64,000 nucleotides of DNA from Lachnospiraceae bacterium (GTDB lineage: Bacteria; Bacillota; Clostridia; Lachnospirales; Lachnospiraceae): contig JAEEIK010000143.1 in NCBI GenBank assembly GCA_016281335.1, positions 12,436 to 76,435 on the forward strand, given 5' to 3'. How positions within the stretch are numbered: position 1 is the first letter of the stretch; the number at the start of each line of letters is the position of its first letter. Positions 1-64,000 of the stretch are shown one piece after another. The translations under genes were made by a program, and so were the position numbers. The notes below the pieces were generated by a model. That model was not told the origin of the DNA, did not search any database, and saw only the letters and a list, made by a program, of their open reading frames with translations.

Positions 1-2037
1 CAGTTTGACGGTGACGGCAAAGGTAATTATTCCGAACTGAAGCAGAAGAACATCGATACGGGTATGGGACTGGAGCGTCTGGCAGTTGTAGTACAGGATG
101 TGGACAGCGTATTTGATATCGATACCATGAAAGCCATAAGGGATAAGGTCTGTGAGATGGCGGGAGCTGTCTATCAGACGGACAATAAGAAGGATATCTC
201 AATAAGGCTTATCACAGATCATATCCGCTCTTCGACCTTTATGATCTCGGACGGCATACTGCCTTCAAATGAAGGAAGGGGCTATGTCCTGAGACGTATA
301 ATAAGAAGAGCTGCAAGACATGGAAGACTTCTGGGTATTAAGGGAGTATTCCTTTCGGAGCTGGCTAAGACAGTTATAGAAGGCAGTAAGGACGGTTATC
401 CGGAGCTTGAGGAAAAGAAGGATTTCATCCTCAATGTACTTACCCAGGAAGAAAACAAATTCGAAAAGACCATAGACCAGGGACTTTCGATCCTTACCGA
501 ACTGGAAGATAAGCTTAAGGCCGAAGGAAAGAAGGAGCTGTCCGGAGCTGATGCTTTCAGACTCTATGACACCTATGGTTTCCCGCTGGATCTGACTGCA
601 GAAATTATGGAAGAAAAAGGCTTCGGCGTGGATAACGCAGGTTTTGAGGCAGCCATGAAGGAGCAGAGGGAAAAGGCCAGGGCTGCAAGAAAGAATACCA
701 ATTACATGGGAGCGGATGCTACCGTATATGAGCAGCTGCCGGCTTCAATGAATACTGTATTTGACGGATATGACAAGCTTAAGACCGAAGCTAAGATAAT
801 GGCGATAACCGTTAGCAGTGATGATGAGACGACTCTGGAAGAAGCGATCAGCGACGGAATGAAGGGCTCGATCATCACCGACATCACCTGTTTCTACGGC
901 ACCATGGGCGGTCAGGTCGGAGACAGCGGTCTGATAGTATGCGGTGATTCGGTGTTTGAAGTAAGCGAGACTATACATGTTGCGGGATCCAAGATAGCGC
1001 ATGTCGGTGTGGTTAAGAGCGGAATGTTCAAGAACGGTGATACCGTTGAACTGAAAGTTGACGAGAAGCAGCGCCGTTACACCTGCAGAAACCATTCGGC
1101 TACGCACCTGATGCAGAAGGCATTAAGGGATGTGTTGGGAACCCATGTGGAGCAGGCCGGATCCTATCAGGATGCCTACAGGACAAGATTCGACTTCAGC
1201 CATTTCGGGGCTATGACAAAGGAAGAGATAAAGGCTGTTGAAGAAGCTGTCAATTCAAAAATAAATGATTCGATCCCGGTAGTCACCAAGGTGATGAGCA
1301 TCGAGGATGCAAAGAAGACCGGGGCTATGGCGCTCTTCGGAGAAAAATACGGCGATACTGTCCGCGTGGTGGAGATGGGAGATTATTCGGTAGAACTCTG
1401 CGGCGGTACCCATGTGGCAAATACCAGTCAGATAGGAAGCTTTAAGATACTTTCCGAATCCGGCGTCGCTGCGGGTGTCAGAAGGATCGAGGCCATAACC
1501 GGCACCAATGTCAACAGATATTATGAGGATCTGGAAGAGAAGATGCAGGAGATCTCAAAGGTGCTCAAGACCAAGCCGGAAGCGATAATGCAGAGGATTG
1601 AGCATCTGATGGCAGAAAACAAGAGCCTGCAGGGAGAGATAGATTCTCTTAAGAGCAAGGCGGCAAATGATGCCATGGGTGATATTTCAGATAAGATAAA
1701 GGAAGTAAAGGGTGTCAAATACGCTGCTGTTTCCGTAAAAGGCGTGGACATGAACGGCCTGAGGGAACTCGGTGACAATCTGAAAGCAAGCATGGGCGAA
1801 GGCGTAGCCGTAGTGGCAAGCGAAGCTGACGGAAAGGTAAATCTGGTAGTAACCGCGACTGACGGGGCAATTAAGGCAGGAGCTAATGCCGGAAGCATCA
1901 TTAAAGCCATTGCACCCATGGTAGGCGGAGGCGGCGGAGGAAAGCCGCAGATGGCCCAGGCCGGCGGTAAGAATCCTGCGGGCATAAGTGAGGCTCTGGC
2001 TGCTGTTGCCGGAGTGCTTGAAGGACTTGTAAAGTAA
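1..2037 (+). CDS. alaS: Alanine--tRNA ligase (5' end outside window)
   Basis: Frame is open from base 1 (QFDGDGKGNYSELKQKNIDTGMGLER). Motifs: DTGMGLERL, NEGRGYVLRRIIRRA, editing HSATHL and ELCGGTHV, C-terminal GGGGG..MAQAGG. Confidence 0.98.
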   Translation, partial: QFDGDGKGNYSELKQKNIDTGMGLERLAVVVQDVDSVFDIDTMKAIRDKVCEMAGAVYQTDNKKDISIRLITDHIRSSTFMISDGILPSNEGRGYVLRRIIRRAARHGRLLGIKGVFLSELAKTVIEGSKDGYPELEEKKDFILNVLTQEENKFEKTIDQGLSILTELEDKLKAEGKKELSGADAFRLYDTYGFPLDLTAEIMEEKGFGVDNAGFEAAMKEQREKARAARKNTNYMGADATVYEQLPASMNTVFDGYDKLKTEAKIMAITVSSDDETTLEEAISDGMKGSIITDITCFYGTMGGQVGDSGLIVCGDSVFEVSETIHVAGSKIAHVGVVKSGMFKNGDTVELKVDEKQRRYTCRNHSATHLMQKALRDVLGTHVEQAGSYQDAYRTRFDFSHFGAMTKEEIKAVEEAVNSKINDSIPVVTKVMSIEDAKKTGAMALFGEKYGDTVRVVEMGDYSVELCGGTHVANTSQIGSFKILSESGVAAGVRRIEAITGTNVNRYYEDLEEKMQEISKVLKTKPEAIMQRIEHLMAENKSLQGEIDSLKSKAANDAMGDISDKIKEVKGVKYAAVSVKGVDMNGLRELGDNLKASMGEGVAVVASEADGKVNLVVTATDGAIKAGANAGSIIKAIAPMVGGGGGGKPQMAQAGGKNPAGISEALAAVAGVLEGLVK

Positions 2038-2087
2038 GTACCAAACTGTTAAAATCATATTAATATTATTATCAGGAGGAAGCATTT

Positions 2088-3326
2088 ATGTACGATATCG
2101 AGGAACTGCGCAGTGTGGACAGCGAGATAGCAAAAGCCATTGAGGATGAGCAGGCCAGGCAGAACAGCCATATAGAGCTTATCGCTTCGGAAAACTGGGT
2201 AAGCCATGCGGTTATGGCTGCCATGGGATCCGTACTTACCAATAAGTATGCCGAAGGTTATCCCGGAAAGCGTTATTACGGTGGCTGTGACTGTGTTGAT
2301 GTTGTTGAGACACTTGCGATAGAAAGAGCAAAGGAACTGTTTGGCTGCACCTATGCCAATGTACAGCCTCATTCAGGCGCACAGGCAAATCTTGCGGTAC
2401 AGTTTGCAATCTGCCAGCCCGGAGATACCATCATGGGCATGAACCTGGATCACGGCGGACATCTGACACACGGAAGCCCCGTTAATATTTCCGGTACATA
2501 TTTCAAGATAGTTCCTTACGGCGTAAATGATGAAGGTTTCATAGATTATGACGAGTTAAGACGCATAGCGCTTGAGTGCAAGCCCAAGATGATCATCGCC
2601 GGAGCAAGCGCATATGCAAGAACAATAGATTTCAAGAAATTCAGGGAAGTTGCTGATGAGGTTGGTGCCGTACTCATGGTGGATATGGCCCATATAGCAG
2701 GTCTGGTAGCAACAGGACTTCATCCTTCACCCATCCCTTATGCCGATGTAGTGACCACTACCACACATAAGACGCTCAGAGGACCCAGAGGAGGACTCAT
2801 CCTCTCCAGCGAGGAGAATGCCAAGAAGTATAAGTTCAATAAGGCTGTGTTCCCGGGAATCCAGGGCGGTCCTCTTATGCATGTGATAGCTGCAAAGGCT
2901 GTATGCTTTAAGGAAGCTCTTTCCGATGATTTCAAGGTATACTGCAAGGGTATAGTGGACAATGCCCAGGCTCTTTCCAAGGGACTGATGGACAGAGGGC
3001 TTAAGATAGTATCCGGCGGAACGGATAATCACCTGATGCTGCTTGATCTGACAAGCTTCGGACTGACCGGTAAGGAAGTGGAAGCATGGATGGATGAGGC
3101 TCATCTTACCGCAAATAAGAACACTATTCCCAATGATCCCCAGAAGCCCAATGTTACCAGCGGTATCCGTCTTGGTACTCCTTCGGTCACGAGCCGCGGA
3201 ATGAATACCGGGGATATGGATAAGATCGCCGAAGCCATCAGCCTTATCGTTAAGAATAAAGAGGCAGGCATAGAGGGAGCCAGAAAGATAGTAGACGAGC
3301 TTACTGCAAAGTATCCTTTAAAATAA
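2088..3326 (+). CDS. glyA: Serine hydroxymethyltransferase
   Basis: [24 protein letters not shown]-lysine motif [14 protein letters not shown]; RBS caggagg. Confidence 0.98.
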
Positions 3327-3332
3327 TACCGG

Positions 3333-4226
3333 ATGAATATATACAAACGATTGCTCTTTATTATCAATCCGCATGCCGGGATACACAGGAAGGACGAGCG
3401 TTTAAGTGAAATAATTCTCTGTTTTTCCGATCACGGTTATGAAACGGTAGTGTGTTTCACACGGGAGGGAGGCGATGCCACCCGCCTTGTGGAAGAGCAT
3501 GCATATGATGATATAGAGCTGATCGTGTGTATGGGCGGTGACGGTACGCTTAATGAAGTGATAACCGGCTGCCGCAAGATAAAATGGAATAAAGCGGTCG
3601 GTTATATACCTGCCGGTTCGACCAATGATTTCGCGTCTAGTCTCGGGCTTTCCTCCGACCCGGTGGAAGCTGCGGCGAATATCATGAAAGGACGGGCCAG
3701 GGAACTGGACATAGGTGAATTTAACGGCCGGACCTTTGTGTATACCGCATCCTGCGGAATGTTTACCAAAGTATCATATGAAACGCCCCAGAAGTACAAG
3801 AATGTACTGGGGCATTTTGCGTATATTCTGGAAGGGATCAAAGAGCTGCCTTCGACCCAGGCTATGCATATGAGAATACTTGCGGAGGGTAATGTCTATG
3901 AAGATAATTATCTCTTTGTTACGATATGCAACACCTTTTCACTGGGCGGAGTGATGACACTTGGCAGGGACCAGGTGATGCTGGATGACGGACTGTTCGA
4001 ACTGCTGCTGATCTCCCAGCCCCACGATCTTATACAGCTCAACAATATCATAAACTGCCTGCGTGAGCACAGATATGATTCGCCGAATATAACTTTCTGC
4101 AGGACCGATCAGGCTACGATATCCTGCTCTAAGTCACCCGACTGGGCCTTAGACGGAGAGAAGGGTGAGGGCATGGTAATGAACCGCTTCAGTGTGATAC
4201 CGGGCGGGATAAGGATGATATACTAA
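3333..4226 (+). CDS. Diacylglycerol/lipid kinase family protein (YegS/BmrU-like)
   Basis: INPHAG, GGDGTLNEV, PAGSTNDFA and DGE motifs. Confidence 0.92.
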   Translation: MNIYKRLLFIINPHAGIHRKDERLSEIILCFSDHGYETVVCFTREGGDATRLVEEHAYDDIELIVCMGGDGTLNEVITGCRKIKWNKAVGYIPAGSTNDFASSLGLSSDPVEAAANIMKGRARELDIGEFNGRTFVYTASCGMFTKVSYETPQKYKNVLGHFAYILEGIKELPSTQAMHMRILAEGNVYEDNYLFVTICNTFSLGGVMTLGRDQVMLDDGLFELLLISQPHDLIQLNNIINCLREHRYDSPNITFCRTDQATISCSKSPDWALDGEKGEGMVMNRFSVIPGGIRMIY

Positions 4227-4245
4227 AAGACAGGAGGGGTTACAT

Positions 4246-5841
4246 ATGAAACTTGAATTTGTCGGCGCCGATCATGAGGTGACAGGCAGCTGTCATTATC
4301 TTAATGCAAACGGAAAGCACATACTCCTTGATTACGGTATGGAACAGGGAACGGATGTATTTGAATCGGTGGACCTGCCCGTTGAAGAGGGGCTGATAGA
4401 TTATGTCATACTTTCACATGCCCACATAGATCATTCGGGCTTGCTCCCGCTCTTGTATTCAAGAGGTTTCAGAGGACAGATAATGGCTACTGAGGCCACC
4501 TGCGATCTGTGTTCCATAATGTTACGAGACTGTGCTCATATACAGATGCAGGAAGCTGAGTGGAAGAACCGCAAGGCGAAGAGAAGCTCCGATGCGACGG
4601 TGGAGCCACTATATACGATGGAAGATGCGGATGCAACGATAAGGAGACTGGTGCCCTTTCAGTATGATGAGATATATGATCTTTGCGAGGGTGTAAAATT
4701 CCGTTTTACTGATGTGGGACATCTTCTCGGATCCGCCAGTATAGAAGTATGGGTGACAGAACAGAATGTCACGAAGAAGATAGTCTATTCCGGCGATATA
4801 GGAAATAAAAAGGGAACGCTTATCAAGGATCCCGCTTATGTCAAAGGTGCAGACTATGTGATAATGGAGTCTACCTACGGCAACCGTTATCATACACAGA
4901 CCAGGCCTGATTATGTGGTCGAACTGGCAGAGGTGATAGGAAAGACTTTGAAGCGCGGCGGCAATGTTGTGATACCTTCATTTGCCGTAGGACGTACCCA
5001 GGAAATGCTTTATTATATAAGGGAGATCAAGGAACGTAAGCTGGTCAGCGAGATACCTGATTTTCCGGTATATGTGGACTCGCCGCTGGCGGTGGAAGCT
5101 ACGGAAGTGTTCAGAAGGAATATTAAGAACTGCTTTTCGGAAGAAGCATTGGAACTGGTAAGCAGGGGCATCAATCCTCTGACTTTCCCAGGCTTGTATT
5201 TGAGTATTACAAGTGATGAGTCAAAGATGATCAACTTTGACAACGAACCGAAGGTGATAATCTCTGCTTCGGGTATGTGTGAGGCAGGACGTATCAGGCA
5301 TCATTTGAAGCATAATCTGTGGCGGCCGGAATCAACCATACTCTTTGTCGGTTATCAGGCGGTTGGTACGCTGGGACGTATAATAATCGAAGGAGAGAAG
5401 GAAGTAAAACTCTTCGGTGAGACTATTGAGGTAAGAGCCGAGATAAAGCAGTTGGCGGGCATGAGCGGACACGCCGATAAGGCAGGGCTGATCGAGTGGA
5501 TACAGAATATAGGAGACAAGCCGGATAAGGTATTCATAGTACACGGTGATGATGATTCTTCAAAGATGTTCGCAGAGTGCTTAAGAGGCGAGTACGGCTA
5601 TGATACTTATGTTCCTTACAGCGGAACCGTATTCGATCTGATGAGCGGCAGCTTCATACACGAGGCAGAGCCTGTACCGGTAAAGAAGAAGGTAAAGAGG
5701 CTTTCCGATATCTTCGCAAGGCTTGTTGCTGCGGGCCAGCGTCTCATGGCAGTCATATACAAGAACGAAGGAGGCGCAAACAAAGATCTGGCCAAATTTG
5801 CAGACCAGATCAATTCGCTTTCCGACAAGTGGGACAGATAA
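4246..5841 (+). CDS. MBL-fold beta-CASP ribonuclease family protein
   Basis: SHAHIDHSG, GHLLGSA, SGDIG, MESTYG, PSFAVGRTQE, SGHAD, VHG. Confidence 0.93.
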   Translation: MKLEFVGADHEVTGSCHYLNANGKHILLDYGMEQGTDVFESVDLPVEEGLIDYVILSHAHIDHSGLLPLLYSRGFRGQIMATEATCDLCSIMLRDCAHIQMQEAEWKNRKAKRSSDATVEPLYTMEDADATIRRLVPFQYDEIYDLCEGVKFRFTDVGHLLGSASIEVWVTEQNVTKKIVYSGDIGNKKGTLIKDPAYVKGADYVIMESTYGNRYHTQTRPDYVVELAEVIGKTLKRGGNVVIPSFAVGRTQEMLYYIREIKERKLVSEIPDFPVYVDSPLAVEATEVFRRNIKNCFSEEALELVSRGINPLTFPGLYLSITSDESKMINFDNEPKVIISASGMCEAGRIRHHLKHNLWRPESTILFVGYQAVGTLGRIIIEGEKEVKLFGETIEVRAEIKQLAGMSGHADKAGLIEWIQNIGDKPDKVFIVHGDDDSSKMFAECLRGEYGYDTYVPYSGTVFDLMSGSFIHEAEPVPVKKKVKRLSDIFARLVAAGQRLMAVIYKNEGGANKDLAKFADQINSLSDKWDR

Positions 5842-5850
5842 TAAATATAT

Positions 5851-6615
5851 TTACTTTTTCATCTTTAAGGGGGGATCCGCAGGATACCCTCCTTTTAATT
5901 TCTGCATGCCGCGTTGTACCGCATCCTTGGAATCTTTCCAGTCGGCATCTTTATTGCGGTAGTCAAATTTCTCGATAAGCCAGTTCACGTCTTCCTGAAG
6001 TCGATCGAGATTTCTTTCCATAAGAGGAAGAAGCATCGAATAGAATTCCTCAAGTTCATTTCCGGATAAGCGTCTGTCCGCGCCTGCGCAGAGATCGGCA
6101 AAGTGAGTAAGGCAGAAACCCTTTGAGGCTTTGATCCTGGTCCGGAAGCTCTCATCATCCCTGTAGAGAATGAAAAAAGTATCCAGGTAGCGTTCATATA
6201 TATCCCTGAAGTGATCGCAGATATAGCAGCTTTTTTCTTTCTGATCCACCCAGGCTACCAGCGGGTTGGAAGCTGTTTTGCCTTTTAGTTTATCCGCAAG
6301 GCTTACTTTGTTCCTGCCCGGAGCAAAGTGTTTTACTTCATTGGCAAATTCCTCACGTATCTTCATATAATGAGTCTTAAGTATCCAGCCGTTTCCGAGG
6401 GTATTGCCGTAATCAAACATCTTTTTAAAATGTTCGCGGCAGAAGCCTTTTTTATCGGTGACTTCCCTGACATCACTCTCCATATAGGAGGCGCAGCTGC
6501 CCAGGGCGAAATCCAGACTGTCCTGTTCAAGAGCTCTTTCAACAAAACAGAAAGGGCATTCATCGGCAGCATTGACCGCATCATTTAAAGGGATGGTATA
6601 GAGCTGTTCTTTCAT
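5851..6615 (-). CDS. Conserved hypothetical Cys/His-rich protein (DUF6062-like)
   Basis: Two CPFC/CYIC plus GFCxxHF modules; RBS on the minus strand; family recalled from the MKEQLYTIP start. Confidence 0.7.
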   Translation of the reverse strand: MKEQLYTIPLNDAVNAADECPFCFVERALEQDSLDFALGSCASYMESDVREVTDKKGFCREHFKKMFDYGNTLGNGWILKTHYMKIREEFANEVKHFAPGRNKVSLADKLKGKTASNPLVAWVDQKEKSCYICDHFRDIYERYLDTFFILYRDDESFRTRIKASKGFCLTHFADLCAGADRRLSGNELEEFYSMLLPLMERNLDRLQEDVNWLIEKFDYRNKDADWKDSKDAVQRGMQKLKGGYPADPPLKMKK

Positions 6616-6704
6616 GGGAATCTCCTTATATTGATAGTTTTATTTTGAATATTATAACATAGTTTGCAGAGTTGTTGATTATTTGTTATAATTCGCAGGT
6701 GATA

Positions 6705-6751
6705 CCTCATCCGTCAGCCTACGGCTGACACCTTCACCTCAAGGGGAAGGC
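6705..6751. repeat. REP-like twin-hairpin intergenic repeat, copy 1
   Basis: cctcatcc-gtcagcc tac ggctgac-a-ccttcacc tcaa ggggaagg; homologous to 13758-13805. Confidence 0.8.
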
Positions 6752-6774
6752 TGAAAATTATTGGGAGAAGGATA

Positions 6775-7275
6775 ATGGATACTTATATCGAATATATGGT
6801 AAAGAAAAAGACTACAGCGGGGGATATGGCTATAAGATATGTCTGCATGTTCCTGATAATACTGTCGGCGGTGGGAGCTATCATCGTGATGTATCCTATT
6901 CTGCTTGTGGTGACGGTCGGACTGTGGGCAGCATACAGGTATCTGGTATTTCCGCTTACTGACATAGAGTATGAATACCTCTATGTAGACAGGACACTTA
7001 CGGTCGATAAGATAATGGCCAAAGAAAAAAGAAAGACCGTTGCAACTTATGAGATCGACAGGCTTGAGATACTCTGTCCGGCGGATTCCTACAGACTGGG
7101 AGAGTTCAAGAACAGGGAATTAAAAACTCTTGATTACAGCAGCGGCAAGGAAAACACCGAAGATAAACGTTATGTGATGATTTATGAGGGTGGACTGAAA
7201 ATTGTACTTGATTTAACAAAAGAATTTGTTAAAATAATACAAAACAATTCACCGAGAAAGGTATTTTTCGATTAA
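6775..7275 (+). CDS. Conserved membrane protein (DUF6106-like)
   Basis: Two N-terminal hydrophobic segments followed by EYEYLYVD..L.VDKIM.K..RK. Confidence 0.7.
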   Translation: MDTYIEYMVKKKTTAGDMAIRYVCMFLIILSAVGAIIVMYPILLVVTVGLWAAYRYLVFPLTDIEYEYLYVDRTLTVDKIMAKEKRKTVATYEIDRLEILCPADSYRLGEFKNRELKTLDYSSGKENTEDKRYVMIYEGGLKIVLDLTKEFVKIIQNNSPRKVFFD

Positions 7276-8754
<1,479 letters not shown>

Positions 8755-8779
8755 TAAAAGGAAAAACCAATGAGATTTC

Positions 8780-8818
8780 TTATAGCACAGGAGCGTATCC
8801 TGTGCTATAATTATTTTT
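8780..8818 (+). terminator. Intrinsic terminator after guaB; right arm contains an extended -10 box
   Basis: Perfect 13-bp inverted repeat ttatagcacagga/tcctgtgctataa followed by ttattttt; TGcTATAAT at 8803-8811. Confidence 0.7.
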
Positions 8819-8862
8819 GATGCGGTCAGAGAGGCTAACGCTTTTTATGGGGGAACTGATCA

Positions 8863-9708
8863 ATGAAGGCTGACAGGAAATATCTGATCTTTATGGGCAT
8901 CATAATATCGCTGCTGATCATAACTCTTGTTGCCGTTATAATAGACCAGCGAAGGTACGAGGTAAGAAGGGAGAAAGAGAAGCAGGAGGAAGAAGAACGG
9001 GAACTGGAGAGGAAAAAGACCATAGCGGCGCTGTTTGAAAAAGAAGTTTCGGAAGAAGAGTCTGAGAAAGAACCGGGCGTGGAAGAAACGGAAACGATAA
9101 AGGAAAGACGCGAGACAGAAGTTAAAGGCAAGCGCATGATAGGAGCTGATCCGGACCTGGAAGGTGAAATACTGAAGGTTGAGGATCTTCCGGAAAATAT
9201 ATTATTTGTCGGTGATTCCAGGACTGTGGGCATGCATTGGGCAGTAGGAAAGAATAAGTACAAATGGATCGCTGAGGCAGGCATGGGCTACGGTTGGCTT
9301 GCCGGTACGGCGGGACCGATGATCTCGGTAAGCGCCAATGCAGGGGTAAAGCTGGTATTTAATCTCGGGGTAAATGATCCGGGAAATGCGGGAAAGTATG
9401 CCGAATACATAAATAAACGCATTGATAAATGGGATAAGGCAGGAGTGAAAGTATACTATGCTTCAGTGAATCCTGTTATTGACGGATACAGCAACGCTAC
9501 CAATGAAAAGGTGGATGCCTGCAATGAGATACTTAAAAGAGAACTTGATGAGAGGGTAGGCTGGATAGATACCAATACTTACCTGTTTGAGAGAGGCTTC
9601 AATACGGTTGACGGGCTTCACTATGATGAGGATACTTACAGGGCGATATACGGGTATATATTGACAAAGATAGAAGAGGAAGAAGCGAATGACGCACAGA
9701 CTGAATGA
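8863..9708 (+). CDS. Membrane-anchored SGNH/GDSL hydrolase-like protein
   Basis: N-terminal TM helix, charged linker, block I FVGDSRT, block III NLGVND, block V DGLHY. Confidence 0.75.
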   Translation: MKADRKYLIFMGIIISLLIITLVAVIIDQRRYEVRREKEKQEEEERELERKKTIAALFEKEVSEEESEKEPGVEETETIKERRETEVKGKRMIGADPDLEGEILKVEDLPENILFVGDSRTVGMHWAVGKNKYKWIAEAGMGYGWLAGTAGPMISVSANAGVKLVFNLGVNDPGNAGKYAEYINKRIDKWDKAGVKVYYASVNPVIDGYSNATNEKVDACNEILKRELDERVGWIDTNTYLFERGFNTVDGLHYDEDTYRAIYGYILTKIEEEEANDAQTE

Positions 9709-10639
9709 CGGGATACAGGAGCTGGTAGAGCTGTATCTGAATGATTATGAGGGAGGGAAAGATATCGACAGAGTCGATACTTTTGATCATCCCGATGAGG
9801 ATAAGATAAGAGACATACTGGATAAGTTAAGGCGCATTATTTTCCCCGGGTATTTCAAGAACCCGAGTTTTAAAGTATATACCGTCAGAAACCATATCTC
9901 AATGCAGCTGGAGGATGTGGTGTTCCACCTGATCAAGCAGATATGTATAGTTCTGGGATATTCGGATGAACACAAGGGTAAGAGTTCGGAAGAACTGGAG
10001 AATGCTGCAGAGGAGATCGCTTTTGAATTCCTGAAAAAGATACCTAAGATAAGGGAGTATATAGAGACTGATGTACAGGCGGCTTTTGACGGGGATCCGG
10101 CTGCCTTTTACAAGGATGAGGTGATATTCTCGTATCCCGGACTTTATGCCATCTTTGTAAACCGCGTGGCACATGAACTGTATCTTCTGGGAGTGCCGCT
10201 GATACCGCGTATCATGACAGAACATGCGCATTCGCTGACGGGTATAGACATCAACCCCGGAGCTACAATAGGAAAGTATTTCTTTATAGACCACGGTACC
10301 GGAATTGTGGTCGGTGAGACCACAACGATAGGAGATAACGTAAAGATATACCAGGGAGTAACGCTGGGAGCTCTTTCTACCAAGGGCGGAAGAAGCCTGA
10401 ATAATAAGAAACGTCATCCGACCATAGAGGATAATGTGACGATCTATTCGGGAGCTTCGATTCTGGGCGGTGATACGGTAATAGGTAAAGGCGCCGTAAT
10501 AGGCGGTAACTGCTTTATCACCCAGTCCGTGCCTGCAGGCGCAAAGGTGAGCATACGCAACCAGGAACTGGTCTACAATTACGAAAAAGGAAAGCACAAA
10601 GAGGAGCTGGATGATGACAACTGGTTCTACATCATCTGA
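9689..10639 (+). CDS. cysE: Serine O-acetyltransferase (CysE/EpsC family)
   Basis: GDPAA, YPG, TGIDINPGATIG..FFIDHGTGIVVGET, YQGVTLG, KRHPTI. Confidence 0.88.
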   Translation: MTHRLNDGIQELVELYLNDYEGGKDIDRVDTFDHPDEDKIRDILDKLRRIIFPGYFKNPSFKVYTVRNHISMQLEDVVFHLIKQICIVLGYSDEHKGKSSEELENAAEEIAFEFLKKIPKIREYIETDVQAAFDGDPAAFYKDEVIFSYPGLYAIFVNRVAHELYLLGVPLIPRIMTEHAHSLTGIDINPGATIGKYFFIDHGTGIVVGETTTIGDNVKIYQGVTLGALSTKGGRSLNNKKRHPTIEDNVTIYSGASILGGDTVIGKGAVIGGNCFITQSVPAGAKVSIRNQELVYNYEKGKHKEELDDDNWFYII

Positions 10640-12518
10640 AAAAAAGAAGGAAAGAAGATTCCAGCACTGGCAGGTGGTGGCCTTCTTTCTGCTGATATAT
10701 GATCTGATAAGTCTTAATGCGGCATATTTCCTGGCACTGTGGTTCAGGTTTGACTGCCGCGTATCACAGATAGAGCCTGAGTATTGGCAGGCTTATCTTA
10801 TGTTTGGCGTGATCTATTCGATCCTTGCTGTTCTCGTATATCACTTCTGCGGACTGTATCGCAGCGTATGGCGCTTTGCCAGCTTCATGGAAATGGAGCG
10901 CATTGTACTGGGGTGTCTGATCTCCTTTGTGATACAGGCCGTGGGTATAAGCATATGCGTGAGCATGGTAAGTGACGAATACTGGCGTATGCCATATTCC
11001 TATTATTTCATGGGCTTCATGATGCAGTTCTTCTTCTCGATGGCTGCACGCTTCTCTTACAGATTTTTCCTTTTATTCAAGGAAAGGCATGTGAGCGGCA
11101 GGGCCGAGATACATCCGGTGATGCTGATAGGAGCCGGCAGCGCGGGGCGCGCAATCATCAGGGAAGTGAACCATATGGGCAGCGGCAATGACCGTGTAGT
11201 CTGCATCATAGATGATGACAAGAATAAGTGGAAGCGAAATATTGACGGGATCCCGATCATAGGCGGGCGTGATGAGATAATGGCAGCCTGCAGCAAATAT
11301 AAGATAGAGAAAATCTATATAGCCATCCCTTCTGCTACAGCAGGACAGCTGAAAGATATCCTGAGCGTGTGTAAAGAAACGGACTGTACTCTTAAGCTGC
11401 TCAGAAATATGTACCAGATAGTGGATGAAGACAGGATATCGGTCAATGACTTAAAAGATGTATCCATCGAAGACCTGCTGGGGCGTGATCCCATAAGGGT
11501 GGATATGAAAGAGATATACGAGAGTCTCACCGGTAAGGTAATAATGGTCACCGGCGGCGGAGGATCCATAGGTTCCGAGCTGTGCAGGCAGGTGGCAAAA
11601 CATGAACCGAAGGAACTGATCATCTTTGATATATATGAGAATAATGCTTATGATATACAGCAGGAATTAAAAAGACTGCATCCGGAACTGAAGCTTACCG
11701 TACTGATAGGATCCGTAAGGGATGCGGGAAGACTTGAATATGTATTTGACAGATACAGGCCCGAAGTCGTATATCATGCGGCTGCTCATAAGCATGTGCC
11801 GCTGATGGAGGAGAGTCCTCACGAGTCCATAAAGAACAATGTGTTCGGAACTTATAATACGGCGGCTATGGCAAAAAAATACGGCTGCAGGCGCTTTGTG
11901 CTGATAAGCACCGATAAGGCGGTGAACCCGACTAATATAATGGGAGCCAGCAAGCGTCTGTGCGAGATGGTGGTGCAGAGCTTTGCAAAAGAAGGCGGTG
12001 ATACGGAATATGCGGCTGTGCGTTTCGGCAATGTTCTGGGGTCCAACGGAAGCGTGGTCCCGCTCTTCAAGGAACAGATAGCCCAGGGCGGGCCGGTGAC
12101 CGTTACCCATCCCGATATCATAAGGTATTTCATGACCATACCCGAGGCGGTGAGTCTGGTCCTGCAGGCCGGAAGCTATGCCAAGGGCGGTGAGATATTC
12201 GTGCTGGATATGGGAAGTCCGGTGAAGATAGATACGCTGGCGAGAAATCTTATAAGGTTGTCCGGACTCAAGCCCGATGAAGATATAAAGATAAGCTATA
12301 CGGGGCTGCGCCCCGGAGAGAAGATGTATGAGGAGAAGCTGATGGATGAGGAAGGGCTGATGACCACGCCCAACCATCTGATACATATAGGCAGGCCGAT
12401 AGAGATGGATGTACCGGCTTTCAGGAAACAGCTGGAGCAGCTTAAGACTGCGGCCATGGATGAGGAAAGTGACATTAAGGGCATAGTGGCAGAGATGGTC
12501 ACGACTTATAAGCCGTAA
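10611..12518 (+). CDS. Membrane-bound UDP-GlcNAc 4,6-dehydratase (CapD/PglF family)
   Basis: N-terminal TM segments, TGGGGSIGSELC, HAAAHKHVP, STDKAVNPTNIMGASKR, RFGNVLGSNGSV, GLRPGEK; RBS gaggag lies inside cysE. Confidence 0.95.
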   Translation: MMTTGSTSSEKKKERRFQHWQVVAFFLLIYDLISLNAAYFLALWFRFDCRVSQIEPEYWQAYLMFGVIYSILAVLVYHFCGLYRSVWRFASFMEMERIVLGCLISFVIQAVGISICVSMVSDEYWRMPYSYYFMGFMMQFFFSMAARFSYRFFLLFKERHVSGRAEIHPVMLIGAGSAGRAIIREVNHMGSGNDRVVCIIDDDKNKWKRNIDGIPIIGGRDEIMAACSKYKIEKIYIAIPSATAGQLKDILSVCKETDCTLKLLRNMYQIVDEDRISVNDLKDVSIEDLLGRDPIRVDMKEIYESLTGKVIMVTGGGGSIGSELCRQVAKHEPKELIIFDIYENNAYDIQQELKRLHPELKLTVLIGSVRDAGRLEYVFDRYRPEVVYHAAAHKHVPLMEESPHESIKNNVFGTYNTAAMAKKYGCRRFVLISTDKAVNPTNIMGASKRLCEMVVQSFAKEGGDTEYAAVRFGNVLGSNGSVVPLFKEQIAQGGPVTVTHPDIIRYFMTIPEAVSLVLQAGSYAKGGEIFVLDMGSPVKIDTLARNLIRLSGLKPDEDIKISYTGLRPGEKMYEEKLMDEEGLMTTPNHLIHIGRPIEMDVPAFRKQLEQLKTAAMDEESDIKGIVAEMVTTYKP

Positions 12519-12530
12519 AGGAGAAAGACA

Positions 12531-13751
12531 ATGGAAAGAAAGATAATTTTCTCACCGCCGGATATAACGGAGGAAGAGATAGAGGCGGTAGCCGAAGCCT
12601 TAAGGAGCGGCTGGATAACCACGGGACCCAGGACCAAGGAACTGGAGGAAGAAATCGCGGCCTATGTGGGTACGGAAAAAGCGGTGTGCCTTAATTCAGC
12701 CACGGCGGCAGAAGAATGCAACTTAAGGGCCCTTGGCATCGGTGAAGGCGACGAGGTGATAGTGCCTGCATATACCTATACTGCAAGCGCTTCATCGGCT
12801 ATACATGTCGGGGCGAAAGTGGTATTTGCTGATGTTCAGAAAGACAGTCTGGAGATGGATTATGACAGCCTGGATAAGCTGATAACTACGGCAACCAAGG
12901 CTATAATTCCCGTTGATATAGCAGGTATACCCTGCGATTATAAGCGGGTATATGAGATAGTCGAAAAGAAGCGTGATATCTTTAAGACAGGCGGCAATAA
13001 TGAGACAGGCGCAAAGATACAGAAAGCGCTCGGACGTATCGCTGTTGTTGCTGACGGAGCACATTCCTTCGGAGCATCAAGAGAAGGAGTGATGAGCGGA
13101 AGCCTTGCGGACTTTACCTCGTTCTCTTTTCATGCAGTCAAGAACTTTACCACCGCAGAAGGCGGCGCTGCCGTATGGAAAAATATCGAAGGGATCGATA
13201 ATGATGAACTGTACCGTTTTTACCAGCTCTTAAGCTTACATGGACAGTCAAAGGATGCCCTCGCAAAAGATAAGCTTGGCGGCTGGGAATATGATATAAT
13301 CGAGCCCTTTTACAAATGCAACATGACTGATGTATGCGCTGCCATAGGACTGGTGCAGATGAAGAGATATGCATCACTGATGGCAAGAAGACGTGAGATC
13401 ATTGAAAAATATGATGCGGTGATGGATGAGCTCGGCGTAGAGCATCTGACTCACTATACGGATAAGTATACTTCATCGGGACATCTTTATATCACACGCA
13501 TCCCCGGAGCCGATGATAAGAGAAGACGTGAGATCATCATAAAGATGGAGGAGCAGAAGGTTCCCTGCAATGTGCATTACAAACCGCTGCCCATGATGAG
13601 CGCTTATAAGAAGCTTGGCTTTGACATAAAGGATTATCCGAATGCCTATGCGCATTATGAAAATGCGATAACACTGCCGCTCCACACCAAGCTTACGGAT
13701 GAAGATGTGGAGTATATATGTGAGTGCTTTGCTAAAGCAATTCGAGGGTGA
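12531..13751 (+). CDS. DegT/DnrJ/EryC1/StrS sugar aminotransferase (WcfR/AatB-like)
   Basis: FSPPDI, SGWITTGP, DGAHSFG, FSFHAVKNFTTAEGG, YKCNMTD. Confidence 0.93.
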   Translation: MERKIIFSPPDITEEEIEAVAEALRSGWITTGPRTKELEEEIAAYVGTEKAVCLNSATAAEECNLRALGIGEGDEVIVPAYTYTASASSAIHVGAKVVFADVQKDSLEMDYDSLDKLITTATKAIIPVDIAGIPCDYKRVYEIVEKKRDIFKTGGNNETGAKIQKALGRIAVVADGAHSFGASREGVMSGSLADFTSFSFHAVKNFTTAEGGAAVWKNIEGIDNDELYRFYQLLSLHGQSKDALAKDKLGGWEYDIIEPFYKCNMTDVCAAIGLVQMKRYASLMARRREIIEKYDAVMDELGVEHLTHYTDKYTSSGHLYITRIPGADDKRRREIIIKMEEQKVPCNVHYKPLPMMSAYKKLGFDIKDYPNAYAHYENAITLPLHTKLTDEDVEYICECFAKAIRG

Positions 13752-13757
13752 TAGAAC

Positions 13758-13805
13758 CCCTCATCAGTCGCCTGCGGCGACAGCTTCTCCCCAAGGGGAG
13801 AAGCC
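13758..13805. repeat. REP-like twin-hairpin intergenic repeat, copy 2
   Basis: ccctcatca-gtcgcc tgc ggcgac-a-gcttctcccc aa ggggagaagc; same architecture as 6705-6751. Confidence 0.8.
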
Positions 13806-13816
13806 TGGGGAGAGGT

Positions 13817-14491
13817 ATGAGAGAATGGGATGAACTGCCGGCGAGGATACGGACGCCGGAGGTAAAAACTTACTATGATATCCTTAAAAAGAAGGAGTGG
13901 GAGCTTAAGCTTAAACGTTTGTTTGACGTGATGCTGAGTTCTCTGCTTCTGGTATTTCTTTTTATCCCTATGTGTGTGATCGCGGTAATGATAGCGGCAG
14001 ACTCTCCCGGCGGAGTGTTTTTCAGACAGATAAGGATCACCGAATACGGAAGGAAATTTAAGATACATAAGTTCCGTACCATGAGTAAAGATGCGGGCGG
14101 AAGCCAGGTGACCGTTGCAGGTGACATGAGGGTGACAAAGATAGGAAAGACACTGCGGAAATATCGTCTGGATGAACTGCCGCAGCTTATCGATGTACTG
14201 TTCGGGGATATGAGCTTTGTCGGTACCAGACCGGAAGTGCCGCGCTATGTAAAGGAGTATAAGCCGGAGATGATGGCAACTCTGCTGATGAAGGCGGGGA
14301 TCACATCCAGGGCGAGCATACTGTACAAGGATGAGGAAAAACTTCTGGACGGAGCGGAGGATACCGACAGCGTATATATAAACGAGATACTTCCGGCCAA
14401 GATGAAATATAATCTGGAGGCGGTCAGGAATTTCAGCCTTTTTGATGATCTGAAGACCATGATAATGACGGTGATCGCGGTGGTGAAATGA
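13817..14491 (+). CDS. Initiating phosphoglycosyl transferase (Bac_transf; WcfS/PglC-like)
   Basis: KRLFD, one TM helix, KFRTM, LDELPQL, GDMSFVGTRPE. Start moved to the ATG after the repeat (RBS ggagagg). Confidence 0.92.
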   Translation: MREWDELPARIRTPEVKTYYDILKKKEWELKLKRLFDVMLSSLLLVFLFIPMCVIAVMIAADSPGGVFFRQIRITEYGRKFKIHKFRTMSKDAGGSQVTVAGDMRVTKIGKTLRKYRLDELPQLIDVLFGDMSFVGTRPEVPRYVKEYKPEMMATLLMKAGITSRASILYKDEEKLLDGAEDTDSVYINEILPAKMKYNLEAVRNFSLFDDLKTMIMTVIAVVK

Positions 14492-14492
14492 T

Positions 14493-15623
14493 ATGAGTGA
14501 AAAGAAACTGATAGCTCTGCTTACGAATAATGATGATGATGTATACTGCTTCAGAAAGGAACTGATAGAGGCCTTTATAGCAGAGGGATACGAGGTACTG
14601 ATATCCTGTCCTTACGGAGAAAAGTTCGAACTTATGAAGGACATACCTTATATCTATGATGATCCCGATATCGACAGGAGGGGGACCAATCCGCTTAAGG
14701 ATGCTCAGCTGATGGCGCATTATCACAGGCTTTTCAAGAAATACAGACCCGCCGTGGTGCTGACCTATACGGCCAAACCCGGCGTTTACGCAAGTTTCGC
14801 TGCTCATGCTCTGAAGATACCCGTAATCAATAATGTTACGGGTTTCGGTTCCGTGTTAAAGGAAGGAAAGCTGAAACGCGGAATCATAATGCGACTCTTT
14901 CAGGCAGCATACAGACAGAGCGATTGTATTATGTTCCAGAATGCTGTAAATATGCGCATGGCGAAGAAGATGAGGATGGTGCATGGTAAGAGCCGATTAA
15001 TACCCGGCTCGGGGGTAGCGCTTAATCGCTTCCCGCTGCTTGATTATCCCGAAGGGGGAGACGGAAAGAACGGGGAAAAGGTGGTATTCAATTATATCGG
15101 ACGTATACTTAAGGATAAGGGCGTGGATGATTATATTGCCTGTGCAAAGGCGATACATGCTGTTTATCCGCAGACTGAATTCAATATGCTGGGCTTTATA
15201 GAACCCACCGAAGCGCATTATGAAAAAGAGCTTGAAGAATTGGAAAAGGAAGGTGTGATCAGGTATCACGGCTCTCAGAAGGATGTGGGACCTTATATCG
15301 CGAGAGCGCATGCGATAATACATCCTTCGGTATACGGAGAGGGAATGAGCAATGTGCTGCTTGAAAATGCGGCGTCGGGAAGACCGCTGATCACCACGGA
15401 CAATCCGGGCTGCCGGGAGACCTGTAAGGATAAGCAGAGCGGATTCATATATCCGAAAGGAAACAGGGAAGCTTTGATACTTGCCGTGCAGAAATTCCTT
15501 GAATTGCCTAATGAAAAAAGACGTGAGATGGGGCTTAAGGGAAGAAAGAGAATGGAGAAATTGTTCTCCAGGGAGATAGTCATCAAAGCATATCTTGATG
15601 AGATAAAAAGGCTGACGAAATGA
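14493..15623 (+). CDS. Glycosyltransferase family 4
   Basis: YTAKP, PGSGV, YIGRILKDKG, PSVYGEGMSNVLLE, TTDNPGC. Confidence 0.92.
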   Translation: MSEKKLIALLTNNDDDVYCFRKELIEAFIAEGYEVLISCPYGEKFELMKDIPYIYDDPDIDRRGTNPLKDAQLMAHYHRLFKKYRPAVVLTYTAKPGVYASFAAHALKIPVINNVTGFGSVLKEGKLKRGIIMRLFQAAYRQSDCIMFQNAVNMRMAKKMRMVHGKSRLIPGSGVALNRFPLLDYPEGGDGKNGEKVVFNYIGRILKDKGVDDYIACAKAIHAVYPQTEFNMLGFIEPTEAHYEKELEELEKEGVIRYHGSQKDVGPYIARAHAIIHPSVYGEGMSNVLLENAASGRPLITTDNPGCRETCKDKQSGFIYPKGNREALILAVQKFLELPNEKRREMGLKGRKRMEKLFSREIVIKAYLDEIKRLTK

Positions 15624-16780
15624 AAAATCTTGCCATTATCGTACAGAACCTGCATAACGGCGGCGCCGAGAGGATGGCCGCCAATATGTCAAAGGAGCTG
15701 GCAAAATATCTTAATGTTTATCTGATAGTCTTTGATTCGGACGAGGCTATATATTCTTACGGCGGTAAGCTGATCGATCTGAAAGTGCCGCCTGTCACCG
15801 AGGGAAGCATATTCAAGCGGGTGATGAATACGCTTAAGCGGGTGAGGCGTCTTAAATATATCAAAAGAAAACATGAAATAGACTGTACCATATCCCATAT
15901 GGGCGGAGCCAATCTGGTAAATATTCTTTCAAGACATCGCGATAAAGTGATATCGGTCTATCACAGCATGCCGTCAAAAGAATTCAGCATAAGCATAAAG
16001 AATAAACTGGTGCAGCGTTTTATCGCAAAACATTCCGATAAATACGTGGTAGTATCCAAACCTGCAATGAAAGATATGATAGAGAACTTCGGAGTCCCTG
16101 CAGCGAAGATGAAGTGTATATATAATTTTTCGGATATTGATGATATAAGGAGACTTGGCGAAGAAAAAATGCCCGAAACGGCTGTGGCTTTCTTTGAAGC
16201 GCATGATAAAGTATTCGTCCATGCAGGACGGTTGACTAAACTTAAAGCCCAGGACAGACTGCTGCGCGTACTCTCGGAATTAAGGAAGAGCGGAATGAAT
16301 GCCGGACTTATAATACTCGGGGACGGGGAAGAAAAAGAGGCGCTGATAGCGTCGGCAAATGAAGAGGGACTTAAGGAACATGTGCTTTTTACAGGGGAAG
16401 TGAAGAATCCCTTCAGTTATATAAAACATTCGGATCTGTTTGTACTTTGTTCAAGATATGAAGGACTGCCTATGGTGCTGATAGAAGCGCTCTGTCTTAA
16501 GTGTCCCGTTGTCTCACTGGACATGAGGTCGGGAGCAAGGGAGATACTTGCGCCGGATACGGATATCGAAAAGGTGGCGGATACAGTGGAATATGCAAAA
16601 TATGGCGTGCTTACTCCGCCTTATGAAGATAAGGATGCTTCGGCTGAAGCATGTCTTGTTAAAGCAGTCCGGGAAATGCTGGAAAACATTGAACTGAGGA
16701 GCAGATACCTGGCCGGCTGCGATGAGGCGGCCGAAAACTTTGCACCCGGAAATATCATCCCGCAGTGGCTGGAGCTATAG
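15620..16780 (+). CDS. Glycosyltransferase family 4
   Basis: GGAER, GRLTKLKAQ, SRYEGLPMVLIEA. Confidence 0.92.
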   Translation: MKNLAIIVQNLHNGGAERMAANMSKELAKYLNVYLIVFDSDEAIYSYGGKLIDLKVPPVTEGSIFKRVMNTLKRVRRLKYIKRKHEIDCTISHMGGANLVNILSRHRDKVISVYHSMPSKEFSISIKNKLVQRFIAKHSDKYVVVSKPAMKDMIENFGVPAAKMKCIYNFSDIDDIRRLGEEKMPETAVAFFEAHDKVFVHAGRLTKLKAQDRLLRVLSELRKSGMNAGLIILGDGEEKEALIASANEEGLKEHVLFTGEVKNPFSYIKHSDLFVLCSRYEGLPMVLIEALCLKCPVVSLDMRSGAREILAPDTDIEKVADTVEYAKYGVLTPPYEDKDASAEACLVKAVREMLENIELRSRYLAGCDEAAENFAPGNIIPQWLEL

Positions 16781-17330
16781 ATCTTTTTATGGCTTTATTG
16801 GAACAGATAAGGGTTGCGAGTATTATCTTGATCGCATCGGGAATCAGATAGGGCAGAACGCAGTATGAAGCAGCTGCAGCAAAGCCCATACGCGTTCCCT
16901 CTTTCGATACATATACATGGGAAAACCAGAGAGTACCGAACAGATAGCATACAAGAAGCCCGAGAACCATTGCGGGAATCAGCAGCCACGGTTCAGTGGC
17001 TTTTTTAAATAAAAGCTGAAAAATATCCATTATAAAGGCAGTGAAGAGGAAGCCGACCACATATCCGCCGGTAGGACCGGTGAGTGCTCCGAGTCCGCCT
17101 TTAAAACCGGATAATACGGGAAGACCGACTGCGGCAAGCAGTATATATATGAAGATGGCGGCTGTACCGCGGCGCGGACCTAAAAGCCCCACAGTAACGA
17201 AAACAGCAAAGGTCTGCAAAGTGAACGGTACTATGGTGCCTATGGGAGGAGTGCTGATCCAGGAGCAGACTGCAAGAAGTGCCGCAGCCATTGCAATATA
17301 GACAAGATCGGTAGTTTTAGACGGTCTCAT
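16755..17330 (-). CDS. bioY: Biotin transporter BioY
   Basis: VPFTLQTFAV, LGPRRG, GLPVLSG..GG...L.GPTGGY..GF, PYLIPDAIK. Start moved to ATG 17330. BirA site lies upstream. Confidence 0.95.
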   Translation of the reverse strand: MRPSKTTDLVYIAMAAALLAVCSWISTPPIGTIVPFTLQTFAVFVTVGLLGPRRGTAAIFIYILLAAVGLPVLSGFKGGLGALTGPTGGYVVGFLFTAFIMDIFQLLFKKATEPWLLIPAMVLGLLVCYLFGTLWFSHVYVSKEGTRMGFAAAASYCVLPYLIPDAIKIILATLICSNKAIKRSIAPATAG

Positions 17331-17387
17331 ATGTAAGTGATATCCTTTCGAGTCAGTATTGCCACACAGTATGACTGCGGCATAGAA

Positions 17388-17416
17388 AATATACCATATA
17401 GACGGGATAATGTCAA
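17388..17416 (-). promoter_or_regulatory. Sigma-A promoter of bioY
   Basis: Minus strand reads TTGACA-N17-TATATT with an extended TGG before the -10. Confidence 0.75.
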
Positions 17417-17441
17417 CAGTATATTCAAATGAGTTGACAAT
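17409..17441. promoter_or_regulatory. BirA operator overlapping the bioY -35
   Basis: AATGTCAAC-N15-GTTGACAAT matches the firmicute BirA palindrome wwTGTtAAC-N14/15-GTTaACAww. Confidence 0.85.
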
Positions 17442-17499
17442 CAAAAGGGTTAAGGACTTAAACATATACGATATAGATTTTTCGGAATACTGTTGTTAA

Positions 17500-17630
17500 G
17501 GTCAAATGGGTAGCAAGCAGCTTTGCTGCTTGCAAAATGTTGCACAAAAATCGTCCCGGCAAGCTGGCTTGCCGGAGCGATTTATTGTGCAACATAATCA
17601 TACGATCTTCGATCGTATGCCCATTTGACC
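17500..17630. other. 131-bp structured element (four-way junction; MITE-like or ncRNA)
   Basis: 11-bp terminal inverted repeats ggtcaaatggg/cccatttgacc enclose three hairpins at 17513-17533, 17537-17595 and 17599-17619. Confidence 0.75.
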
Positions 17631-17874
17631 ATAGCTGCCATGAAGGTAATGAAGAAGCATACGGATCATCCGTTAGGGATATCGCAGGATATTTATGCCC
17701 GACAAGCAGAATAATGCCCTATTCGTGACAAATCTCCCGCTATTCGTGCATATCGTATTTACTTATACCTATATATAGTATATGATGAAACTACCCTAAT
17801 ATAAGTTACAGGGATTTTGCATAATATACAAGGCCATCCAAATAATATTGTGTAAAATCCCTAAAAACTTTAAA

Positions 17875-17903
17875 TTGAAAAGAGTTATGTTATGTGTTAA
17901 TAT
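17875..17903 (+). promoter_or_regulatory. Putative sigma-A promoter of the pil operon
   Basis: TTGAAA-N17-TAATAT with TGT directly before the -10. Confidence 0.6.
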
Positions 17904-17947
17904 CTGTTATATATGGGATGCATATAGTTTTTTTAGTTGTGTTTGGA

Positions 17948-17962
17948 AATTTTGTGAAATTT
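17948..17962 (+). promoter_or_regulatory. Candidate CodY box in the pilD leader
   Basis: AATTTTGTGAAATTT, 2 mismatches to AATTTTCWGAAAATT. Confidence 0.4.
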
Positions 17963-18001
17963 GACAATTAAGAAAGGCGCGGCCTGCAGGCTCAAGCTTC
18001 T

Positions 18002-18724
18002 ATGGTACAGTATATTATAATGGGAGTTGTGTGTATTGCTCTCGGGATCGCGGGTTTTCTGTATGCCCAGTATAAGATAAGCAAAGGCCCCGAAGACGGG
18101 GAAATGCCTGAGGGAGAGAGCGCGGAAGCTGTAATGAAGAAGGCGGAAAGCTTAAGACGCAGCTTCTCGTGGCAGGAAGCGGTATTTGCGGCAGTATGTG
18201 TGGCAGCCGGAGAAGTGATGCTGTATGAGTACGGCCTCAGTGTGAAAGCATTTACATTCGCGATTGCAATAGTGCTTTTACTCAGCTTATCCCTGGTGGA
18301 TCTTGCGATATTCGAGATCCCGCCTGAGTACAATATAGTATTAGCTGTTCTCGGAGTGGTACTTGTGATAGCGGAACCGGGGAAATGGCTTGAACATCTG
18401 ATCGGCGCGGTATGCATAAGCGGACTTTTCCTGCTGATCAATCTGGCAAGCGGCGGAAGGGCCATGGGCGGCGGAGATGTGAAGCTGATGGCGGCATTGG
18501 GACTGCTGATCGGCTGGAAACACATAATACTGGTGATGATGATAGGCTCAATACTCGGATCGGTGATCCACAGTATCAGGATGAAGGTTTCGGGAAAGAA
18601 AAAAGTTCTTGCATTCGGACCTTATCTTGCGATGGCGGGGGTGATCGCAATGATATGCGGCGATGCGATAATCGCCTGGTATATATCGGCGATGATACCC
18701 GAAGAATTGCTTAACAGAGTATGA
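18002..18724 (+). CDS. pilD: Prepilin peptidase (A24 family)
   Basis: Polytopic; VDL..FEIP, MGGGDVKLMAALG, AFGPYL. Confidence 0.9.
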   Translation: MVQYIIMGVVCIALGIAGFLYAQYKISKGPEDGEMPEGESAEAVMKKAESLRRSFSWQEAVFAAVCVAAGEVMLYEYGLSVKAFTFAIAIVLLLSLSLVDLAIFEIPPEYNIVLAVLGVVLVIAEPGKWLEHLIGAVCISGLFLLINLASGGRAMGGGDVKLMAALGLLIGWKHIILVMMIGSILGSVIHSIRMKVSGKKKVLAFGPYLAMAGVIAMICGDAIIAWYISAMIPEELLNRV

Positions 18725-18782
18725 TCCGGCAAACCGGTTTGTACATATAAAAAGTAACTTATATGAAAGGGGAACAGGTAGG

Positions 18783-20546
18783 ATGGCCAACAAGGTACTG
18801 ACGATCTACATCTCATCCGACGCGATACGCGTTGCTGAGATGCAGAAGAACAACAAGCAGGTGATCCTGAGCAATGCCTCGGAAATTACCACTCCGGCTG
18901 GCTGCTTTAATGACGGATATCTGCTGGATGTGACTTCTGCTGCTGAAGCAGTCAGGCAGGCGATCTTCGGCAGGGGGTTTTCGGCGAAAGATGTATTTTT
19001 CACGATCTCCAGTAAGAAGATTGCAAGCAAGGAAGTAGAGGTAAACTATTTTAAGGACACCAAAAAGCTGGGGAACATACTCCAGGCCAACTCGGGAGAA
19101 TACTTCCCGATGAGTAATTCCGGAGATTATGTCTTCGCATATTCGATCCTCGAGGATTACATGACTGAAGAGGGGAGAAAGTACAGAGTGTCGGCTGTTG
19201 CGGCTCCTACCGATCTGATAAGAGGGTATTACGAACTTGCCGACGAATTAAAACTTAATGTAAAGAATATTGATTACTTCGGTAATTCAGTCATACAGCT
19301 GCTCAGCATGCAGATGACACCGGGACGTACCGATCTGGTCATCCAGATTGAAAAGGACGTAACCTACGTAAACGTTATGCGAGGCAGCGTGCTCGTATTA
19401 CAGCGTAGCGTCAACTATGGCAAGAATGCCGTTACCAACGCCCTGATGGATGTCAAGAAGATATCCGAGAAGGATGCCAAGACGCTGTTATCAAATGAGA
19501 CCTTGCTTGACCAGCACGTTACGGCTGATGAATATGCATCGGCTGTACAGTATCTGGTAAACGGTATAGGACGCGCGGTTGAGTATCACAGACAGAAGAA
19601 CCCCGGCGAGCTGCTGCAGGGTATCAAGATCTTCGGCGAAGGTTCATCCATAGCCGGTATCGAGAAGATACTCCAGAGAGAGCTGGGAGCCCAGGTTGAG
19701 CATTTTGAGACTCTTTCGGGCGTTGTCATAAGAGGACAGGCTTCTCTTACCGCTGAAGAAGTGCTCAGATACCTGCCGAACATCGGCTGTGTTATAGACC
19801 CGATGAGTCTGATGATCAAGTCAGGCAAGAAAGACAGCTCTATAGGAAGCGCAGATCTGATCAAGGCATTGAGAATAATACTTGCCCTCGCTGCTATATT
19901 CTCTATAACTTTCTGTGTTATTACTTATATACAGCATGACAAGGCAGTCAAGGAAAGGGATAGGATAAAGGCGGAGATAGAGAAGATAAAGGACATCGAA
20001 GAAATAGCCAATGAATATGACCGGGCAATGAAAGAATATGACCTGATGGTCGCATTTGAAAAGACTACACATAATGATAATGAATACGTTCTTCAGTTCA
20101 TAGAAGATATGGAGAAACTCCTGCCGGTTGAGACCAGAGTCAATAAGATCGAATGTATCAACGGTGACTGGAAGATGGATGTTGAGACCGGATGGCACGA
20201 TTACAACAAGAACGAAGTTGCCGATGTGATCGTACAGCTCGGAGGTCTCGAATATCTTAAAGATCTCAGGATAGAGTCCGTGGAAGAAGAATATAAGTAC
20301 CTCATTCTTACGGGACTTGATGATGACGGGAATTATGTATATGCTACCAAGCCCAAAGAGAAGGATGATGATCCTCTTGAGTATGTGGAAGCCGATAAGA
20401 TGGACGAGAACGAAGAGGATACCTACGGGGATATGCCTGTCATTACCAAGGTAAAGTCTAAATATGAGTTTAAATGCCATATAGGCTTCCCTGAAGAAGT
20501 CGAAGAAGAGGCTGCAGCCTCTGAAGAAGGAGGTGCAGCAGAATGA
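18783..20546 (+). CDS. pilM: Type IV pilus PilM-PilN fusion protein
   Basis: N-terminal actin-like PilM domain (IFGEGSSIAGI), then a TM helix (LRIILALAAIFSITFCVITY), coiled coil and PilN-like region. Confidence 0.8.
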   Translation: MANKVLTIYISSDAIRVAEMQKNNKQVILSNASEITTPAGCFNDGYLLDVTSAAEAVRQAIFGRGFSAKDVFFTISSKKIASKEVEVNYFKDTKKLGNILQANSGEYFPMSNSGDYVFAYSILEDYMTEEGRKYRVSAVAAPTDLIRGYYELADELKLNVKNIDYFGNSVIQLLSMQMTPGRTDLVIQIEKDVTYVNVMRGSVLVLQRSVNYGKNAVTNALMDVKKISEKDAKTLLSNETLLDQHVTADEYASAVQYLVNGIGRAVEYHRQKNPGELLQGIKIFGEGSSIAGIEKILQRELGAQVEHFETLSGVVIRGQASLTAEEVLRYLPNIGCVIDPMSLMIKSGKKDSSIGSADLIKALRIILALAAIFSITFCVITYIQHDKAVKERDRIKAEIEKIKDIEEIANEYDRAMKEYDLMVAFEKTTHNDNEYVLQFIEDMEKLLPVETRVNKIECINGDWKMDVETGWHDYNKNEVADVIVQLGGLEYLKDLRIESVEEEYKYLILTGLDDDGNYVYATKPKEKDDDPLEYVEADKMDENEEDTYGDMPVITKVKSKYEFKCHIGFPEEVEEEAAASEEGGAAE

Positions 20547-21382
20547 ATTTAACGGACAGAGATCGAAAAACAATACTCCTGCTCCTGATCATCGCTGTAA
20601 TAGCTTTGCCCTATACATTCTATATACAGGATACCAGAGAGGATACCGAAAAGGTTAATGCTGAGATAACAACCCTTAACGAAACTTATAACAGACTGAG
20701 CCAGATGAATGAAAAGAGAGATTTCTATATATCCGAGACTCAGAGATACAAAGATGAAACGCTTAAGCTGATAGCAATGTTCCCGGCTGATGTAAAGCCC
20801 GAGAACTACACCATGTTCCTCTTAAATACAGAGTACAGTTCAGATAAGATACCTGTTGAAGTGGAAGAGGGGGAAGAGGATTACGGCCTGTATAAGCTGG
20901 AGTTCCCTATAAGGTTTAATTCCTACAGCTACGGAACAAATGAGGAATTTGCCCTGGCTGATGATGAAGTGCAGCTTGATTATACGGCGCTTACAAACAA
21001 AGCCGGAGTTTCTTTCTTCTGTGAATATGATGCTATGAAATATATGCTGAAGTATCTCATGGATTACAAGGATCCTATGATATACTCGACTTTCAAGTGC
21101 GAGATGGATCAGGAAACCGGTGTGCTGAAGGGCGAGATGATACTTGAACAGTTTGCTATTGCCGGAAGCGACAGAAAACTTGACGATGTGGTTATCGATC
21201 CCGATGTGGACAAGCTTAAGATGAGAGGCGTTGATCTGGATGAGACCAACGAACATGGTATCTTCGGTACTACCGTAAAGCCCGGTACCGAGGAAGAAGA
21301 GGAAGAAGAAGGCGAAGGTGAGGGCGAGGGTGAAGAAGGCGCCGACGCTGAAGCCGATACTGAAGCGGCTGCAGAAGAATAA
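20543..21382 (+). CDS. PilO-like type IV pilus alignment protein
   Basis: MNLTDRDRK..LLLLII N-terminal anchor, coiled coil, position after pilMN, acidic tail. Confidence 0.65.
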   Translation: MNLTDRDRKTILLLLIIAVIALPYTFYIQDTREDTEKVNAEITTLNETYNRLSQMNEKRDFYISETQRYKDETLKLIAMFPADVKPENYTMFLLNTEYSSDKIPVEVEEGEEDYGLYKLEFPIRFNSYSYGTNEEFALADDEVQLDYTALTNKAGVSFFCEYDAMKYMLKYLMDYKDPMIYSTFKCEMDQETGVLKGEMILEQFAIAGSDRKLDDVVIDPDVDKLKMRGVDLDETNEHGIFGTTVKPGTEEEEEEEGEGEGEGEEGADAEADTEAAAEE

Positions 21383-21393
21383 GTAAAGAAGTA

Positions 21394-21436
21394 AAGGACC
21401 GTACCTGATAAGCTCCTGCGTCAGGTACGGGACCTT
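21394..21436. other. Intergenic hairpin between pilO and the pilin genes
   Basis: 10-bp stem ccgtacctga/tcaggtacgg plus outer aagg/cctt; no U tract. Confidence 0.55.
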
Positions 21437-21466
21437 AAAAGCAAGGCAGGAGAAAGGAGGAATCCC

Positions 21467-22198
21467 ATGGACATCACGGAAAGGAAAAAGCGCAATAACA
21501 AAGGTCTCACATTGCTGGAGGTACTGATAGCTGTATGTCTGTTTGCCATAGTATTGGCACCTATTTCAGCCTCATTACTGACTGCATTGAAGATCAATAT
21601 CAGATCAAGACAGTTATTGACAGCTACGGATGTAGCCCAGACTCTGATGGAGTCTTTCTCGGAAAAGACCTATGAGGAGTGCAAGAATACCGTTACTGCA
21701 CTGGGCGGTACACTGGCTACGGGATTCGCTTCCATTGATGAGGGATATTACAATCAGAATGCAAATTCTTCCGGCATTCCCTGGTCTTCGGTGAGTTCTT
21801 ATATCACTCTCAACAGCGTCGGACAGACTACGATTACCGATCCGGATACCGGCGCCGTGTTAAGTAAGAGCAATAAGTTGTGGATAAATGACAGTGAAGT
21901 TATTAATAAGATTTATGCAAGGGTTTTGAAAACAGTATGTGCAGATAAGAAGCTTTACTATACCGTAAGCCCGGGTGGCGAATTTATGTACATAGGTTAT
22001 ACAGGCATCAATGCCAAGGGAATGACTTTTGATGCTGTGGTTTCTTTCCTGCCGGTTCCCAACGCTTCAGATGATCATTGGTATACATATGAAGTGTTTG
22101 TTGATGTATATCAGTACAAGGGTGAGACGGCTGCTGACAGACTCACAAAACCTACTGTTAGTCTCAAAAGTGGTATACTTTGGAAAGCAAGGCTCTGA
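21467..22198 (+). CDS. Type IV minor pilin (PilV-like)
   Basis: Class III signal KRNNKG|LTLLEVLIAV. Confidence 0.88.
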   Translation: MDITERKKRNNKGLTLLEVLIAVCLFAIVLAPISASLLTALKINIRSRQLLTATDVAQTLMESFSEKTYEECKNTVTALGGTLATGFASIDEGYYNQNANSSGIPWSSVSSYITLNSVGQTTITDPDTGAVLSKSNKLWINDSEVINKIYARVLKTVCADKKLYYTVSPGGEFMYIGYTGINAKGMTFDAVVSFLPVPNASDDHWYTYEVFVDVYQYKGETAADRLTKPTVSLKSGILWKARL

Positions 22199-22217
22199 GA
22201 AAGGGAGGGTGTAGAAG

Positions 22218-23798
22218 ATGAGGATGAAGAAAGGTAACAAAGGTGCTGCGCTTGTAACTGTCCTGGTAGCCACCACTTTCATGACAGTACTGGTGACCAC
22301 ATTGCTCTATATGTCATATATGAATTATCTGACCAAGAGCATGAGGCATGTATCGACGGACAATTTCTATACGGATGAATTTGCACTCGACGATCTGGCT
22401 ACGGCCCTGCAGGAAGTCGGCGCTGACGGAACTACCGGAAAAGATGAGGTGGTAGCTTATGCCAGCCCTGACGGCGGTAGTACCTGGAGTGCAGGAAAGC
22501 TGGAAAGCCTGATACAGGTGGCCAGACAGGAGGCTACCATAAATGTAAGCTGCCCTACAGGAAAGAGCCCGGAAATGAAGGTGACAAGCAGTTCAGTTAC
22601 TTTTAAGAATGTAAAGCTTACGTCGAAAACACATAAAGGCGGATATGTATCAAATATAGTGTCAGATATAACAATAGCATGGCCGGATCAGCCAAAGAAG
22701 AGCTACGGTATATATGATTTCAGTCTTATCACAGATTCTCAGATACTTGTTAAGACAGGGCAGGTTGCTATGGGCGGATGCCTGTATTGCAGACAGCAGA
22801 CGGGTAAAGACTGGGCCATAAAGATTGAGAGTTCGGGCGTGCTTAACCTGAACTGCCCTACAGGCATAATACATGGAAAGATAGTCGTAGAAAACGGCGG
22901 AGCATTGTGTGTGGCAGGTGATATCTATGTTACCGGCGGAATCGAGATCAAAGAAGGCGGTATGATGTTTGTAACCGGAAACGTTGAATATGCAGGCACT
23001 GAGCCTAATTCCAGCCGTGTAAAAGGCAAAACTTCGAATGTCAAGCGTCATCCCGGAACCGATGCGGAAGTAGCTGCATGGGTACAGGAATTTGATAATC
23101 TTGCCGGAACAAACGGATTTACGGGCGGTATGGTCAATACCCATTGCCGTCTCCTGAAAGACGGATCCACTACAGACTGGTTTTATGCTGACAGTACCAG
23201 TCAGGGAAAGAATTATATGTTCTACAATGTGCAGTTTGGTGACGGCTACAGCAAACCTTCCAAGACTTTATCGGACGGAAGTAAGAGCTATGCTATGGTG
23301 GGCGGACCTTACAGCACATTCAATGAGAACTGTTTCTCGGATACTTTGCTTATATCAAACAGAAATAATATGTTTATAAGAGGTAACCTTATCAATTCGA
23401 CAATAATACAGCCGGCTAACAGTACCATCACGCTTGATATACAGGCATCTCCCACATATCTCGGAAAGATGACCGAAGAGTCATACGAAGGCGCTAAGGA
23501 TGTCCTGTTTGATTCCGGACTTGAGAATGTCGGTGGTAATGTTCCGAAATTTGTGAGTGGTTATTTTGCAGATTACAAAGATAGTACAGAGTTGCATGAG
23601 TTCAGCAATTCAGGATCGGATTTCAGCACAGGTGTTATCCATTATTACAGGATAGGGCAGAAGAATGTTCTTCCGGTAGCAAGCCTTATCACTCCTGATG
23701 CAGAACCTAATGTAGGCAAGCTTCTGGCTATTGCCCAGGGAGCAACTGTTAAGCCTGAAGATTCATTTATCATTTACAACAACTGGTATAAGGAATAA
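22218..23798 (+). CDS. PilX/PilK-like minor pilin
   Basis: KKGNKG|AALVTVLV signal lacking Glu5, followed by a large beta-rich C-terminal region. Confidence 0.75.
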   Translation: MRMKKGNKGAALVTVLVATTFMTVLVTTLLYMSYMNYLTKSMRHVSTDNFYTDEFALDDLATALQEVGADGTTGKDEVVAYASPDGGSTWSAGKLESLIQVARQEATINVSCPTGKSPEMKVTSSSVTFKNVKLTSKTHKGGYVSNIVSDITIAWPDQPKKSYGIYDFSLITDSQILVKTGQVAMGGCLYCRQQTGKDWAIKIESSGVLNLNCPTGIIHGKIVVENGGALCVAGDIYVTGGIEIKEGGMMFVTGNVEYAGTEPNSSRVKGKTSNVKRHPGTDAEVAAWVQEFDNLAGTNGFTGGMVNTHCRLLKDGSTTDWFYADSTSQGKNYMFYNVQFGDGYSKPSKTLSDGSKSYAMVGGPYSTFNENCFSDTLLISNRNNMFIRGNLINSTIIQPANSTITLDIQASPTYLGKMTEESYEGAKDVLFDSGLENVGGNVPKFVSGYFADYKDSTELHEFSNSGSDFSTGVIHYYRIGQKNVLPVASLITPDAEPNVGKLLAIAQGATVKPEDSFIIYNNWYKE

Positions 23799-23808
23799 GG
23801 AGGCTGTT

Positions 23809-24306
23809 ATGATAAAGAATAGGAGAAATAAGGGTCTGACATTGGTCGAAATCTTAATAGCCATATCTGTGTTCACTGTTGTCATGGGCATGATAGGGCT
23901 GTCGGTTTCAACTATAAAAAGAGGCAATTTTAAAAAGGCAACCGAAAAGCTTCAGAGCGTGATCTCTACGGCCAGGACACAGACTATGGCAAAAGGGGAG
24001 GTAGCAGGTGCATTCCTGGTGAATACCAGAGCGGACGGTTCCGTATGGGCCAAGATAAGCAATACGGAAGAGACTTTTATTTGCAACAAAGGTATAACGG
24101 TATCATTTGTATCTTCATATAACGGTCCCAATGTAGTTAATCCGGTAAATGCAAGTATGCTTACCTTTACTACGTCGGGGGCTATTGATTGGGGGGCTTT
24201 GGGCGATACCGGCGGAAAGTATTATCTGCAGTCTAAGGACGGTAAATTAAGGGCAGAAGTGATCATCTACCCTTTTACAGGCAAGACAGCGGTTAAGTAT
24301 CTGTAA
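23809..24306 (+). CDS. Type IV pilin-like protein
   Basis: RRNKG|LTLVEILIAI; start moved to ATG 23809 behind RBS aaggagg. Confidence 0.88.
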   Translation: MIKNRRNKGLTLVEILIAISVFTVVMGMIGLSVSTIKRGNFKKATEKLQSVISTARTQTMAKGEVAGAFLVNTRADGSVWAKISNTEETFICNKGITVSFVSSYNGPNVVNPVNASMLTFTTSGAIDWGALGDTGGKYYLQSKDGKLRAEVIIYPFTGKTAVKYL

Positions 24307-24326
24307 GAGGAAAGGGAAAGGAGGAT

Positions 24327-26015
24327 ATGATGAAAGCGGAAAGAAAAGGTTTTACCCTGGTAGAGATGATCGTTGCAATGGCTGTTCTGGCTATTGTCCT
24401 CGGTGAAGTAGGCATGGTCTTATCCAATACGACCAAGATCTATTCCAAAAGCTCATATGAGGTCTCTCTTCAGGCCGAGGCACAGCAGGCTGTGCAGTCT
24501 ATGGAAAACATAATGATAGATGCCACTAAGGAGATAAAGCAGTCCGGCAGTAATATAATTGTAACTAATTATATTGACAAAGCTGCAGGAACAACAACTT
24601 CTTATACTTTCTATCTGCAGAAAGACCGGGCTGACAGGGATTATAACACTCTGTATTGTTCTCAGGACGGAGGAATCGGTGTTCCCATAGCAGAATTTGT
24701 CAAGACCATGTCACTTGATACCTCAGCTTATACTACCAACAGTGTGGTAAGTCTCAAGCTTGAGATGGAAGGCGAGGGCGGCTATAAGTATAATATGGCC
24801 AAGAATATATACAACAGAAATGAAATAGGAACAGGTACCATCGATCCTGATGATCTGACACCGGGAACCGGCTTGAAGGAGATCAATGTACTCAGATTCC
24901 ATGAGTATAACCTTAAAAAAGAACTTCCTTATGACAAGAACTGGGTAAGCGCGGTATTTGATGATCCTACATCAGCTACAGTTTATTATGAATTATCAGG
25001 CATGGTCCTGAAAGCTAACTCTCATCTCAACCAGCTTGAAGACCAGGTAGGCAAATTTGATATAACCTGTAAGGCTGATGATAACAGCGAGTATAAGATA
25101 AGCATATACTCGGAGAAACCGCAAGTGATCGGTGATTATTATCTCTTCTATGCTTATACTAATCAGGAAGCTGTTTGTAAGTCATATTTTCCTATTAAGG
25201 GTTATGATGTAACGGCGGCTTCGACAGCTAAACTTGAATGGTATATGGGATCGAGTTTATTAGGATCTAAGACGGTGAATTGCAGCAGTACTGACCTGAA
25301 ATTCCCGGTACCTAAAAGAAAATTTCCCAGTGATACTAATAATATATATGAGAACCAATTTGATGGAGTATCTTTAACATACGGTTCAGAGTTTTCGGGT
25401 AACAATGTGACGTTTTCGATGGGCAGAATGATGTATTCCGACGGTTATGCGTCATTGATGTATCAGTATGATGTATTACAGTGGGCAAAAGCTACGATCA
25501 CATGGCCTAACGGCAAGACTCTTGAATTCAGAGCATTCTTGCATCCTGAAGGACCCAGTGGTTCCATATTCAGCGCGGCTCAGAAAGAAAAATTCTGGGA
25601 TCTGGTTGCTGCAGGCGGCGGTTCCAATGACTCCTGGACCAATAACGGTGAAGGAGACGGCGGCGGAGACGGCGGCGATGGTGGAGACGGCGGTGACGGC
25701 GGTGACGGCGGAGATGAAGGAAGCGAGACTGATTCTCTTTCAGTTTCAGAGGTCATTTATTATGATTATGGACAGATTGAAGTAAAGACAAACTATTCCG
25801 GGCCTAATGGAAATGCTAATATGAACTTTACTATCGTAGTTGATTTTGGCTATGAAGTAGATACGGCAGATGGAAGTATTTCCGGAACGACTGTAACATT
25901 TAGTAAAGGAATAAGTACAGGTTTTTATAATGCAGGTGTTGGTACGAGATTTAATGTAAGACTTAAAAATGTTACCGGACCGGTAACTCCGAGCGTTGTA
26001 AGCTTTTCGTACTGA
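24327..26015 (+). CDS. Large type IV pilin-like protein (PilW/PilJ-like) with a Gly-Asp linker and extra C-terminal domain
   Basis: RKG|FTLVEMIVAMAVL; (GGD)n linker near the C-terminus. Confidence 0.85.
   Translation: MMKAERKGFTLVEMIVAMAVLAIVLGEVGMVLSNTTKIYSKSSYEVSLQAEAQQAVQSMENIMIDATKEIKQSGSNIIVTNYIDKAAGTTTSYTFYLQKDRADRDYNTLYCSQDGGIGVPIAEFVKTMSLDTSAYTTNSVVSLKLEMEGEGGYKYNMAKNIYNRNEIGTGTIDPDDLTPGTGLKEINVLRFHEYNLKKELPYDKNWVSAVFDDPTSATVYYELSGMVLKANSHLNQLEDQVGKFDITCKADDNSEYKISIYSEKPQVIGDYYLFYAYTNQEAVCKSYFPIKGYDVTAASTAKLEWYMGSSLLGSKTVNCSSTDLKFPVPKRKFPSDTNNIYENQFDGVSLTYGSEFSGNNVTFSMGRMMYSDGYASLMYQYDVLQWAKATITWPNGKTLEFRAFLHPEGPSGSIFSAAQKEKFWDLVAAGGGSNDSWTNNGEGDGGGDGGDGGDGGDGGDGGDEGSETDSLSVSEVIYYDYGQIEVKTNYSGPNGNANMNFTIVVDFGYEVDTADGSISGTTVTFSKGISTGFYNAGVGTRFNVRLKNVTGPVTPSVVSFSY
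25653..25715 (+). repeat. Degenerate 9-bp coding tandem repeat, (GGD)n linker
   Basis: ggcggtgac-like units encode GDGGGDGGDGGDGGDGGDGGD. Confidence 0.85.
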
Positions 26016-26039
26016 TAAAAACGGTGTAAGATTTAACAC

Positions 26040-26097
26040 TTGCAAAAAAAAATATAATGTTGTATGCTATTGCGCGTGAGTATATCTCACGCGCAAT
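26040..26097 (+). promoter_or_regulatory. Putative topA promoter followed by a perfect 12-bp inverted repeat
   Basis: TTGCAA-N17-TATGCT (A9 run extending from the -35 into the spacer), then attgcgcgtgag-tatat-ctcacgcgcaat. Confidence 0.55.
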
Positions 26098-26150
26098 CTA
26101 TATTATAGAAGAAAGAGGAAGGGCTGCGGCCTTAAGCTGCAGAAAAGAAA

Positions 26151-28199
26151 ATGGCTAAGAATCTGGTAATAGTGGAGTCGCCTGCCAAGGTGAAGACCAT
26201 CAAGAAGTTTCTGGGAACGAATTATGAGGTGCTGGCAAGCAATGGGCATGTCAGGGATCTGCCCAAGTCATCGCTGGGTATAGATGTAGAGCATGATTAC
26301 GAACCCAAGTATATAACTATAAGGGGCAAGGGCGATGTACTGGCAAAGCTTCGTAAGGAAGTAAAGAAGGCTGATAACGTGTATCTCGCAACCGACCCCG
26401 ATCGCGAGGGAGAGGCAATAAGCTGGCATCTGTTTGAAGGACTGAAGCTGGCTGAGAAGAAAGTGCACCGTATTACCTTTAATGAGATAACCAAGTCTGC
26501 GGTTAAGGAATCCTTAAAGAACCCGAGAGAGATAGATATGGATCTGGTGGATGCGCAGCAGGCCAGACGTATACTTGACAGAGTAGTGGGATACAGGATT
26601 TCCCCGCTTCTCTGGGGCAAGATCAAGAGGGGACTTTCTGCCGGAAGAGTGCAGAGTGTTGCTCTTCGTATAATATGCGACAGAGAAGACGAGATAGCGG
26701 CTTTCATTCCCAGGGAATACTGGAGCGTGGAAGCACAGTGTCATGCCGGAAGCGGAAAGAAAACTTTTACGGCTACCTTCCATGCAGATGAGAACGGCGG
26801 CAAGTCAATAGATACCAAGGCTGAAGCTGAACGCATAGAGAAGCTGGTTAAGAAGAACGGTCTTAAGGTAGTAGAGGTGAAGAGATCGGAACGCACGAGA
26901 AAAGCGCCTCTTCCTTTTACCACCTCCACGATGCAGCAGGAAGCTTCAAAGGTATTGAATTTCTCTACACAGAAGAGCATGATGACAGCTCAGAATCTTT
27001 ATGAAGATGGTTATATTTCTTATCTGCGTACCGATTCCACCAGAATATCCGACGAGGCTCAGGCAGCTGCCAATGAGTATATAGGAAGCCATTTCGGGAA
27101 TGAATATCTGGCTGAAGGCGCCAATGTAAAGAAAGATGACAAGAAGATACAGGATGCTCATGAGGCTATAAGACCTACGGATATCAGCCTGCTTCCCGAG
27201 ATGTTAAAGGCTAAACTGCCCAGGGACCAGTACAGACTGTACCAGCTGATCTGGAAGCGCTTTGCGGCAAGCCGTATGTCAAATGCGATGTATGATACCC
27301 TTTCCATAAGGCTGGATGCCGGAGGCGCGGAATTCAGGGCAAGCGCATCTGAGATTAAGTTTGACGGTTTTATGAAGGTATATACCGATGACGAGGATGA
27401 GAAGGCCGAGAACAGCTTCCTTATGAAAAATATTGACGAGAAGTCGGAGCTTAAAGTGGAAAAGGTTGAGATGAAGCAGCATTTCACCCAGCCGCCTGCG
27501 CACTTTACCGAAGCAAGCCTGGTAAGAGCGCTGGAAGAGCTTGGCATAGGCAGACCTTCGACTTATGCGCCTACGATCACGACGATAATAGCAAGACATT
27601 ATGTGATAAAGGAAAACAAGAATCTCTATGTTTCGGAACTTGGTGAAGTGGTTAACCGTGTTATGAAAGAGGAGTTCCCGGCCATAGTGGACGTGAACTT
27701 CACGGCTACGATGGAAGGTCTGCTGGATAATGTGGGCGAAGGCAAGATCAGCTGGAAGACGGTCATTGAGAATTTCTATCCCGATCTGGATGAGGCTGTA
27801 AAAAAGGCCGAGGCAGAGATGGAGAATATAGAGATAAAGGATGAGGAATCCGATGTGCAGTGTGAGAACTGCGGCAGGATGATGGTCATCAAGTACGGAC
27901 CTCATGGCAAGTTCTTAGCATGTCCCGGTTTCCCTGAATGCAGGAATACTAAGCCCTATTACGAGAAGACAGGAGTAATGTGTCCCAAGTGCGGCAAAGA
28001 TCTGGTAGCCCGCATGACCAAGAAGGGCAGGAGATACTATGGCTGCATCGATATACCCGAATGTGATTTCATGGTATGGAACAAGCCGGTCAAGACCAAG
28101 TGCGAACGCTGCGGTGGCTTAATGCTAAAGAAGGGCCGCAAGCTTGTCTGCGCAGATACAAACTGCGGATTTGTAACAGATGATACTGAGGAAATGTAA
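26151..28199 (+). CDS. topA: DNA topoisomerase I
   Basis: LVIVESPAK, ATDPDREGEAI, SAGRVQS, catalytic SYLRTDS, C-terminal zinc ribbons. Confidence 0.98.
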   Translation: MAKNLVIVESPAKVKTIKKFLGTNYEVLASNGHVRDLPKSSLGIDVEHDYEPKYITIRGKGDVLAKLRKEVKKADNVYLATDPDREGEAISWHLFEGLKLAEKKVHRITFNEITKSAVKESLKNPREIDMDLVDAQQARRILDRVVGYRISPLLWGKIKRGLSAGRVQSVALRIICDREDEIAAFIPREYWSVEAQCHAGSGKKTFTATFHADENGGKSIDTKAEAERIEKLVKKNGLKVVEVKRSERTRKAPLPFTTSTMQQEASKVLNFSTQKSMMTAQNLYEDGYISYLRTDSTRISDEAQAAANEYIGSHFGNEYLAEGANVKKDDKKIQDAHEAIRPTDISLLPEMLKAKLPRDQYRLYQLIWKRFAASRMSNAMYDTLSIRLDAGGAEFRASASEIKFDGFMKVYTDDEDEKAENSFLMKNIDEKSELKVEKVEMKQHFTQPPAHFTEASLVRALEELGIGRPSTYAPTITTIIARHYVIKENKNLYVSELGEVVNRVMKEEFPAIVDVNFTATMEGLLDNVGEGKISWKTVIENFYPDLDEAVKKAEAEMENIEIKDEESDVQCENCGRMMVIKYGPHGKFLACPGFPECRNTKPYYEKTGVMCPKCGKDLVARMTKKGRRYYGCIDIPECDFMVWNKPVKTKCERCGGLMLKKGRKLVCADTNCGFVTDDTEEM

Positions 28200-28230
28200 G
28201 TTTCGTCGTCCTGTATGATATAGAGGAAGA

Positions 28231-29010
28231 GTGATGAGTGATGTGACCCTGCTGGACAAAACCAGAAAGATCGGGCAGCTGCTGCACAATAACAGTGCCG
28301 GGAAAGTGGCCTTTTCCGACATCTGCGAGGTCTGCTCGGAGATACTTAAGTCCAACGTGCTGGTCATAAGCTTCCGCGGAAAACTTCTGGGCGCAGCCAT
28401 CGACAGAGATACTGCGGTCATAGACGAACTGATAACTCATAAAACGGGAGAGTTTATAGATAAGGGCTTAAACGGCCGTTTCATGCGTATACTCTCCACC
28501 CAGGACAATCTTAACCTGCTGACTCTCGGCTTCTCCAGAAAGAAGGCGGAGGGCAGCGAAAGATACCATGCCTGCGCAGTCCCGATCTTCATGAACGGCG
28601 AGCGTCTCGGTACGCTGTTTTTCTACAAGAATAACGGCTGGTACGATATAGATGACGTAATACTCTGCGAATACGCGGCTACGGTTGTGGGGCTGGAAAT
28701 GATGCGGAGCATGGATACCGAGCAGAATGCCGAAGAGCATATGGCTAACGGTGTGAAATCTGCCATAGATTCCCTTACGGCTTCGGAGATCGCTGCTGTA
28801 AAGTGTCTGTTAAAAGGCGCGGGTGCAGAAGAGAGACTTATCGTTGCCGGACAGATAGCTGAAGAATCGGGCGTTACCAGGTCTGTCGCAGTCAATGCCA
28901 TAAGAAAACTGGAAAGCGCGGGTGTCATAAAAACCCGTTCGGCAGGTGTCAAAGGTACCCGTGTACTGGTTACCAACGGACTTATTCTCGAAGAACTCAA
29001 GAAGATTTAA
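28231..29010 (+). CDS. codY: CodY transcriptional regulator, diverged
   Basis: LLDKTRKI, GERLGTL, YAATVVGLEMMR, winged HTH GVTRSVAVNAIRKLESAGV; topA-codY-flgB order. Confidence 0.9.
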   Translation: MMSDVTLLDKTRKIGQLLHNNSAGKVAFSDICEVCSEILKSNVLVISFRGKLLGAAIDRDTAVIDELITHKTGEFIDKGLNGRFMRILSTQDNLNLLTLGFSRKKAEGSERYHACAVPIFMNGERLGTLFFYKNNGWYDIDDVILCEYAATVVGLEMMRSMDTEQNAEEHMANGVKSAIDSLTASEIAAVKCLLKGAGAEERLIVAGQIAEESGVTRSVAVNAIRKLESAGVIKTRSAGVKGTRVLVTNGLILEELKKI

Positions 29011-29017
29011 ATTTATC

Positions 29018-29055
29018 TAAAAATCCTTGTAAATTTTTCCGATAAATAATATAAT
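29018..29055 (+). promoter_or_regulatory. Overlapping sigma-28-like and sigma-A-like promoters of the flgB operon
   Basis: TAAA-N16-TCCGATAA (29018-29045) and TTGTAA-N16-TATAAT (29028-29055). Confidence 0.55.
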
Positions 29056-29201
29056 AAAACATGGATGAAATAGTCACGGCAGGGAAGCTTCATAAAAGGA
29101 AGGCTTTCTTGTTTTATGTATTTTGAATATGTTATGTAAATTACTTATGTAATCGTATTCAAAGAATAAGTATGAACAGCCTTCTTGAAAAGGAGGAGCA
29201 G

Positions 29202-29597
29202 ATGATAAATACAAATACTTTCGGCTATATCAATCTGCTGGATAAAACAGCAGATGCGGCATGGCTGAAACATGAGGCTATATCAAACAATATAGCCAAT
29301 GTCGATACTCCGGGATACAAGCGTCAGGACGTGGCATTTGAGGACCAGCTGGCAAGGGTGCTCAATAAGGTGGAGTATGACACTATGGATGCAAAGGTTT
29401 ACCACCTGAATATGAACAGGATCGAGCCCAGAGTGTATACGGAAGCCTTTGACTTCTCATACAGGCTTGACGGGAACAATGTGGACATCGATACGGAGAA
29501 CGTATATCTTGCGGAGAACCAGTTAAGATACAACGGTCTGATTAACAGTATGCAGAGCGAGTTTGCGAATTTAAGGACGGCTATGGGTACGTCGTAA
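29202..29597 (+). CDS. flgB: Flagellar basal-body rod protein FlgB
   Basis: SNNIANVDTPGYK, DGNNVDID; start at ATG 29202 behind aaggagg. Confidence 0.96.
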   Translation: MINTNTFGYINLLDKTADAAWLKHEAISNNIANVDTPGYKRQDVAFEDQLARVLNKVEYDTMDAKVYHLNMNRIEPRVYTEAFDFSYRLDGNNVDIDTENVYLAENQLRYNGLINSMQSEFANLRTAMGTS

Positions 29598-29611
29598 AGG
29601 AGAGATGAATT

Positions 29612-30115
29612 ATGGGAATGTTTCATGCTTTTGATATAACGGCAACCGGTCTGACGGCTGAGCGCTATCGTATGGATACCATTGCCGAGAATATTGCAAA
29701 TACCAATACCACCAGGACCGCGGACGGCACTCCTTACCGCAGGAAGGTTGTGACTTTTGAGACTCAGGATACTGAGCAGGACAGGAGAAGTTTCGGACAT
29801 GTACTTTCCAGCATAGTGGGCAGCGGAACAGCGCAGCTCCACAACGGCAGGAGAGTCGTGAATGAGGATATGATAGGCTACGGCGTAAAGATCCCGAAGA
29901 TCAGTGAGGATAATGAAACGCAGATGAATATGGTCTATGATCCCTCGCATCCCGATGCGGACGAGAACGGATATGTTACCTATCCAAATGTTAACACGAT
30001 AACCGAAATGACTAACCTGATAGATGCAAACCGTGCATACGAAGCAAATGCAACGGTGTTCAATGCCAGCAAGTCTATGGCCAATACCGGTATAGGACTT
30101 GCAAGCAAGGGTTGA
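29612..30115 (+). CDS. flgC: Flagellar basal-body rod protein FlgC
   Basis: ENIANTNTTRT, YDPSHPDA, YPNVN, RAYEAN. Confidence 0.96.
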   Translation: MGMFHAFDITATGLTAERYRMDTIAENIANTNTTRTADGTPYRRKVVTFETQDTEQDRRSFGHVLSSIVGSGTAQLHNGRRVVNEDMIGYGVKIPKISEDNETQMNMVYDPSHPDADENGYVTYPNVNTITEMTNLIDANRAYEANATVFNASKSMANTGIGLASKG

Positions 30116-30129
30116 AGGAGGTGAAGTAA

Positions 30130-30462
30130 ATGCAGGTAGCGCCTACTTATGAACCTCATCTTATGACTAACAGAGCGGTACGCGGGGCCATAAGGCCGGA
30201 TATCACCGCTCTTAACGGAAACGAAAAGAAGGATGACCTTTTCGGCTCTCTTCTTGATTCTGCGATAAATAACATAAACAAAACAAACGGATACCTCTCG
30301 GATATGGAAAACGAAGAGGTCAAGTTTGCCTTAGGCGAGACGGACAACGCTCATGATCTCGGCGTAGCGATACAGAAAGCATCAACAGCATTGCAGTATA
30401 CTGTCGCCGTCAAGAACGCAGCAATGGAAGCCTACAGACAAATTATGCAAATGCAGGTATAG
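30130..30462 (+). CDS. fliE: Hook-basal body protein FliE
   Basis: C-terminal AYRQIMQMQV; position in operon. Confidence 0.92.
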   Translation: MQVAPTYEPHLMTNRAVRGAIRPDITALNGNEKKDDLFGSLLDSAINNINKTNGYLSDMENEEVKFALGETDNAHDLGVAIQKASTALQYTVAVKNAAMEAYRQIMQMQV

Positions 30463-30564
30463 GAGCGAAGCGGAATCCGAGGGCACGTTGGAGGAGTGCG
30501 GAAGCGCGAAGCGCGTAGCAATCCGGTAGCTTATAAAGTAGCGGAATAAGAAAAAGGAGAAATC

Positions 30565-32172
30565 ATGGTTGACAAACTCTTGGCATGGCTGAGGAGCCTG
30601 CCCGGGAAAATTGCAGACTGGTGGGAGAAATTTTCGAAGCGTCAGAAGACGACTATAGTTATTCTCGCACTGGTTGTTCTTGTTGCTTTCGGTATACTTA
30701 TCTTTGCGATGACCAGGCCGGAGTATGTTACCATCTATACTGCAAAGAATGCAACGGAAGCAAACGATGTAATGGCACTTCTGGAAGGTGATGATATTGC
30801 GTACCAGACTTCCGAGGACGGCATGATCATAAAGATCAACCGCAAGGACTATACCAAGGCAGTGCTGCTCCTGGGATCCAACAGCATAACGACAGATGCA
30901 TTTACTATTGATAATGTTACAAACGGTGGTTTCTTTACTACCGAATCGGATACACAGAAGAAATATATAGTATACCTTGAGGATACTCTGGAACAGACAC
31001 TTGAGTATCAGACTTTTGTCAAGGATGCAACGGTTCATCTGAATCTTCCCGAAGAAAACGGAACGCTGATCGCACAAAATCAGGAAGCATCAGCTTCGGT
31101 AATGCTCGTGCTTTCTGATGTCTGCACTGCCGATTCCGCAGCTGCTATGGCAAGACTTATAGCTACTGCTCTTGGCAATGATACCACAGACCATATCACG
31201 ATCATGGATAACGAAGGAACATTGCTTTATTCCGGAGCGGAAAGCAATGAAGGCATAGGCAATGTTGCGGCGGCTTTGGATGTATCTGATAAAGTGGCAC
31301 AGTCCATGCGTAACGAAGTTAAGAAGGTTCTGGCTGCTACACAACAGTTCTCCTCCATAGAGGTGGCTGCAAATGTGATGATCAACCAGAAGAAGTTAAG
31401 GGAGACCACTCATACTTACTCAAATACCGAGGAAGAAAAAGACGGCGTACTTGCAAGCCGCGATACCTATCATTCTGAATCCACAGGATCTGTCAGCGGT
31501 ATACCCGGTACTGATTCAAATGTCGAGACAGGATACATGTACGAGAATAATCAGACAGATTCTACGCTGGTAAACGAGACCAGTGAGGATTTCCTGCCTG
31601 ATGAATATATCCGTGACGAAGAACTTCCTGTGGGAGCCATAGAATACAGCAACTCTTCTGTGGCTGTATCTCTTGTGACCTACAACGTTATAAGGGAAGA
31701 TGACGTCAAAGAAGATGGGCTTCTGGACGGCATAAGCTGGGAACAGTATAAGCGCAACAATGATATCAAGACTAAGCTGGAAGTGGATTCCGATATAGTA
31801 GGCATGGTGTCGAATGCGACCGGTGTTCCCACCAGCCGCATAACTGTTGTTTCTTATGAGGAACCCTTCTTTGTGGATCACGAAGGACTTAATATCGGAC
31901 TTACGGATGTGCTTCAGATACTGCTGATCTTACTGATCATGGGCCTGCTGCTCTTTGTTATACTCCGCAGCATGCACCAGGCAAAGACAGAAGTGCCGGA
32001 ACCCGAAATATCCATAGACGATATACTGGTATCCACGCCTGTTGAAGAAATGGCTGATATAGGTGTTGAGGATAAATCAGAAGCAAGAAAGATAGTTGAA
32101 AAATTTGTGGAAGATAATCCGGATGCGGCGGCAAACCTGCTTCGCAACTGGCTTAATGAGGATTGGGACTGA
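30565..32172 (+). CDS. fliF: MS-ring protein FliF
   Basis: Two TM helices flanking a large extracytoplasmic region; C-terminal NPDAAANLLRNWL. Confidence 0.93.
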   Translation: MVDKLLAWLRSLPGKIADWWEKFSKRQKTTIVILALVVLVAFGILIFAMTRPEYVTIYTAKNATEANDVMALLEGDDIAYQTSEDGMIIKINRKDYTKAVLLLGSNSITTDAFTIDNVTNGGFFTTESDTQKKYIVYLEDTLEQTLEYQTFVKDATVHLNLPEENGTLIAQNQEASASVMLVLSDVCTADSAAAMARLIATALGNDTTDHITIMDNEGTLLYSGAESNEGIGNVAAALDVSDKVAQSMRNEVKKVLAATQQFSSIEVAANVMINQKKLRETTHTYSNTEEEKDGVLASRDTYHSESTGSVSGIPGTDSNVETGYMYENNQTDSTLVNETSEDFLPDEYIRDEELPVGAIEYSNSSVAVSLVTYNVIREDDVKEDGLLDGISWEQYKRNNDIKTKLEVDSDIVGMVSNATGVPTSRITVVSYEEPFFVDHEGLNIGLTDVLQILLILLIMGLLLFVILRSMHQAKTEVPEPEISIDDILVSTPVEEMADIGVEDKSEARKIVEKFVEDNPDAAANLLRNWLNEDWD

Positions 32173-33185
32173 TGGCGTCAAATAATGATTCTTTAAGCGG
32201 ACTTCAGAAGGCGGCAGTACTACTGATAGCTTTGGGACCTGAAATGAGTTCGTCCGTATTCAAGCATCTTAAGGAGGAAGAGATAGAGGATCTGACTCTT
32301 GAGATAGCAAATACCAGAAGTGTATCTCCCCAGGTCAAAGAAGACGTTATCAATGAATTCTATGAGATCTGTCTGGCCCAGCAGTATATCGCCGAGGGTG
32401 GTATAGGTTATGCAAAAGAACTCTTGGAAAAGGCTCTCGGCGCGGACAAAGCGCTGGACGTTATAGGAAAACTCACAGCTTCACTGCAGGTGAAGCCTTT
32501 CGAGTTTGTAAGAAAGACGGATGCATCGCAGCTCTTATCATTTATACAGGATGAACATCCCCAGACCATAGCCCTGATACTTTCTTATCTGTCTGCTACC
32601 CAGGCGGCGCTTATACTTTCATCTCTGCCGCAGGAAAGCCAGGCGGATGTGGCAAGGCGTATAGCGACTATGGACAGGACCAGTCCCGATGTGATCCAGG
32701 AAGTGGAGAGAGTATTGGAATCAAAGCTTGCAAACCTTGTAAATCAGGACTACACGATAATCGGCGGTGTGGACCAGGTAGTAGAGATACTGAACTCAAC
32801 GGACAGAGGAACCGAGAAACATATCATGGAGATCCTGGAAATAGAAGATCCCGGTCTTGCGGACGAGATCAGAAAGAAGATGTTCGTATTCGAGGATGTG
32901 CTCCTGCTCGACGACCGTTCCATACAGCGTGTGCTGCGTGATGTTGATAACTCCGAACTCGGACTTGCGCTCAAGGGTGCTAATGAAGAAGTGCAGAATG
33001 TCATATTCAACAACCTATCTAAACGACTGGCAGAGATGATAAAGGAAGATATGGAATTCATGGGACCTGTGCGTATGAAAGATGTGGAAGAAGCGCAGCA
33101 GAAGATAGTAAACATCATCCGCAAGCTGGAGGATGCCGGTGAGATAGTCATTTCCAGAGGCGGAGGTGACGAGATCATTGTCTAG
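32172..33185 (+). CDS. fliG: Motor switch protein FliG
   Basis: KAAVLLIALG, EHPQTIALILS, MFVFED, GPVRMKDVEEAQ; ATG overlaps the fliF stop. Confidence 0.97.
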   Translation: MASNNDSLSGLQKAAVLLIALGPEMSSSVFKHLKEEEIEDLTLEIANTRSVSPQVKEDVINEFYEICLAQQYIAEGGIGYAKELLEKALGADKALDVIGKLTASLQVKPFEFVRKTDASQLLSFIQDEHPQTIALILSYLSATQAALILSSLPQESQADVARRIATMDRTSPDVIQEVERVLESKLANLVNQDYTIIGGVDQVVEILNSTDRGTEKHIMEILEIEDPGLADEIRKKMFVFEDVLLLDDRSIQRVLRDVDNSELGLALKGANEEVQNVIFNNLSKRLAEMIKEDMEFMGPVRMKDVEEAQQKIVNIIRKLEDAGEIVISRGGGDEIIV

Positions 33186-34032
33186 TAATCTGGTCAAGGG
33201 CGGCTATATCAGTGTAGCTGCCGGGGACAAACTTACCATAGATAATAATGAATTTGTAGCCAGAAGGATAGAAGAGCTCACCAGGCAGATGAAGGAAGAG
33301 ACTCCCCAGGCCATAGAGGAGAGCTTTTCCGAGGGCCTCGATCCGATGACCGTAGAAGCACTTGTCAGTGATGAAGGCACTGATGAGGGCTTTGTTCAGG
33401 GCGGTATTATAAAGGCGGATGCTTCTAAAAGCAGTGAAGAAGCGGCTGCAGTTATCTCCGATGCCAATGCGAAGGCACAGGAGATAATAGAATGCGCCGA
33501 GCAGGAAGCCGAAGAGATAAAAGCCCGGGCGGCGAAAGAAGGCGAAACGGCGGGCTATAACGAAGGACTTAATAAGGGCAGGGAAGAAGCTAAGAGAGAA
33601 CTTGAACAAAAAGAGAAAGCCCTTGATGATGAAAAAGAAAAACTTGAACAGGAATATCTGAAAAAAGCCGAGGAGCTTGAGCCTATGCTGGTGGACAAGC
33701 TGGCGGAAATATTCGAAAGAGTATGCGGAGCAAGACTTGAGAATGACAGGGATACCGTGATGTATCTGTTGAACAGGGCGCTTACAGGCAGTGAAAGCGG
33801 AAGGGATTATATAATACATGTTACTTCCGATGATTATCAGGCGGTAAGAGCGGCAAAGGAAGAACTTTGCAAAGGAACAGGCATACTGCCGGAAAATATC
33901 GAGATAGTGGAAGATGCCACTTTATCAGCCGGAGGATGCATGATAGAAAGCGACGGCGGCATCTGGGATTGCTCACTGGGAACTCAGCTGAAGCAGCTGG
34001 CGGCGGAACTAAGGATATTGAGTTATACGTAA
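33178..34032 (+). CDS. fliH: Flagellar assembly protein FliH
   Basis: GYNEG repeats, C-terminal GGCMIESDGG; probable TTG start. Confidence 0.88.
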   Translation: MSSNLVKGGYISVAAGDKLTIDNNEFVARRIEELTRQMKEETPQAIEESFSEGLDPMTVEALVSDEGTDEGFVQGGIIKADASKSSEEAAAVISDANAKAQEIIECAEQEAEEIKARAAKEGETAGYNEGLNKGREEAKRELEQKEKALDDEKEKLEQEYLKKAEELEPMLVDKLAEIFERVCGARLENDRDTVMYLLNRALTGSESGRDYIIHVTSDDYQAVRAAKEELCKGTGILPENIEIVEDATLSAGGCMIESDGGIWDCSLGTQLKQLAAELRILSYT

Positions 34033-34048
34033 AGCCTCGGGAGACGGA

Positions 34049-35344
34049 ATGGACTTAGGGAAATATGACGCTGCGGCGGAAAAACTGTATTATCGCAAGC
34101 TTGGCAAGATAGTTAATGTGGTGGGTCTTACGCTTGAAAGCGCAGGCCCCGATGCCAAGATGGGCGATATGTGCAGGATCACGACAGCTGACGGAAAAGT
34201 GATAATGTCCGAAGTCGTGGGATTTAAGAATAATATGACACTGCTGATGCCATATGAGAACACCGAAGGCATAGGAGCGGGCTGTATAGTAGAAAACCTG
34301 GAAAAGCCACTCTCGGTACAGGTGGGCGATTTCCTGATAGGACAGATACTTGACGGATTGGGACGTCCGATAAGTGATTTCACTCCCAGCGGGGAGACCT
34401 GGTATCCCATGGATGCAAAGAGCCCGGATGCGATGACTAGGGCCATTATAAACGAAGCCCTTCCTCTCGGTGTAAAGGCGGTAGATGGCATGATCACCAT
34501 AGGCAAAGGCCAGAGAATAGGGATATTTGCAGGTTCGGGCGTAGGTAAATCCACACTGATGGGAATGTTCGCAAGGAATACCAGGGCTCAGATAAATGTG
34601 ATAGCCCTGATCGGAGAGCGCGGACGAGAGGTTCGCGAGTTCATTGAAAGAGACCTTGGTGAAGAGGGTATGAAAAGATCCGTGGTGGTATGCGCAACCT
34701 CGGACAAGCCTGCTCTCGAGCGAAAGAAAGCGGCGCAGACAGCTACCGCCATTGCTGAATACTTCAGAAACAAGGGCTGCGATGTGCTGCTGATGATGGA
34801 TAACCTTACGAGATTTTCAATGGCTCAGAGAGAGATAGGCCTGGCTACCGGAGAACCGCCGGTTACCAGAGGCTATCCGCCAAGCGTATATTCGGAGATG
34901 CCGAAGCTGTTGGAGCGCGCCGGCAAGAATGACAAAGGATCGATAACCGGACTTTATGCGGTACTTGTGGACGGCGATGATTTTAACGAGCCGATAACGG
35001 ATACTGCCAGAGGTATACTTGACGGACATATAATGCTTTCAAGACGCCTGGGTGCAAAAGGCCATTATCCGGCGATAGATGTGATGTTCTCAATATCCAG
35101 ATGTATGCCTATGGTGACTTCGAAGGAACACAGAGCGGCAGCCACTAAATTAAAAAGCGTGATGGCAACATATGATGAGGCCGAGGACCTGATCAATATC
35201 GGAGCGTATAAAAAGGGCTCAAATTCAAAGATCGATTATGCGATATCGAAGATAGATGCGGTAAATGATTTTCTCTGTCAGGATGTGGATGAAAAGATAG
35301 AGTTCGAGGACAGCGTGCAAAGACTGGAAGCACTGTTTAAATAA
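34049..35344 (+). CDS. fliI: Flagellar export ATPase FliI
   Basis: Walker A GSGVGKS, LIGERGREV, GEPPVTRGYPPS, YPAIDV. Confidence 0.97.
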   Translation: MDLGKYDAAAEKLYYRKLGKIVNVVGLTLESAGPDAKMGDMCRITTADGKVIMSEVVGFKNNMTLLMPYENTEGIGAGCIVENLEKPLSVQVGDFLIGQILDGLGRPISDFTPSGETWYPMDAKSPDAMTRAIINEALPLGVKAVDGMITIGKGQRIGIFAGSGVGKSTLMGMFARNTRAQINVIALIGERGREVREFIERDLGEEGMKRSVVVCATSDKPALERKKAAQTATAIAEYFRNKGCDVLLMMDNLTRFSMAQREIGLATGEPPVTRGYPPSVYSEMPKLLERAGKNDKGSITGLYAVLVDGDDFNEPITDTARGILDGHIMLSRRLGAKGHYPAIDVMFSISRCMPMVTSKEHRAAATKLKSVMATYDEAEDLINIGAYKKGSNSKIDYAISKIDAVNDFLCQDVDEKIEFEDSVQRLEALFK

Positions 35345-35371
35345 GCGGCGCGAAGAAACGCGGGGTTTTTG

Positions 35372-35827
35372 ATGGCGAGATTTGTATATCGTATGCAGAA
35401 TATACTCGAGCTGAAAGAAAAACTCGAGGAGCAGGAAAAAAACAACTTTGCCATGAGGCAGAGGCAGCTTAACGAGGAACAGGAAATACTGGATAAGCTG
35501 CTTGAACACCTGAATGCGCTGGAAGAAGAAGGCAAGGCTCTGAGACTTTCAGTTATCGATGTACTGAAGATCAAAGAGAACGAACGAAGTGTTGAATACG
35601 CGGAAGAAGAAGTAAAGAAACAGCGTATCAAAGTGAGGGTGGCCGAGAAGAATCTGGAAGCTGCAAGGACCAGGATGCAGGAAGCCATACAGGAACGCAA
35701 GATACATGAAAAAATGAGGGAAAAGGCTTTCGAACGCTTTATAGCGGAGATGAATGCGGCTGAAGTTAAGGAAATAGATGAACTGACAAGCTACGTATAC
35801 GGAACCAGGACACCGGAGGATTCATGA
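35372..35827 (+). CDS. fliJ: Flagellar export protein FliJ
   Basis: MARFVYRMQNILELKE start, coiled coil, E.KEIDE. Confidence 0.93.
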   Translation: MARFVYRMQNILELKEKLEEQEKNNFAMRQRQLNEEQEILDKLLEHLNALEEEGKALRLSVIDVLKIKENERSVEYAEEEVKKQRIKVRVAEKNLEAARTRMQEAIQERKIHEKMREKAFERFIAEMNAAEVKEIDELTSYVYGTRTPEDS

Positions 35828-35852
35828 TCCTGCGGTAATGAAGGAGCGGAAT

Positions 35853-36713
35853 ATGGCTGACGAGAAAGATTTAAAAGCCGAGAAGAAAAAACTTGCCGAA
35901 GAAAAGAAAAAGCTGAAAGCTGATGAGAAAAAGCAGAAGCTTGAAGTAAAGAAACGTGCCAAGGAACTGGCAGATCAGGAAGCCGAACTTGATGACGAGA
36001 CACCCGGCGGCGGTCTGTCGATGTTCATTGTCACGCTTTTTATAGTGCTGATATGGATCGCTATAATCCTGGTTCTTATCAAGCTGGACGTGGGCGGCTT
36101 CGGAAGCGGAGTGTTAAAGCCCGTTCTTAAAGATGTCCCTATACTCAATAAGATACTCCCCGGAGATTCCACTACCGAGACGGATGATCTGGAAGCATAT
36201 TACGGTTATACCTCTCTGTCAGAGGCAGTTGATAAGATAAGAGCGCTTGAACTGGAGCTTACCAGTGCCCAGACTGCAAATGCTTCCTATGTCAATGATC
36301 TGGAACTTCTTAAAGAAGAAGTATTGCGTCTGCAGACTTTTGAAAAACAGCAGGTAGAGTTCCAGAGGATAAAGAACGAGTTTTATCAGGAAGTGGTCTA
36401 TGCGACCAACGGTCCCGGACCGGATGAATACAGAAAATATTATGAAGAGATGGATCCTGCAACGGCGGAAGCACTGTACCAGCAGGTAGTGACTTCACAG
36501 GCAGTAGCCGGCAAGATGAGCGATTATGCTGCGGGCTATGCAGCAATGGATCCCGCGGCCGCTGCCAAGATATTTAATACCATGGGCAATTCACTTGATC
36601 TGGTGGGAGAAATACTCTGGTCCATGACCAGTGCCCAGCGCGGAGCCATTCTCCAGGCCATGGATCCTACCATAGCTGCCCAGGTGACAAAGATAATGGA
36701 GCCGGAAAAATAG
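35853..36713 (+). CDS. MotE/YlxF-like flagellar operon protein
   Basis: Single TM helix, C-terminal Y..MDP..AA repeats; sits between fliJ and fliK. Confidence 0.7.
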   Translation: MADEKDLKAEKKKLAEEKKKLKADEKKQKLEVKKRAKELADQEAELDDETPGGGLSMFIVTLFIVLIWIAIILVLIKLDVGGFGSGVLKPVLKDVPILNKILPGDSTTETDDLEAYYGYTSLSEAVDKIRALELELTSAQTANASYVNDLELLKEEVLRLQTFEKQQVEFQRIKNEFYQEVVYATNGPGPDEYRKYYEEMDPATAEALYQQVVTSQAVAGKMSDYAAGYAAMDPAAAAKIFNTMGNSLDLVGEILWSMTSAQRGAILQAMDPTIAAQVTKIMEPEK

Positions 36714-36743
36714 TATTAAGTCCTCATGGGTGGTTGCCGATAA
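36713..36743 (+). promoter_or_regulatory. Sigma-28 (FliA/SigD)-type promoter upstream of fliK
   Basis: TAAG-N15-GCCGATAA within GTATTAAGT-N13-TGCCGATAA. Confidence 0.8.
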
Positions 36744-36789
36744 TAATATTGAGCAACTTACCATAATACATAAAAGAGGAGGAACGTCC

Positions 36790-38295
36790 ATGATAAACGC
36801 ACCGATCGGCGGGCCGGATATTCTGCAGATACAGAACATTTCACCCGCAGTGCAGAAGCAGGGGATAGATACGGGCAACGATTTCAAGCAGGCTTTTGAA
36901 AGCGCAAAGGATACGGTATCTGAAGCTTCGGAAAGCACTAAAGTAAACAGGACGGAAGGAACCGGTGCAGGCGGAAAGGACTCTGGGACAGCTGATCAGA
37001 CTGTCGACAATTCAAAAGCAAAACAGAATAATGCCAAAGAAACATCAACTGACAGAAAAGATAATGTCAAAGATGATGCTGATATTAAGGATACCATCAA
37101 AGCGGAAACTGCGGACAGTTCCGTAAATGAGGACGTGGCGGAAATCGAAGAGGTCGTTTTTGATACAGCCGAGATATCAAAGATTACTGAGAAAATGATA
37201 CTTGATATTGCGGCTCTTCTCGGCATATCTCCCGAAGAACTGGGCACTGTCCTTGATAATATGGGAATAGAGGCATCCGATCTGATGGTCAGCGAGAATA
37301 TAAATATACTTGTTGCGGATGTAAAAGGCGGCGGTGACATGATAAGCCTTGCGGCTGATGCAAGTCTGATGGAACTTGCTGCTGATATCAATACTCTCGT
37401 TGCAGATGTTCAGGAAAAGATAGAAGCGATATATGCAGACATACCTGAAGAAACCGTAAAAGAAGTTGTCAGAGAGAGTTTTGAAGCGATTGTTACGACT
37501 GAAGAAACGGCGCTTGTACAGACTGATAAGAATGCAACTGTCGGTAATGTAACGGATAAGCTGAATGTCTCTGTAGCGGATAATGAGACTGTGATCGCAG
37601 CCGGGGATATGGTTGTAGAAAAAGTCGAAGCCGTTGAAAATACAGGAAATAAAGAGAACACCGGAAATAATGCCGGAACAGAGAAGAATGAAGACAGGCA
37701 TACGGCTTTTGAACACACGGAACACAGAGAGGCGCTGAACTTTACCCGTGTGGAAGTGACGCCTGAAATGGAAGTGAGACCTGAAGATGTCGTGAAGGCT
37801 GATGAGAGCCTTATGAGATACGGAAGCAATGCGGCGGAAGTTGCGGATCAGATACTGGAACATATGAAGGCCCAGGTTAAGCCTGATATGGGTAGTCTTG
37901 AGATGGTACTTCATCCTGCAAGTCTCGGCAGCGTGGCTGTTAATCTGGCAAGTAACAGCGGCAATATCACGGCGCAGTTCACGGTACAGAATGAAGCTGT
38001 AAGAGAAGCCATTGAAGCACAGATAGTCATCTTTAAGGAGAATCTGGAACAGCAGGGTGTTAAAGTTGAAGCGGTAGAAGTTGCGGTGGCAAGTCACGGC
38101 TTTGAGGAGAATCTGGAACAGGGCAACGATCAGAACGATGCCGAAGATGCAGAAAGAGAAAGACTCAGGAAAGCCAACAGGAATATAGATCTCGGAGCGT
38201 TCGGCGATGAAGTGCCCGAAGATATAGATGAAGCTGAAAGCGTAACGGTAGATATGATGAGATCCGACGGAAACCGGATGAATTACAGAGTATAA
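36790..38295 (+). CDS. fliK: Hook-length control protein FliK
   Basis: Low-complexity N-terminus; C-terminal LHPASLGSV..AQF..QNEAVREAIE..L..QGVKVEAVEV; RBS agaggagg. Confidence 0.9.
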   Translation: MINAPIGGPDILQIQNISPAVQKQGIDTGNDFKQAFESAKDTVSEASESTKVNRTEGTGAGGKDSGTADQTVDNSKAKQNNAKETSTDRKDNVKDDADIKDTIKAETADSSVNEDVAEIEEVVFDTAEISKITEKMILDIAALLGISPEELGTVLDNMGIEASDLMVSENINILVADVKGGGDMISLAADASLMELAADINTLVADVQEKIEAIYADIPEETVKEVVRESFEAIVTTEETALVQTDKNATVGNVTDKLNVSVADNETVIAAGDMVVEKVEAVENTGNKENTGNNAGTEKNEDRHTAFEHTEHREALNFTRVEVTPEMEVRPEDVVKADESLMRYGSNAAEVADQILEHMKAQVKPDMGSLEMVLHPASLGSVAVNLASNSGNITAQFTVQNEAVREAIEAQIVIFKENLEQQGVKVEAVEVAVASHGFEENLEQGNDQNDAEDAERERLRKANRNIDLGAFGDEVPEDIDEAESVTVDMMRSDGNRMNYRV

Positions 38296-38308
38296 AGGGG
38301 GTACGGAT

Positions 38309-39052
38309 ATGGCAGTATCAGGATTAATGGCGAATTTTCAGGATGGTGCTTTTACAGAGTCCACTTCCAGTGCATCATTAAGAAATGCACAGGAGACCAA
38401 GGGCGGCGGTAAGATAGATTCAGAGTCTTTCTTAACACTTCTGGTAGCGGAGATGCAGAACCAGGATCCTTTGGAACCCACATCAAATACAGAGTGGGTA
38501 AGCCAGTATGCTCAGTTTACCCAGACCTCAGCTGTTCAGGAGATAGCTGATTCCATGGGCGGTGTGCAGGCCAACAGCCTGGTCGGCAAGAATGTCATAA
38601 TGAAAGTGACGGAGGCCGCAGGCAATACCAACTATGTGAACGGCATGGTGGAGAGAGTGGGATACGAAGGCGGAAAAGCCTATCTGTATATTGAGGGTAA
38701 TCCTTATTCCATCGATGATCTGGATACGATAATCAGTGACGAATATCTGAAAGCTGATTCTAAGATCAGCGAGATCCATGAACGTATCGCCAAGCTGCCT
38801 GCAGTAAATCTTATTACAGAAGATGACCAGTCCGAGATCTTCGGTATCAGTGAGCTGCTGAGTACGCTCAGCGATTATGAGAAGAGTTTCTTAAGCGGTG
38901 ATGAGATGGATACCATGGCTGAATATCTCAGGAAACTTGCAGAGCTGATCGATGAGAGAAAGGCGTTAGAAGCGGAAGAAACCGAGAATGAGGATCCCAA
39001 GACAGAAGAACCTAAGGATGAAGATAGCGGCGATCCCGTTGTGGAAGGCTAA
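38309..39052 (+). CDS. flgD: Hook capping protein FlgD
   Basis: FLTLLVAEMQNQDPLEP, SQYAQF. Confidence 0.93.
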   Translation: MAVSGLMANFQDGAFTESTSSASLRNAQETKGGGKIDSESFLTLLVAEMQNQDPLEPTSNTEWVSQYAQFTQTSAVQEIADSMGGVQANSLVGKNVIMKVTEAAGNTNYVNGMVERVGYEGGKAYLYIEGNPYSIDDLDTIISDEYLKADSKISEIHERIAKLPAVNLITEDDQSEIFGISELLSTLSDYEKSFLSGDEMDTMAEYLRKLAELIDERKALEAEETENEDPKTEEPKDEDSGDPVVEG

Positions 39053-39058
39053 GGCAAG

Positions 39059-39089
39059 GTATTAAGTATTCGGATATCAGTGCCGATAA
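39059..39089 (+). promoter_or_regulatory. Sigma-28 (FliA/SigD)-type promoter upstream of flgE
   Basis: TAAG-N15-GCCGATAA within GTATTAAGT-N13-TGCCGATAA; arms identical to the fliK promoter. Confidence 0.8.
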
Positions 39090-39111
39090 AGATAATAAGT
39101 AAAACAAAGAG

Positions 39112-39183
39112 GATGGTTTCTCAGGGAAGAGGAACATCAAGAAGGATCTAAGCCCTCCTCAACAAGAAGAATATAAGGAGGGC
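39112..39183 (+). promoter_or_regulatory. Structured flgE leader with an SD-sequestering hairpin
   Basis: gccctcct (39152-39159) pairs with aggagggc (39176-39183), covering the SD; an upstream hairpin spans 39112-39138. Confidence 0.55.
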
Positions 39184-39190
39184 ATCTATT

Positions 39191-40999
39191 ATGATGAGAT
39201 CACTCTACTCCGGCGTTTCGGGGTTAAAGACACACCAGATCAAAATGGACGTTATAGGTAACAACATCGCAAACGTTAACACGGTTGCGTTCAAATCTCA
39301 GTCCATCACTTTTTCCGAATTGATGTATCAGACAACTCAGAAGGCATCGGGCCCCAATGCTGCTACCGGACGTGCAGGTATCAATGCCAAGCAGATCGGT
39401 CTCGGTGTTTCCAGCGCGGCTATATCGACTCAGATAGCTACCCAGGGTTCTTCACAGAATACAGGTAATGCATTTGATCTTCGTATCTCCGGTGATGCAT
39501 TCTTCGTCGTAAACGGCGGTAACGGCAACCAGTTCACCCGTGACGGTTCCTTCTATGTTGACGCTGTAGGTAACCTGGCAATGAGTTCCAACGGTTATAA
39601 CGTAATGGGCTGGCAGGTAAATAAGGACGGCGACATTGTTCAGGATAATGTTTCCAAATTACAGATACTCTCCGAAGAAAATATGACAAGTGAGCCCGCA
39701 GCTACCACCCTGGCTACCATGGAAGGCATCGTTGATAAGAACGATCCCCAGGTACTCAGCAAGGACGGCAAGGTTGTTAACTTGAGCTTTTATGACAAGC
39801 TCGGTTACGCTTATACAGCAAGAATGCGCGTGAACAGCACCGATGAGGAAGGCGTTTACGTATTCAGACTTGAAGATGTGCTAAGCAGCCCCGGAAACGA
39901 GTCAATCAAGGATAAATTCATTCCTTCGATCTTCACAGGCAATGATCCTTCCGGAAACATGGTATATGCAAAGAAGGCAGCTACCTATACGGTGCTTGAC
40001 GGCTATACCCTTGATGCTGCAACAGGTAAGATAACGATAGCTGCACCCGGCAAGACCATAAAGGACGGTGACGGAAATATAATCCAGGACGGCGGTAACG
40101 ATACCTGGACAGAGATAGAGCCTTCTGATTTTATCTCAGGTGAGACCATAAACAATGTATATGTTGCAAATGCGTACGCAAATGCATTCGGTTTTGATAC
40201 CTGGGAAGATATGGCTAACCTTACCGTACAGCAGTACAATGCAAGTAATCCCGAAGGCGAGCCCGTGACCCTTGCAAAGCTTTTAAGCGGAGCTACCCCG
40301 GGTGCTTATCAGGATATAACAAATACGGCTGCCAGCATCTTTGACGGACAGTCTCTTGTAGTTGAAGGCTATGCAACTCCCGCAGGAACCGGCATAAAAG
40401 TAACATATAATCAGACTACAGGTGCTATCACCGGTATCAACGGTTCCACACAGCTGAAGGATTTCAATATAGCCATTCAGCCCAAGGGCGCTGACGGCAA
40501 GCCGGATACATCTCTTGATAATCCTTTTGAACAGATCAGCGTAAATCTTGAGATGACCAGCAACGTTAATAATGAGAAGAAGTCTACCATAGGCGCTACC
40601 AGCGGTGATAAAGAAGGCTACGGCACCGGCTGGGCGGTAGGTACCATGACCGGCGTATCTATCCAGAACAACGGTATGATCTACGGTGCATATGACAACG
40701 GCCAGACCAAACTTCTCGGTCAGATCGCATTCGCAACCTTTGCCAACGCGGCAGGTCTTGAGAAGGATGGAGATAACCTCTATTCAGCAACCCTGAACTC
40801 CGGTGAGTTTGACGGTGTGGGTGTTGATGTTACCGCGCAGGGCGGAAGCGTAAGTTCAGGTATACTGGAAATGTCCAACGTAGACCTTTCCACAGAGTTT
40901 ACCGAACTGATCACCACACAGCGTGGTTTCCAGGCTAACTCCAGGATCATTACCGTATCCGATACACTTTTAGAGGAACTTGTAAACCTTAAGAGATAA
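39191..40999 (+). CDS. flgE: Flagellar hook protein FlgE
   Basis: MMRSLYSGVSGL, GNNIANVNT, TRDGSF, LEMSNVDLSTEF, QRGFQANSRII. Confidence 0.96.
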   Translation: MMRSLYSGVSGLKTHQIKMDVIGNNIANVNTVAFKSQSITFSELMYQTTQKASGPNAATGRAGINAKQIGLGVSSAAISTQIATQGSSQNTGNAFDLRISGDAFFVVNGGNGNQFTRDGSFYVDAVGNLAMSSNGYNVMGWQVNKDGDIVQDNVSKLQILSEENMTSEPAATTLATMEGIVDKNDPQVLSKDGKVVNLSFYDKLGYAYTARMRVNSTDEEGVYVFRLEDVLSSPGNESIKDKFIPSIFTGNDPSGNMVYAKKAATYTVLDGYTLDAATGKITIAAPGKTIKDGDGNIIQDGGNDTWTEIEPSDFISGETINNVYVANAYANAFGFDTWEDMANLTVQQYNASNPEGEPVTLAKLLSGATPGAYQDITNTAASIFDGQSLVVEGYATPAGTGIKVTYNQTTGAITGINGSTQLKDFNIAIQPKGADGKPDTSLDNPFEQISVNLEMTSNVNNEKKSTIGATSGDKEGYGTGWAVGTMTGVSIQNNGMIYGAYDNGQTKLLGQIAFATFANAAGLEKDGDNLYSATLNSGEFDGVGVDVTAQGGSVSSGILEMSNVDLSTEFTELITTQRGFQANSRIITVSDTLLEELVNLKR

Positions 41000-41005
41000 T
41001 AAAAG

Positions 41006-41197
41006 ATGATCGAAGTGACCAGACTTAACGGCACGGTAGTCATGATCAATCCCGACTATATAGAGTGCGTGGAAGAGACTCCGGATACGGTGCTCACCAT
41101 GACTACCGGTCGTAAATTGATAATAAAAGAGAGTAGACAAGAAGTAAAAAATTTAGTAAAATCATATATGCGCGAGATAAACGGCGTGGAAGGATGA
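41006..41197 (+). CDS. flbD: Flagellar FlbD (SwrD-like) family protein
   Basis: MIEVTRLNG...INPD.IE.VEETPDTV. Confidence 0.9.
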   Translation: MIEVTRLNGTVVMINPDYIECVEETPDTVLTMTTGRKLIIKESRQEVKNLVKSYMREINGVEG

Positions 41198-41220
41198 CTC
41201 ACATCCTTCCGCCGCTTTTG
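41182..41220 (+). terminator. Probable intrinsic terminator after flbD
   Basis: 9-bp stem ggaaggatg/catccttcc plus outer cggc/gccg, followed by cttttg. Confidence 0.5.
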
Positions 41221-41281
41221 TGCGTATTTGAGGGGAAGGCTGTTTACAATAAAGCTTTTATTGTAAAGGAAGATAAGCGTT

Positions 41282-42076
41282 ATGGATATTGCTTCACTAT
41301 TAGGACTTATAATATGTTTCTTTATGATCCTCTTCGGTATCGTTTTCGGTAAGAACGGTGTCGATTTTGGAGCTATAAAGAATTTCCTTGATGCACAGTC
41401 GGCGATCATCACCTTCGGTGGCGCTTTTTGTGCTATCATGCTTGCAAACCAGATGCCCAAGTTCGTTGCCGGTCTTAAGAGTTTCCCGATGATCTTCAAG
41501 GCGCCTGCATTAAATCCCGTAGACATGATAAAGAAGATAATAGAGCTTTCCAACGTGGCCCGTAAAGAAGGTCTGCTTTCGCTGGAAGAAGCTGCTTCAG
41601 ATATAGATGATGCTTTTTTGAAAAAAGGCATATTGCTTATAGTCGACGGTACCGATCCGGAACTGGTGCGCGCCATCATGGAGACGGAGATGAGCGCTAC
41701 CGAAGGCAGACATAAGGAGAAAATAAAATTCTGGGAGAACGTAGCATCCATGGGACCTGCTTGGGGTATGATCGGTACCCTGATAGGTCTTATAAACATG
41801 CTCCAGAACATGTCGGATGCCGCGGCCATCGGTCCTTCCATGGCAGTCGCCCTGATAACCACCCTGTACGGCTCCATGCTGGCCAACTGGATAGCTACTC
41901 CCTGTTCGATGAAGCTGGGAGTATTTAATGATGCAGAGATGCAGGTAAAAGAGATAATGGTGGAGGGTCTTCTGTCCATACAGGCAGGAGAGAACCCCAG
42001 AGTTATAGAAGAAAAGCTGAAATCCTTCCTGGCACCTAAGGACAGGCCTACCGGCGAAGATGAAGGAGGTGAGTAA
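41282..42076 (+). CDS. motA: Stator protein MotA
   Basis: ARKEGLLSLE, GPAWGMIGTLIGL, ALITTLYG, GENPR. Confidence 0.96.
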   Translation: MDIASLLGLIICFFMILFGIVFGKNGVDFGAIKNFLDAQSAIITFGGAFCAIMLANQMPKFVAGLKSFPMIFKAPALNPVDMIKKIIELSNVARKEGLLSLEEAASDIDDAFLKKGILLIVDGTDPELVRAIMETEMSATEGRHKEKIKFWENVASMGPAWGMIGTLIGLINMLQNMSDAAAIGPSMAVALITTLYGSMLANWIATPCSMKLGVFNDAEMQVKEIMVEGLLSIQAGENPRVIEEKLKSFLAPKDRPTGEDEGGE

Positions 42077-42078
42077 AA

Positions 42079-42876
42079 GTGGCTAAGAAAAAGCAGGAAG
42101 ATCCGCCTGCCGGTTCCCCGGCGTGGATGGCGACTTTCTCGGATCTGATGAACCTGCTGCTCTGTTTCTTCGTGCTGCTTTTCTCCATGTCTTCGGTGGA
42201 TGAGAAAAAGTGGGAGGAGGTAGCAGCTTCCTTTTCACAGACTTTTTCCGTATTTAAGAACGGCGCTACTGCCATAGGCGAAGGTCTGCTCATCAGTAAC
42301 GGTGTAAGCCAGTTAAACCAGCTGGATGAATATATCAATTCGACAGGTAAGTCTGCAGAAGATATAGAAGAAGCTACTGATATACTTGCGGAAGTTGAAA
42401 AGCAGAAGATGGAAGCTTCCGAAGAACTGTCCGAAAAGGTGGAAGAAGCACTTGAGGAATCAGGACTCGATGATGTGATAGAGATGGATTTTACCTCGCA
42501 ATATGTGCAATTGACCATAAACGGCGCACTGTTGTTTGCTTCGGGAAGCGCTGATCTTTCCGGTGAAGCGGCAGAAGTGCTTTCGCAGGTCGGCATCATT
42601 CTTGAGAGATATGCCGATTCTACTATAGAGATAGAGGGACATACGGATTCGGTACCCATGCATTCCGCAAGATTTGCAAGCAATAACGAACTGTCGGATG
42701 CCAGAGCACTCAGTGTATTTTATTATCTGATAGAAAACACCAATCTGGATCCGGCTATCATTAAGCATTCGGGAAGAGGAGAGTATCTGCCGGTGGCGGA
42801 TAATGCCACCCCGGAAGGACGTGCACTGAACAGGCGCGTGGAGATCAAGATCTATAATAATCTCAGCGATTATTAG
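42079..42876 (+). CDS. motB: Stator protein MotB
   Basis: WMATFSDLMNLLLCFFVLL with the conserved Asp; OmpA-like domain GHTD..NRRVEI. Confidence 0.96.
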   Translation: MAKKKQEDPPAGSPAWMATFSDLMNLLLCFFVLLFSMSSVDEKKWEEVAASFSQTFSVFKNGATAIGEGLLISNGVSQLNQLDEYINSTGKSAEDIEEATDILAEVEKQKMEASEELSEKVEEALEESGLDDVIEMDFTSQYVQLTINGALLFASGSADLSGEAAEVLSQVGIILERYADSTIEIEGHTDSVPMHSARFASNNELSDARALSVFYYLIENTNLDPAIIKHSGRGEYLPVADNATPEGRALNRRVEIKIYNNLSDY

Positions 42877-42891
42877 GAGGAGAATAAACAG

Positions 42892-43413
42892 ATGAAAAAA
42901 AACCTTTTATCTCTGGTGATTTTATCACTGCTGATAGTTAACATCGTACTTAATGTCGTTGTGTTGCTCAGTGTTACCGGAACCAATAAGAAGACGGCTG
43001 CGATAGTCACCGATATAGCAGGCATCCTCGACATAGAGCTTGACAGGGGCGGCAACGGTCCGTCTACGGGAGTATCGATGGCGGATACCGAGACTTATTC
43101 CATACCTGATCAGATGACAATAACGCTTAAGAGGGAAGCGGGAGAAAGCAAGGATACATACTGTATAGTAAATGTGGAATTGCTTTTAAACAAGACGCAT
43201 GAAGACTATGCTACTTACGGAAGCGAAGAGCAACTGGCCGGAAGCATCGGGCTTATCAAGAGTGAGATCATTTCCGTTATATCTCAGTACACTGCAGCAG
43301 AAGTCAGAAACGGCCAGGATATGATCTGCGATGAGATATTAAAGCGCATACAGAATATGTACGGTTCGGATTTTATCTATAAGGTTGCGTTCTCGAATAT
43401 AATGTACGGTTGA
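42892..43413 (+). CDS. fliL: FliL
   Basis: N-terminal TM helix; position between motB and fliM. Confidence 0.85.
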   Translation: MKKNLLSLVILSLLIVNIVLNVVVLLSVTGTNKKTAAIVTDIAGILDIELDRGGNGPSTGVSMADTETYSIPDQMTITLKREAGESKDTYCIVNVELLLNKTHEDYATYGSEEQLAGSIGLIKSEIISVISQYTAAEVRNGQDMICDEILKRIQNMYGSDFIYKVAFSNIMYG

Positions 43414-43450
43414 TCGTACTCAGAAGGAATAAGCGAGGTGATAGTTAAAG

Positions 43451-44476
43451 GTGGGTGATGTCCTCTCACAAGAGGAAATAGATAATCTGCTCAACGCCTT
43501 AAACAGCGGTGACGTGGATGTGGAGGAAATGAAGAATGCGGACGACCGCGCGGTCAAGAATTATGACTTTAAGCGCCCGGCCAAGTTCTCCAAGGAGCAT
43601 CTGCGCACTCTTGAACTGATATTTGAGCACTACGGACGACTGCTTTCCACCAACCTGCCGGTATATTTAAGGAAAAATGTGCAGGTCAGCGTTGTCAGTT
43701 CCGAGACCGTTACCTTTAACGAATTTACAAATGCGCTTTCCAATCCGGTGATCCTGGGAATAGTTAATTTCCAGCCTTTGAACGGAAATATATTGCTGGA
43801 TCTGACATCAACGGTAGGATATGCTTTTATAGACAGGATGCTCGGAGGCCAGGGGGAACCCCTGGACAAAGTGCGTGAGTTTTCCGAGATTGAGATGGGG
43901 ATACTTTATAAGCTTCTTACCGTGAGTTCACAGCTGCTTCGTGAACCCTGGAAAAACGTTATAGAAGTGGAACCCATACTTGACAGGATAGAGACCAATA
44001 CACAGTTTGCGCAGATAATCGCGCCCAATGAAATGATCGCGATCGTCACCCTCAATATTAAGATGGGCGATGTGGAAGGCTTCATGAATGTCTGTATTCC
44101 GTATATGACGATAGAGACGATCATTGATAACCTGAATACAAAGTTCTGGTTCACCAGTATGAAAGCCATCGATAACGATGACTATAAGCAGGATCTGGAG
44201 TCACTGTTAAGAAAGGTACAGGTACCTGTCAAAGCGGTACTCGGCAAGAGCCAGATAGCTGTCAGTGACTGGCTGGGACTTCAGGTTGGAGATATTATCA
44301 GACTTGAACGCCACGTGGACAATGAACTTGATGTATACGTGGGGATGTATAAAAAGTTTTCGGCTGTGCCGGGAACCAATAAGGACCGTTATGCAGTGCG
44401 AGTGACCAGCGTATATCGCGAAGATGAGGCGGATGGCGGCAGGCAGTCCCGAGAACAAGAAGAGGAGGAACAGTAA
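43451..44476 (+). CDS. fliM: Motor switch protein FliM
   Basis: VLSQEEIDNLL, YDFKRP.KFSKE, C-terminal SpoA domain. Confidence 0.96.
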   Translation: MGDVLSQEEIDNLLNALNSGDVDVEEMKNADDRAVKNYDFKRPAKFSKEHLRTLELIFEHYGRLLSTNLPVYLRKNVQVSVVSSETVTFNEFTNALSNPVILGIVNFQPLNGNILLDLTSTVGYAFIDRMLGGQGEPLDKVREFSEIEMGILYKLLTVSSQLLREPWKNVIEVEPILDRIETNTQFAQIIAPNEMIAIVTLNIKMGDVEGFMNVCIPYMTIETIIDNLNTKFWFTSMKAIDNDDYKQDLESLLRKVQVPVKAVLGKSQIAVSDWLGLQVGDIIRLERHVDNELDVYVGMYKKFSAVPGTNKDRYAVRVTSVYREDEADGGRQSREQEEEEQ

Positions 44477-44479
44477 TAA

Positions 44480-45691
44480 ATGGATGGTATGCTTTCACAA
44501 GATGAGATAAATGCCCTCCTCAACGGTATGGATCTTGGTGATTCCGGCAGCTCTGACGGCGCGGGAACAGCGGCTGCTTCCGGAGATTCAGGCATAGACC
44601 AGAGCCTGCTTTCCGATATAGAAAGAGATGCCATAGGCGAGATCGCAAATATAAGCATGGGAACCAGTGCTACAACGCTTTTTTCACTGGTAAACCAGAA
44701 GGTTGATATAACAACTCCCAAGGTATCCCTTGCCAATTGGGATAACGTACTTCAGGATTATCCGGCTCCCTGCGTATTTGTAGAGATCCAGTATACTACC
44801 GGACTTGAAGGCTCCAATATACTGATCCTCGAGGAGAGGGATGTTAAGATAATTACCGATCTGATGATGGGCGGAGACGGCACCAATGTTGACACAGAGC
44901 TCGGTGAACTTCATCTCTCGGCTATATCCGAGGCTATGAATCAGATGATGGGCTCATCAGCTACTTCGCTTTCATCCATGATGGGAAAGAAGATCGATAT
45001 CTCACCCCCTGTCGCAAGTCTGGTTAAGATAAATGAAATGGTCAACGAGGGAAGGATTCCGGTCTTTACTGATTCGACCTTTGTTAAGATAGAATTCCGT
45101 ATGCAGATCGGAGATCTTATAGATTCCACGATCATGCAGCTTTATCCGGTTGATTTTGCCAAGTCATTATATGAGATATTTATGGGGAATTCAGGACTCG
45201 GCGCAGCGCCGGGACCGGCCCCCGAAGAAGTATCGGCACCTGATATGCCGGCAATCTCGGAAGCTATACCGACACCGGCACCTCAGCCTCAGGCGGCTCC
45301 TCAGCCCCAGGCGGCGCCGGAACCCATTCCATATGGAGGATATGGTATGCCTATGCAACCTCAAATGCCGCAGATGATGCCAATGCAGCCGCAGATGAGT
45401 GCCCAGCCGGCACAGTTCGGCGCTTTCACTCCCGAGATGGCAGCAATGATAGGCCAGGAAAATATCGGGCTTATCATGGATGTGCCCCTGGAGGTTACCG
45501 TTGAACTGGGCAGGACATCCAAGACCATTCACGAGATACTGGATTTTGCACCCGGTACGATAATCGAACTTGAAAAGATAGCCGGTGAGCCAATTGACGT
45601 ACTTGTGAACGGAAAGTTTGTAGCCAAGGGAGAAGTGGTAGTCATCGAAGAAAGCTTTGGCGTAAGGATCACGGAGATCATTAAAGACTGA
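44480..45691 (+). CDS. fliY: Motor switch phosphatase FliY
   Basis: MLSQDEINALL, CheC-like EIANI and EAMNQM, C-terminal FliN domain (GEVVVIEESFGVRIT). Confidence 0.95.
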   Translation: MDGMLSQDEINALLNGMDLGDSGSSDGAGTAAASGDSGIDQSLLSDIERDAIGEIANISMGTSATTLFSLVNQKVDITTPKVSLANWDNVLQDYPAPCVFVEIQYTTGLEGSNILILEERDVKIITDLMMGGDGTNVDTELGELHLSAISEAMNQMMGSSATSLSSMMGKKIDISPPVASLVKINEMVNEGRIPVFTDSTFVKIEFRMQIGDLIDSTIMQLYPVDFAKSLYEIFMGNSGLGAAPGPAPEEVSAPDMPAISEAIPTPAPQPQAAPQPQAAPEPIPYGGYGMPMQPQMPQMMPMQPQMSAQPAQFGAFTPEMAAMIGQENIGLIMDVPLEVTVELGRTSKTIHEILDFAPGTIIELEKIAGEPIDVLVNGKFVAKGEVVVIEESFGVRITEIIKD

Positions 45692-46098
45692 TGATGGTTT
45701 ATAAGCTTTGGACATTGGCCGGGAATGTTTCCGGCAACAGTGCGCCTAAAGGAAGCAGCATAAGCGGAGTAAACAGCTTTGCCAGGTTTCTCACCCTCTT
45801 GGTGATATTTGTGATAGTCCTGGCAATAACATATTTTTCGACACGTTTTTTGGCAAAGAACCAGAGCGGGACAACACGCGCGGCCAATATGCATGTATGT
45901 GAGACACTGCAGCTGGCACCGGGGAGATACCTGCAGATAGTGAGGGTTGGAAAGAAATATTATCTGATCGGAACAGGTAAAGACAGTATTAATTTTATGA
46001 CCGAACTCGATGATGATATGGAGTTTTCGGAACGCGAACTTCCGGGCTTTTCGGATATACTTGAGAGATTTAAGAAGAAGAAAGAAGAGGATGGATGA
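45691..46098 (+). CDS. fliO: FliO/FliZ
   Basis: TM helix followed by ETLQLAPGRYLQIVRVG. Confidence 0.88.
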   Translation: MMVYKLWTLAGNVSGNSAPKGSSISGVNSFARFLTLLVIFVIVLAITYFSTRFLAKNQSGTTRAANMHVCETLQLAPGRYLQIVRVGKKYYLIGTGKDSINFMTELDDDMEFSERELPGFSDILERFKKKKEEDG

Positions 46099-46946
46099 AA
46101 ACTGCGAAGTTTTGGAAAGCGATATGCCTGCTACTTGTAGTAGGCATTACGTGTTTTATGATACCTTTGAGCGTTCATGCATCCGATACCGACAATAACG
46201 GTGATACGGATGAAAGGACCTACGAGGAGGCACCGGGCAGTGCCGAGGACGGCGATGACCTGACTAAGCTCAATGTCGGCAATACGGTGACCATAGAACT
46301 GAATAACGGAAACGGAAGCATAAACGGCGCGCTGCAGATAGTGTTCATACTGACCGGCATAGCGCTGATACCTTTTCTGCTTCTGGTGCTTACGTCTTTT
46401 ACGCGCATCATTATCGTGCTGCATTTTACCAGACAGGCCCTAAATACGCAGACGGCCCCGCCCAATATGGTGCTGATCGGACTGGCTATGTTCCTCACGG
46501 TCTATATAATGAGCCCTGTATTTATGCAGATCTATAATGATGCGATAGTGCCGATGAATGAAGGCAGCATTGAACTTGAAGAAGCCTTTGATCTCGGAGT
46601 CAAACCCTTAAGGGAGTATATGTATCCGCAGACTCAGGTCAAGGATACTTCGGTGTTCATGGAGATAGCGGGCTTTGACAGCTGGAGCGGGGATCCGGAA
46701 GAAGTGCCCTTAAGAGTTCTGATCCCGGCATATATACTTAGCGAATTAAGGACGGCATTTATTATCGGTTTCCTGATCTATATTCCGTTCCTTATCATTG
46801 ACATGGTGGTGGCCAGTGTTCTTATGAGTATGGGTATGATGATGCTGCCACCCACAACTATATCCATGCCCTTTAAGATACTGCTATTTGTGCTGGCAGA
46901 TGGCTGGAACCTGATAATCGTGAATCTTGTGAGGACGTTTGTTTAA
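46095..46946 (+). CDS. fliP: Export gate protein FliP
   Basis: TSFTRIIIVL, QTAPPN, MGMMMLPP, FVLADGW. Confidence 0.97.
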   Translation: MKTAKFWKAICLLLVVGITCFMIPLSVHASDTDNNGDTDERTYEEAPGSAEDGDDLTKLNVGNTVTIELNNGNGSINGALQIVFILTGIALIPFLLLVLTSFTRIIIVLHFTRQALNTQTAPPNMVLIGLAMFLTVYIMSPVFMQIYNDAIVPMNEGSIELEEAFDLGVKPLREYMYPQTQVKDTSVFMEIAGFDSWSGDPEEVPLRVLIPAYILSELRTAFIIGFLIYIPFLIIDMVVASVLMSMGMMMLPPTTISMPFKILLFVLADGWNLIIVNLVRTFV

Positions 46947-46963
46947 AAAACGGGAGAAATCAT

Positions 46964-47233
46964 ATGAGTATTGATACCGTAACAGAGATAATATCCGGTG
47001 CGATGTACGTGGTGATAATCACGGTGGCTCCGCCATTGCTGATATCCCTGATCGTAGGACTCATAATCAGTATATTTCAGACAGTTACTTCCATACAGGA
47101 GCAGACGCTGACTTTTGTGCCGAAAGTACTGTCCATTTTTCTTGTGCTGATAGTTGCAGGAGGCTGGATGCTTAATAATATCATCACGTATATGGAAAAC
47201 CTGTGGGCTGATTTTTCGATATATATCAGGTGA
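46964..47233 (+). CDS. fliQ: Export gate protein FliQ
   Basis: FQTVTSIQEQTLTFVPK. Confidence 0.97.
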   Translation: MSIDTVTEIISGAMYVVIITVAPPLLISLIVGLIISIFQTVTSIQEQTLTFVPKVLSIFLVLIVAGGWMLNNIITYMENLWADFSIYIR

Positions 47234-47237
47234 GCAT

Positions 47238-48032
47238 ATGAATGTGGATTTTTCGGTGCCGCTTCAGGAACTTGAATATTATCTGCTGATACTTGTAAGG
47301 GTTGTGTCCTTTGTGGGTGTGGCTCCTTTTTTCAATACGAACAATACGCCCAGACCTATAAAGATCTGGTTCTCAGCTATAGTTGCCTTTCTTCTGTATG
47401 AGGTGATCACGCCGCATGTATACGCGGAGTATACGACGCTGCTCGGATATGCAGCCTGTGTACTGAAAGAAATGCTGACGGGGCTTCTGATAGGATTTAC
47501 GGCTAATGTAGCCACTATGGTCACGACCTTCGCCGGACAGCTTGTGGATAATAACATAGGCTTTTCCATGGCGGCGCAGATGGATCCGGTTACACAACAG
47601 AATACTACCGTGAGCGGATATATCTATCAATACGGTTTTATGCTGATATTTATAGTGTCCGGTATGTACAGATACCTGATAGAAGCTCTGGCAGATACCT
47701 TTAAGCTGATACCGGTAAACGGGGCGGTATTTAACATTGAGCTTATGTACGGCAGTTTTGTAGAAATGATAACCCAGTACGTTGTGCTTGGATTCAGGAT
47801 CGCCCTGCCTGTTTTTTCGGTGATACTGATATTGAACGGACTGCTGGGCGTTATGGCCAAGGTGTCACCGCAGATGAACATGTTTTCTGTTGGTATCCAG
47901 ATCAAAGCTTTTGTCGGTCTGACGGTGATGTGGGCGACGATAAGGCTGTTGCCTAAAGCAAACGAAATGATATATGAGCATATGCAGAGATCGATAGTAA
48001 CGATGATCAAAGCCATGGGAGGCGGAGTATAG
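47238..48032 (+). CDS. fliR: Export gate protein FliR
   Basis: LVRVVSF..APFF, AGQLVD..IGF, PQMNMF; start moved to ATG 47238. Confidence 0.95.
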   Translation: MNVDFSVPLQELEYYLLILVRVVSFVGVAPFFNTNNTPRPIKIWFSAIVAFLLYEVITPHVYAEYTTLLGYAACVLKEMLTGLLIGFTANVATMVTTFAGQLVDNNIGFSMAAQMDPVTQQNTTVSGYIYQYGFMLIFIVSGMYRYLIEALADTFKLIPVNGAVFNIELMYGSFVEMITQYVVLGFRIALPVFSVILILNGLLGVMAKVSPQMNMFSVGIQIKAFVGLTVMWATIRLLPKANEMIYEHMQRSIVTMIKAMGGGV

Positions 48033-49141
48033 TGCTTGAGCTTGATCTCCGGTTCTTCGCTAAAGAAGGCCCCGGAGGAGAAAAAACCGAAGAACCCACA
48101 AGCAAAAAGCTTGATGACGCCAGAAAGGAAGGGCAGGTTGCCAAGAGCAAGGAGTTTTCATCCAGCCTTACGCTTCTTACATTCTTTCTGTTGCTTCGTG
48201 TCTGGATGGGCGTACTCAGCGGTCAGATGAAGGAACTTTTCGGCGGCTTTTATGATCGTTTTCATTATTTTTCAAACATGGCTTCTTACGAAGACAGACA
48301 TGAAGAATATGCATCCCTTGTGGCCATTGCGCTATTAAGGGTATTTGTCATGATAGTGCCTTTCCTGATCGCCGGCTTTGTGGTCTGCTTTGTGGCTGAT
48401 CTGGTGCAGGTTAAATGGAAGCCCACATCCAAACCCTTAAAACCGAAGTTCAGCAAGCTGAATCCCGTTAATGGTTTTAAACGGCTTTTCTCACTTGAAA
48501 AGCTTATAGAACTCTTAAAATCCATTGTAAAGATTGCGATTGTAGTGATCGTGGTATATAATCAGCTTAAGGATAAATGGCCGCTGATTTTCAATATGTA
48601 TGATATGCCCCTGCTCCAGGGAGTGATAGTTGCGGGCAAGACTTTGGTTGATATAGGCTTTTTGATTTCGGTGATCTTCATGGTGGTGGCTTTTGCCGAT
48701 TTTGCTTTCCAGAAATGGAAATTCCATCAGGACATGAAGATGACGAAGCAGGAAGTTAAGGAAGAGTACAAGTCTACCGAAGGTGATCCGCAGATAAAAG
48801 GCAAGATCAAGCAGAAAATGATGGAAGCATCAAGGCGGCGTATGATGCAGAGCGTACCCCAGGCGGACGTGGTCATCACCAACCCGACCCATTATGCCGT
48901 GGCGCTTAAGTATGATAAAGAGATAGCGCCTGCGCCTTATGTGGTAGCAAAGGGTGTTGATTATATGGCACAGAAGATAAAAGAGATAGCAAGGGAAAGT
49001 GACGTGCAGATAAGCGAAAACAAACCCCTTGCGAGAGCGCTTTATTCCAATGTGGAAATAGGAGAGCAGATCCCCGAAGAACTGTATGTGGCTGTAGCCG
49101 AAGTGCTGGCTGCCGTATACAAGGCTACGGGAAGAGTATAG
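48032..49141 (+). CDS. flhB: Export switch protein FlhB
   Basis: EKTEEPT.KK, EGDPQIK, autocleavage site NPTH. Confidence 0.97.
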   Translation: MLELDLRFFAKEGPGGEKTEEPTSKKLDDARKEGQVAKSKEFSSSLTLLTFFLLLRVWMGVLSGQMKELFGGFYDRFHYFSNMASYEDRHEEYASLVAIALLRVFVMIVPFLIAGFVVCFVADLVQVKWKPTSKPLKPKFSKLNPVNGFKRLFSLEKLIELLKSIVKIAIVVIVVYNQLKDKWPLIFNMYDMPLLQGVIVAGKTLVDIGFLISVIFMVVAFADFAFQKWKFHQDMKMTKQEVKEEYKSTEGDPQIKGKIKQKMMEASRRRMMQSVPQADVVITNPTHYAVALKYDKEIAPAPYVVAKGVDYMAQKIKEIARESDVQISENKPLARALYSNVEIGEQIPEELYVAVAEVLAAVYKATGRV

Positions 49142-49164
49142 AAAACTGAAAGGAGGGGCATGAT

Positions 49165-51207
49165 ATGATCAAAAAGATCACGGGCGATGCTGTCGTAGGC
49201 ATCTATATACTTGCAGCCTTTGTCATGTTCATAGTTCCTATTCCGAGTTTTCTGCTGGACGTGCTGCTGGCGATCAACATGTCCGTTGCATTCTCTGTTC
49301 TGTTCTCGACCATGTTTTCCCTTGAAGTGCTGGATATGTCTTTCTATCCTACCATTTTGCTGTTTACCACGGTATTCCGTATCGCTCTGAACATTTCTTC
49401 GACCAGACTGATACTTTCTACCGGCGATCCCGGCGTAGTGGTCACGACCTTCGGACAGTTCGTGGGCGGCGGTGATCTGATAATGGGTGTCATCGTCTTT
49501 GCCATCCTGCTGATCGTGCAGTTCATGGTCATTAACAAAGGTTCCGAACGTGTGGCTGAAGTAACAGCCAGGTTCACCTTGGACGCTATGCCCGGTAAGC
49601 AGATGGCTATTGATGCCGACCTGAATACCGGAGCCATAGATGATGCCGAGGCGAAGAGGCGCAGGGATAAGATACAGGAAGAAGCAAGTTTCTTCGGTTC
49701 CATGGACGGTGCCGTGAAATACGTTAAAGGAGATGCGACAGCCGGTCTCATCATTACAGCTGTAAACCTTGTGGGCGGTATTGCCATGGGTATGACCAGG
49801 CGCGGTCAGAGTTTTTCGGATGCGCTTAATACCTACGGTGTGCTTACCATAGGTGATGGTCTGGTCAGCGCCATACCCTCGCTGTTGATATCTCTGTCAA
49901 CAGGTATATTGGTGACCAAGGGATCCAAGAGCGCCGATTTCGGAAATGCGCTTCTTTCGCAGCTGTTCACCCTTCCTAAGTCTTTATACTTTGTGGGGGC
50001 TACCTTGATAGCGCTTAGTTTCACCCCGCTGCCGTTCCTGATCTATTGTCCGCTGGGTATCATATTCATACTGGTGGGACGCAGGATGTCATCACAGATG
50101 AAGACTGCCGGCATCGAGCAGAAAGTGGAAGAGGAAGAGATTGCGGAGGCAGAGGAAATACGTCGTCCGGAGAATGTTACTTCGCTACTGCAGGTCGATC
50201 CTATAGAACTGGAATTCGGATATGGTATAATACCCTTGGCGGATGCGGCTCAGGGCGGTGACCTTCTGGACAGAGTTGTCATGATAAGAAGGCAGATAGC
50301 TCTGGAACTCGGTACCGTTGTGCCGATCATCAGATTGCGAGATAATATACAGCTGAATCCGAACCAGTACATCATAAAGATCAAGGGTATACAGACAAGT
50401 GTCGGAGAGATACTCTTCAATCACTATCTGGCAATGAACCCGGGTTATGTGGAAGAGGAGATAGCCGGAATACCGACGATAGAGCCGTCCTTTAAACTTC
50501 CTGCTCTGTGGATCACGGAGGGGCAGAGGGAAAGAGCTGAATCCGTAGGTTACACCGTAGTGGATCCTCCTTCGATAATCGCAACACATCTGACCGAAGT
50601 GATAAGACAGCATATAGCGGAATTGCTGACCAGACAGGATGTGCAGACTCTGGTGGATAATCTGAAAGAGAGCAATCCTTCCATAGTTGAGGAACTGGTT
50701 CCCAAGCTGCTGGGTCTGGGCGAGATACAGAAAGTATTGCAGAATCTGCTTTCGGAAGGCATATCCATAAGAGACCTGCTTACCATATTTGAATCACTTG
50801 CCGATCATGCTACGGTAACGAGAGATACTGATCTGCTTACTGAATATGTAAGACAGTCACTTAAGAGGGCTATTTCCAACAAGTACTTTGCCGGTGAATC
50901 TACGGTAAGCGTGGTCACTCTTGATCCTAAGCTGGAACAGGAGATCATGGGAAGCGTTAAGCAATCTGAGCAGGGAGCTTACATTACTCTTGATCCCGAG
51001 CGCATCAAGAGCATGATCGAAAGTGTAAGAAAAGAAACCGGAAAACTGACGGATATGGGAAAGAGCGCGATAGTGCTGACTTCGCCTATCGTTCGTATGT
51101 ATTTTAAACGGCTGACGGAGGATTATTTCTCCGATCTGGTCGTGGTATCATATAATGAAGTGGAGTCCGATGTGGAACTGCAGAGCGTCGGAATGGTGAG
51201 TGCGTAA
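49165..51207 (+). CDS. flhA: Export protein FlhA
   Basis: EVTARFTLDAMPGKQMAIDADL, MDGAVKYVKGD. Confidence 0.98.
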   Translation: MIKKITGDAVVGIYILAAFVMFIVPIPSFLLDVLLAINMSVAFSVLFSTMFSLEVLDMSFYPTILLFTTVFRIALNISSTRLILSTGDPGVVVTTFGQFVGGGDLIMGVIVFAILLIVQFMVINKGSERVAEVTARFTLDAMPGKQMAIDADLNTGAIDDAEAKRRRDKIQEEASFFGSMDGAVKYVKGDATAGLIITAVNLVGGIAMGMTRRGQSFSDALNTYGVLTIGDGLVSAIPSLLISLSTGILVTKGSKSADFGNALLSQLFTLPKSLYFVGATLIALSFTPLPFLIYCPLGIIFILVGRRMSSQMKTAGIEQKVEEEEIAEAEEIRRPENVTSLLQVDPIELEFGYGIIPLADAAQGGDLLDRVVMIRRQIALELGTVVPIIRLRDNIQLNPNQYIIKIKGIQTSVGEILFNHYLAMNPGYVEEEIAGIPTIEPSFKLPALWITEGQRERAESVGYTVVDPPSIIATHLTEVIRQHIAELLTRQDVQTLVDNLKESNPSIVEELVPKLLGLGEIQKVLQNLLSEGISIRDLLTIFESLADHATVTRDTDLLTEYVRQSLKRAISNKYFAGESTVSVVTLDPKLEQEIMGSVKQSEQGAYITLDPERIKSMIESVRKETGKLTDMGKSAIVLTSPIVRMYFKRLTEDYFSDLVVVSYNEVESDVELQSVGMVSA

Positions 51208-52455
51208 ATGGTTATCAAGAAATTTCAGGCAAAAACCGAAGCAGAGGCGATAGTTCTTGCAAAGAAGGAACTTGGAGATGACATTACCGTAATACATTCC
51301 AGGAATGTCAAGCCCAAGGGTTTCTTTTCGTTTTTTAAGAAGATGCTGGTGGAGATCACCGTTGCAAAAGACGAAGAAAATGTTAAGAGCGAGAAGGATA
51401 ATATCAAAGAAGGTGTGGCAGCCATCGATGCCGCAAGAGCGGCTGCAGAGGAAAAGGCAGCGACCGTAAAATCTGCAGCGCCGAAGCCGGAGAAAGCGAA
51501 AAACGAAGTTAATGCTTCAGCCGATGCGGAAAAGCGCGCAGTGGAAGCCAGACTCGACAATATACAGAATCTTCTGGAACAAAAACTTTCGGTACAGGAA
51601 AAAGAAAAGAAGGCCGAGCCCGAAAAGAATGTAAAGCAGGAAGCGGATGACTTAAAGACCAAAGAACTTATGGACTTTACGAAACTTCTGTATAACACGC
51701 TGATCGATAATGAGGTTGATGAGAAATTTGCCAACGAGCTGATAGGCGAAGTAGAGCAGAATTTCGGCAGCAATGTGAATGTTGAACATATACTTTCACA
51801 CATCTATCAGAAAGTGATACTGAAATTCGGTAAGCCCGAGACCATCGAGCCTGCAGAGCGGAATGCCAAGGCGGTGTTCTTCATAGGACCCACCGGTGTC
51901 GGAAAAACAACTACGCTGGCAAAACTGGCGAGCCGCTTCAAATTGACCGATAATAAACGTATAGCCTTGTTTACAACGGATACCTACAGGATATCCGCAA
52001 CGGACCAGTTAAAGACCTATGCGAATATCATGGGAGTGCCTTTCCACGTGATATATACGCCGGAGGAACTGGTGGAAGAGTATGAGAGGTATAAGGATTA
52101 TGACTATATCCTTATAGATACCGCAGGACATTCGCCGCATAATACCGAGCAGAAAGAGGATATGGAGAAGTTCATCCATGTGCTCGAAGGTGTGGCCCAG
52201 ACCGAGAATTATCTGGTGCTCAGCGCTACCACGAAGTATAAAGATCTGCTGAAGATCTGTGACGTATACAGAGAGATGACGGGATACAGGCTTATCTTTA
52301 CCAAGCTTGATGAGACCGAATGCCACGGTAACCTCTTAAACGTGCGCATGCATACCATGGCACCCATGAGCTATGTAACCAACGGACAGAACGTACCTGA
52401 CGATATAGAAGTTTTCAATCCGCAGAATGCCGTAAAGCGTCTGCTGGGAGGGTGA
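51208..52455 (+). CDS. flhF: SRP-family GTPase FlhF
   Basis: GPTGVGKTTTLAKLA, DTYRI, DTAG, TKLDET. Confidence 0.96.
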   Translation: MVIKKFQAKTEAEAIVLAKKELGDDITVIHSRNVKPKGFFSFFKKMLVEITVAKDEENVKSEKDNIKEGVAAIDAARAAAEEKAATVKSAAPKPEKAKNEVNASADAEKRAVEARLDNIQNLLEQKLSVQEKEKKAEPEKNVKQEADDLKTKELMDFTKLLYNTLIDNEVDEKFANELIGEVEQNFGSNVNVEHILSHIYQKVILKFGKPETIEPAERNAKAVFFIGPTGVGKTTTLAKLASRFKLTDNKRIALFTTDTYRISATDQLKTYANIMGVPFHVIYTPEELVEEYERYKDYDYILIDTAGHSPHNTEQKEDMEKFIHVLEGVAQTENYLVLSATTKYKDLLKICDVYREMTGYRLIFTKLDETECHGNLLNVRMHTMAPMSYVTNGQNVPDDIEVFNPQNAVKRLLGG

Positions 52456-52459
52456 GTAA

Positions 52460-53344
52460 TTGGATCAGGCTGAACAGTTAAGAAACCGCATAAAGACCGG
52501 TGGTAAGACTTCCAGACCGCTGGCCCGTGTTATGACAGTGACCTCAGGCAAAGGCGGCGTGGGTAAGTCAAACACGGCCATTAATCTTGCCCTGCATTTC
52601 AAGAAACTGGGCAAGCGCGTGATAATACTGGATGCGGATTTCGGGCTTGCCAATATCGAGATAATGTTCGGCACAGTTCCGAAGCATAATCTGTCCGACC
52701 TTATATACCAGGGTAAATCCATCACCGAGATCATCACCTGGGGGCCGGGAGATGTGGGCTTCATCTCAGGAGGTTCGGGTATTGCAGGCCTTTCCAATCT
52801 CGGACGTGAATATCTCACTTATATAATTCAGAATCTTGCACAGCTGGATGCCATAGCCGATGTGATCATCATTGATACCGGAGCAGGCATAGCCGATGCG
52901 GTACTGGAGTTCCTGGTGGCAAGCGGAGAGATATTGCTGATCACTACGCCGGAACCCACATCGATCACTGATTCCTATTCACTCTTAAAAGCGCTTAACA
53001 GACATCCGAGATTTTCGAGAGAAAACTCACAGATCAAGGTGATCGCCAACAGAGTAGAGAATCCCGAAGAAGGCAGGAGCCTGTATAATAAGCTGAACGC
53101 GGTGGTAGGACGTTTTCTCGGCTTACCGCTGGAATATATGGGGGCCGTGCCTCAGGATAAATATCTGGCCCAGGCGGTAATGCAGCAGAAGCCGGTTTCC
53201 CTTGAGCATCCGAATGCAAAGAGCGCCATGGCTTATCAGGAGATAGCCATGAAACTCATGAACATGGAAACCGAAGGAAAGATAAAGAAAAGGGGGATGG
53301 CCGCATTTTTCTCGCACATCGTGGCCAATAAGAAGACAGTATGA
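52460..53344 (+). CDS. flhG: MinD-like ATPase FlhG
   Basis: MDQAEQLR, SGKGGVGKS, DADFGLAN, DTGAG, PEPTSITD; TTG start. Confidence 0.95.
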   Translation: MDQAEQLRNRIKTGGKTSRPLARVMTVTSGKGGVGKSNTAINLALHFKKLGKRVIILDADFGLANIEIMFGTVPKHNLSDLIYQGKSITEIITWGPGDVGFISGGSGIAGLSNLGREYLTYIIQNLAQLDAIADVIIIDTGAGIADAVLEFLVASGEILLITTPEPTSITDSYSLLKALNRHPRFSRENSQIKVIANRVENPEEGRSLYNKLNAVVGRFLGLPLEYMGAVPQDKYLAQAVMQQKPVSLEHPNAKSAMAYQEIAMKLMNMETEGKIKKRGMAAFFSHIVANKKTV

Positions 53345-54075
53345 TCGATATAGAAGATGTGGTAAGGCCCGGCGACCGCTGTGATTTCGAGACCATACCT
53401 GACAAATTCGCAAAAGATATAGAGGGTGAGAAGAAGTACTACATCACCAAGGTATACGATGTTAATGATGACGGCACCGTTTCTCTTGTGATGCCTCTTG
53501 ACAAGACCAAACTCGTAGTACTTTCCGAAGGAGAGGAGTATGATCTGTATTTTTATGCAGGAAAAGGCATCTACGCATGTCGCGGCAGGGTAGTCGGCCG
53601 CCTCAAAGACGATAACAATATCCCGGTTGCCGTTGTGGAAACGCTGACGGAGCTTAAGAAACACCAGAGACGTGAATACTACCGCTATACCTGCGTGGTC
53701 GGCATGACCACGAGACAGCTTCCGGACTGGGAAGAGAAAGATTTCATGGAACATAACAGGCTGGATGTTCTCGCCGAATGCAAGGAAAAGAGCGTCATAG
53801 TCGATATCAGCGGCGGAGGAGTGCGTTTCGTGTCTGCCGAGGATTACGAACCCGGAAAGCTGGTCAACTGCATCTTTGTACTCCAGACCAAGGGCATCAA
53901 CAAGACGCATAATCTGGTAATGCGTATCCTTTCCGTGACTCCGGTTCCCAACAATGCAGGTAACAAGGAATACCGTGGACAGTTCATCTATATCGAGAAC
54001 GGCGAACGCGAAGAGATCATCAGCTTCATCTTTGAAGAGGAACGCCGCATACGTGCCAAGATGAACGGATATTGA
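53341..54075 (+). CDS. PilZ-domain flagellar brake protein (YcgR/MotI-like)
   Basis: QRREYYR and DISGGG c-di-GMP-binding motifs. Confidence 0.92.
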   Translation: MIDIEDVVRPGDRCDFETIPDKFAKDIEGEKKYYITKVYDVNDDGTVSLVMPLDKTKLVVLSEGEEYDLYFYAGKGIYACRGRVVGRLKDDNNIPVAVVETLTELKKHQRREYYRYTCVVGMTTRQLPDWEEKDFMEHNRLDVLAECKEKSVIVDISGGGVRFVSAEDYEPGKLVNCIFVLQTKGINKTHNLVMRILSVTPVPNNAGNKEYRGQFIYIENGEREEIISFIFEEERRIRAKMNGY

Positions 54076-54120
54076 TTTATAAGAATCCCCCATTTATATG
54101 ATGAATAATATAAAAGCTTG

Positions 54121-54129
54121 TGGTACAAT
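54121..54129 (+). promoter_or_regulatory. Extended -10 promoter candidate for the surface-protein gene
   Basis: TGGTACAAT about 75 nt upstream of the ATG. Confidence 0.45.
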
Positions 54130-54205
54130 ATACACTGATGTGCCATGAGCTTTTTTATATAAAAAAGTACGGAAAGAAGGAAAAACGAGCAGGAGGAGAA
54201 AGATA

Positions 54206-57200
54206 ATGAAGAAGAGACTGAGCAGGGGAATAGCATTCCTGATGATGATCATCATGATGCTGTCAAACGTCAATCTGCCGGTGTATGCGTCCGGGACCGA
54301 TACAGAAACCGAAACGGAAGCTGTATTGGAAGATGATACTGTGGCAGCTGACGAGGAAGAGGCGGCAGTGGAAGAGACCGTAGTTGATGATGAAAATGTT
54401 TTCGAGGAGAAACAGGGAGCTGCGGCTCCAAAAGTATACTTAAGCGGCGGTATATTCGGAGATCGTTTGGTAAAAGGGGTAACTGAACTGAATGAAGGCG
54501 AGACAGTAAAGAATGTCGCCGGGACTGACGATTATGCATCTTACAATGAAGGTGTATTGGTCCTGGATAGTGTACTGCTTCACTCCAATATTAATGAAAT
54601 GACAGCATATTCCTTTGGAAAATCCGGGGAAAAGCATGCATGCATATATGCGGAGGGTGATCTGACGATAGAGCTGGATGAAGAGCTGCTTATATATCTG
54701 GATGAGAAACAGGAGGCTCTTCCTGAATACAGTTACGGTATTTACGTTACCGGTAATCTCACTATTATAAATAAATATGCTGCAAGCGGTTTATCAATAG
54801 GACAAAAAGGCGGTATTTCTGCTACTAAAGAGTCTGCTGCGATATATTGCGGAGGAAGACTTTTGCTCCAAGACCTCGCTCATTATGATGATGTGGATAT
54901 TGTTCTGTCGGGAGGCAGCGTCAGTTCCTCAGAGATAAATAAAAAAACAGCGGTTAACGGATACGGTATATATGCAGATGGCGGAATAACCGTCGAAGGT
55001 ATTGATTTACAGATAGACCAAAGCAAAAATGTATATGCAAAAAAAGGTCTTGCAAGCAATCACGCTATCTATACCGGCAGCGGTATGTCTATTGTCAATC
55101 CGGGTAAAGTAGAGATAGATAAAGTATATGCAGAATCTGAAGATACGGCAGAAGCATACGGGATAAGCGGAGCAGGTTCACTGAGCGGAACAATAACCTA
55201 TGCGAACGAAGCTCTTGAAACAAATACCGGAGCAGCAAAGAAGGTCAAATCGGAAAAGAGCTTTATTGAGAACGGTTTCACTTCGGTTATGTTTGAAAAA
55301 TCCATGGGCGACGGCAGAGTATTCCATGGCGGAGAGCATCCGCTGCGTATTGGTAAAGGTGAAACAAGCGGATTTGAGTATTCATGGAAAGACAAGAAAG
55401 ACTTTACAAACAGTATTGTTTTTGTTGCGTATAAGGTAGATGATTTCACTCCCGAGGCTATACTGGATGCCAGAAGTAAAGGACCGGATACCACGGTGCT
55501 CGGGTTCGATAAAAATATCGGTCAGGTTGGTCCTTATGATATGGACACAGGACTGAAAATATCGGGACTGGATACGGGAAAAGCTTTTCTTGCGGCTTAC
55601 AATATCAAGGATTTAAATGACTATCTGAATAATGACGGAATTACCGGAGAGCAGCTGTATGCAAAGAATATCCTGACTTCCAGGGTATTTGTGGAAGTCA
55701 GCGAAGAAGGAGTGAATGACGAGAAAGATCCCGGAGAAGTTGAAGAAGTGGAGTTTTGGCGCCCCGGCCCTGATGTTTGGTATGATGCGGAAGACCCGTG
55801 CCAGATGATAAAGGGAAAGACATCATCAGAGTATTTATATTATTTCCCTAATAATTCGGAAAAAGAAGATGTGATCTTCCTGGCATATGAGGTGGAAGAT
55901 TTTGAGACGGCTACCATAGTTGCAGCTATGGCTGAGGGGCCGACGGAGGATTTCTTTGATTTTCAAAAAACGGTAGATCCGAATGGGCCGGGTGGAGAAT
56001 GTGATAATCTGATCATGACACCGCTAAAGACCGGAAAGGCAATAGTATGTGCATTCCGCATCAGCAGCTATCAGGCATATAAAGAAGGCGCGATAAACGC
56101 TTCCGAACTTGCGGGAAGAAATCTGCTCATATCCAAGATGTATGTGGAGGTTACAGAAGGAAGACAGTTTACGCTTCATATGAACGGCGGACGTTTTCTG
56201 AATAAGGAAGATATCGATCTTTTTAACGCGATAGTCAATGATTATAATTATGTTAATGTTTCATGGCAGGAGATGGTCTACGACCGCGGATCTGAAAGCA
56301 TAACTTTGGTGACCGATCCGGATTGCAGCTGGAATACTTTAAACTATTATGTTACGGAAGCTTGCGAAAGATCAGGATGGGCTTTCCGCTATGGTCAGGT
56401 ATACCGGAGTAATGAATATCAACTCTCTTATCTTACACATGATGGGGCAATAAGCGATAGTGATAAGAATTCGCTGCCAACCCTTTATCTGTCAGTGCCT
56501 GAGGATATTAAAGATATATACCTTGCATGGAGACCCGCCGATAATAAAGAGATATATTTTGATGCAGATGGCGGTAGTATTAATATGCCTGAAGGGATGG
56601 TTTTGATGCCGCCTTCCGGAAAATACACCGCGCCCGGGTATTCTAAACTGATACTTCCTGAAGCACATAAGGAGGGGTATGTTTTTGAAGGCTGGTTTGT
56701 AGAGCATGCCGCTGCCGATAGTGATTATGAATATAGTATTTTTGGCGGAGGAGACTTTTTTGTAGAGAATGGCATGCATTTTATTGCCAGATACAGAGAA
56801 ATCAGGGAAGAACTGACAATAAGTACTGCTTTTAAACCTGCAGAGATGGTACACGCGGGAGATTCGGTCAATGACATAGGAAATATTGCGTGGGAAAGCG
56901 GAGCTGCTGTAACGCCCAATGATATAGGGATGATTGAGCTTCAGGCAATTTTGACTGCCGTGGATGCAGATTACACCAACAAAATCGGCAGAGTATATAA
57001 TGCAGCGTATAACGGAGATTATTTTGAGAATGATTCCGTTTACTATGTTTTATACAAGGTGAGTTTGAGTAGTGGATATATACTGGATCCCACATCATCC
57101 GTTGTTAAGATCAATAATTCCGTCGTTCCGTGGATCGGAAGATGGGAAGAACAGGGACATGGCTTGAGTTACATAGTGTATGCCTTCAATCCCTTTACCC

Positions 57201-60094
57201 TTGGAACAGTACCTGAGTATGAGTTGAGCTTTGACCTGGGCGGAAAAGGGGCGCTGCCGGAAGGCATAGAAAGCAAGTATAGCTTTAAGTACGGTCAGAC
57301 CATAGCTTCACTGTTGTCGGAAGACGAAATAGATAAGCTGGATAAGCTTACTTATACAGATACTTCGGACGGTAAAACATATAAGGCTGTCTGGTATGCA
57401 GGGACCGTTATGGATGATGAAGACAGGCTTGACAGCATTGCAGGATATCCCTTAAATAAAGCGACAGGAAATGTTACGCTGCATGCAGCCTGGGTTTTGG
57501 ATAAACGACTGGATAGTTCCGTGATCAGCATTAAGAGACCCCTTCCCGATACTACCGTAAACAATAATCTGTATAACTATCTGGAAGGCAGTAATGCGGA
57601 TGTAAGCTGGTCGCTTGAAAAACAGGATCCTTACGGATACGCGATATATACCGATGAGAAAATGGATTCAAAGCATCGGGTTGAATATGGCAGTAAGTTA
57701 GAAGCAAATGTCACATATTATGCAAAGATGGATATCGCTGTGAATCCGGCGTCAGGATATCATATAGATCCGGAGCATCTTCCGACCTTCGTTGTGAACG
57801 ATGAGCCGGTGCAGGTATCCGAAACAGCTTATTACAATATCCTTGGTGAAAAGATAAGCATATACTGCTTTGTGTATAAGTTTACCCCTGTAAAGAAAGA
57901 ATACAGCGTCACACTTGATATGAACCGTCCTGACGGGAAGGAAGAATCTTATACCATAAGCGGTATCCCCGGCGGTACTTATATTGAAGGAGCCCTTAAT
58001 ATGGGACTTGCGCTTCTTCTGGAAAAGAAAGACCTTAGCTTCAATGATTATCAAAAACTGAATCAGGAGTATGCAAACAAGGCGAAGTTTTGGAGTGATC
58101 ATCCGTTTGTAAGTGAGGAATGTGGCGGCTTCAGCTCCAGAACCAAAGTGGGGATGAAAGCGTCATACCACGATGCGGATGAATACTATCAGGATAGCAT
58201 TGTATTACGAAATTATACTGTGGATACGGATCTGACACTCTATCTTATGTGGGAGAAAAAGATCGAAAGCATTGTGGTTCAAAAACTTCCCGTACCTAAA
58301 TGCGGATATAAAACACAGATTGTAGCCGATAAGCAGCAGAATACTCCGGCTATCGGAGAGGCAGATGGTTATAAGATATTTGTCGGAAGCGGTTTCAGTA
58401 CAGCTTGCTGCTGGGTAAATTCCACAGATCACACAAAATGGATAAATGACGGCAACGAAACGGAATTCGAGGAAGGAACGGAATATACCCTTAAGCTGAG
58501 CATAAATATTAACGGAAGCGATGCAACCTTTGGCAGCTATATCTGCAAGGATACAAAACTGATATGTTTCGGGAAGGAGTATACCGGCACTGAAGAGGAT
58601 GAGAAACTGGTATTCTATATCCCTGTTAAAGCGGAACACTTATGTGATGATGCCAACGGGCTCAAAGAGGAAGACAGGGTAGAGCCTGACTGCGAGAATG
58701 ACGGATCATATACACTTGTGAGAAAGTTCACCTGTGCCGGATGCGGCCAGCAGGTCGATGACAGGGTCGAGAATATCGTGATCCCCAGGCTTGGTCATAA
58801 ATGGGGAGAATGGGTCAAGACTAAAGTTTCCACCGAGTCCGAAGAAGGAGTGGAGCAGAGAGTCTGCAAAAATGATCCATCCCATGTGGAGACACGGGCT
58901 ATCCCGATAAAGGTTCATGTGCATAAGCTTACCTTTGTTCCCGCAAAGGAGGCTACGGAAACGGAAGACGGAAATATAGCATATTATGTATGCGATGTCT
59001 GTGGAAAGTTCTATTCCGATGCAGCAGGTAAGAATATGATAACAGCAGATAGTGTAGTAATACCTGCAAAGAATAAGACTAATGAAAATCCCGAAGATCC
59101 CGAGGCACCGGAAGCAAACGCGGTTACTCTCAGCGAGAACAAAGTCGAGTTAAAGATCGGCGAAAGCAAGAAACTGCTTGCGATCATTGAACCTGATGAC
59201 GCAAAGGAGACAACGCTTAGCTGGATCAGCAGCAACGATAAAATAGTTACGGTCGATAAGGACGGCAATATAAAAGGCGTTTGGTTTGGAAACGCAAAGG
59301 TGACGGTGACTACGGCTAACGGCAAGAGCGCAGTCTGCGATGTTACGGTACTCAAGGCCTTTGATACAGACAATGAAGAGAATGTAAAGATATCGCCCGA
59401 AGATATGGACAGCTATGTGGTGCCTGAGAAGCAGGAGCATAAGCCGGCCACACCCAAGCCTGTAAGTGCAAAGCTTAAAGACGGGACTGAAGTAAAGGTA
59501 AGCGTATCCGTAAACTATATGAACGCCGTAACTTACACGGGTAAAGCCATAGATCCGGTGAAGGATCTCGGCGTCGAATTCGAACTTCAGGATATACTTG
59601 ATAAGGCAGGGGTTTCCAAAGTAGCGCAAAATGAAATCTTCAAAGTCAGCTACAAGAGCAAGAACAATAAGAAGGCAGGAAAGGATACCGCAAGCTTCTA
59701 TGCAAAGATTTCTCTTGTGAAGAATGCAAAGAAGAAGTTCAAGCTGACCAAGGATCAGGAGAAGAACCTGAAAGCCATCCTTAAAGCAGAGAACAAGGAA
59801 CTTAAGAATAGCAAGATAAGCTACACCATCAACAAAGCGTCAATGCTTGATCTTTCGGAAGTAAAGCTTCATACGAAGATACAGAAGGACGGAAGCCTGA
59901 AGCTTACTGCTAAGGAGACTATTAAGGGCTTTAAGAACATTAAGGTCAAATTTAAGGCAGATGATAAAAAGGCTCAGAAGATCAGCGCAAAGACAGGATA
60001 CAGTTATAAGGTGACTGATGCCGCGAAGTGCAGGGTAAAGATCACGGGTAATACCAACTTTACCGGCAGTATTACGGTAACGGCCGAAAAATGA
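54206..60094 (+). CDS. Large secreted/cell-surface repeat protein (InlB B-repeat-like, Cys/His motifs, Big_2 Ig-like, basic C-terminal domain)
   Basis: Signal peptide MKKRLSRG..PVYA; FDADGG..KEGYVFEGWF repeat; CxxCG motifs; Big_2-like LSWISSNDKIVTVDKDG..G.A.VTVTT; Lys-rich tail. Confidence 0.85.
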   Translation: MKKRLSRGIAFLMMIIMMLSNVNLPVYASGTDTETETEAVLEDDTVAADEEEAAVEETVVDDENVFEEKQGAAAPKVYLSGGIFGDRLVKGVTELNEGETVKNVAGTDDYASYNEGVLVLDSVLLHSNINEMTAYSFGKSGEKHACIYAEGDLTIELDEELLIYLDEKQEALPEYSYGIYVTGNLTIINKYAASGLSIGQKGGISATKESAAIYCGGRLLLQDLAHYDDVDIVLSGGSVSSSEINKKTAVNGYGIYADGGITVEGIDLQIDQSKNVYAKKGLASNHAIYTGSGMSIVNPGKVEIDKVYAESEDTAEAYGISGAGSLSGTITYANEALETNTGAAKKVKSEKSFIENGFTSVMFEKSMGDGRVFHGGEHPLRIGKGETSGFEYSWKDKKDFTNSIVFVAYKVDDFTPEAILDARSKGPDTTVLGFDKNIGQVGPYDMDTGLKISGLDTGKAFLAAYNIKDLNDYLNNDGITGEQLYAKNILTSRVFVEVSEEGVNDEKDPGEVEEVEFWRPGPDVWYDAEDPCQMIKGKTSSEYLYYFPNNSEKEDVIFLAYEVEDFETATIVAAMAEGPTEDFFDFQKTVDPNGPGGECDNLIMTPLKTGKAIVCAFRISSYQAYKEGAINASELAGRNLLISKMYVEVTEGRQFTLHMNGGRFLNKEDIDLFNAIVNDYNYVNVSWQEMVYDRGSESITLVTDPDCSWNTLNYYVTEACERSGWAFRYGQVYRSNEYQLSYLTHDGAISDSDKNSLPTLYLSVPEDIKDIYLAWRPADNKEIYFDADGGSINMPEGMVLMPPSGKYTAPGYSKLILPEAHKEGYVFEGWFVEHAAADSDYEYSIFGGGDFFVENGMHFIARYREIREELTISTAFKPAEMVHAGDSVNDIGNIAWESGAAVTPNDIGMIELQAILTAVDADYTNKIGRVYNAAYNGDYFENDSVYYVLYKVSLSSGYILDPTSSVVKINNSVVPWIGRWEEQGHGLSYIVYAFNPFTLGTVPEYELSFDLGGKGALPEGIESKYSFKYGQTIASLLSEDEIDKLDKLTYTDTSDGKTYKAVWYAGTVMDDEDRLDSIAGYPLNKATGNVTLHAAWVLDKRLDSSVISIKRPLPDTTVNNNLYNYLEGSNADVSWSLEKQDPYGYAIYTDEKMDSKHRVEYGSKLEANVTYYAKMDIAVNPASGYHIDPEHLPTFVVNDEPVQVSETAYYNILGEKISIYCFVYKFTPVKKEYSVTLDMNRPDGKEESYTISGIPGGTYIEGALNMGLALLLEKKDLSFNDYQKLNQEYANKAKFWSDHPFVSEECGGFSSRTKVGMKASYHDADEYYQDSIVLRNYTVDTDLTLYLMWEKKIESIVVQKLPVPKCGYKTQIVADKQQNTPAIGEADGYKIFVGSGFSTACCWVNSTDHTKWINDGNETEFEEGTEYTLKLSININGSDATFGSYICKDTKLICFGKEYTGTEEDEKLVFYIPVKAEHLCDDANGLKEEDRVEPDCENDGSYTLVRKFTCAGCGQQVDDRVENIVIPRLGHKWGEWVKTKVSTESEEGVEQRVCKNDPSHVETRAIPIKVHVHKLTFVPAKEATETEDGNIAYYVCDVCGKFYSDAAGKNMITADSVVIPAKNKTNENPEDPEAPEANAVTLSENKVELKIGESKKLLAIIEPDDAKETTLSWISSNDKIVTVDKDGNIKGVWFGNAKVTVTTANGKSAVCDVTVLKAFDTDNEENVKISPEDMDSYVVPEKQEHKPATPKPVSAKLKDGTEVKVSVSVNYMNAVTYTGKAIDPVKDLGVEFELQDILDKAGVSKVAQNEIFKVSYKSKNNKKAGKDTASFYAKISLVKNAKKKFKLTKDQEKNLKAILKAENKELKNSKISYTINKASMLDLSEVKLHTKIQKDGSLKLTAKETIKGFKNIKVKFKADDKKAQKISAKTGYSYKVTDAAKCRVKITGNTNFTGSITVTAEK

Positions 60095-60109
60095 TCTGAA
60101 GAGGAAGAT

Positions 60110-60544
60110 ATGGATCTGAGTATTCAGGTAAAACAGTTAGGGAAGAAGGGGAGGCATATAATGCCTCTGCTTCTTCATTATAACAAATGTCCGGAAACGG
60201 TGAGAGAGCTGATCGAAGAGACAGTAAAGCTAATGGTATCGGGTTTTGTCGAAAAGCTAAAAGCCGTGAAGGAAGGAAAGCTGCCGGAGAGTCTGTCGGA
60301 AGAAAAGATCACAGCCATGGCAGAAATAGGAAAGATTGCTTTCGGAGATATCTGGAACGAAAAAGAACCGGATGAAGAGAAAGCGATAGCTATTGCTTTG
60401 CAGGCTTATGCTGACGGGATTGTACGTGTGTTTGTGAACGGGCAGGAAGCGGAGTATACGGAGGCAGACGCAAAGCTTGAATTAAAAGACAAAGATGAGA
60501 TCACTTTTGTACGTCTGGCAATGCTGGCGGGAAGGATGTTTTAG
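60110..60544 (+). CDS. Hypothetical protein with a beta-grasp (ThiS/MoaD-like) C-terminal signature
   Basis: Good RBS (gaggaag); C-terminus VRVFVNG..LELKDKDEITFVRLAMLAGRMF. Confidence 0.7.
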   Translation: MDLSIQVKQLGKKGRHIMPLLLHYNKCPETVRELIEETVKLMVSGFVEKLKAVKEGKLPESLSEEKITAMAEIGKIAFGDIWNEKEPDEEKAIAIALQAYADGIVRVFVNGQEAEYTEADAKLELKDKDEITFVRLAMLAGRMF

Positions 60545-60571
60545 GTAGATCAAAATGTAAAGGGGGTATGT

Positions 60572-63500
60572 ATGGACGAGCAGGAACGAAGCAGGGTCAT
60601 TACGGAGATCGACAGGGAATTCAAAGCCGCAGATGAAGCACTGGTAAAGTCGCTGGATCCGGATATCAGGGATTATATTCATTATTGTGATGATTACAAG
60701 AATTATTACAAAGCATATCCTGATCTGGATATGAGCAAGAATCAGTTCCGGACAGGACTGATCAGTCATCTGAAGGACAAGAAAAGTCCGTCCGGATATT
60801 TCCAAAAACATATCAGTAAATTCAAGGATTTTATTTCAAAGGAATTAATTCCGTATTTTTATAAAAGCATAGACAGTATACCGCTGTGGCAGTCTGACTA
60901 TAACAGTTATGCCAGAAGATCCTATCGCAGCAGGAGTAACCTTCTTCGAGGACTTGACAGGATAGGAGAGATACTGCTGGATTACCGGAAAATCAGCAAT
61001 TACAAGCTTGATGCTTACTCGCTGATCACTTATGAAGCCGCGGATGAACGTATGCGCGCTTATCTGGACAGAGAGTACCGCGCCTTTGAGGGAATGTACT
61101 ATATTGCGGCAAAGCTGGATGAAGGCGATGCAAAGCTCGAGGATATACTGGAAGGCATCTTTTACCGTGATGAGGGCAGGATGAGGACGGAATACATCCG
61201 TGCCATCATGATGAGCCATAACGAAAAGATGTATGAGCTGCTGGGTAAGACTTTGATCGCAGCCAGGCTTTCCGAGGGACTCAGACAAGCCATATGTGAG
61301 AATATGGATTACGGAACCGAAGAAGCTTTCCGTTATATGTTAAATATCGTAACAGAGAACGATCTGATCCGCTTCTCTTCCGTAAAGCGCGCATTTTATG
61401 TATTTACCGGCCTGGGTTATGCGGATGTTAAGGATATGGACAGGATCAGCGCTAAGCATCTGGAACTGATACGTCAGGCTCTGTCCGATAAGGCAAAGAC
61501 AGAAGAAATGCTTAAGACTGAGGACAGCATGCAGATCTATCTGGGACTCTGGGCTATAGGACTTTACGATATAGATCCCGCCCTGGAGAGAGCAGAGAAA
61601 CTGTGCAATGAAGGAAGCAGTCATCAGAGACTTACGGCCTGTTTTTTCCTGGCATATACGAATGTACCCTATGCGGATAAAAACGTGCTCGTAAACCGCA
61701 TGCTGAAAGAATACAGGGATGATAAAGAGATACTTGCGCTGCTGATGCATATCTTTATGCGCGGTTACCGCGACAGAATAAGAAAGGCAATATTTGAGGG
61801 GCAGGTCTCACGTTACAGACAAAATGAGGAGTATAAAAAGAGAGGCTTTGTTCCTTGGAATGATTTCTTTACAAGCGAAGAGGAGTGCAGGGAGTATCAT
61901 GAGCTTCTTATGGAACTCTATGAGGAAGTGCCGAAAAAGGGCCTTGAGTTCAATCCCTGCGTTTTCCCCTGGAATACGGAGTCACTAAACCGCTCTGCAA
62001 TAGTAAGCAGGATAGTATACTGCGCCAGTGCCTTAAGGGATAAAAAGCTTATGGCTGATGCTGCCGCAATGCTTAAGGATATATCAGTTGCCGGTTATGG
62101 CAGTGACAGAGAGAACTCCATGGAACTGCTGCTTAGAGAACCGGATACCCCGGAACTGCTGGATGCGCTGACTGAATCAATTGCCGATGCGGAGACCTAT
62201 ACGAGAAATGCCGCCTATCAGCTGTTAAAACAGGAACTGGATTCAGACAGGAGCATGTTAAGTCCGGAGATAGCTGCGCTTGCGGGAAGGCTACCGGAGA
62301 GATGTTATGAGCGGCTGGAAGCGATGCTCCGCCTTAAGAAAGAGGATCTTCGCAATAATGTCATAAGCTTCTTAAAGACCAGAGAAGCCGAAGCAATGTT
62401 TGAGATGCTTAAGCGACTTTTATCCGACAGTAAAGAAGAGAAGGTGACAGCGGCGCTGGATATCATGCTGTATCTTCGGGACAGTAAAGATCCGCTGTTT
62501 GAGCAGGCTAAAGAATTGCTGCCGCTTGTTAAGGATCCGACTTCCAAAGAGAAGGTACTTATCAATGAGATAAGCGGGACTGCAGCAGAGGCAAGGACGG
62601 AAGCAAAAGATTTTTATGACGAAAAAGCGGAATATGAGCCGGTGATCGACGAAGCGTATCTTGCGGAGTGCGCCGAAGCATATATGCAGGTATTTCCGGA
62701 AGCTAAAGTGGGAGACGTACTGCCTCAGGCACCCAAAGGATTGAAGGCTGCTGCCGCCAAAATAAAAAAAGCCGTGGCGGGAAATGCCACGGAAAAGCAG
62801 GATGTGGAGGTGCTTAACAAACTGGACGAGCTCATTGAGGCAAATAAGGATCGGGAATATAACAATTACAACGGACCGGTTCTATTAAGAAACGTGCTTG
62901 GCAACGAGTGGACAGACGGAAAGATAGGAGAACTGGCATTTAAAGAACTGTGGGAGGATTTTTATGAGAAAAATATGACTCCCGAACAGGCGATACGTAT
63001 AGACCTGAGGTATTCTTCTTATTATCTGTATAAGTCTACGATCACGGGACTGGCGGAACATTTTCAGCCTTTTATTTCCAATGTACTTGGGGGAGCTGAT
63101 CCTAAATACCGCGGACTGAAGCTAAGATATCCGGAACATATCCGTAAGATACTGTCTCATTGTGCCGGAAAAGCGTATAAAGCTAAGAGTGAGCTCAGAC
63201 CGAAGATCGCAGCCTGCTTTGCTTATTATGTCTGTAACTGTAAGGACAGTCTGGTATATGAATATAAGGCGGATAAGGAAACACAGGACTGGACCAGAAG
63301 AAATATGGACAAGGATAAGCTGTATTCGAAAGCATTTACCGAGCTGCCTTTTACAAGCAGCCTATTGGTCGGGCTTTCCAAGGATGTGAGAAATTTCCCG
63401 ATCATGTACGAATTCAGTGAGAAAGTATATAAAAAGATCCTGGGCCTGCAGACCGGCGAACCCGCATACTATGCAAGGGATAAGAGGCTTTTCTATACAC

Positions 63501-64000
63501 CGCTGCTGGGAGATTATATCGGAGCTGTAGTGGCAGGATATATTTCAAAAGATTTTATGTATAAAAAGATACTGGATGGGGCGCTGCTGGATGATACCCT
63601 TGATAAGATATCCTCGCTGATCTGCTGTGTGCGTGAGGCAGACCGCAGCATCTCTACGAGACAGCGATACTCAAATACCGCATACAAGCAGCGTTCTGCG
63701 CTTGAGAACTTATTTAAGAAGAAATATGACGAGATCGATTTGAACACGCTCTCTGAGACAGACAGAAAAAAGCTTGAACTTGCGGGGGAATGTTATGAAA
63801 ATATCACACCGCTTGTTCTTGATCGTGAACTGGTACGCGGGGATAGCGAAACAGAGTATTCAAAAGCATTATGTTCAATGAAAAGGATATATGGCCTGAA
63901 GTATTTTGTGAGGATATTGCTGGCACTGGGAAATGATACGCTGGACAGGTCCGTATATTACTATTATTACAGTTACGGAAACAGGGTGATATCAAAAAAA
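60572..64000 (+). CDS. Giant DUF4132/DUF5724-like protein, 3' end outside window (not in the ORF track)
   Basis: ATG 60572 behind aagggggt. Frame checked open at 60.6-61.4, 61.8, 62.3, 62.8, 63.3 and 63.8 kb and to base 64000. Motifs AARLSEGLRQAICE, DLIRFSSVKRA, PCVFPW, ELVRGDSETEYS, recalled from this family. Confidence 0.8.
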   Translation, partial: MDEQERSRVITEIDREFKAADEALVKSLDPDIRDYIHYCDDYKNYYKAYPDLDMSKNQFRTGLISHLKDKKSPSGYFQKHISKFKDFISKELIPYFYKSIDSIPLWQSDYNSYARRSYRSRSNLLRGLDRIGEILLDYRKISNYKLDAYSLITYEAADERMRAYLDREYRAFEGMYYIAAKLDEGDAKLEDILEGIFYRDEGRMRTEYIRAIMMSHNEKMYELLGKTLIAARLSEGLRQAICENMDYGTEEAFRYMLNIVTENDLIRFSSVKRAFYVFTGLGYADVKDMDRISAKHLELIRQALSDKAKTEEMLKTEDSMQIYLGLWAIGLYDIDPALERAEKLCNEGSSHQRLTACFFLAYTNVPYADKNVLVNRMLKEYRDDKEILALLMHIFMRGYRDRIRKAIFEGQVSRYRQNEEYKKRGFVPWNDFFTSEEECREYHELLMELYEEVPKKGLEFNPCVFPWNTESLNRSAIVSRIVYCASALRDKKLMADAAAMLKDISVAGYGSDRENSMELLLREPDTPELLDALTESIADAETYTRNAAYQLLKQELDSDRSMLSPEIAALAGRLPERCYERLEAMLRLKKEDLRNNVISFLKTREAEAMFEMLKRLLSDSKEEKVTAALDIMLYLRDSKDPLFEQAKELLPLVKDPTSKEKVLINEISGTAAEARTEAKDFYDEKAEYEPVIDEAYLAECAEAYMQVFPEAKVGDVLPQAPKGLKAAAAKIKKAVAGNATEKQDVEVLNKLDELIEANKDREYNNYNGPVLLRNVLGNEWTDGKIGELAFKELWEDFYEKNMTPEQAIRIDLRYSSYYLYKSTITGLAEHFQPFISNVLGGADPKYRGLKLRYPEHIRKILSHCAGKAYKAKSELRPKIAACFAYYVCNCKDSLVYEYKADKETQDWTRRNMDKDKLYSKAFTELPFTSSLLVGLSKDVRNFPIMYEFSEKVYKKILGLQTGEPAYYARDKRLFYTPLLGDYIGAVVAGYISKDFMYKKILDGALLDDTLDKISSLICCVREADRSISTRQRYSNTAYKQRSALENLFKKKYDEIDLNTLSETDRKKLELAGECYENITPLVLDRELVRGDSETEYSKALCSMKRIYGLKYFVRILLALGNDTLDRSVYYYYYSYGNRVISKK

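Follow-up and report, generated by a model that had tools for sequence, protein, structure and literature searches.

The 131-bp element at positions 17500–17630 of the window, the 64,000-nucleotide stretch of a Lachnospiraceae genome that we analysed, is a complete copy of an interspersed repeat that folds into a four-way junction on either strand. We consider the most probable reading, at roughly 0.6, to be a mobile palindromic repeat at the level of DNA, either non-autonomous or a relict, and conserved for its shape as a folded single strand or cruciform. The family is apparently undescribed so far, and occurs in rumen Lachnospiraceae; a search of the literature on Lachnospiraceae MITEs and on the terminal motif returned nothing relevant. 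Below, G000 is the window's genome, G013 and G031 are sister species, C numbers denote contigs and L numbers denote loci in relatives.

The architecture of the original prediction, terminal inverted repeats enclosing three hairpins, proved exact when the sequence was re-read. A closing stem, P1, pairs the terminal inverted repeat GGTCAAATGGG (17500–17510) with CCCATTTGACC (17620–17630) over 11 bp. Two side hairpins, A (GCAAGCAGC-ttt-GCTGCTTGC, 17513–17533) and B (CATACGATC-ttc-GATCGTATG, 17599–17619), each have a 9-bp stem and a 3-nt loop, and B contains two GATC sites. Between them lies a long, interrupted central hairpin (17537–17595), evident in the sequence, the folds and the alignment, which consists, from its base, of an 11-bp outer stem, a bulge, a 6-bp middle stem, a T.G/C.A internal loop and a conserved apex, CCGGCAAG-CTGG-CTTGCCGG. 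Reading the - strand places hairpin B first.

Nearly every base of the element had been said to pair, to a degree beyond chance, and this holds on both strands, with z-scores of about -12 to -13. Folded as RNA, the + strand reaches -86.8 kcal/mol, compared with -40.1 +/- 3.7 for shuffled sequences (z = -12.6; 0 of 200 shuffles as good), and the - strand gives z = -12.1. With DNA parameters, the two strands fold at -53.3 and -53.1 kcal/mol (z = -13.1 and -13.0), both into the same four-way junction. The lack of a credible open reading frame was likewise borne out, as the only ORFs overlapping the copy are short (40–63 aa) and incidental, and none is conserved. An Rfam (release 15) scan of the region produced noise only, the sole overlap being with U4 at 14.4 bits (gathering score 46; E = 2.7), in agreement with the earlier statement that the element matches no recognised riboswitch or RNA family.

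Using BLAST and a covariance model, R1, built on 27 distinct copies, we identified 15 full copies in G000 and about three truncated or partial ones, with 76–91% identity to the window copy, which is itself the best or second-best match of the model. The single-copy outcome that the original prediction had allowed for can thus be set aside. The full copies are on contigs C15, C34, C127, C100, C145, C30, C111, C32, C17, C74, C102, C78, C67, C156 and C73, and internally deleted or partial copies are at C32:23257 and C120:43425, with a weak match on C132. Copies are 125–131 bp long, nearly all with a P1 of 11–13 bp. The terminal motif GGTCAAATGGG occurs 14 times in G000 (1.4 expected), each time within a copy or copy fragment, and no hairpin module was found by itself in this genome.

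All copies are intergenic, though ORFs cover about 90% of the genome, and their gene contexts are divergent, convergent and tandem. Several, including the window's, lie between divergent promoters, and many occupy short spacers of apparent operons. At about eight loci, an end fragment (a P1 arm, in some cases with the neighbouring hairpin, plus a few flank bases) is duplicated in tandem or nearby beside a full copy, as at C73:17300-17400, C74:13879-13940, C78:11700-11766 and C120:43425-43520 in G000 and at L035, L036 and L040. Slippage at hairpins, abortive insertions and nested insertions are possible origins of these duplications.

The window copy sits in the bioY–pilD spacer, between divergent promoters, where it had first been placed. 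The flanking genes match BioY (PF02632; - strand) and, on the + strand, a type IV prepilin peptidase (PF01478), after which comes PilM. The bioY gene has a strong promoter, TTGACA-17-TATATT, at 17416–17388 on the - strand; bioY itself most likely starts near 17330 rather than at 17465, judging from Met46 of the long ORF and the AAAGGA ahead of it. Overlapping the -35 of this promoter is a palindrome, TGTCAAC-N15-GTTGACA (17411–17439), presumably a biotin-repressor (BirA-type) operator, which is kept in G000, G031 and G013, the remaining spacer not being conserved. The copy occupies the interval upstream of the bioY promoter that separates this promoter from the pilus promoter region, and is therefore probably in neither mRNA; it may be a passenger in the spacer, upstream of the bioY promoter and the operator-like palindrome. 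We also considered an outward -35 in P1 (TTGACC) and rejected it, as it matches at only 9/12 and has a poor -10 in the window. Separately, a 980-nt metagenome contig (run X1) is identical to 16877–17630 and then continues with 226 nt that are not in the MAG. The point of divergence is the exact right end of the repeat (17630); the cause could be rearrangement in a strain, or a jump in the assembly graph where a repeat occurs.

To follow gain and loss, we mapped the flanks of 17 copies from G013 and G031 onto G000. Four of the mapped sites are filled in G000 (C67, C32, to which two copies map, C145 and C78), nine are empty (L033, L034, L035, L038, L039, L040, L044, L045 and L053) and the rest are rearranged. 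Metagenome relatives added another site empty in G000 (L114 versus C43), for an overall 10–11 sites that are empty in G000 and filled in G013, G031 or metagenome relatives; metagenome contigs yielded no empty-site joints. The copy at C32:23257 in G000 is truncated, and L119, a relative, lacks it altogether. The empty-site comparison proposed with the original prediction thus returned sites whose occupancy differs between species, and the window's own site is among them, being filled in G031 (C44:2132-2262, with the left junction, GTTAA followed by GG, shared) and empty in G013 (C93, a 273-nt spacer without a copy). Elsewhere in the window, the intergenic site at about 46940–46964 (G000:C15:59375-59399) is empty and has a copy in G013 (L053), flanked there by a tandem array of 4–5 units of 16 nt, each unit combining 6 flank bases with the P1 arm.

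The G000 and G031 copies at the window's site differ by nine fully compensated pair changes and two wobble changes. As the spacer around them cannot be aligned (the flanking genes are 69–74% identical), the fold has been maintained in place. What maintains it could be selection, correction of one arm on the template of the other, or a combination of the two. The within-genome identity of 76–91%, together with the persistence of orthologous copies across species, shows that recent activity has been low.

The fold is also maintained across the family. RNAalifold recovered the four-way junction from the 27-copy alignment, in which standard pairs fill 95.4% of cells, compared with 87.2% in shuffles and 30–37% when partners are slid. 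Double changes affect 26 of the 48 pairs (10.9 in shuffles) and 92 cells (17 in shuffles), a number that none of 500 shuffles reached; in P1, for example, GGACAAATGGG/CCCATTTGTCC and GGATACGATGAG/CTCCATCGTATCC both occur. The covariation check suggested at the outset therefore found not an unconserved sequence but strong, almost purely Watson-Crick compensation. Outside the internal loop we counted 1150 Watson-Crick cells, 13 G.T cells (about 1%) and 11 A.C cells. In genuine structured RNAs, G-U pairs are widely tolerated, and only on one of the strands. In this repeat, wobble pairs and the mismatch that is their opposite-strand equivalent are equally rare, and the pairing constraint therefore looks DNA-like and symmetric between strands.

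Comparing copies after orienting each hairpin-B-first revealed flips and swaps of the parts. The hairpin B loop is GAA in 10 copies and the reverse complement, TTC, in eight; the hairpin A loop is AAA or TTT, along with other reverse-complement pairs; and the asymmetric middle of the central hairpin is CT/GA in most copies and TC/AG in at least four. Such changes also separate copies at orthologous sites. Between L039 (G013) and L112, from a metagenome relative with near-identical flanks, the order of hairpins A and B is reversed and the central hairpin keeps both its polarity and its sequence, and the same swap separates C32 (G000) from L036/L037. Between the window copy and its G031 orthologue, the order of A and B is kept and the central hairpin has the opposite polarity, while between C67 and L032 both P1 arms have been replaced together. 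These flips and swaps are DNA rearrangements between inverted-repeat arms. A double exchange, with one crossover in P1 and one in the central stem, would yield exactly the A/B swap observed.

The repeat is patchily distributed. Within the window's genus, it is carried by 3 of 41 species (G000, G013 with about 16 copies and G031 with about 11), and the other 38 have none. Intergenic repeats with such ends had been mentioned, unverified, for Lachnospiraceae, and they do exist: the carriers found by a pattern scan of public genomes are rumen Lachnospiraceae MAGs (RUI052, which is G013; RUI469, which is G031; RUI374; RUI274; and Tb.RUG.499), and in a survey of 400 genera of the family, with one genome each, the repeat is strongly multicopy only in G444, G435 and G365, with strong single copies in G288 and G087. 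Copies from distant genera (at least five other Lachnospiraceae genera) have the identical four-way junction built from largely different helix sequences, with P1 sequences such as GCGAAAC, GGGCAAATG, TATCAGAAG and TATATGCCCG. BLAST searches of PLSDB plasmids and INPHARED phages and a pattern scan of IMG/VR gave no match. Weak model matches in G139, G224, G231 and G380 were rejected, as they are single long hairpins and not the four-way element. These hairpins (L079, L081, L082 and L084, respectively) have in common with it only the apex GGCAAGC-NN-GCTTGCC, which is that of the central hairpin, and some are bidirectional and terminator-like, with A and T runs. They may belong to a wider hairpin family or represent the source module of the four-way element.

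We then examined the copies for signs of transposition. The longest repeats shared by the two flanks of a copy average 2.64, compared with 2.22 in shuffled flank pairs (P about 0.05), no significant improvement, with the compared species too diverged to define exact junctions; flank repeats of at least 4 nt accompany 5 of 25 copies (P = 0.32), and the 5' flank often ends in TAA. No longer element bounded by GGTCAAATGGG was found in G000, where every terminal motif falls in a short copy. A self-BLAST of G000 returned contig-end overlaps and no IS-like large repeats, a weak absence given that MAGs often lose IS copies. In G365, two inverted copies 2.5 kb apart enclose a leuA-like gene and not a transposase. 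Y1 transposase genes (PF01797) are present in 22 of 30 genomes, irrespective of whether these carry the repeat. Those of G000, an IS200-type gene at C89:650-1015 (130 bits to PF01797) and a longer, RAYT-like 257-aa ORF at C2:11476-11811 with a weaker Y1 match, have no sequence similarity to the repeat and no copy nearby. The search for a transposase with the same termini, which the original prediction had called for, thus came back empty. Of its suggestion of a MITE or palindrome-associated mobile element, the broader part agrees with a repeat that is multicopy, intergenic, patchy and present or absent by site; the narrower part is not borne out, and strictly speaking the repeat is no MITE, given that neither a target-site duplication nor a parent IS or transposase was found.

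Under the reading that we favour, a mobile palindromic repeat acting at the DNA level, the form that matters would be the folded single strand or the extruded cruciform. P1 would bring both ends together for a putative trans-acting enzyme that recognises structure, and this enzyme would cut and join at the base of P1, leaving no target duplication. Template switching within a strand and recombination between arms are known behaviours of quasi-palindromes; either could keep the arms of the repeat perfectly complementary, and the same arm exchange could give rise to the flipped loops and swapped hairpins.

An unlikely alternative is that the repeat specifies a structured RNA, as either a family of small RNA genes or a cis-acting mRNA element spread by the repeat. 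In the latter case, the four-way junction would be the functional fold of a stabiliser, an RNase III or other processing site, or a weak terminator; repeat-borne cis elements of this sort have been proposed for ERIC, Correia and BOX. A very stable fold, strong covariation and an architecture kept across genera are what such an RNA would show, and many copies are inside apparent operons. In G000, moreover, the hairpin-B-first reading follows the direction of the genes in 7–8 of 8 tandem-gene contexts, and in this reading a terminator-like sequence, ACGATTTTT, comes after the central apex. This bias hints at an RNA-level or a replication-linked cause, but it is gone from the sister genomes, where the count is 5 against 6. 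The pairs themselves also argue against RNA, with G.U no more frequent than A.C and both strands folding equally well, as does the flipping of hairpin order, loops and central hairpin between orthologous copies. The copies have no conserved promoter or terminator and no Rfam match, and the window copy, set between divergent promoters, is on the upstream side of that of bioY. No RNA run contained the window's sequence, and the one metatranscriptome that we found contains only relatives at 90–95% identity, with no cover on the element. The structured-RNA half of the original prediction is disfavoured by strand-symmetric Watson-Crick pairing and the lack of a robust orientation bias.

A more tentative possibility, somewhat less probable than an RNA, is that a recombination or transposition system not yet discovered acts on the four-way junction, recognising DNA shape rather than sequence and making no target duplication. 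P1 would then hold both ends at the junction, and the flipped, flopped and swapped copies would be side products of the system. In that case, the repeats would be signs of a novel mechanism of DNA movement in gut Firmicutes.

We regard as slightly more doubtful again a DNA site used by the host, such as an inverton acted on at P1 by a global invertase, or a site, perhaps a cruciform, bound by a structure-specific chromosomal protein. The P1 inverted-repeat motif is common to all copies within a genome, the interior is inverted or swapped at the same locus between close relatives, several copies lie between divergent promoters, and conservation in place across species might be due to a function for the host and not to selfish persistence. 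Yet no promoter is conserved inside the copies, some of which separate convergent or tandem genes; sites come and go between species; and P1 covaries and differs between genera instead of having a fixed sequence. The side hairpins swap without flipping the centre, so the variants are not the product of a simple invertase, and no mixture of orientations was seen within a sample, for which contigs only were examined. Finally, a chance palindrome or an assembly artefact, for which one could cite only that the genomes concerned are metagenome-assembled, is refuted by the 200 shuffles, none of which folds equally well, and by copies in independent assemblies from different studies and genera.

These results add a covariation-supported repeat family to the poorly studied, uncultured Lachnospiraceae of the rumen. 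The family is also a warning case, in that a palindrome in DNA can come to show very strong covariation of an RNA-like kind: motif-discovery pipelines would probably label the repeat a structured RNA, whereas its scarce G-U pairs, strand symmetry and flip-flop variants point to maintenance at the DNA level. In practice, such repeats break MAG assemblies and mark intergenic sites that vary between strains.

Several identities with known systems were considered and rejected. Integron attC sites have R''/R' core sites (RYYYAAC...GTTRRRY), fold as a single bulged hairpin and form arrays behind cassette ORFs; we rejected this identity because the copies are dispersed singly, the fold is four-way and P1 has GTCAAAT, not GTTRRRY. 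A retron msr/msd was rejected because no reverse transcriptase is nearby and the element is multicopy, and a Xer/dif-like site was considered and dropped. The central stem matches parS half-sites (TGTTGCAC/GTGCAACA), but it covaries freely, so the match is a coincidence. IS200/IS605 elements have alike subterminal hairpins at both ends, lack a terminal inverted repeat and insert strand-specifically, and a palindrome element derived from them was rejected because hairpins A and B have unrelated sequences, the copies do end in inverted repeats and their orientation is mixed and flips.

Two other comparisons bear on form and on mutation. The inverted terminal repeats of parvoviruses (AAV-type) offer an analogy of form only, with an outer palindrome around small inner ones and, as in AAV 'flip' and 'flop', two side hairpins that occur in both orders. 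Unlike them, the repeat is chromosomal, bacterial and interspersed, has three inner hairpins rather than two and no linked Rep/HUH gene that we could find, and can keep the polarity of its central hairpin during a side-hairpin swap. Small hairpin inversions and quasi-palindrome template switching are known from chloroplast spacers and E. coli hotspots, and would explain the reverse-complement loops, the concerted changes of arms and the missing G.T intermediates; as a mutational process, however, template switching explains neither the multicopy spread nor the conserved four-helix architecture.

The repeat also has likenesses to two kinds of bacterial repeat. With Correia/NEMIS of Neisseria, ERIC/IRU of enterobacteria, RUP and BOX of pneumococcus and bcr1 of the Bacillus cereus group, the repeat shares a size of about 100–170 bp, a non-coding, interspersed and intergenic nature, tens of copies, a terminal inverted repeat, stable predicted folds and a patchy occurrence among related species. 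It differs from these MITEs in having no detected target-site duplication or parent IS with matching ends, in folding as a four-way junction with Watson-Crick covariation across genera rather than as one long hairpin, and in having sub-modules that flip and swap. Like REP/BIME/REPIN sequences, it is an extragenic mosaic of short imperfect palindromes with covarying arms and no target duplication detected in its flanks, and it forms clusters and local duplications of end fragments. Unlike them, it has about 15 copies rather than hundreds of a 20–40-bp palindrome, no conserved 5' GTAG-type tetranucleotide, and three hairpins that are unrelated in sequence and closed by a terminal inverted repeat; and, unlike in REPIN-RAYT systems, no Y1-transposase gene is flanked by the repeat, with carriers and non-carriers equal in Y1 presence. 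As none of the defining tests (target duplication, parent IS and RAYT) was passed, we file the repeat under neither family, and conclude that it resembles both MITEs and REP/BIME sequences in lifestyle.

Follow-up and report, generated by a model that had tools for sequence, protein, structure and literature searches.

The C-terminal tail of MoaD inserts into MoaE; in UFM1 and Atg8 a short extension after a single conserved Gly is a propeptide that dedicated Cys proteases cut off behind this Gly, and E1 enzymes activate the proteins; in bacteria, operons of the Bil type and of the CBASS Cap2/Cap3 type serve ubiquitin-like conjugation and have E1, E2 and JAB genes. The closest described system is the drA0165-drA0166 operon of Deinococcus radiodurans, which is DdrO/IrrE-controlled and mitomycin-induced and belongs to the DNA-damage regulon, known as the radiation-desiccation regulon (PMC8533742). 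Gamma rays and H2O2 induced DR_A0165, and a strain deleted for it survived H2O2 better; the fold of the protein was predicted independently as MoaD/SAMP1-like; it bound Trx1 in pull-downs, in which C- and N-terminally tagged forms gave similar protein sets; it was published as 'SEP068184', taken for a genus-specific peptide of 83 aa and left unconnected to its giant neighbour (PMC9650054). DR_A0166 was not found in the accessible part of the co-IP supplements of that paper. In the genome of D. radiodurans, drA0165 lies 2 nt before the gene of the DUF4132 giant, with trxC just upstream.

A comparable pair closes the window, that is, the whole stretch of 64,000 nt that was analysed (Table 1). 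The 144-aa ORF with the tail GIVRVFVNG-QEAEYTEADAKLE-LKDKDEITFVRLAMLAGRMF was found in the ORF list as originally described, and the ORF of more than 1140 aa said to follow it was recovered, each of the two genes having its own Shine-Dalgarno by reading of the DNA. The giant ORF runs uninterrupted in the genome contig (1,774 aa; G000:C15:73007-78331) and is followed by deacetylase, bactofilin, pyrH, frr, uppS and cdsA genes; the chromosomal site of the pair has a flagellar operon on one side and pyrH-frr-uppS-cdsA on the other. Upstream, a surface-protein gene ends with its stop at 60094; no terminator-like site was predicted on the + strand between it and the small gene (terminator scan), as the original prediction had it, but the linkage of the pair to this gene did not hold: in G213, the closest relative sharing the chromosomal site, a flagellar PilZ gene is followed directly by the small gene, with no surface-protein gene present. 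The surface-protein gene is therefore a separate insertion and no part of the pair.

Table 1. Features of the two-gene locus, in window coordinates.
Feature	Position	Strand	Remark
Spacer, 15 nt, after the surface-protein stop codon	60095..60109	+	carries Shine-Dalgarno GAGGAAG of the small gene
Small gene, 144 aa	60110..60544	+	ORF list; drA0165-like protein
Tail codons GGA AGG ATG TTT	60530..60541	+	encode invariant Gly141 and the Arg-Met-Phe cap; free C-terminus
Spacer, 27 nt, between both genes	60545..60571	+	carries Shine-Dalgarno AAGGGGG of the giant gene
Giant gene, first 1,143 codons (DUF5724 region)	60572..64000	+	open to the window end

Alignment of the family profile with DR_A0165 (hhalign) gave full-length homology (probability 99.8%, E 3e-28, 131 aligned columns) that takes in the RLTxLxG end as well as the GKxxFG loop and the AFEDG helix. 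The two pairs agree in gene order, in spacing and in the DUF5724/DUF4132/DUF7737 content of the giant, and the giants share 38% identity in their C-terminal 400 aa. The two systems differ in the tail, LAGG and exposed in the Deinococcus protein, LAGRMF and capped here (the Arg sits at the position of the terminal Gly of the Deinococcus protein), and in regulation by DdrO or the RDRM motif, for which no counterpart was shown here. The exposed Gly-Gly is kept in 98/99 Deinococcus-type members and is replaced here by Gly-Arg-Met-Phe; this is a subfamily difference and no ground for exclusion from the drA0165-like family. Judged from the sequences, the pair represents the 'capped-tail' form, that of Bacillota/Bacteroidota, of the drA0165-drA0166 module. 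The word 'undescribed' in the original prediction fits the biochemistry, which is uncharacterised, and does not fit the module itself, for which expression and knockout data exist in Deinococcus (PMC8533742, PMC9650054), the one group in which experiments have been made.

The search for homologs of the small protein returned 99 close homologs and 528 representative clusters; the GK(I/V)xFG loop (residues 74-79), the AxxxAxxAxxDG helix (92-103) and the C-terminal end F-V-R-L-A-M-L-A-G-R-M-F are conserved. ThiS (PF02597) was the sole recurrent Pfam match (11/133 members, all sub-threshold; for the present protein 14.4 bits, E 0.057, gathering threshold 22.5 bits), and hhalign of the family against a genuine ThiS alignment gave E 1e-4 and a probability of 57%, over beta3-beta5. 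The AF2 model (pLDDT 69, pTM 0.68) has the topology beta-beta-alpha...beta-beta-beta; its top Foldseek matches were all beta-grasp proteins (target-normalised TM ~0.5), none of them significant (E >= 0.19), and a search of PDB sequences with the family profile gave no match. The beta-grasp claim is thus carried by the weak recurrent ThiS-like signal and a compatible model, not by a significant fold match or a Pfam score above threshold; on this moderate evidence the small protein is probably a ThiS/MoaD-like beta-grasp with a helical insert of ~50 residues. It shares with MoaD-MoaE and ThiS the weak similarity over beta3-beta5, the beta-grasp-compatible model and the position of a small gene beside a dedicated larger partner; it differs in the sub-cut-off score, the Gly plus three residues in place of a terminal Gly-Gly, the helical insert, the lack of a ThiF/MoeB partner, and a giant unrelated to MoaE or ThiG. 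The C-terminus of the small domain is free throughout and never fused; the sole candidate for its fusion with a larger protein (P0138) was rejected as a repetitive false positive.

The part of the giant ORF lying in the window matched Pfam DUF5724 with E 4.7e-144. For the full protein the values were: DUF5724, E 1e-259, 865 bits (cut-off 25); DUF4132, E 1e-38, 133 bits (cut-off 27); DUF7737, E 3e-35, 121 bits (cut-off 27). A drA0166-like giant was defined as a single unbroken protein of 1,600-1,800 aa with the three domains in order and above the curated cut-offs; the 1,774-aa protein has all of these, without internal stop, and the relation to DUF4132/DUF5724 that had been proposed for the large ORF is thereby confirmed. 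The proposed kinship with E. coli YehI/MolR extends to DUF4132, which both have, and stops there, E. coli having neither DUF5724 nor DUF7737; the MoxR, vWA and SWIM genes of the YehI neighbourhood (yehI-yehLMPQ) were not found near this pair or its relatives. The C-terminal order of the giant is DUF4132 (residues 1415-1582), a conserved linker and DUF7737 (residues 1672-1773); the AF2 model of the last 400 aa is well defined (pLDDT 87, pTM 0.80), about 70 residues of this part are invariant, and of 134 columns invariant in every tail class, 102 fall in the last 574 residues. Many of the invariant residues of the C-terminal module are Asp, Glu, His, Ser and Arg, a composition which suggests catalysis and which a pure scaffold would leave unexplained. 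No structural match to the module was obtained with Foldseek against PDB and BFVD, none by profile search of PDB sequences (the full giant likewise gave none), and none in relaxed Pfam scans of 60 members.

The small and the giant gene form an obligate pair, and their pairing goes far beyond chance. Both were present in the identical 8/201 genomes of the order (p about 1.7e-14 for identical presence and absence; 8/41 genomes within the genus), which makes the coupling non-random, and in 8/8 they were adjacent and on the same strand; among loci of Bacillota, Bacteroidota and Fusobacteriota the small gene was directly upstream of the giant in 60/63 that could be assessed. Co-occurrence in other genomes, on which the original prediction had staked the pairing, thus holds, and with adjacency it bears out the proposal of a function-coupled, biochemically uncharacterised two-gene unit. 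Pairwise distances of the small and the giant proteins are correlated (Mantel r 0.84; 0/1,000 permutations as high), intergenic gaps in related loci are typically 1-35 nt, and in 89 related loci the small and the giant gene were the only recurrent ones. The pair stands in differing contexts among genomes of the same genus and also on large secondary replicons; its protein identity across phyla exceeds 50%, which suggests horizontal transfer. It is a self-contained, translationally coupled unit that is inherited and moved together. The family ranges over Bacillota, Bacteroidota, Fusobacteriota and Deinococcota, has more remote relatives in Actinomycetota and Proteobacteria, and counts >500 representative clusters for the small protein and >500 relatives of the giant in species-level genomes. 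Cultured carriers are Eubacterium ruminantium ATCC 17233, Parabacteroides gordonii, Bacteroides thetaiotaomicron and D. radiodurans.

An invariant Gly near the C-terminus was found in 133/133 aligned members of the small family; it is followed by exactly 3 residues in 138/143 related clusters, the last of these being aromatic in 133/138. The tail had been read as an extension that could be removed; with its three-residue length and aromatic end kept in ~97% of related clusters it does not look disposable. The conservation acts at the protein level, since the codon of the cap Arg varies across loci (AGG, AGA or CGN). In the tightest gaps the tail codons of the small gene double as the Shine-Dalgarno of the giant; conservation of the tail as a by-product of this downstream signal was nevertheless rejected, because Arg is encoded by AGA/CGN in 29/52 loci, each with its own Shine-Dalgarno. 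Variants ending exactly at the invariant Gly, or at Gly-Trp, form one clade in the tree.

Classical partner enzymes were not found. The MoxR, vWA, SWIM, JAB and E1 genes sought near the pair were absent from the genes read beyond the window downstream of the giant, and E1, E2, JAB, MoxR, vWA and SWIM genes were not recurrent in the 89 related loci. Neither ThiS/MoaD nor Prok-JAB was found in the source genome, the sole ThiF-family protein of which is TcdA-like and encoded on another contig. The terminal Gly-Gly and ThiF/MoeB-type adenylating partner of ThiS/MoaD are thus both lacking (tail GRMF; no E1 in the loci), and no E1, E2 or deubiquitinase is encoded with the small protein at the locus or in relatives. 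Operons of the Bil and CBASS Cap2/Cap3 types resemble the pair in having a small protein, here a probable beta-grasp, with a functionally important C-terminal Gly region, and differ in their E1, E2 and JAB genes, of which none stands in this locus or recurs in relatives, and in the defence context, absent here. UFM1 and Atg8 have in common with it the single conserved Gly and the short C-terminal extension; the proteases and E1 that serve them are not encoded here, and the extension is strongly conserved.

The reading we favour, at about an even chance, has the small protein as a dedicated subunit that the giant binds non-covalently, and not as a conjugated tag. It is preferred because the cap is fixed in length and aromatic end, the C-terminus is never fused, no E1, E2 or JAB is present in the loci, and no conserved Cys was found in the C-terminal module of capped-type giants. 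The free tail (invariant Gly, then Arg-Met-aromatic) would dock into the DUF4132-linker-DUF7737 module, joined by the conserved insert loop of the small protein, much as the MoaD tail is inserted in MoaE; the long helical DUF5724 region may offer a scaffold or substrate-binding surface. The ends in Gly only, in Gly-Gly (Deinococcus, 98/99) and in Gly-Trp count against a bound subunit, being what is expected of a ubiquitin-like protein that uses its Gly carboxylate. Nor was any covariation of tail class with residues of the giant found beyond phylogeny, though this comparison is uninformative, the short-tail variants being a single clade and the columns that switch with tail class being spread over the domains without enrichment in any.

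The ends in Gly only, in Gly-Gly and in Gly-Trp belong to the principal competing explanation, which we consider unlikely, that of a true ubiquitin-like modifier, or a sulfur carrier, that does without a classical E1. Here, on the model of UFM1 and Atg8, the cap would be cut after the invariant Gly, and DUF4132-DUF7737, as a processing and activating enzyme of a new kind, would activate and transfer the protein. The invariance of the Gly, the short-tailed clade, the Deinococcus Gly-Gly, the C-terminus that is free throughout and the ThiS-like sequence signal agree with it, as do the invariant Asp, Glu, His, Ser and Arg of the C-terminal module, which resemble an active site, and a Cys peculiar to Gly-Gly giants that aligns with Asn1725 in DUF7737 (3 sequences of a single clade, so that the column is inseparable from phylogeny). 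The cap, however, is far more conserved than typical ubiquitin-like propeptides and puts Arg at the Deinococcus terminal Gly position; the C-terminal module matched no nucleotide-binding, E1, E2, JAB or peptidase family by Pfam, PDB sequence or fold; the capped-type giants lack a conserved Cys; and conjugates of DR_A0165 are unreported, though pull-downs with a tag at either end gave similar sets (PMC9650054). The bolder version, with DUF4132-DUF7737 both trimming the Arg-Met-aromatic cap and activating or transferring the beta-grasp protein, and with Gly-Gly, Gly-only and capped forms as mature and precursor versions in at least five phyla, is rated somewhat lower still.

A role of the small protein as negative regulator or inhibitor, mainly of other proteins such as thioredoxin, with co-regulation as the sole reason for its place next to the giant, is improbable: the gain in H2O2 resistance on deletion of the D. 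radiodurans gene and the binding of Trx1 in pull-downs (PMC9650054) speak for it, together with trxC just upstream in that organism, but trxC is no recurrent neighbour elsewhere (89 loci), and the strict one-to-one occurrence, translational coupling and co-divergence can hardly be accounted for unless the small protein and the giant are direct partners. Least probable of all is an anti-phage system, as proposed from the outset, or another conflict system, with the giant as sensor or effector under a ubiquitin-like adaptor; the patchy, accessory spread (8/201 in the order, 8/41 in the genus), the varied contexts and secondary replicons and the signs of horizontal transfer would suit it, but neither protein has a PADLOC match at E <= 1, the pair is flanked by flagellar and by housekeeping genes (pyrH-frr-uppS-cdsA) and not by a defence island, no defence genes recur nearby, the very high sequence conservation is unlike that of fast-evolving defence genes, and the Deinococcus pair sits in the DNA-damage regulon (PMC8533742).

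The complex of giant and bound subunit would be cytoplasmic and, by analogy with Deinococcus, would serve a DNA-damage or oxidative-stress response; on this analogy such a role of the pair in the source organism is likely. SOS control of the loci in Firmicutes found no support: no LexA (Cheo) box GAAC-N4-GTTC was found in the window, and upstream of 69 small genes boxes with <=1 mismatch were not enriched (8 loci vs 4.7 +/- 2.2 in controls).

Beyond the peptide of Deinococcus that was taken as genus-specific, the small protein is a widespread protein of 135-145 aa locked to a giant neighbour, and the pair couples a ubiquitin/MoaD-like protein to a giant whose conserved, catalytic-looking module resembles no solved structure. 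Its biochemistry could show either that the beta-grasp can serve as a plug-in subunit, in a new use of this fold, or that there is a new ubiquitin-like chemistry independent of E1, and would also explain a member of the DNA-damage/oxidative-stress regulon.

The small gene encodes a protein of 144 aa that ends ...VRVFVNG-(13 residues)-LKDKDEITFVRLAMLAGRMF and stands 27 nt before a long ORF; the ORF listing and the reading of the contig confirmed the original prediction in these respects. The giant ORF, traced along the contig of the source genome, runs to 1,774 aa without interruption and carries three Pfam families; a Shine-Dalgarno sequence is present separately before each of the two genes.

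Features of the locus (nucleotide positions are those of the window; domain positions are residues of the giant protein)
Feature	Position	Strand	Description
Flagellar export and switch operon, running into the region	39191-54075		flgE-like, fliM, fliY/CheC-FliN, fliP, fliR, flhB, flhA, flhF, flhG, PilZ/YcgR-like
Surface-protein gene, 1,962 aa	54206-60094		signal peptide, Big_2 domain, Cys-rich repeats
Small gene	60110-60544	+	144-aa ORF
Giant gene	starts 60572, open at window end	+	ORF; 27-nt spacer after small gene
DUF5724	residues 57-1375		Pfam, E 1e-259
DUF4132	residues 1415-1582		Pfam, E 1e-38
DUF7737	residues 1672-1773		Pfam, E 3e-35

The surface-protein gene is preceded by the flagellar export operon (fliM, fliY, fliP, fliR, flhB, flhA, flhF, flhG and the PilZ/YcgR-like gene), and on the 3' side of the giant are genes for a polysaccharide deacetylase and a bactofilin, followed by pyrH, frr, uppS and cdsA. 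The terminator scan found, as had been predicted, no terminator-like site between the gene of the 1,962-aa Big_2 surface protein and the small gene; the link to that upstream gene was not borne out. In G213 (locus L119), the nearest genome of the genus that shares this chromosomal site, the order is flhA-flhF-flhG-PilZ-small-giant-deacetylase-bactofilin-pyrH-frr, with 19 nt from PilZ to the small gene and without the surface-protein gene (L119:9034-10216). As the small gene there directly follows PilZ, the surface-protein gene is a separate lineage-specific insertion, outside the two-gene unit. The pair in G213 is directly at the 3' end of the flagellar operon, and read-through from that operon into the pair is therefore possible. 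Inside the small ORF a terminator-like hairpin was noted (window 60150-60168, codons 14-20; 8-bp stem GGAGGCAT/ATGCCTCT); it is probably due to chance, because the region holds 5 sites of this kind where 2.2 +/- 1.7 are expected.

DUF5724 was found in 8 of 201 sampled genomes of the order, and the small-protein profile (alignment A2) in the same eight, each time immediately upstream of the giant and on the same strand (identical presence sets by chance: p about 1.7e-14), so that the anticipated co-occurrence of the two genes was observed. Only 8 of the 41 genomes of the genus have the pair; four other same-genus genomes carry it in unrelated contexts, the giants being of 80-87% identity. With the C-terminal 400 aa as query, at least 509 relatives of the giant were obtained from species-representative genomes, and the best 80 of these loci belong to Lachnospiraceae, Oscillospiraceae, Ruminococcus, Filifactor, Selenomonas, Parabacteroides, Leptotrichia and Fusobacterium. 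Enough upstream DNA is present in 63 loci, and 60 of these have the small gene directly before the giant, usually at a distance of 1-35 nt. When all ORFs of 89 loci were clustered all against all, the giant (in 89 loci) and the small protein (in 69) alone proved recurrent; other large ORF clusters were rejected as neighbours, since they consist of antisense shadow ORFs lying within the giant gene. The MoxR, vWA, SWIM, JAB or E1 partners proposed earlier are absent from the surroundings of the locus. The pairwise distances among the small proteins correlate strongly with those among the giants (Mantel r 0.84, a value reached by 0 of 1,000 permutations). The pair is obligate, its members being inherited and transferred together, and a self-contained two-gene unit is established.

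Several loci deviate in detail. The small gene of a Parabacteroides sp. MAG (L071:1956-2447) has TAA in frame where the ALQ(A/S)FEDG helix has its conserved Gln (AL*SFEDG), and the longest piece of its giant is just 579 aa; this is either joint decay of both genes or assembly error. In L018, L023 and L053 the giant ORFs are of 1,372-1,459 aa, lack the N-terminal part and are separated from the small gene by 890-1,330 nt, a separate 258-aa ORF spanning part of this gap in L053; frameshifts, split genes or assembly errors are possible. One Clostridiales lineage (L003:10443-10778) has an extra ORF of ca. 111 aa, a predicted membrane protein, between the two genes. Plasmid pFA1 of Fulvitalea axinellae (L114:1-1113, 1488-7176) bears two small-plus-DUF4132 pairs head to head, which suggests paralogous duplication of the whole unit. 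An 801-aa ORF of Nonomuraea gerenzanensis (L115), ending ...ILRQIKGGG, contains a sequence distantly related to the C-terminal module (26% identity); the record (11.85 Mb, almost unannotated) is filed as 'plasmid I' and is a PLSDB plasmid entry, and is clearly a chromosome.

The small-protein family comprises 99 close homologs and 528 representative clusters (E <= 1e-3), nearly all of 135-150 aa, with invariant Gly74 (GK(I/V)xFG motif), Gly103 (AFEDG motif) and Gly141. No NCBIfam match was found; Pfam gave a sub-threshold ThiS match at residues 95-134 (14.4 bits; cut-off 22.5 bits). ThiS was the sole recurrent Pfam family when 133 members were scanned singly (11 members, best E 1.4e-4), and a genuine ThiS alignment, compared profile against profile with the family, gave a probability of 57% (E 1e-4) over the β3-β5 segment. 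AlphaFold2 gave a moderate-quality model (pLDDT 68.9, pTM 0.68); its elements follow as β1, β2, long helix, two inserted helices and β3 to β5, a predicted β-grasp order with an insert of ca. 50 residues. The best Foldseek matches in PDB are all β-grasp (ubiquitin, SUMO, NEDD8, SAMP1, MoaD homolog, EAP domains; target-normalised TM ca. 0.5), none being significant (E at least 0.19), and a MoaD/MOCS2A/SAMP1-like structure was predicted independently for the Deinococcus homolog (PMC9650054). A β-grasp fold is thus probable, and the core of the original prediction, a ubiquitin/MoaD-like protein coupled to a DUF4132-type giant, proved largely right. The small protein of G041 (L012, rc 812-1300), a genome of the window's bacterial family, has an insert of ca. 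25 residues before β5 and ends ...LTMLSGW.

Exactly three residues follow the invariant Gly in 138 of the 143 nearest representative clusters; Arg is the first of the three in 110 of the 138, and 133 have an aromatic last residue (Trp 116, Phe 15, Tyr 2). Tail Arg codons across the loci are AGG (23), AGA (19) and CGN (10). Since AGG predominates where the stop codon is 1-5 nt from the ATG of the giant, the tail codons double there as Shine-Dalgarno sequence; loci using AGA or CGN have their own AGGAGG further downstream. Conservation of the tail is at the protein level. Longer members are always extended N-terminally, and no domain ever follows the tail. Other ends occur: one clade, including a genome of the window's family, ends exactly at Gly or at Gly-Trp, Cytophagales members end Gly-Ser-Ile-Trp or Gly-Ser-Thr-Tyr, and 98 of 99 members of the Deinococcus subfamily end Gly-Gly. 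Functional constraint on the free C-terminal tail is established.

A tblastn search of plasmid records with the C-terminal module led to the 412-kb replicon of D. radiodurans (38% identity), where a 134-aa hypothetical gene, just after trxC, ends 2 nt before a 1,626-aa DUF4132 gene. The family profile aligns with the whole of this 134-aa protein (hhalign probability 99.8%, E 3e-28), Gly141 being matched to the first Gly of the ...LAGG end. The pair is the drA0165-drA0166 operon, and its homology with the pair of the window is established. The operon is a DdrO/IrrE target with strong de-repression upon DdrO depletion, and the DRA0166 protein is increased after mitomycin C, IrrE-dependently (PMC8533742). 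DR_A0165, studied as an 83-aa 'sORF peptide' (SEP068184), is induced by γ-rays and H2O2; its deletion raised H2O2 survival, complementation lowered it, and Trx1 was bound in pull-downs (PMC9650054). The two papers conflict on the RDRM motif, placed at -83 in one (PMC8533742) and absent upstream of DR_A0165 in the other (PMC9650054). The latter authors believed DR_A0165 restricted to Deinococcus, which the homologs found here show to be wrong. Current RefSeq gives DR_A0165 (L096:3853-4257) as 134 aa, versus 83 aa in the older annotation and in PMC9650054 (compare P0325); the 83-aa form lacks the N-terminal half of the β-grasp. A stress role for the pair of the window would be carried over by analogy with Deinococcus alone; upstream of the pair there is no enrichment of Firmicutes LexA boxes. 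That the small protein regulates mainly other proteins finds little support and is improbable.

In the giant, conservation is concentrated towards the C-terminus: of 134 columns without variation among the three tail classes, 102 fall in the last 574 residues, and the last 400 residues keep >50% identity across phyla, with ca. 70 invariant positions (many Asp, Glu, His, Ser, Thr, Arg) and motifs including QPFKQxFRE, ADWFSPxDIExPT, SExMRDxD, AHxGxxDxExSxST, HLGSG and RGxxFLPFxDxDP. AlphaFold2 modelled these 400 residues confidently (pLDDT 87.3, pTM 0.80); Foldseek gave no significant relative in PDB (best E 0.24) or BFVD (best E 0.012, TM 0.13). PDB sequences, searched with a profile and with a single sequence, gave no match to the giant, and relaxed Pfam scans of 60 members no recurrent family beyond the two DUFs. 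The presence of a catalytic-looking orphan module is established. The analogy with E. coli YehI stands for the shared DUF4132 and is limited to that domain, since E. coli lacks DUF5724 and DUF7737.

We favour, with about an even chance of its being correct, the small protein as a dedicated bound subunit of the giant: its conserved insert loop and Gly-Arg-Met-aromatic terminus would dock into the DUF4132-DUF7737 module, as MoaD does with MoaE. This is preferred because the cap has a fixed length and a fixed chemistry, because no activating or deconjugating enzymes exist (no E1, E2 or JAB gene in or near the loci by locus annotation and ORF clustering of the 89 loci) and because a conserved Cys is lacking from the C-terminal module of capped-type giants. 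The sole Cys specific to Deinococcus giants aligns with Asn1725. The main rival, a true ubiquitin-like or sulfur-carrier protein whose cap is cut off after the invariant Gly and which the giant activates, is rather unlikely; subfamilies with Gly or Gly-Gly ends fit it well. The source genome (93% complete) has no Prok-JAB and, at E <= 1e-6, no gene of the ThiS/MoaD family, and its single ThiF-family gene, on another contig (L121:1534-2214), best matches the tRNA-modifying enzyme TcdA, which suggests that the organism is without ThiS-dependent thiazole synthesis and Moco synthesis. Phage defence, raised in the original prediction, has little support and is very improbable, as the small protein has no PADLOC match and its gene does not lie in a defence island.

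In the literature searched, no paper links the small protein with the giant or recognises the pair's wide distribution. With the window, a widespread module whose only studied example is that of Deinococcus gains a capped-tail member.
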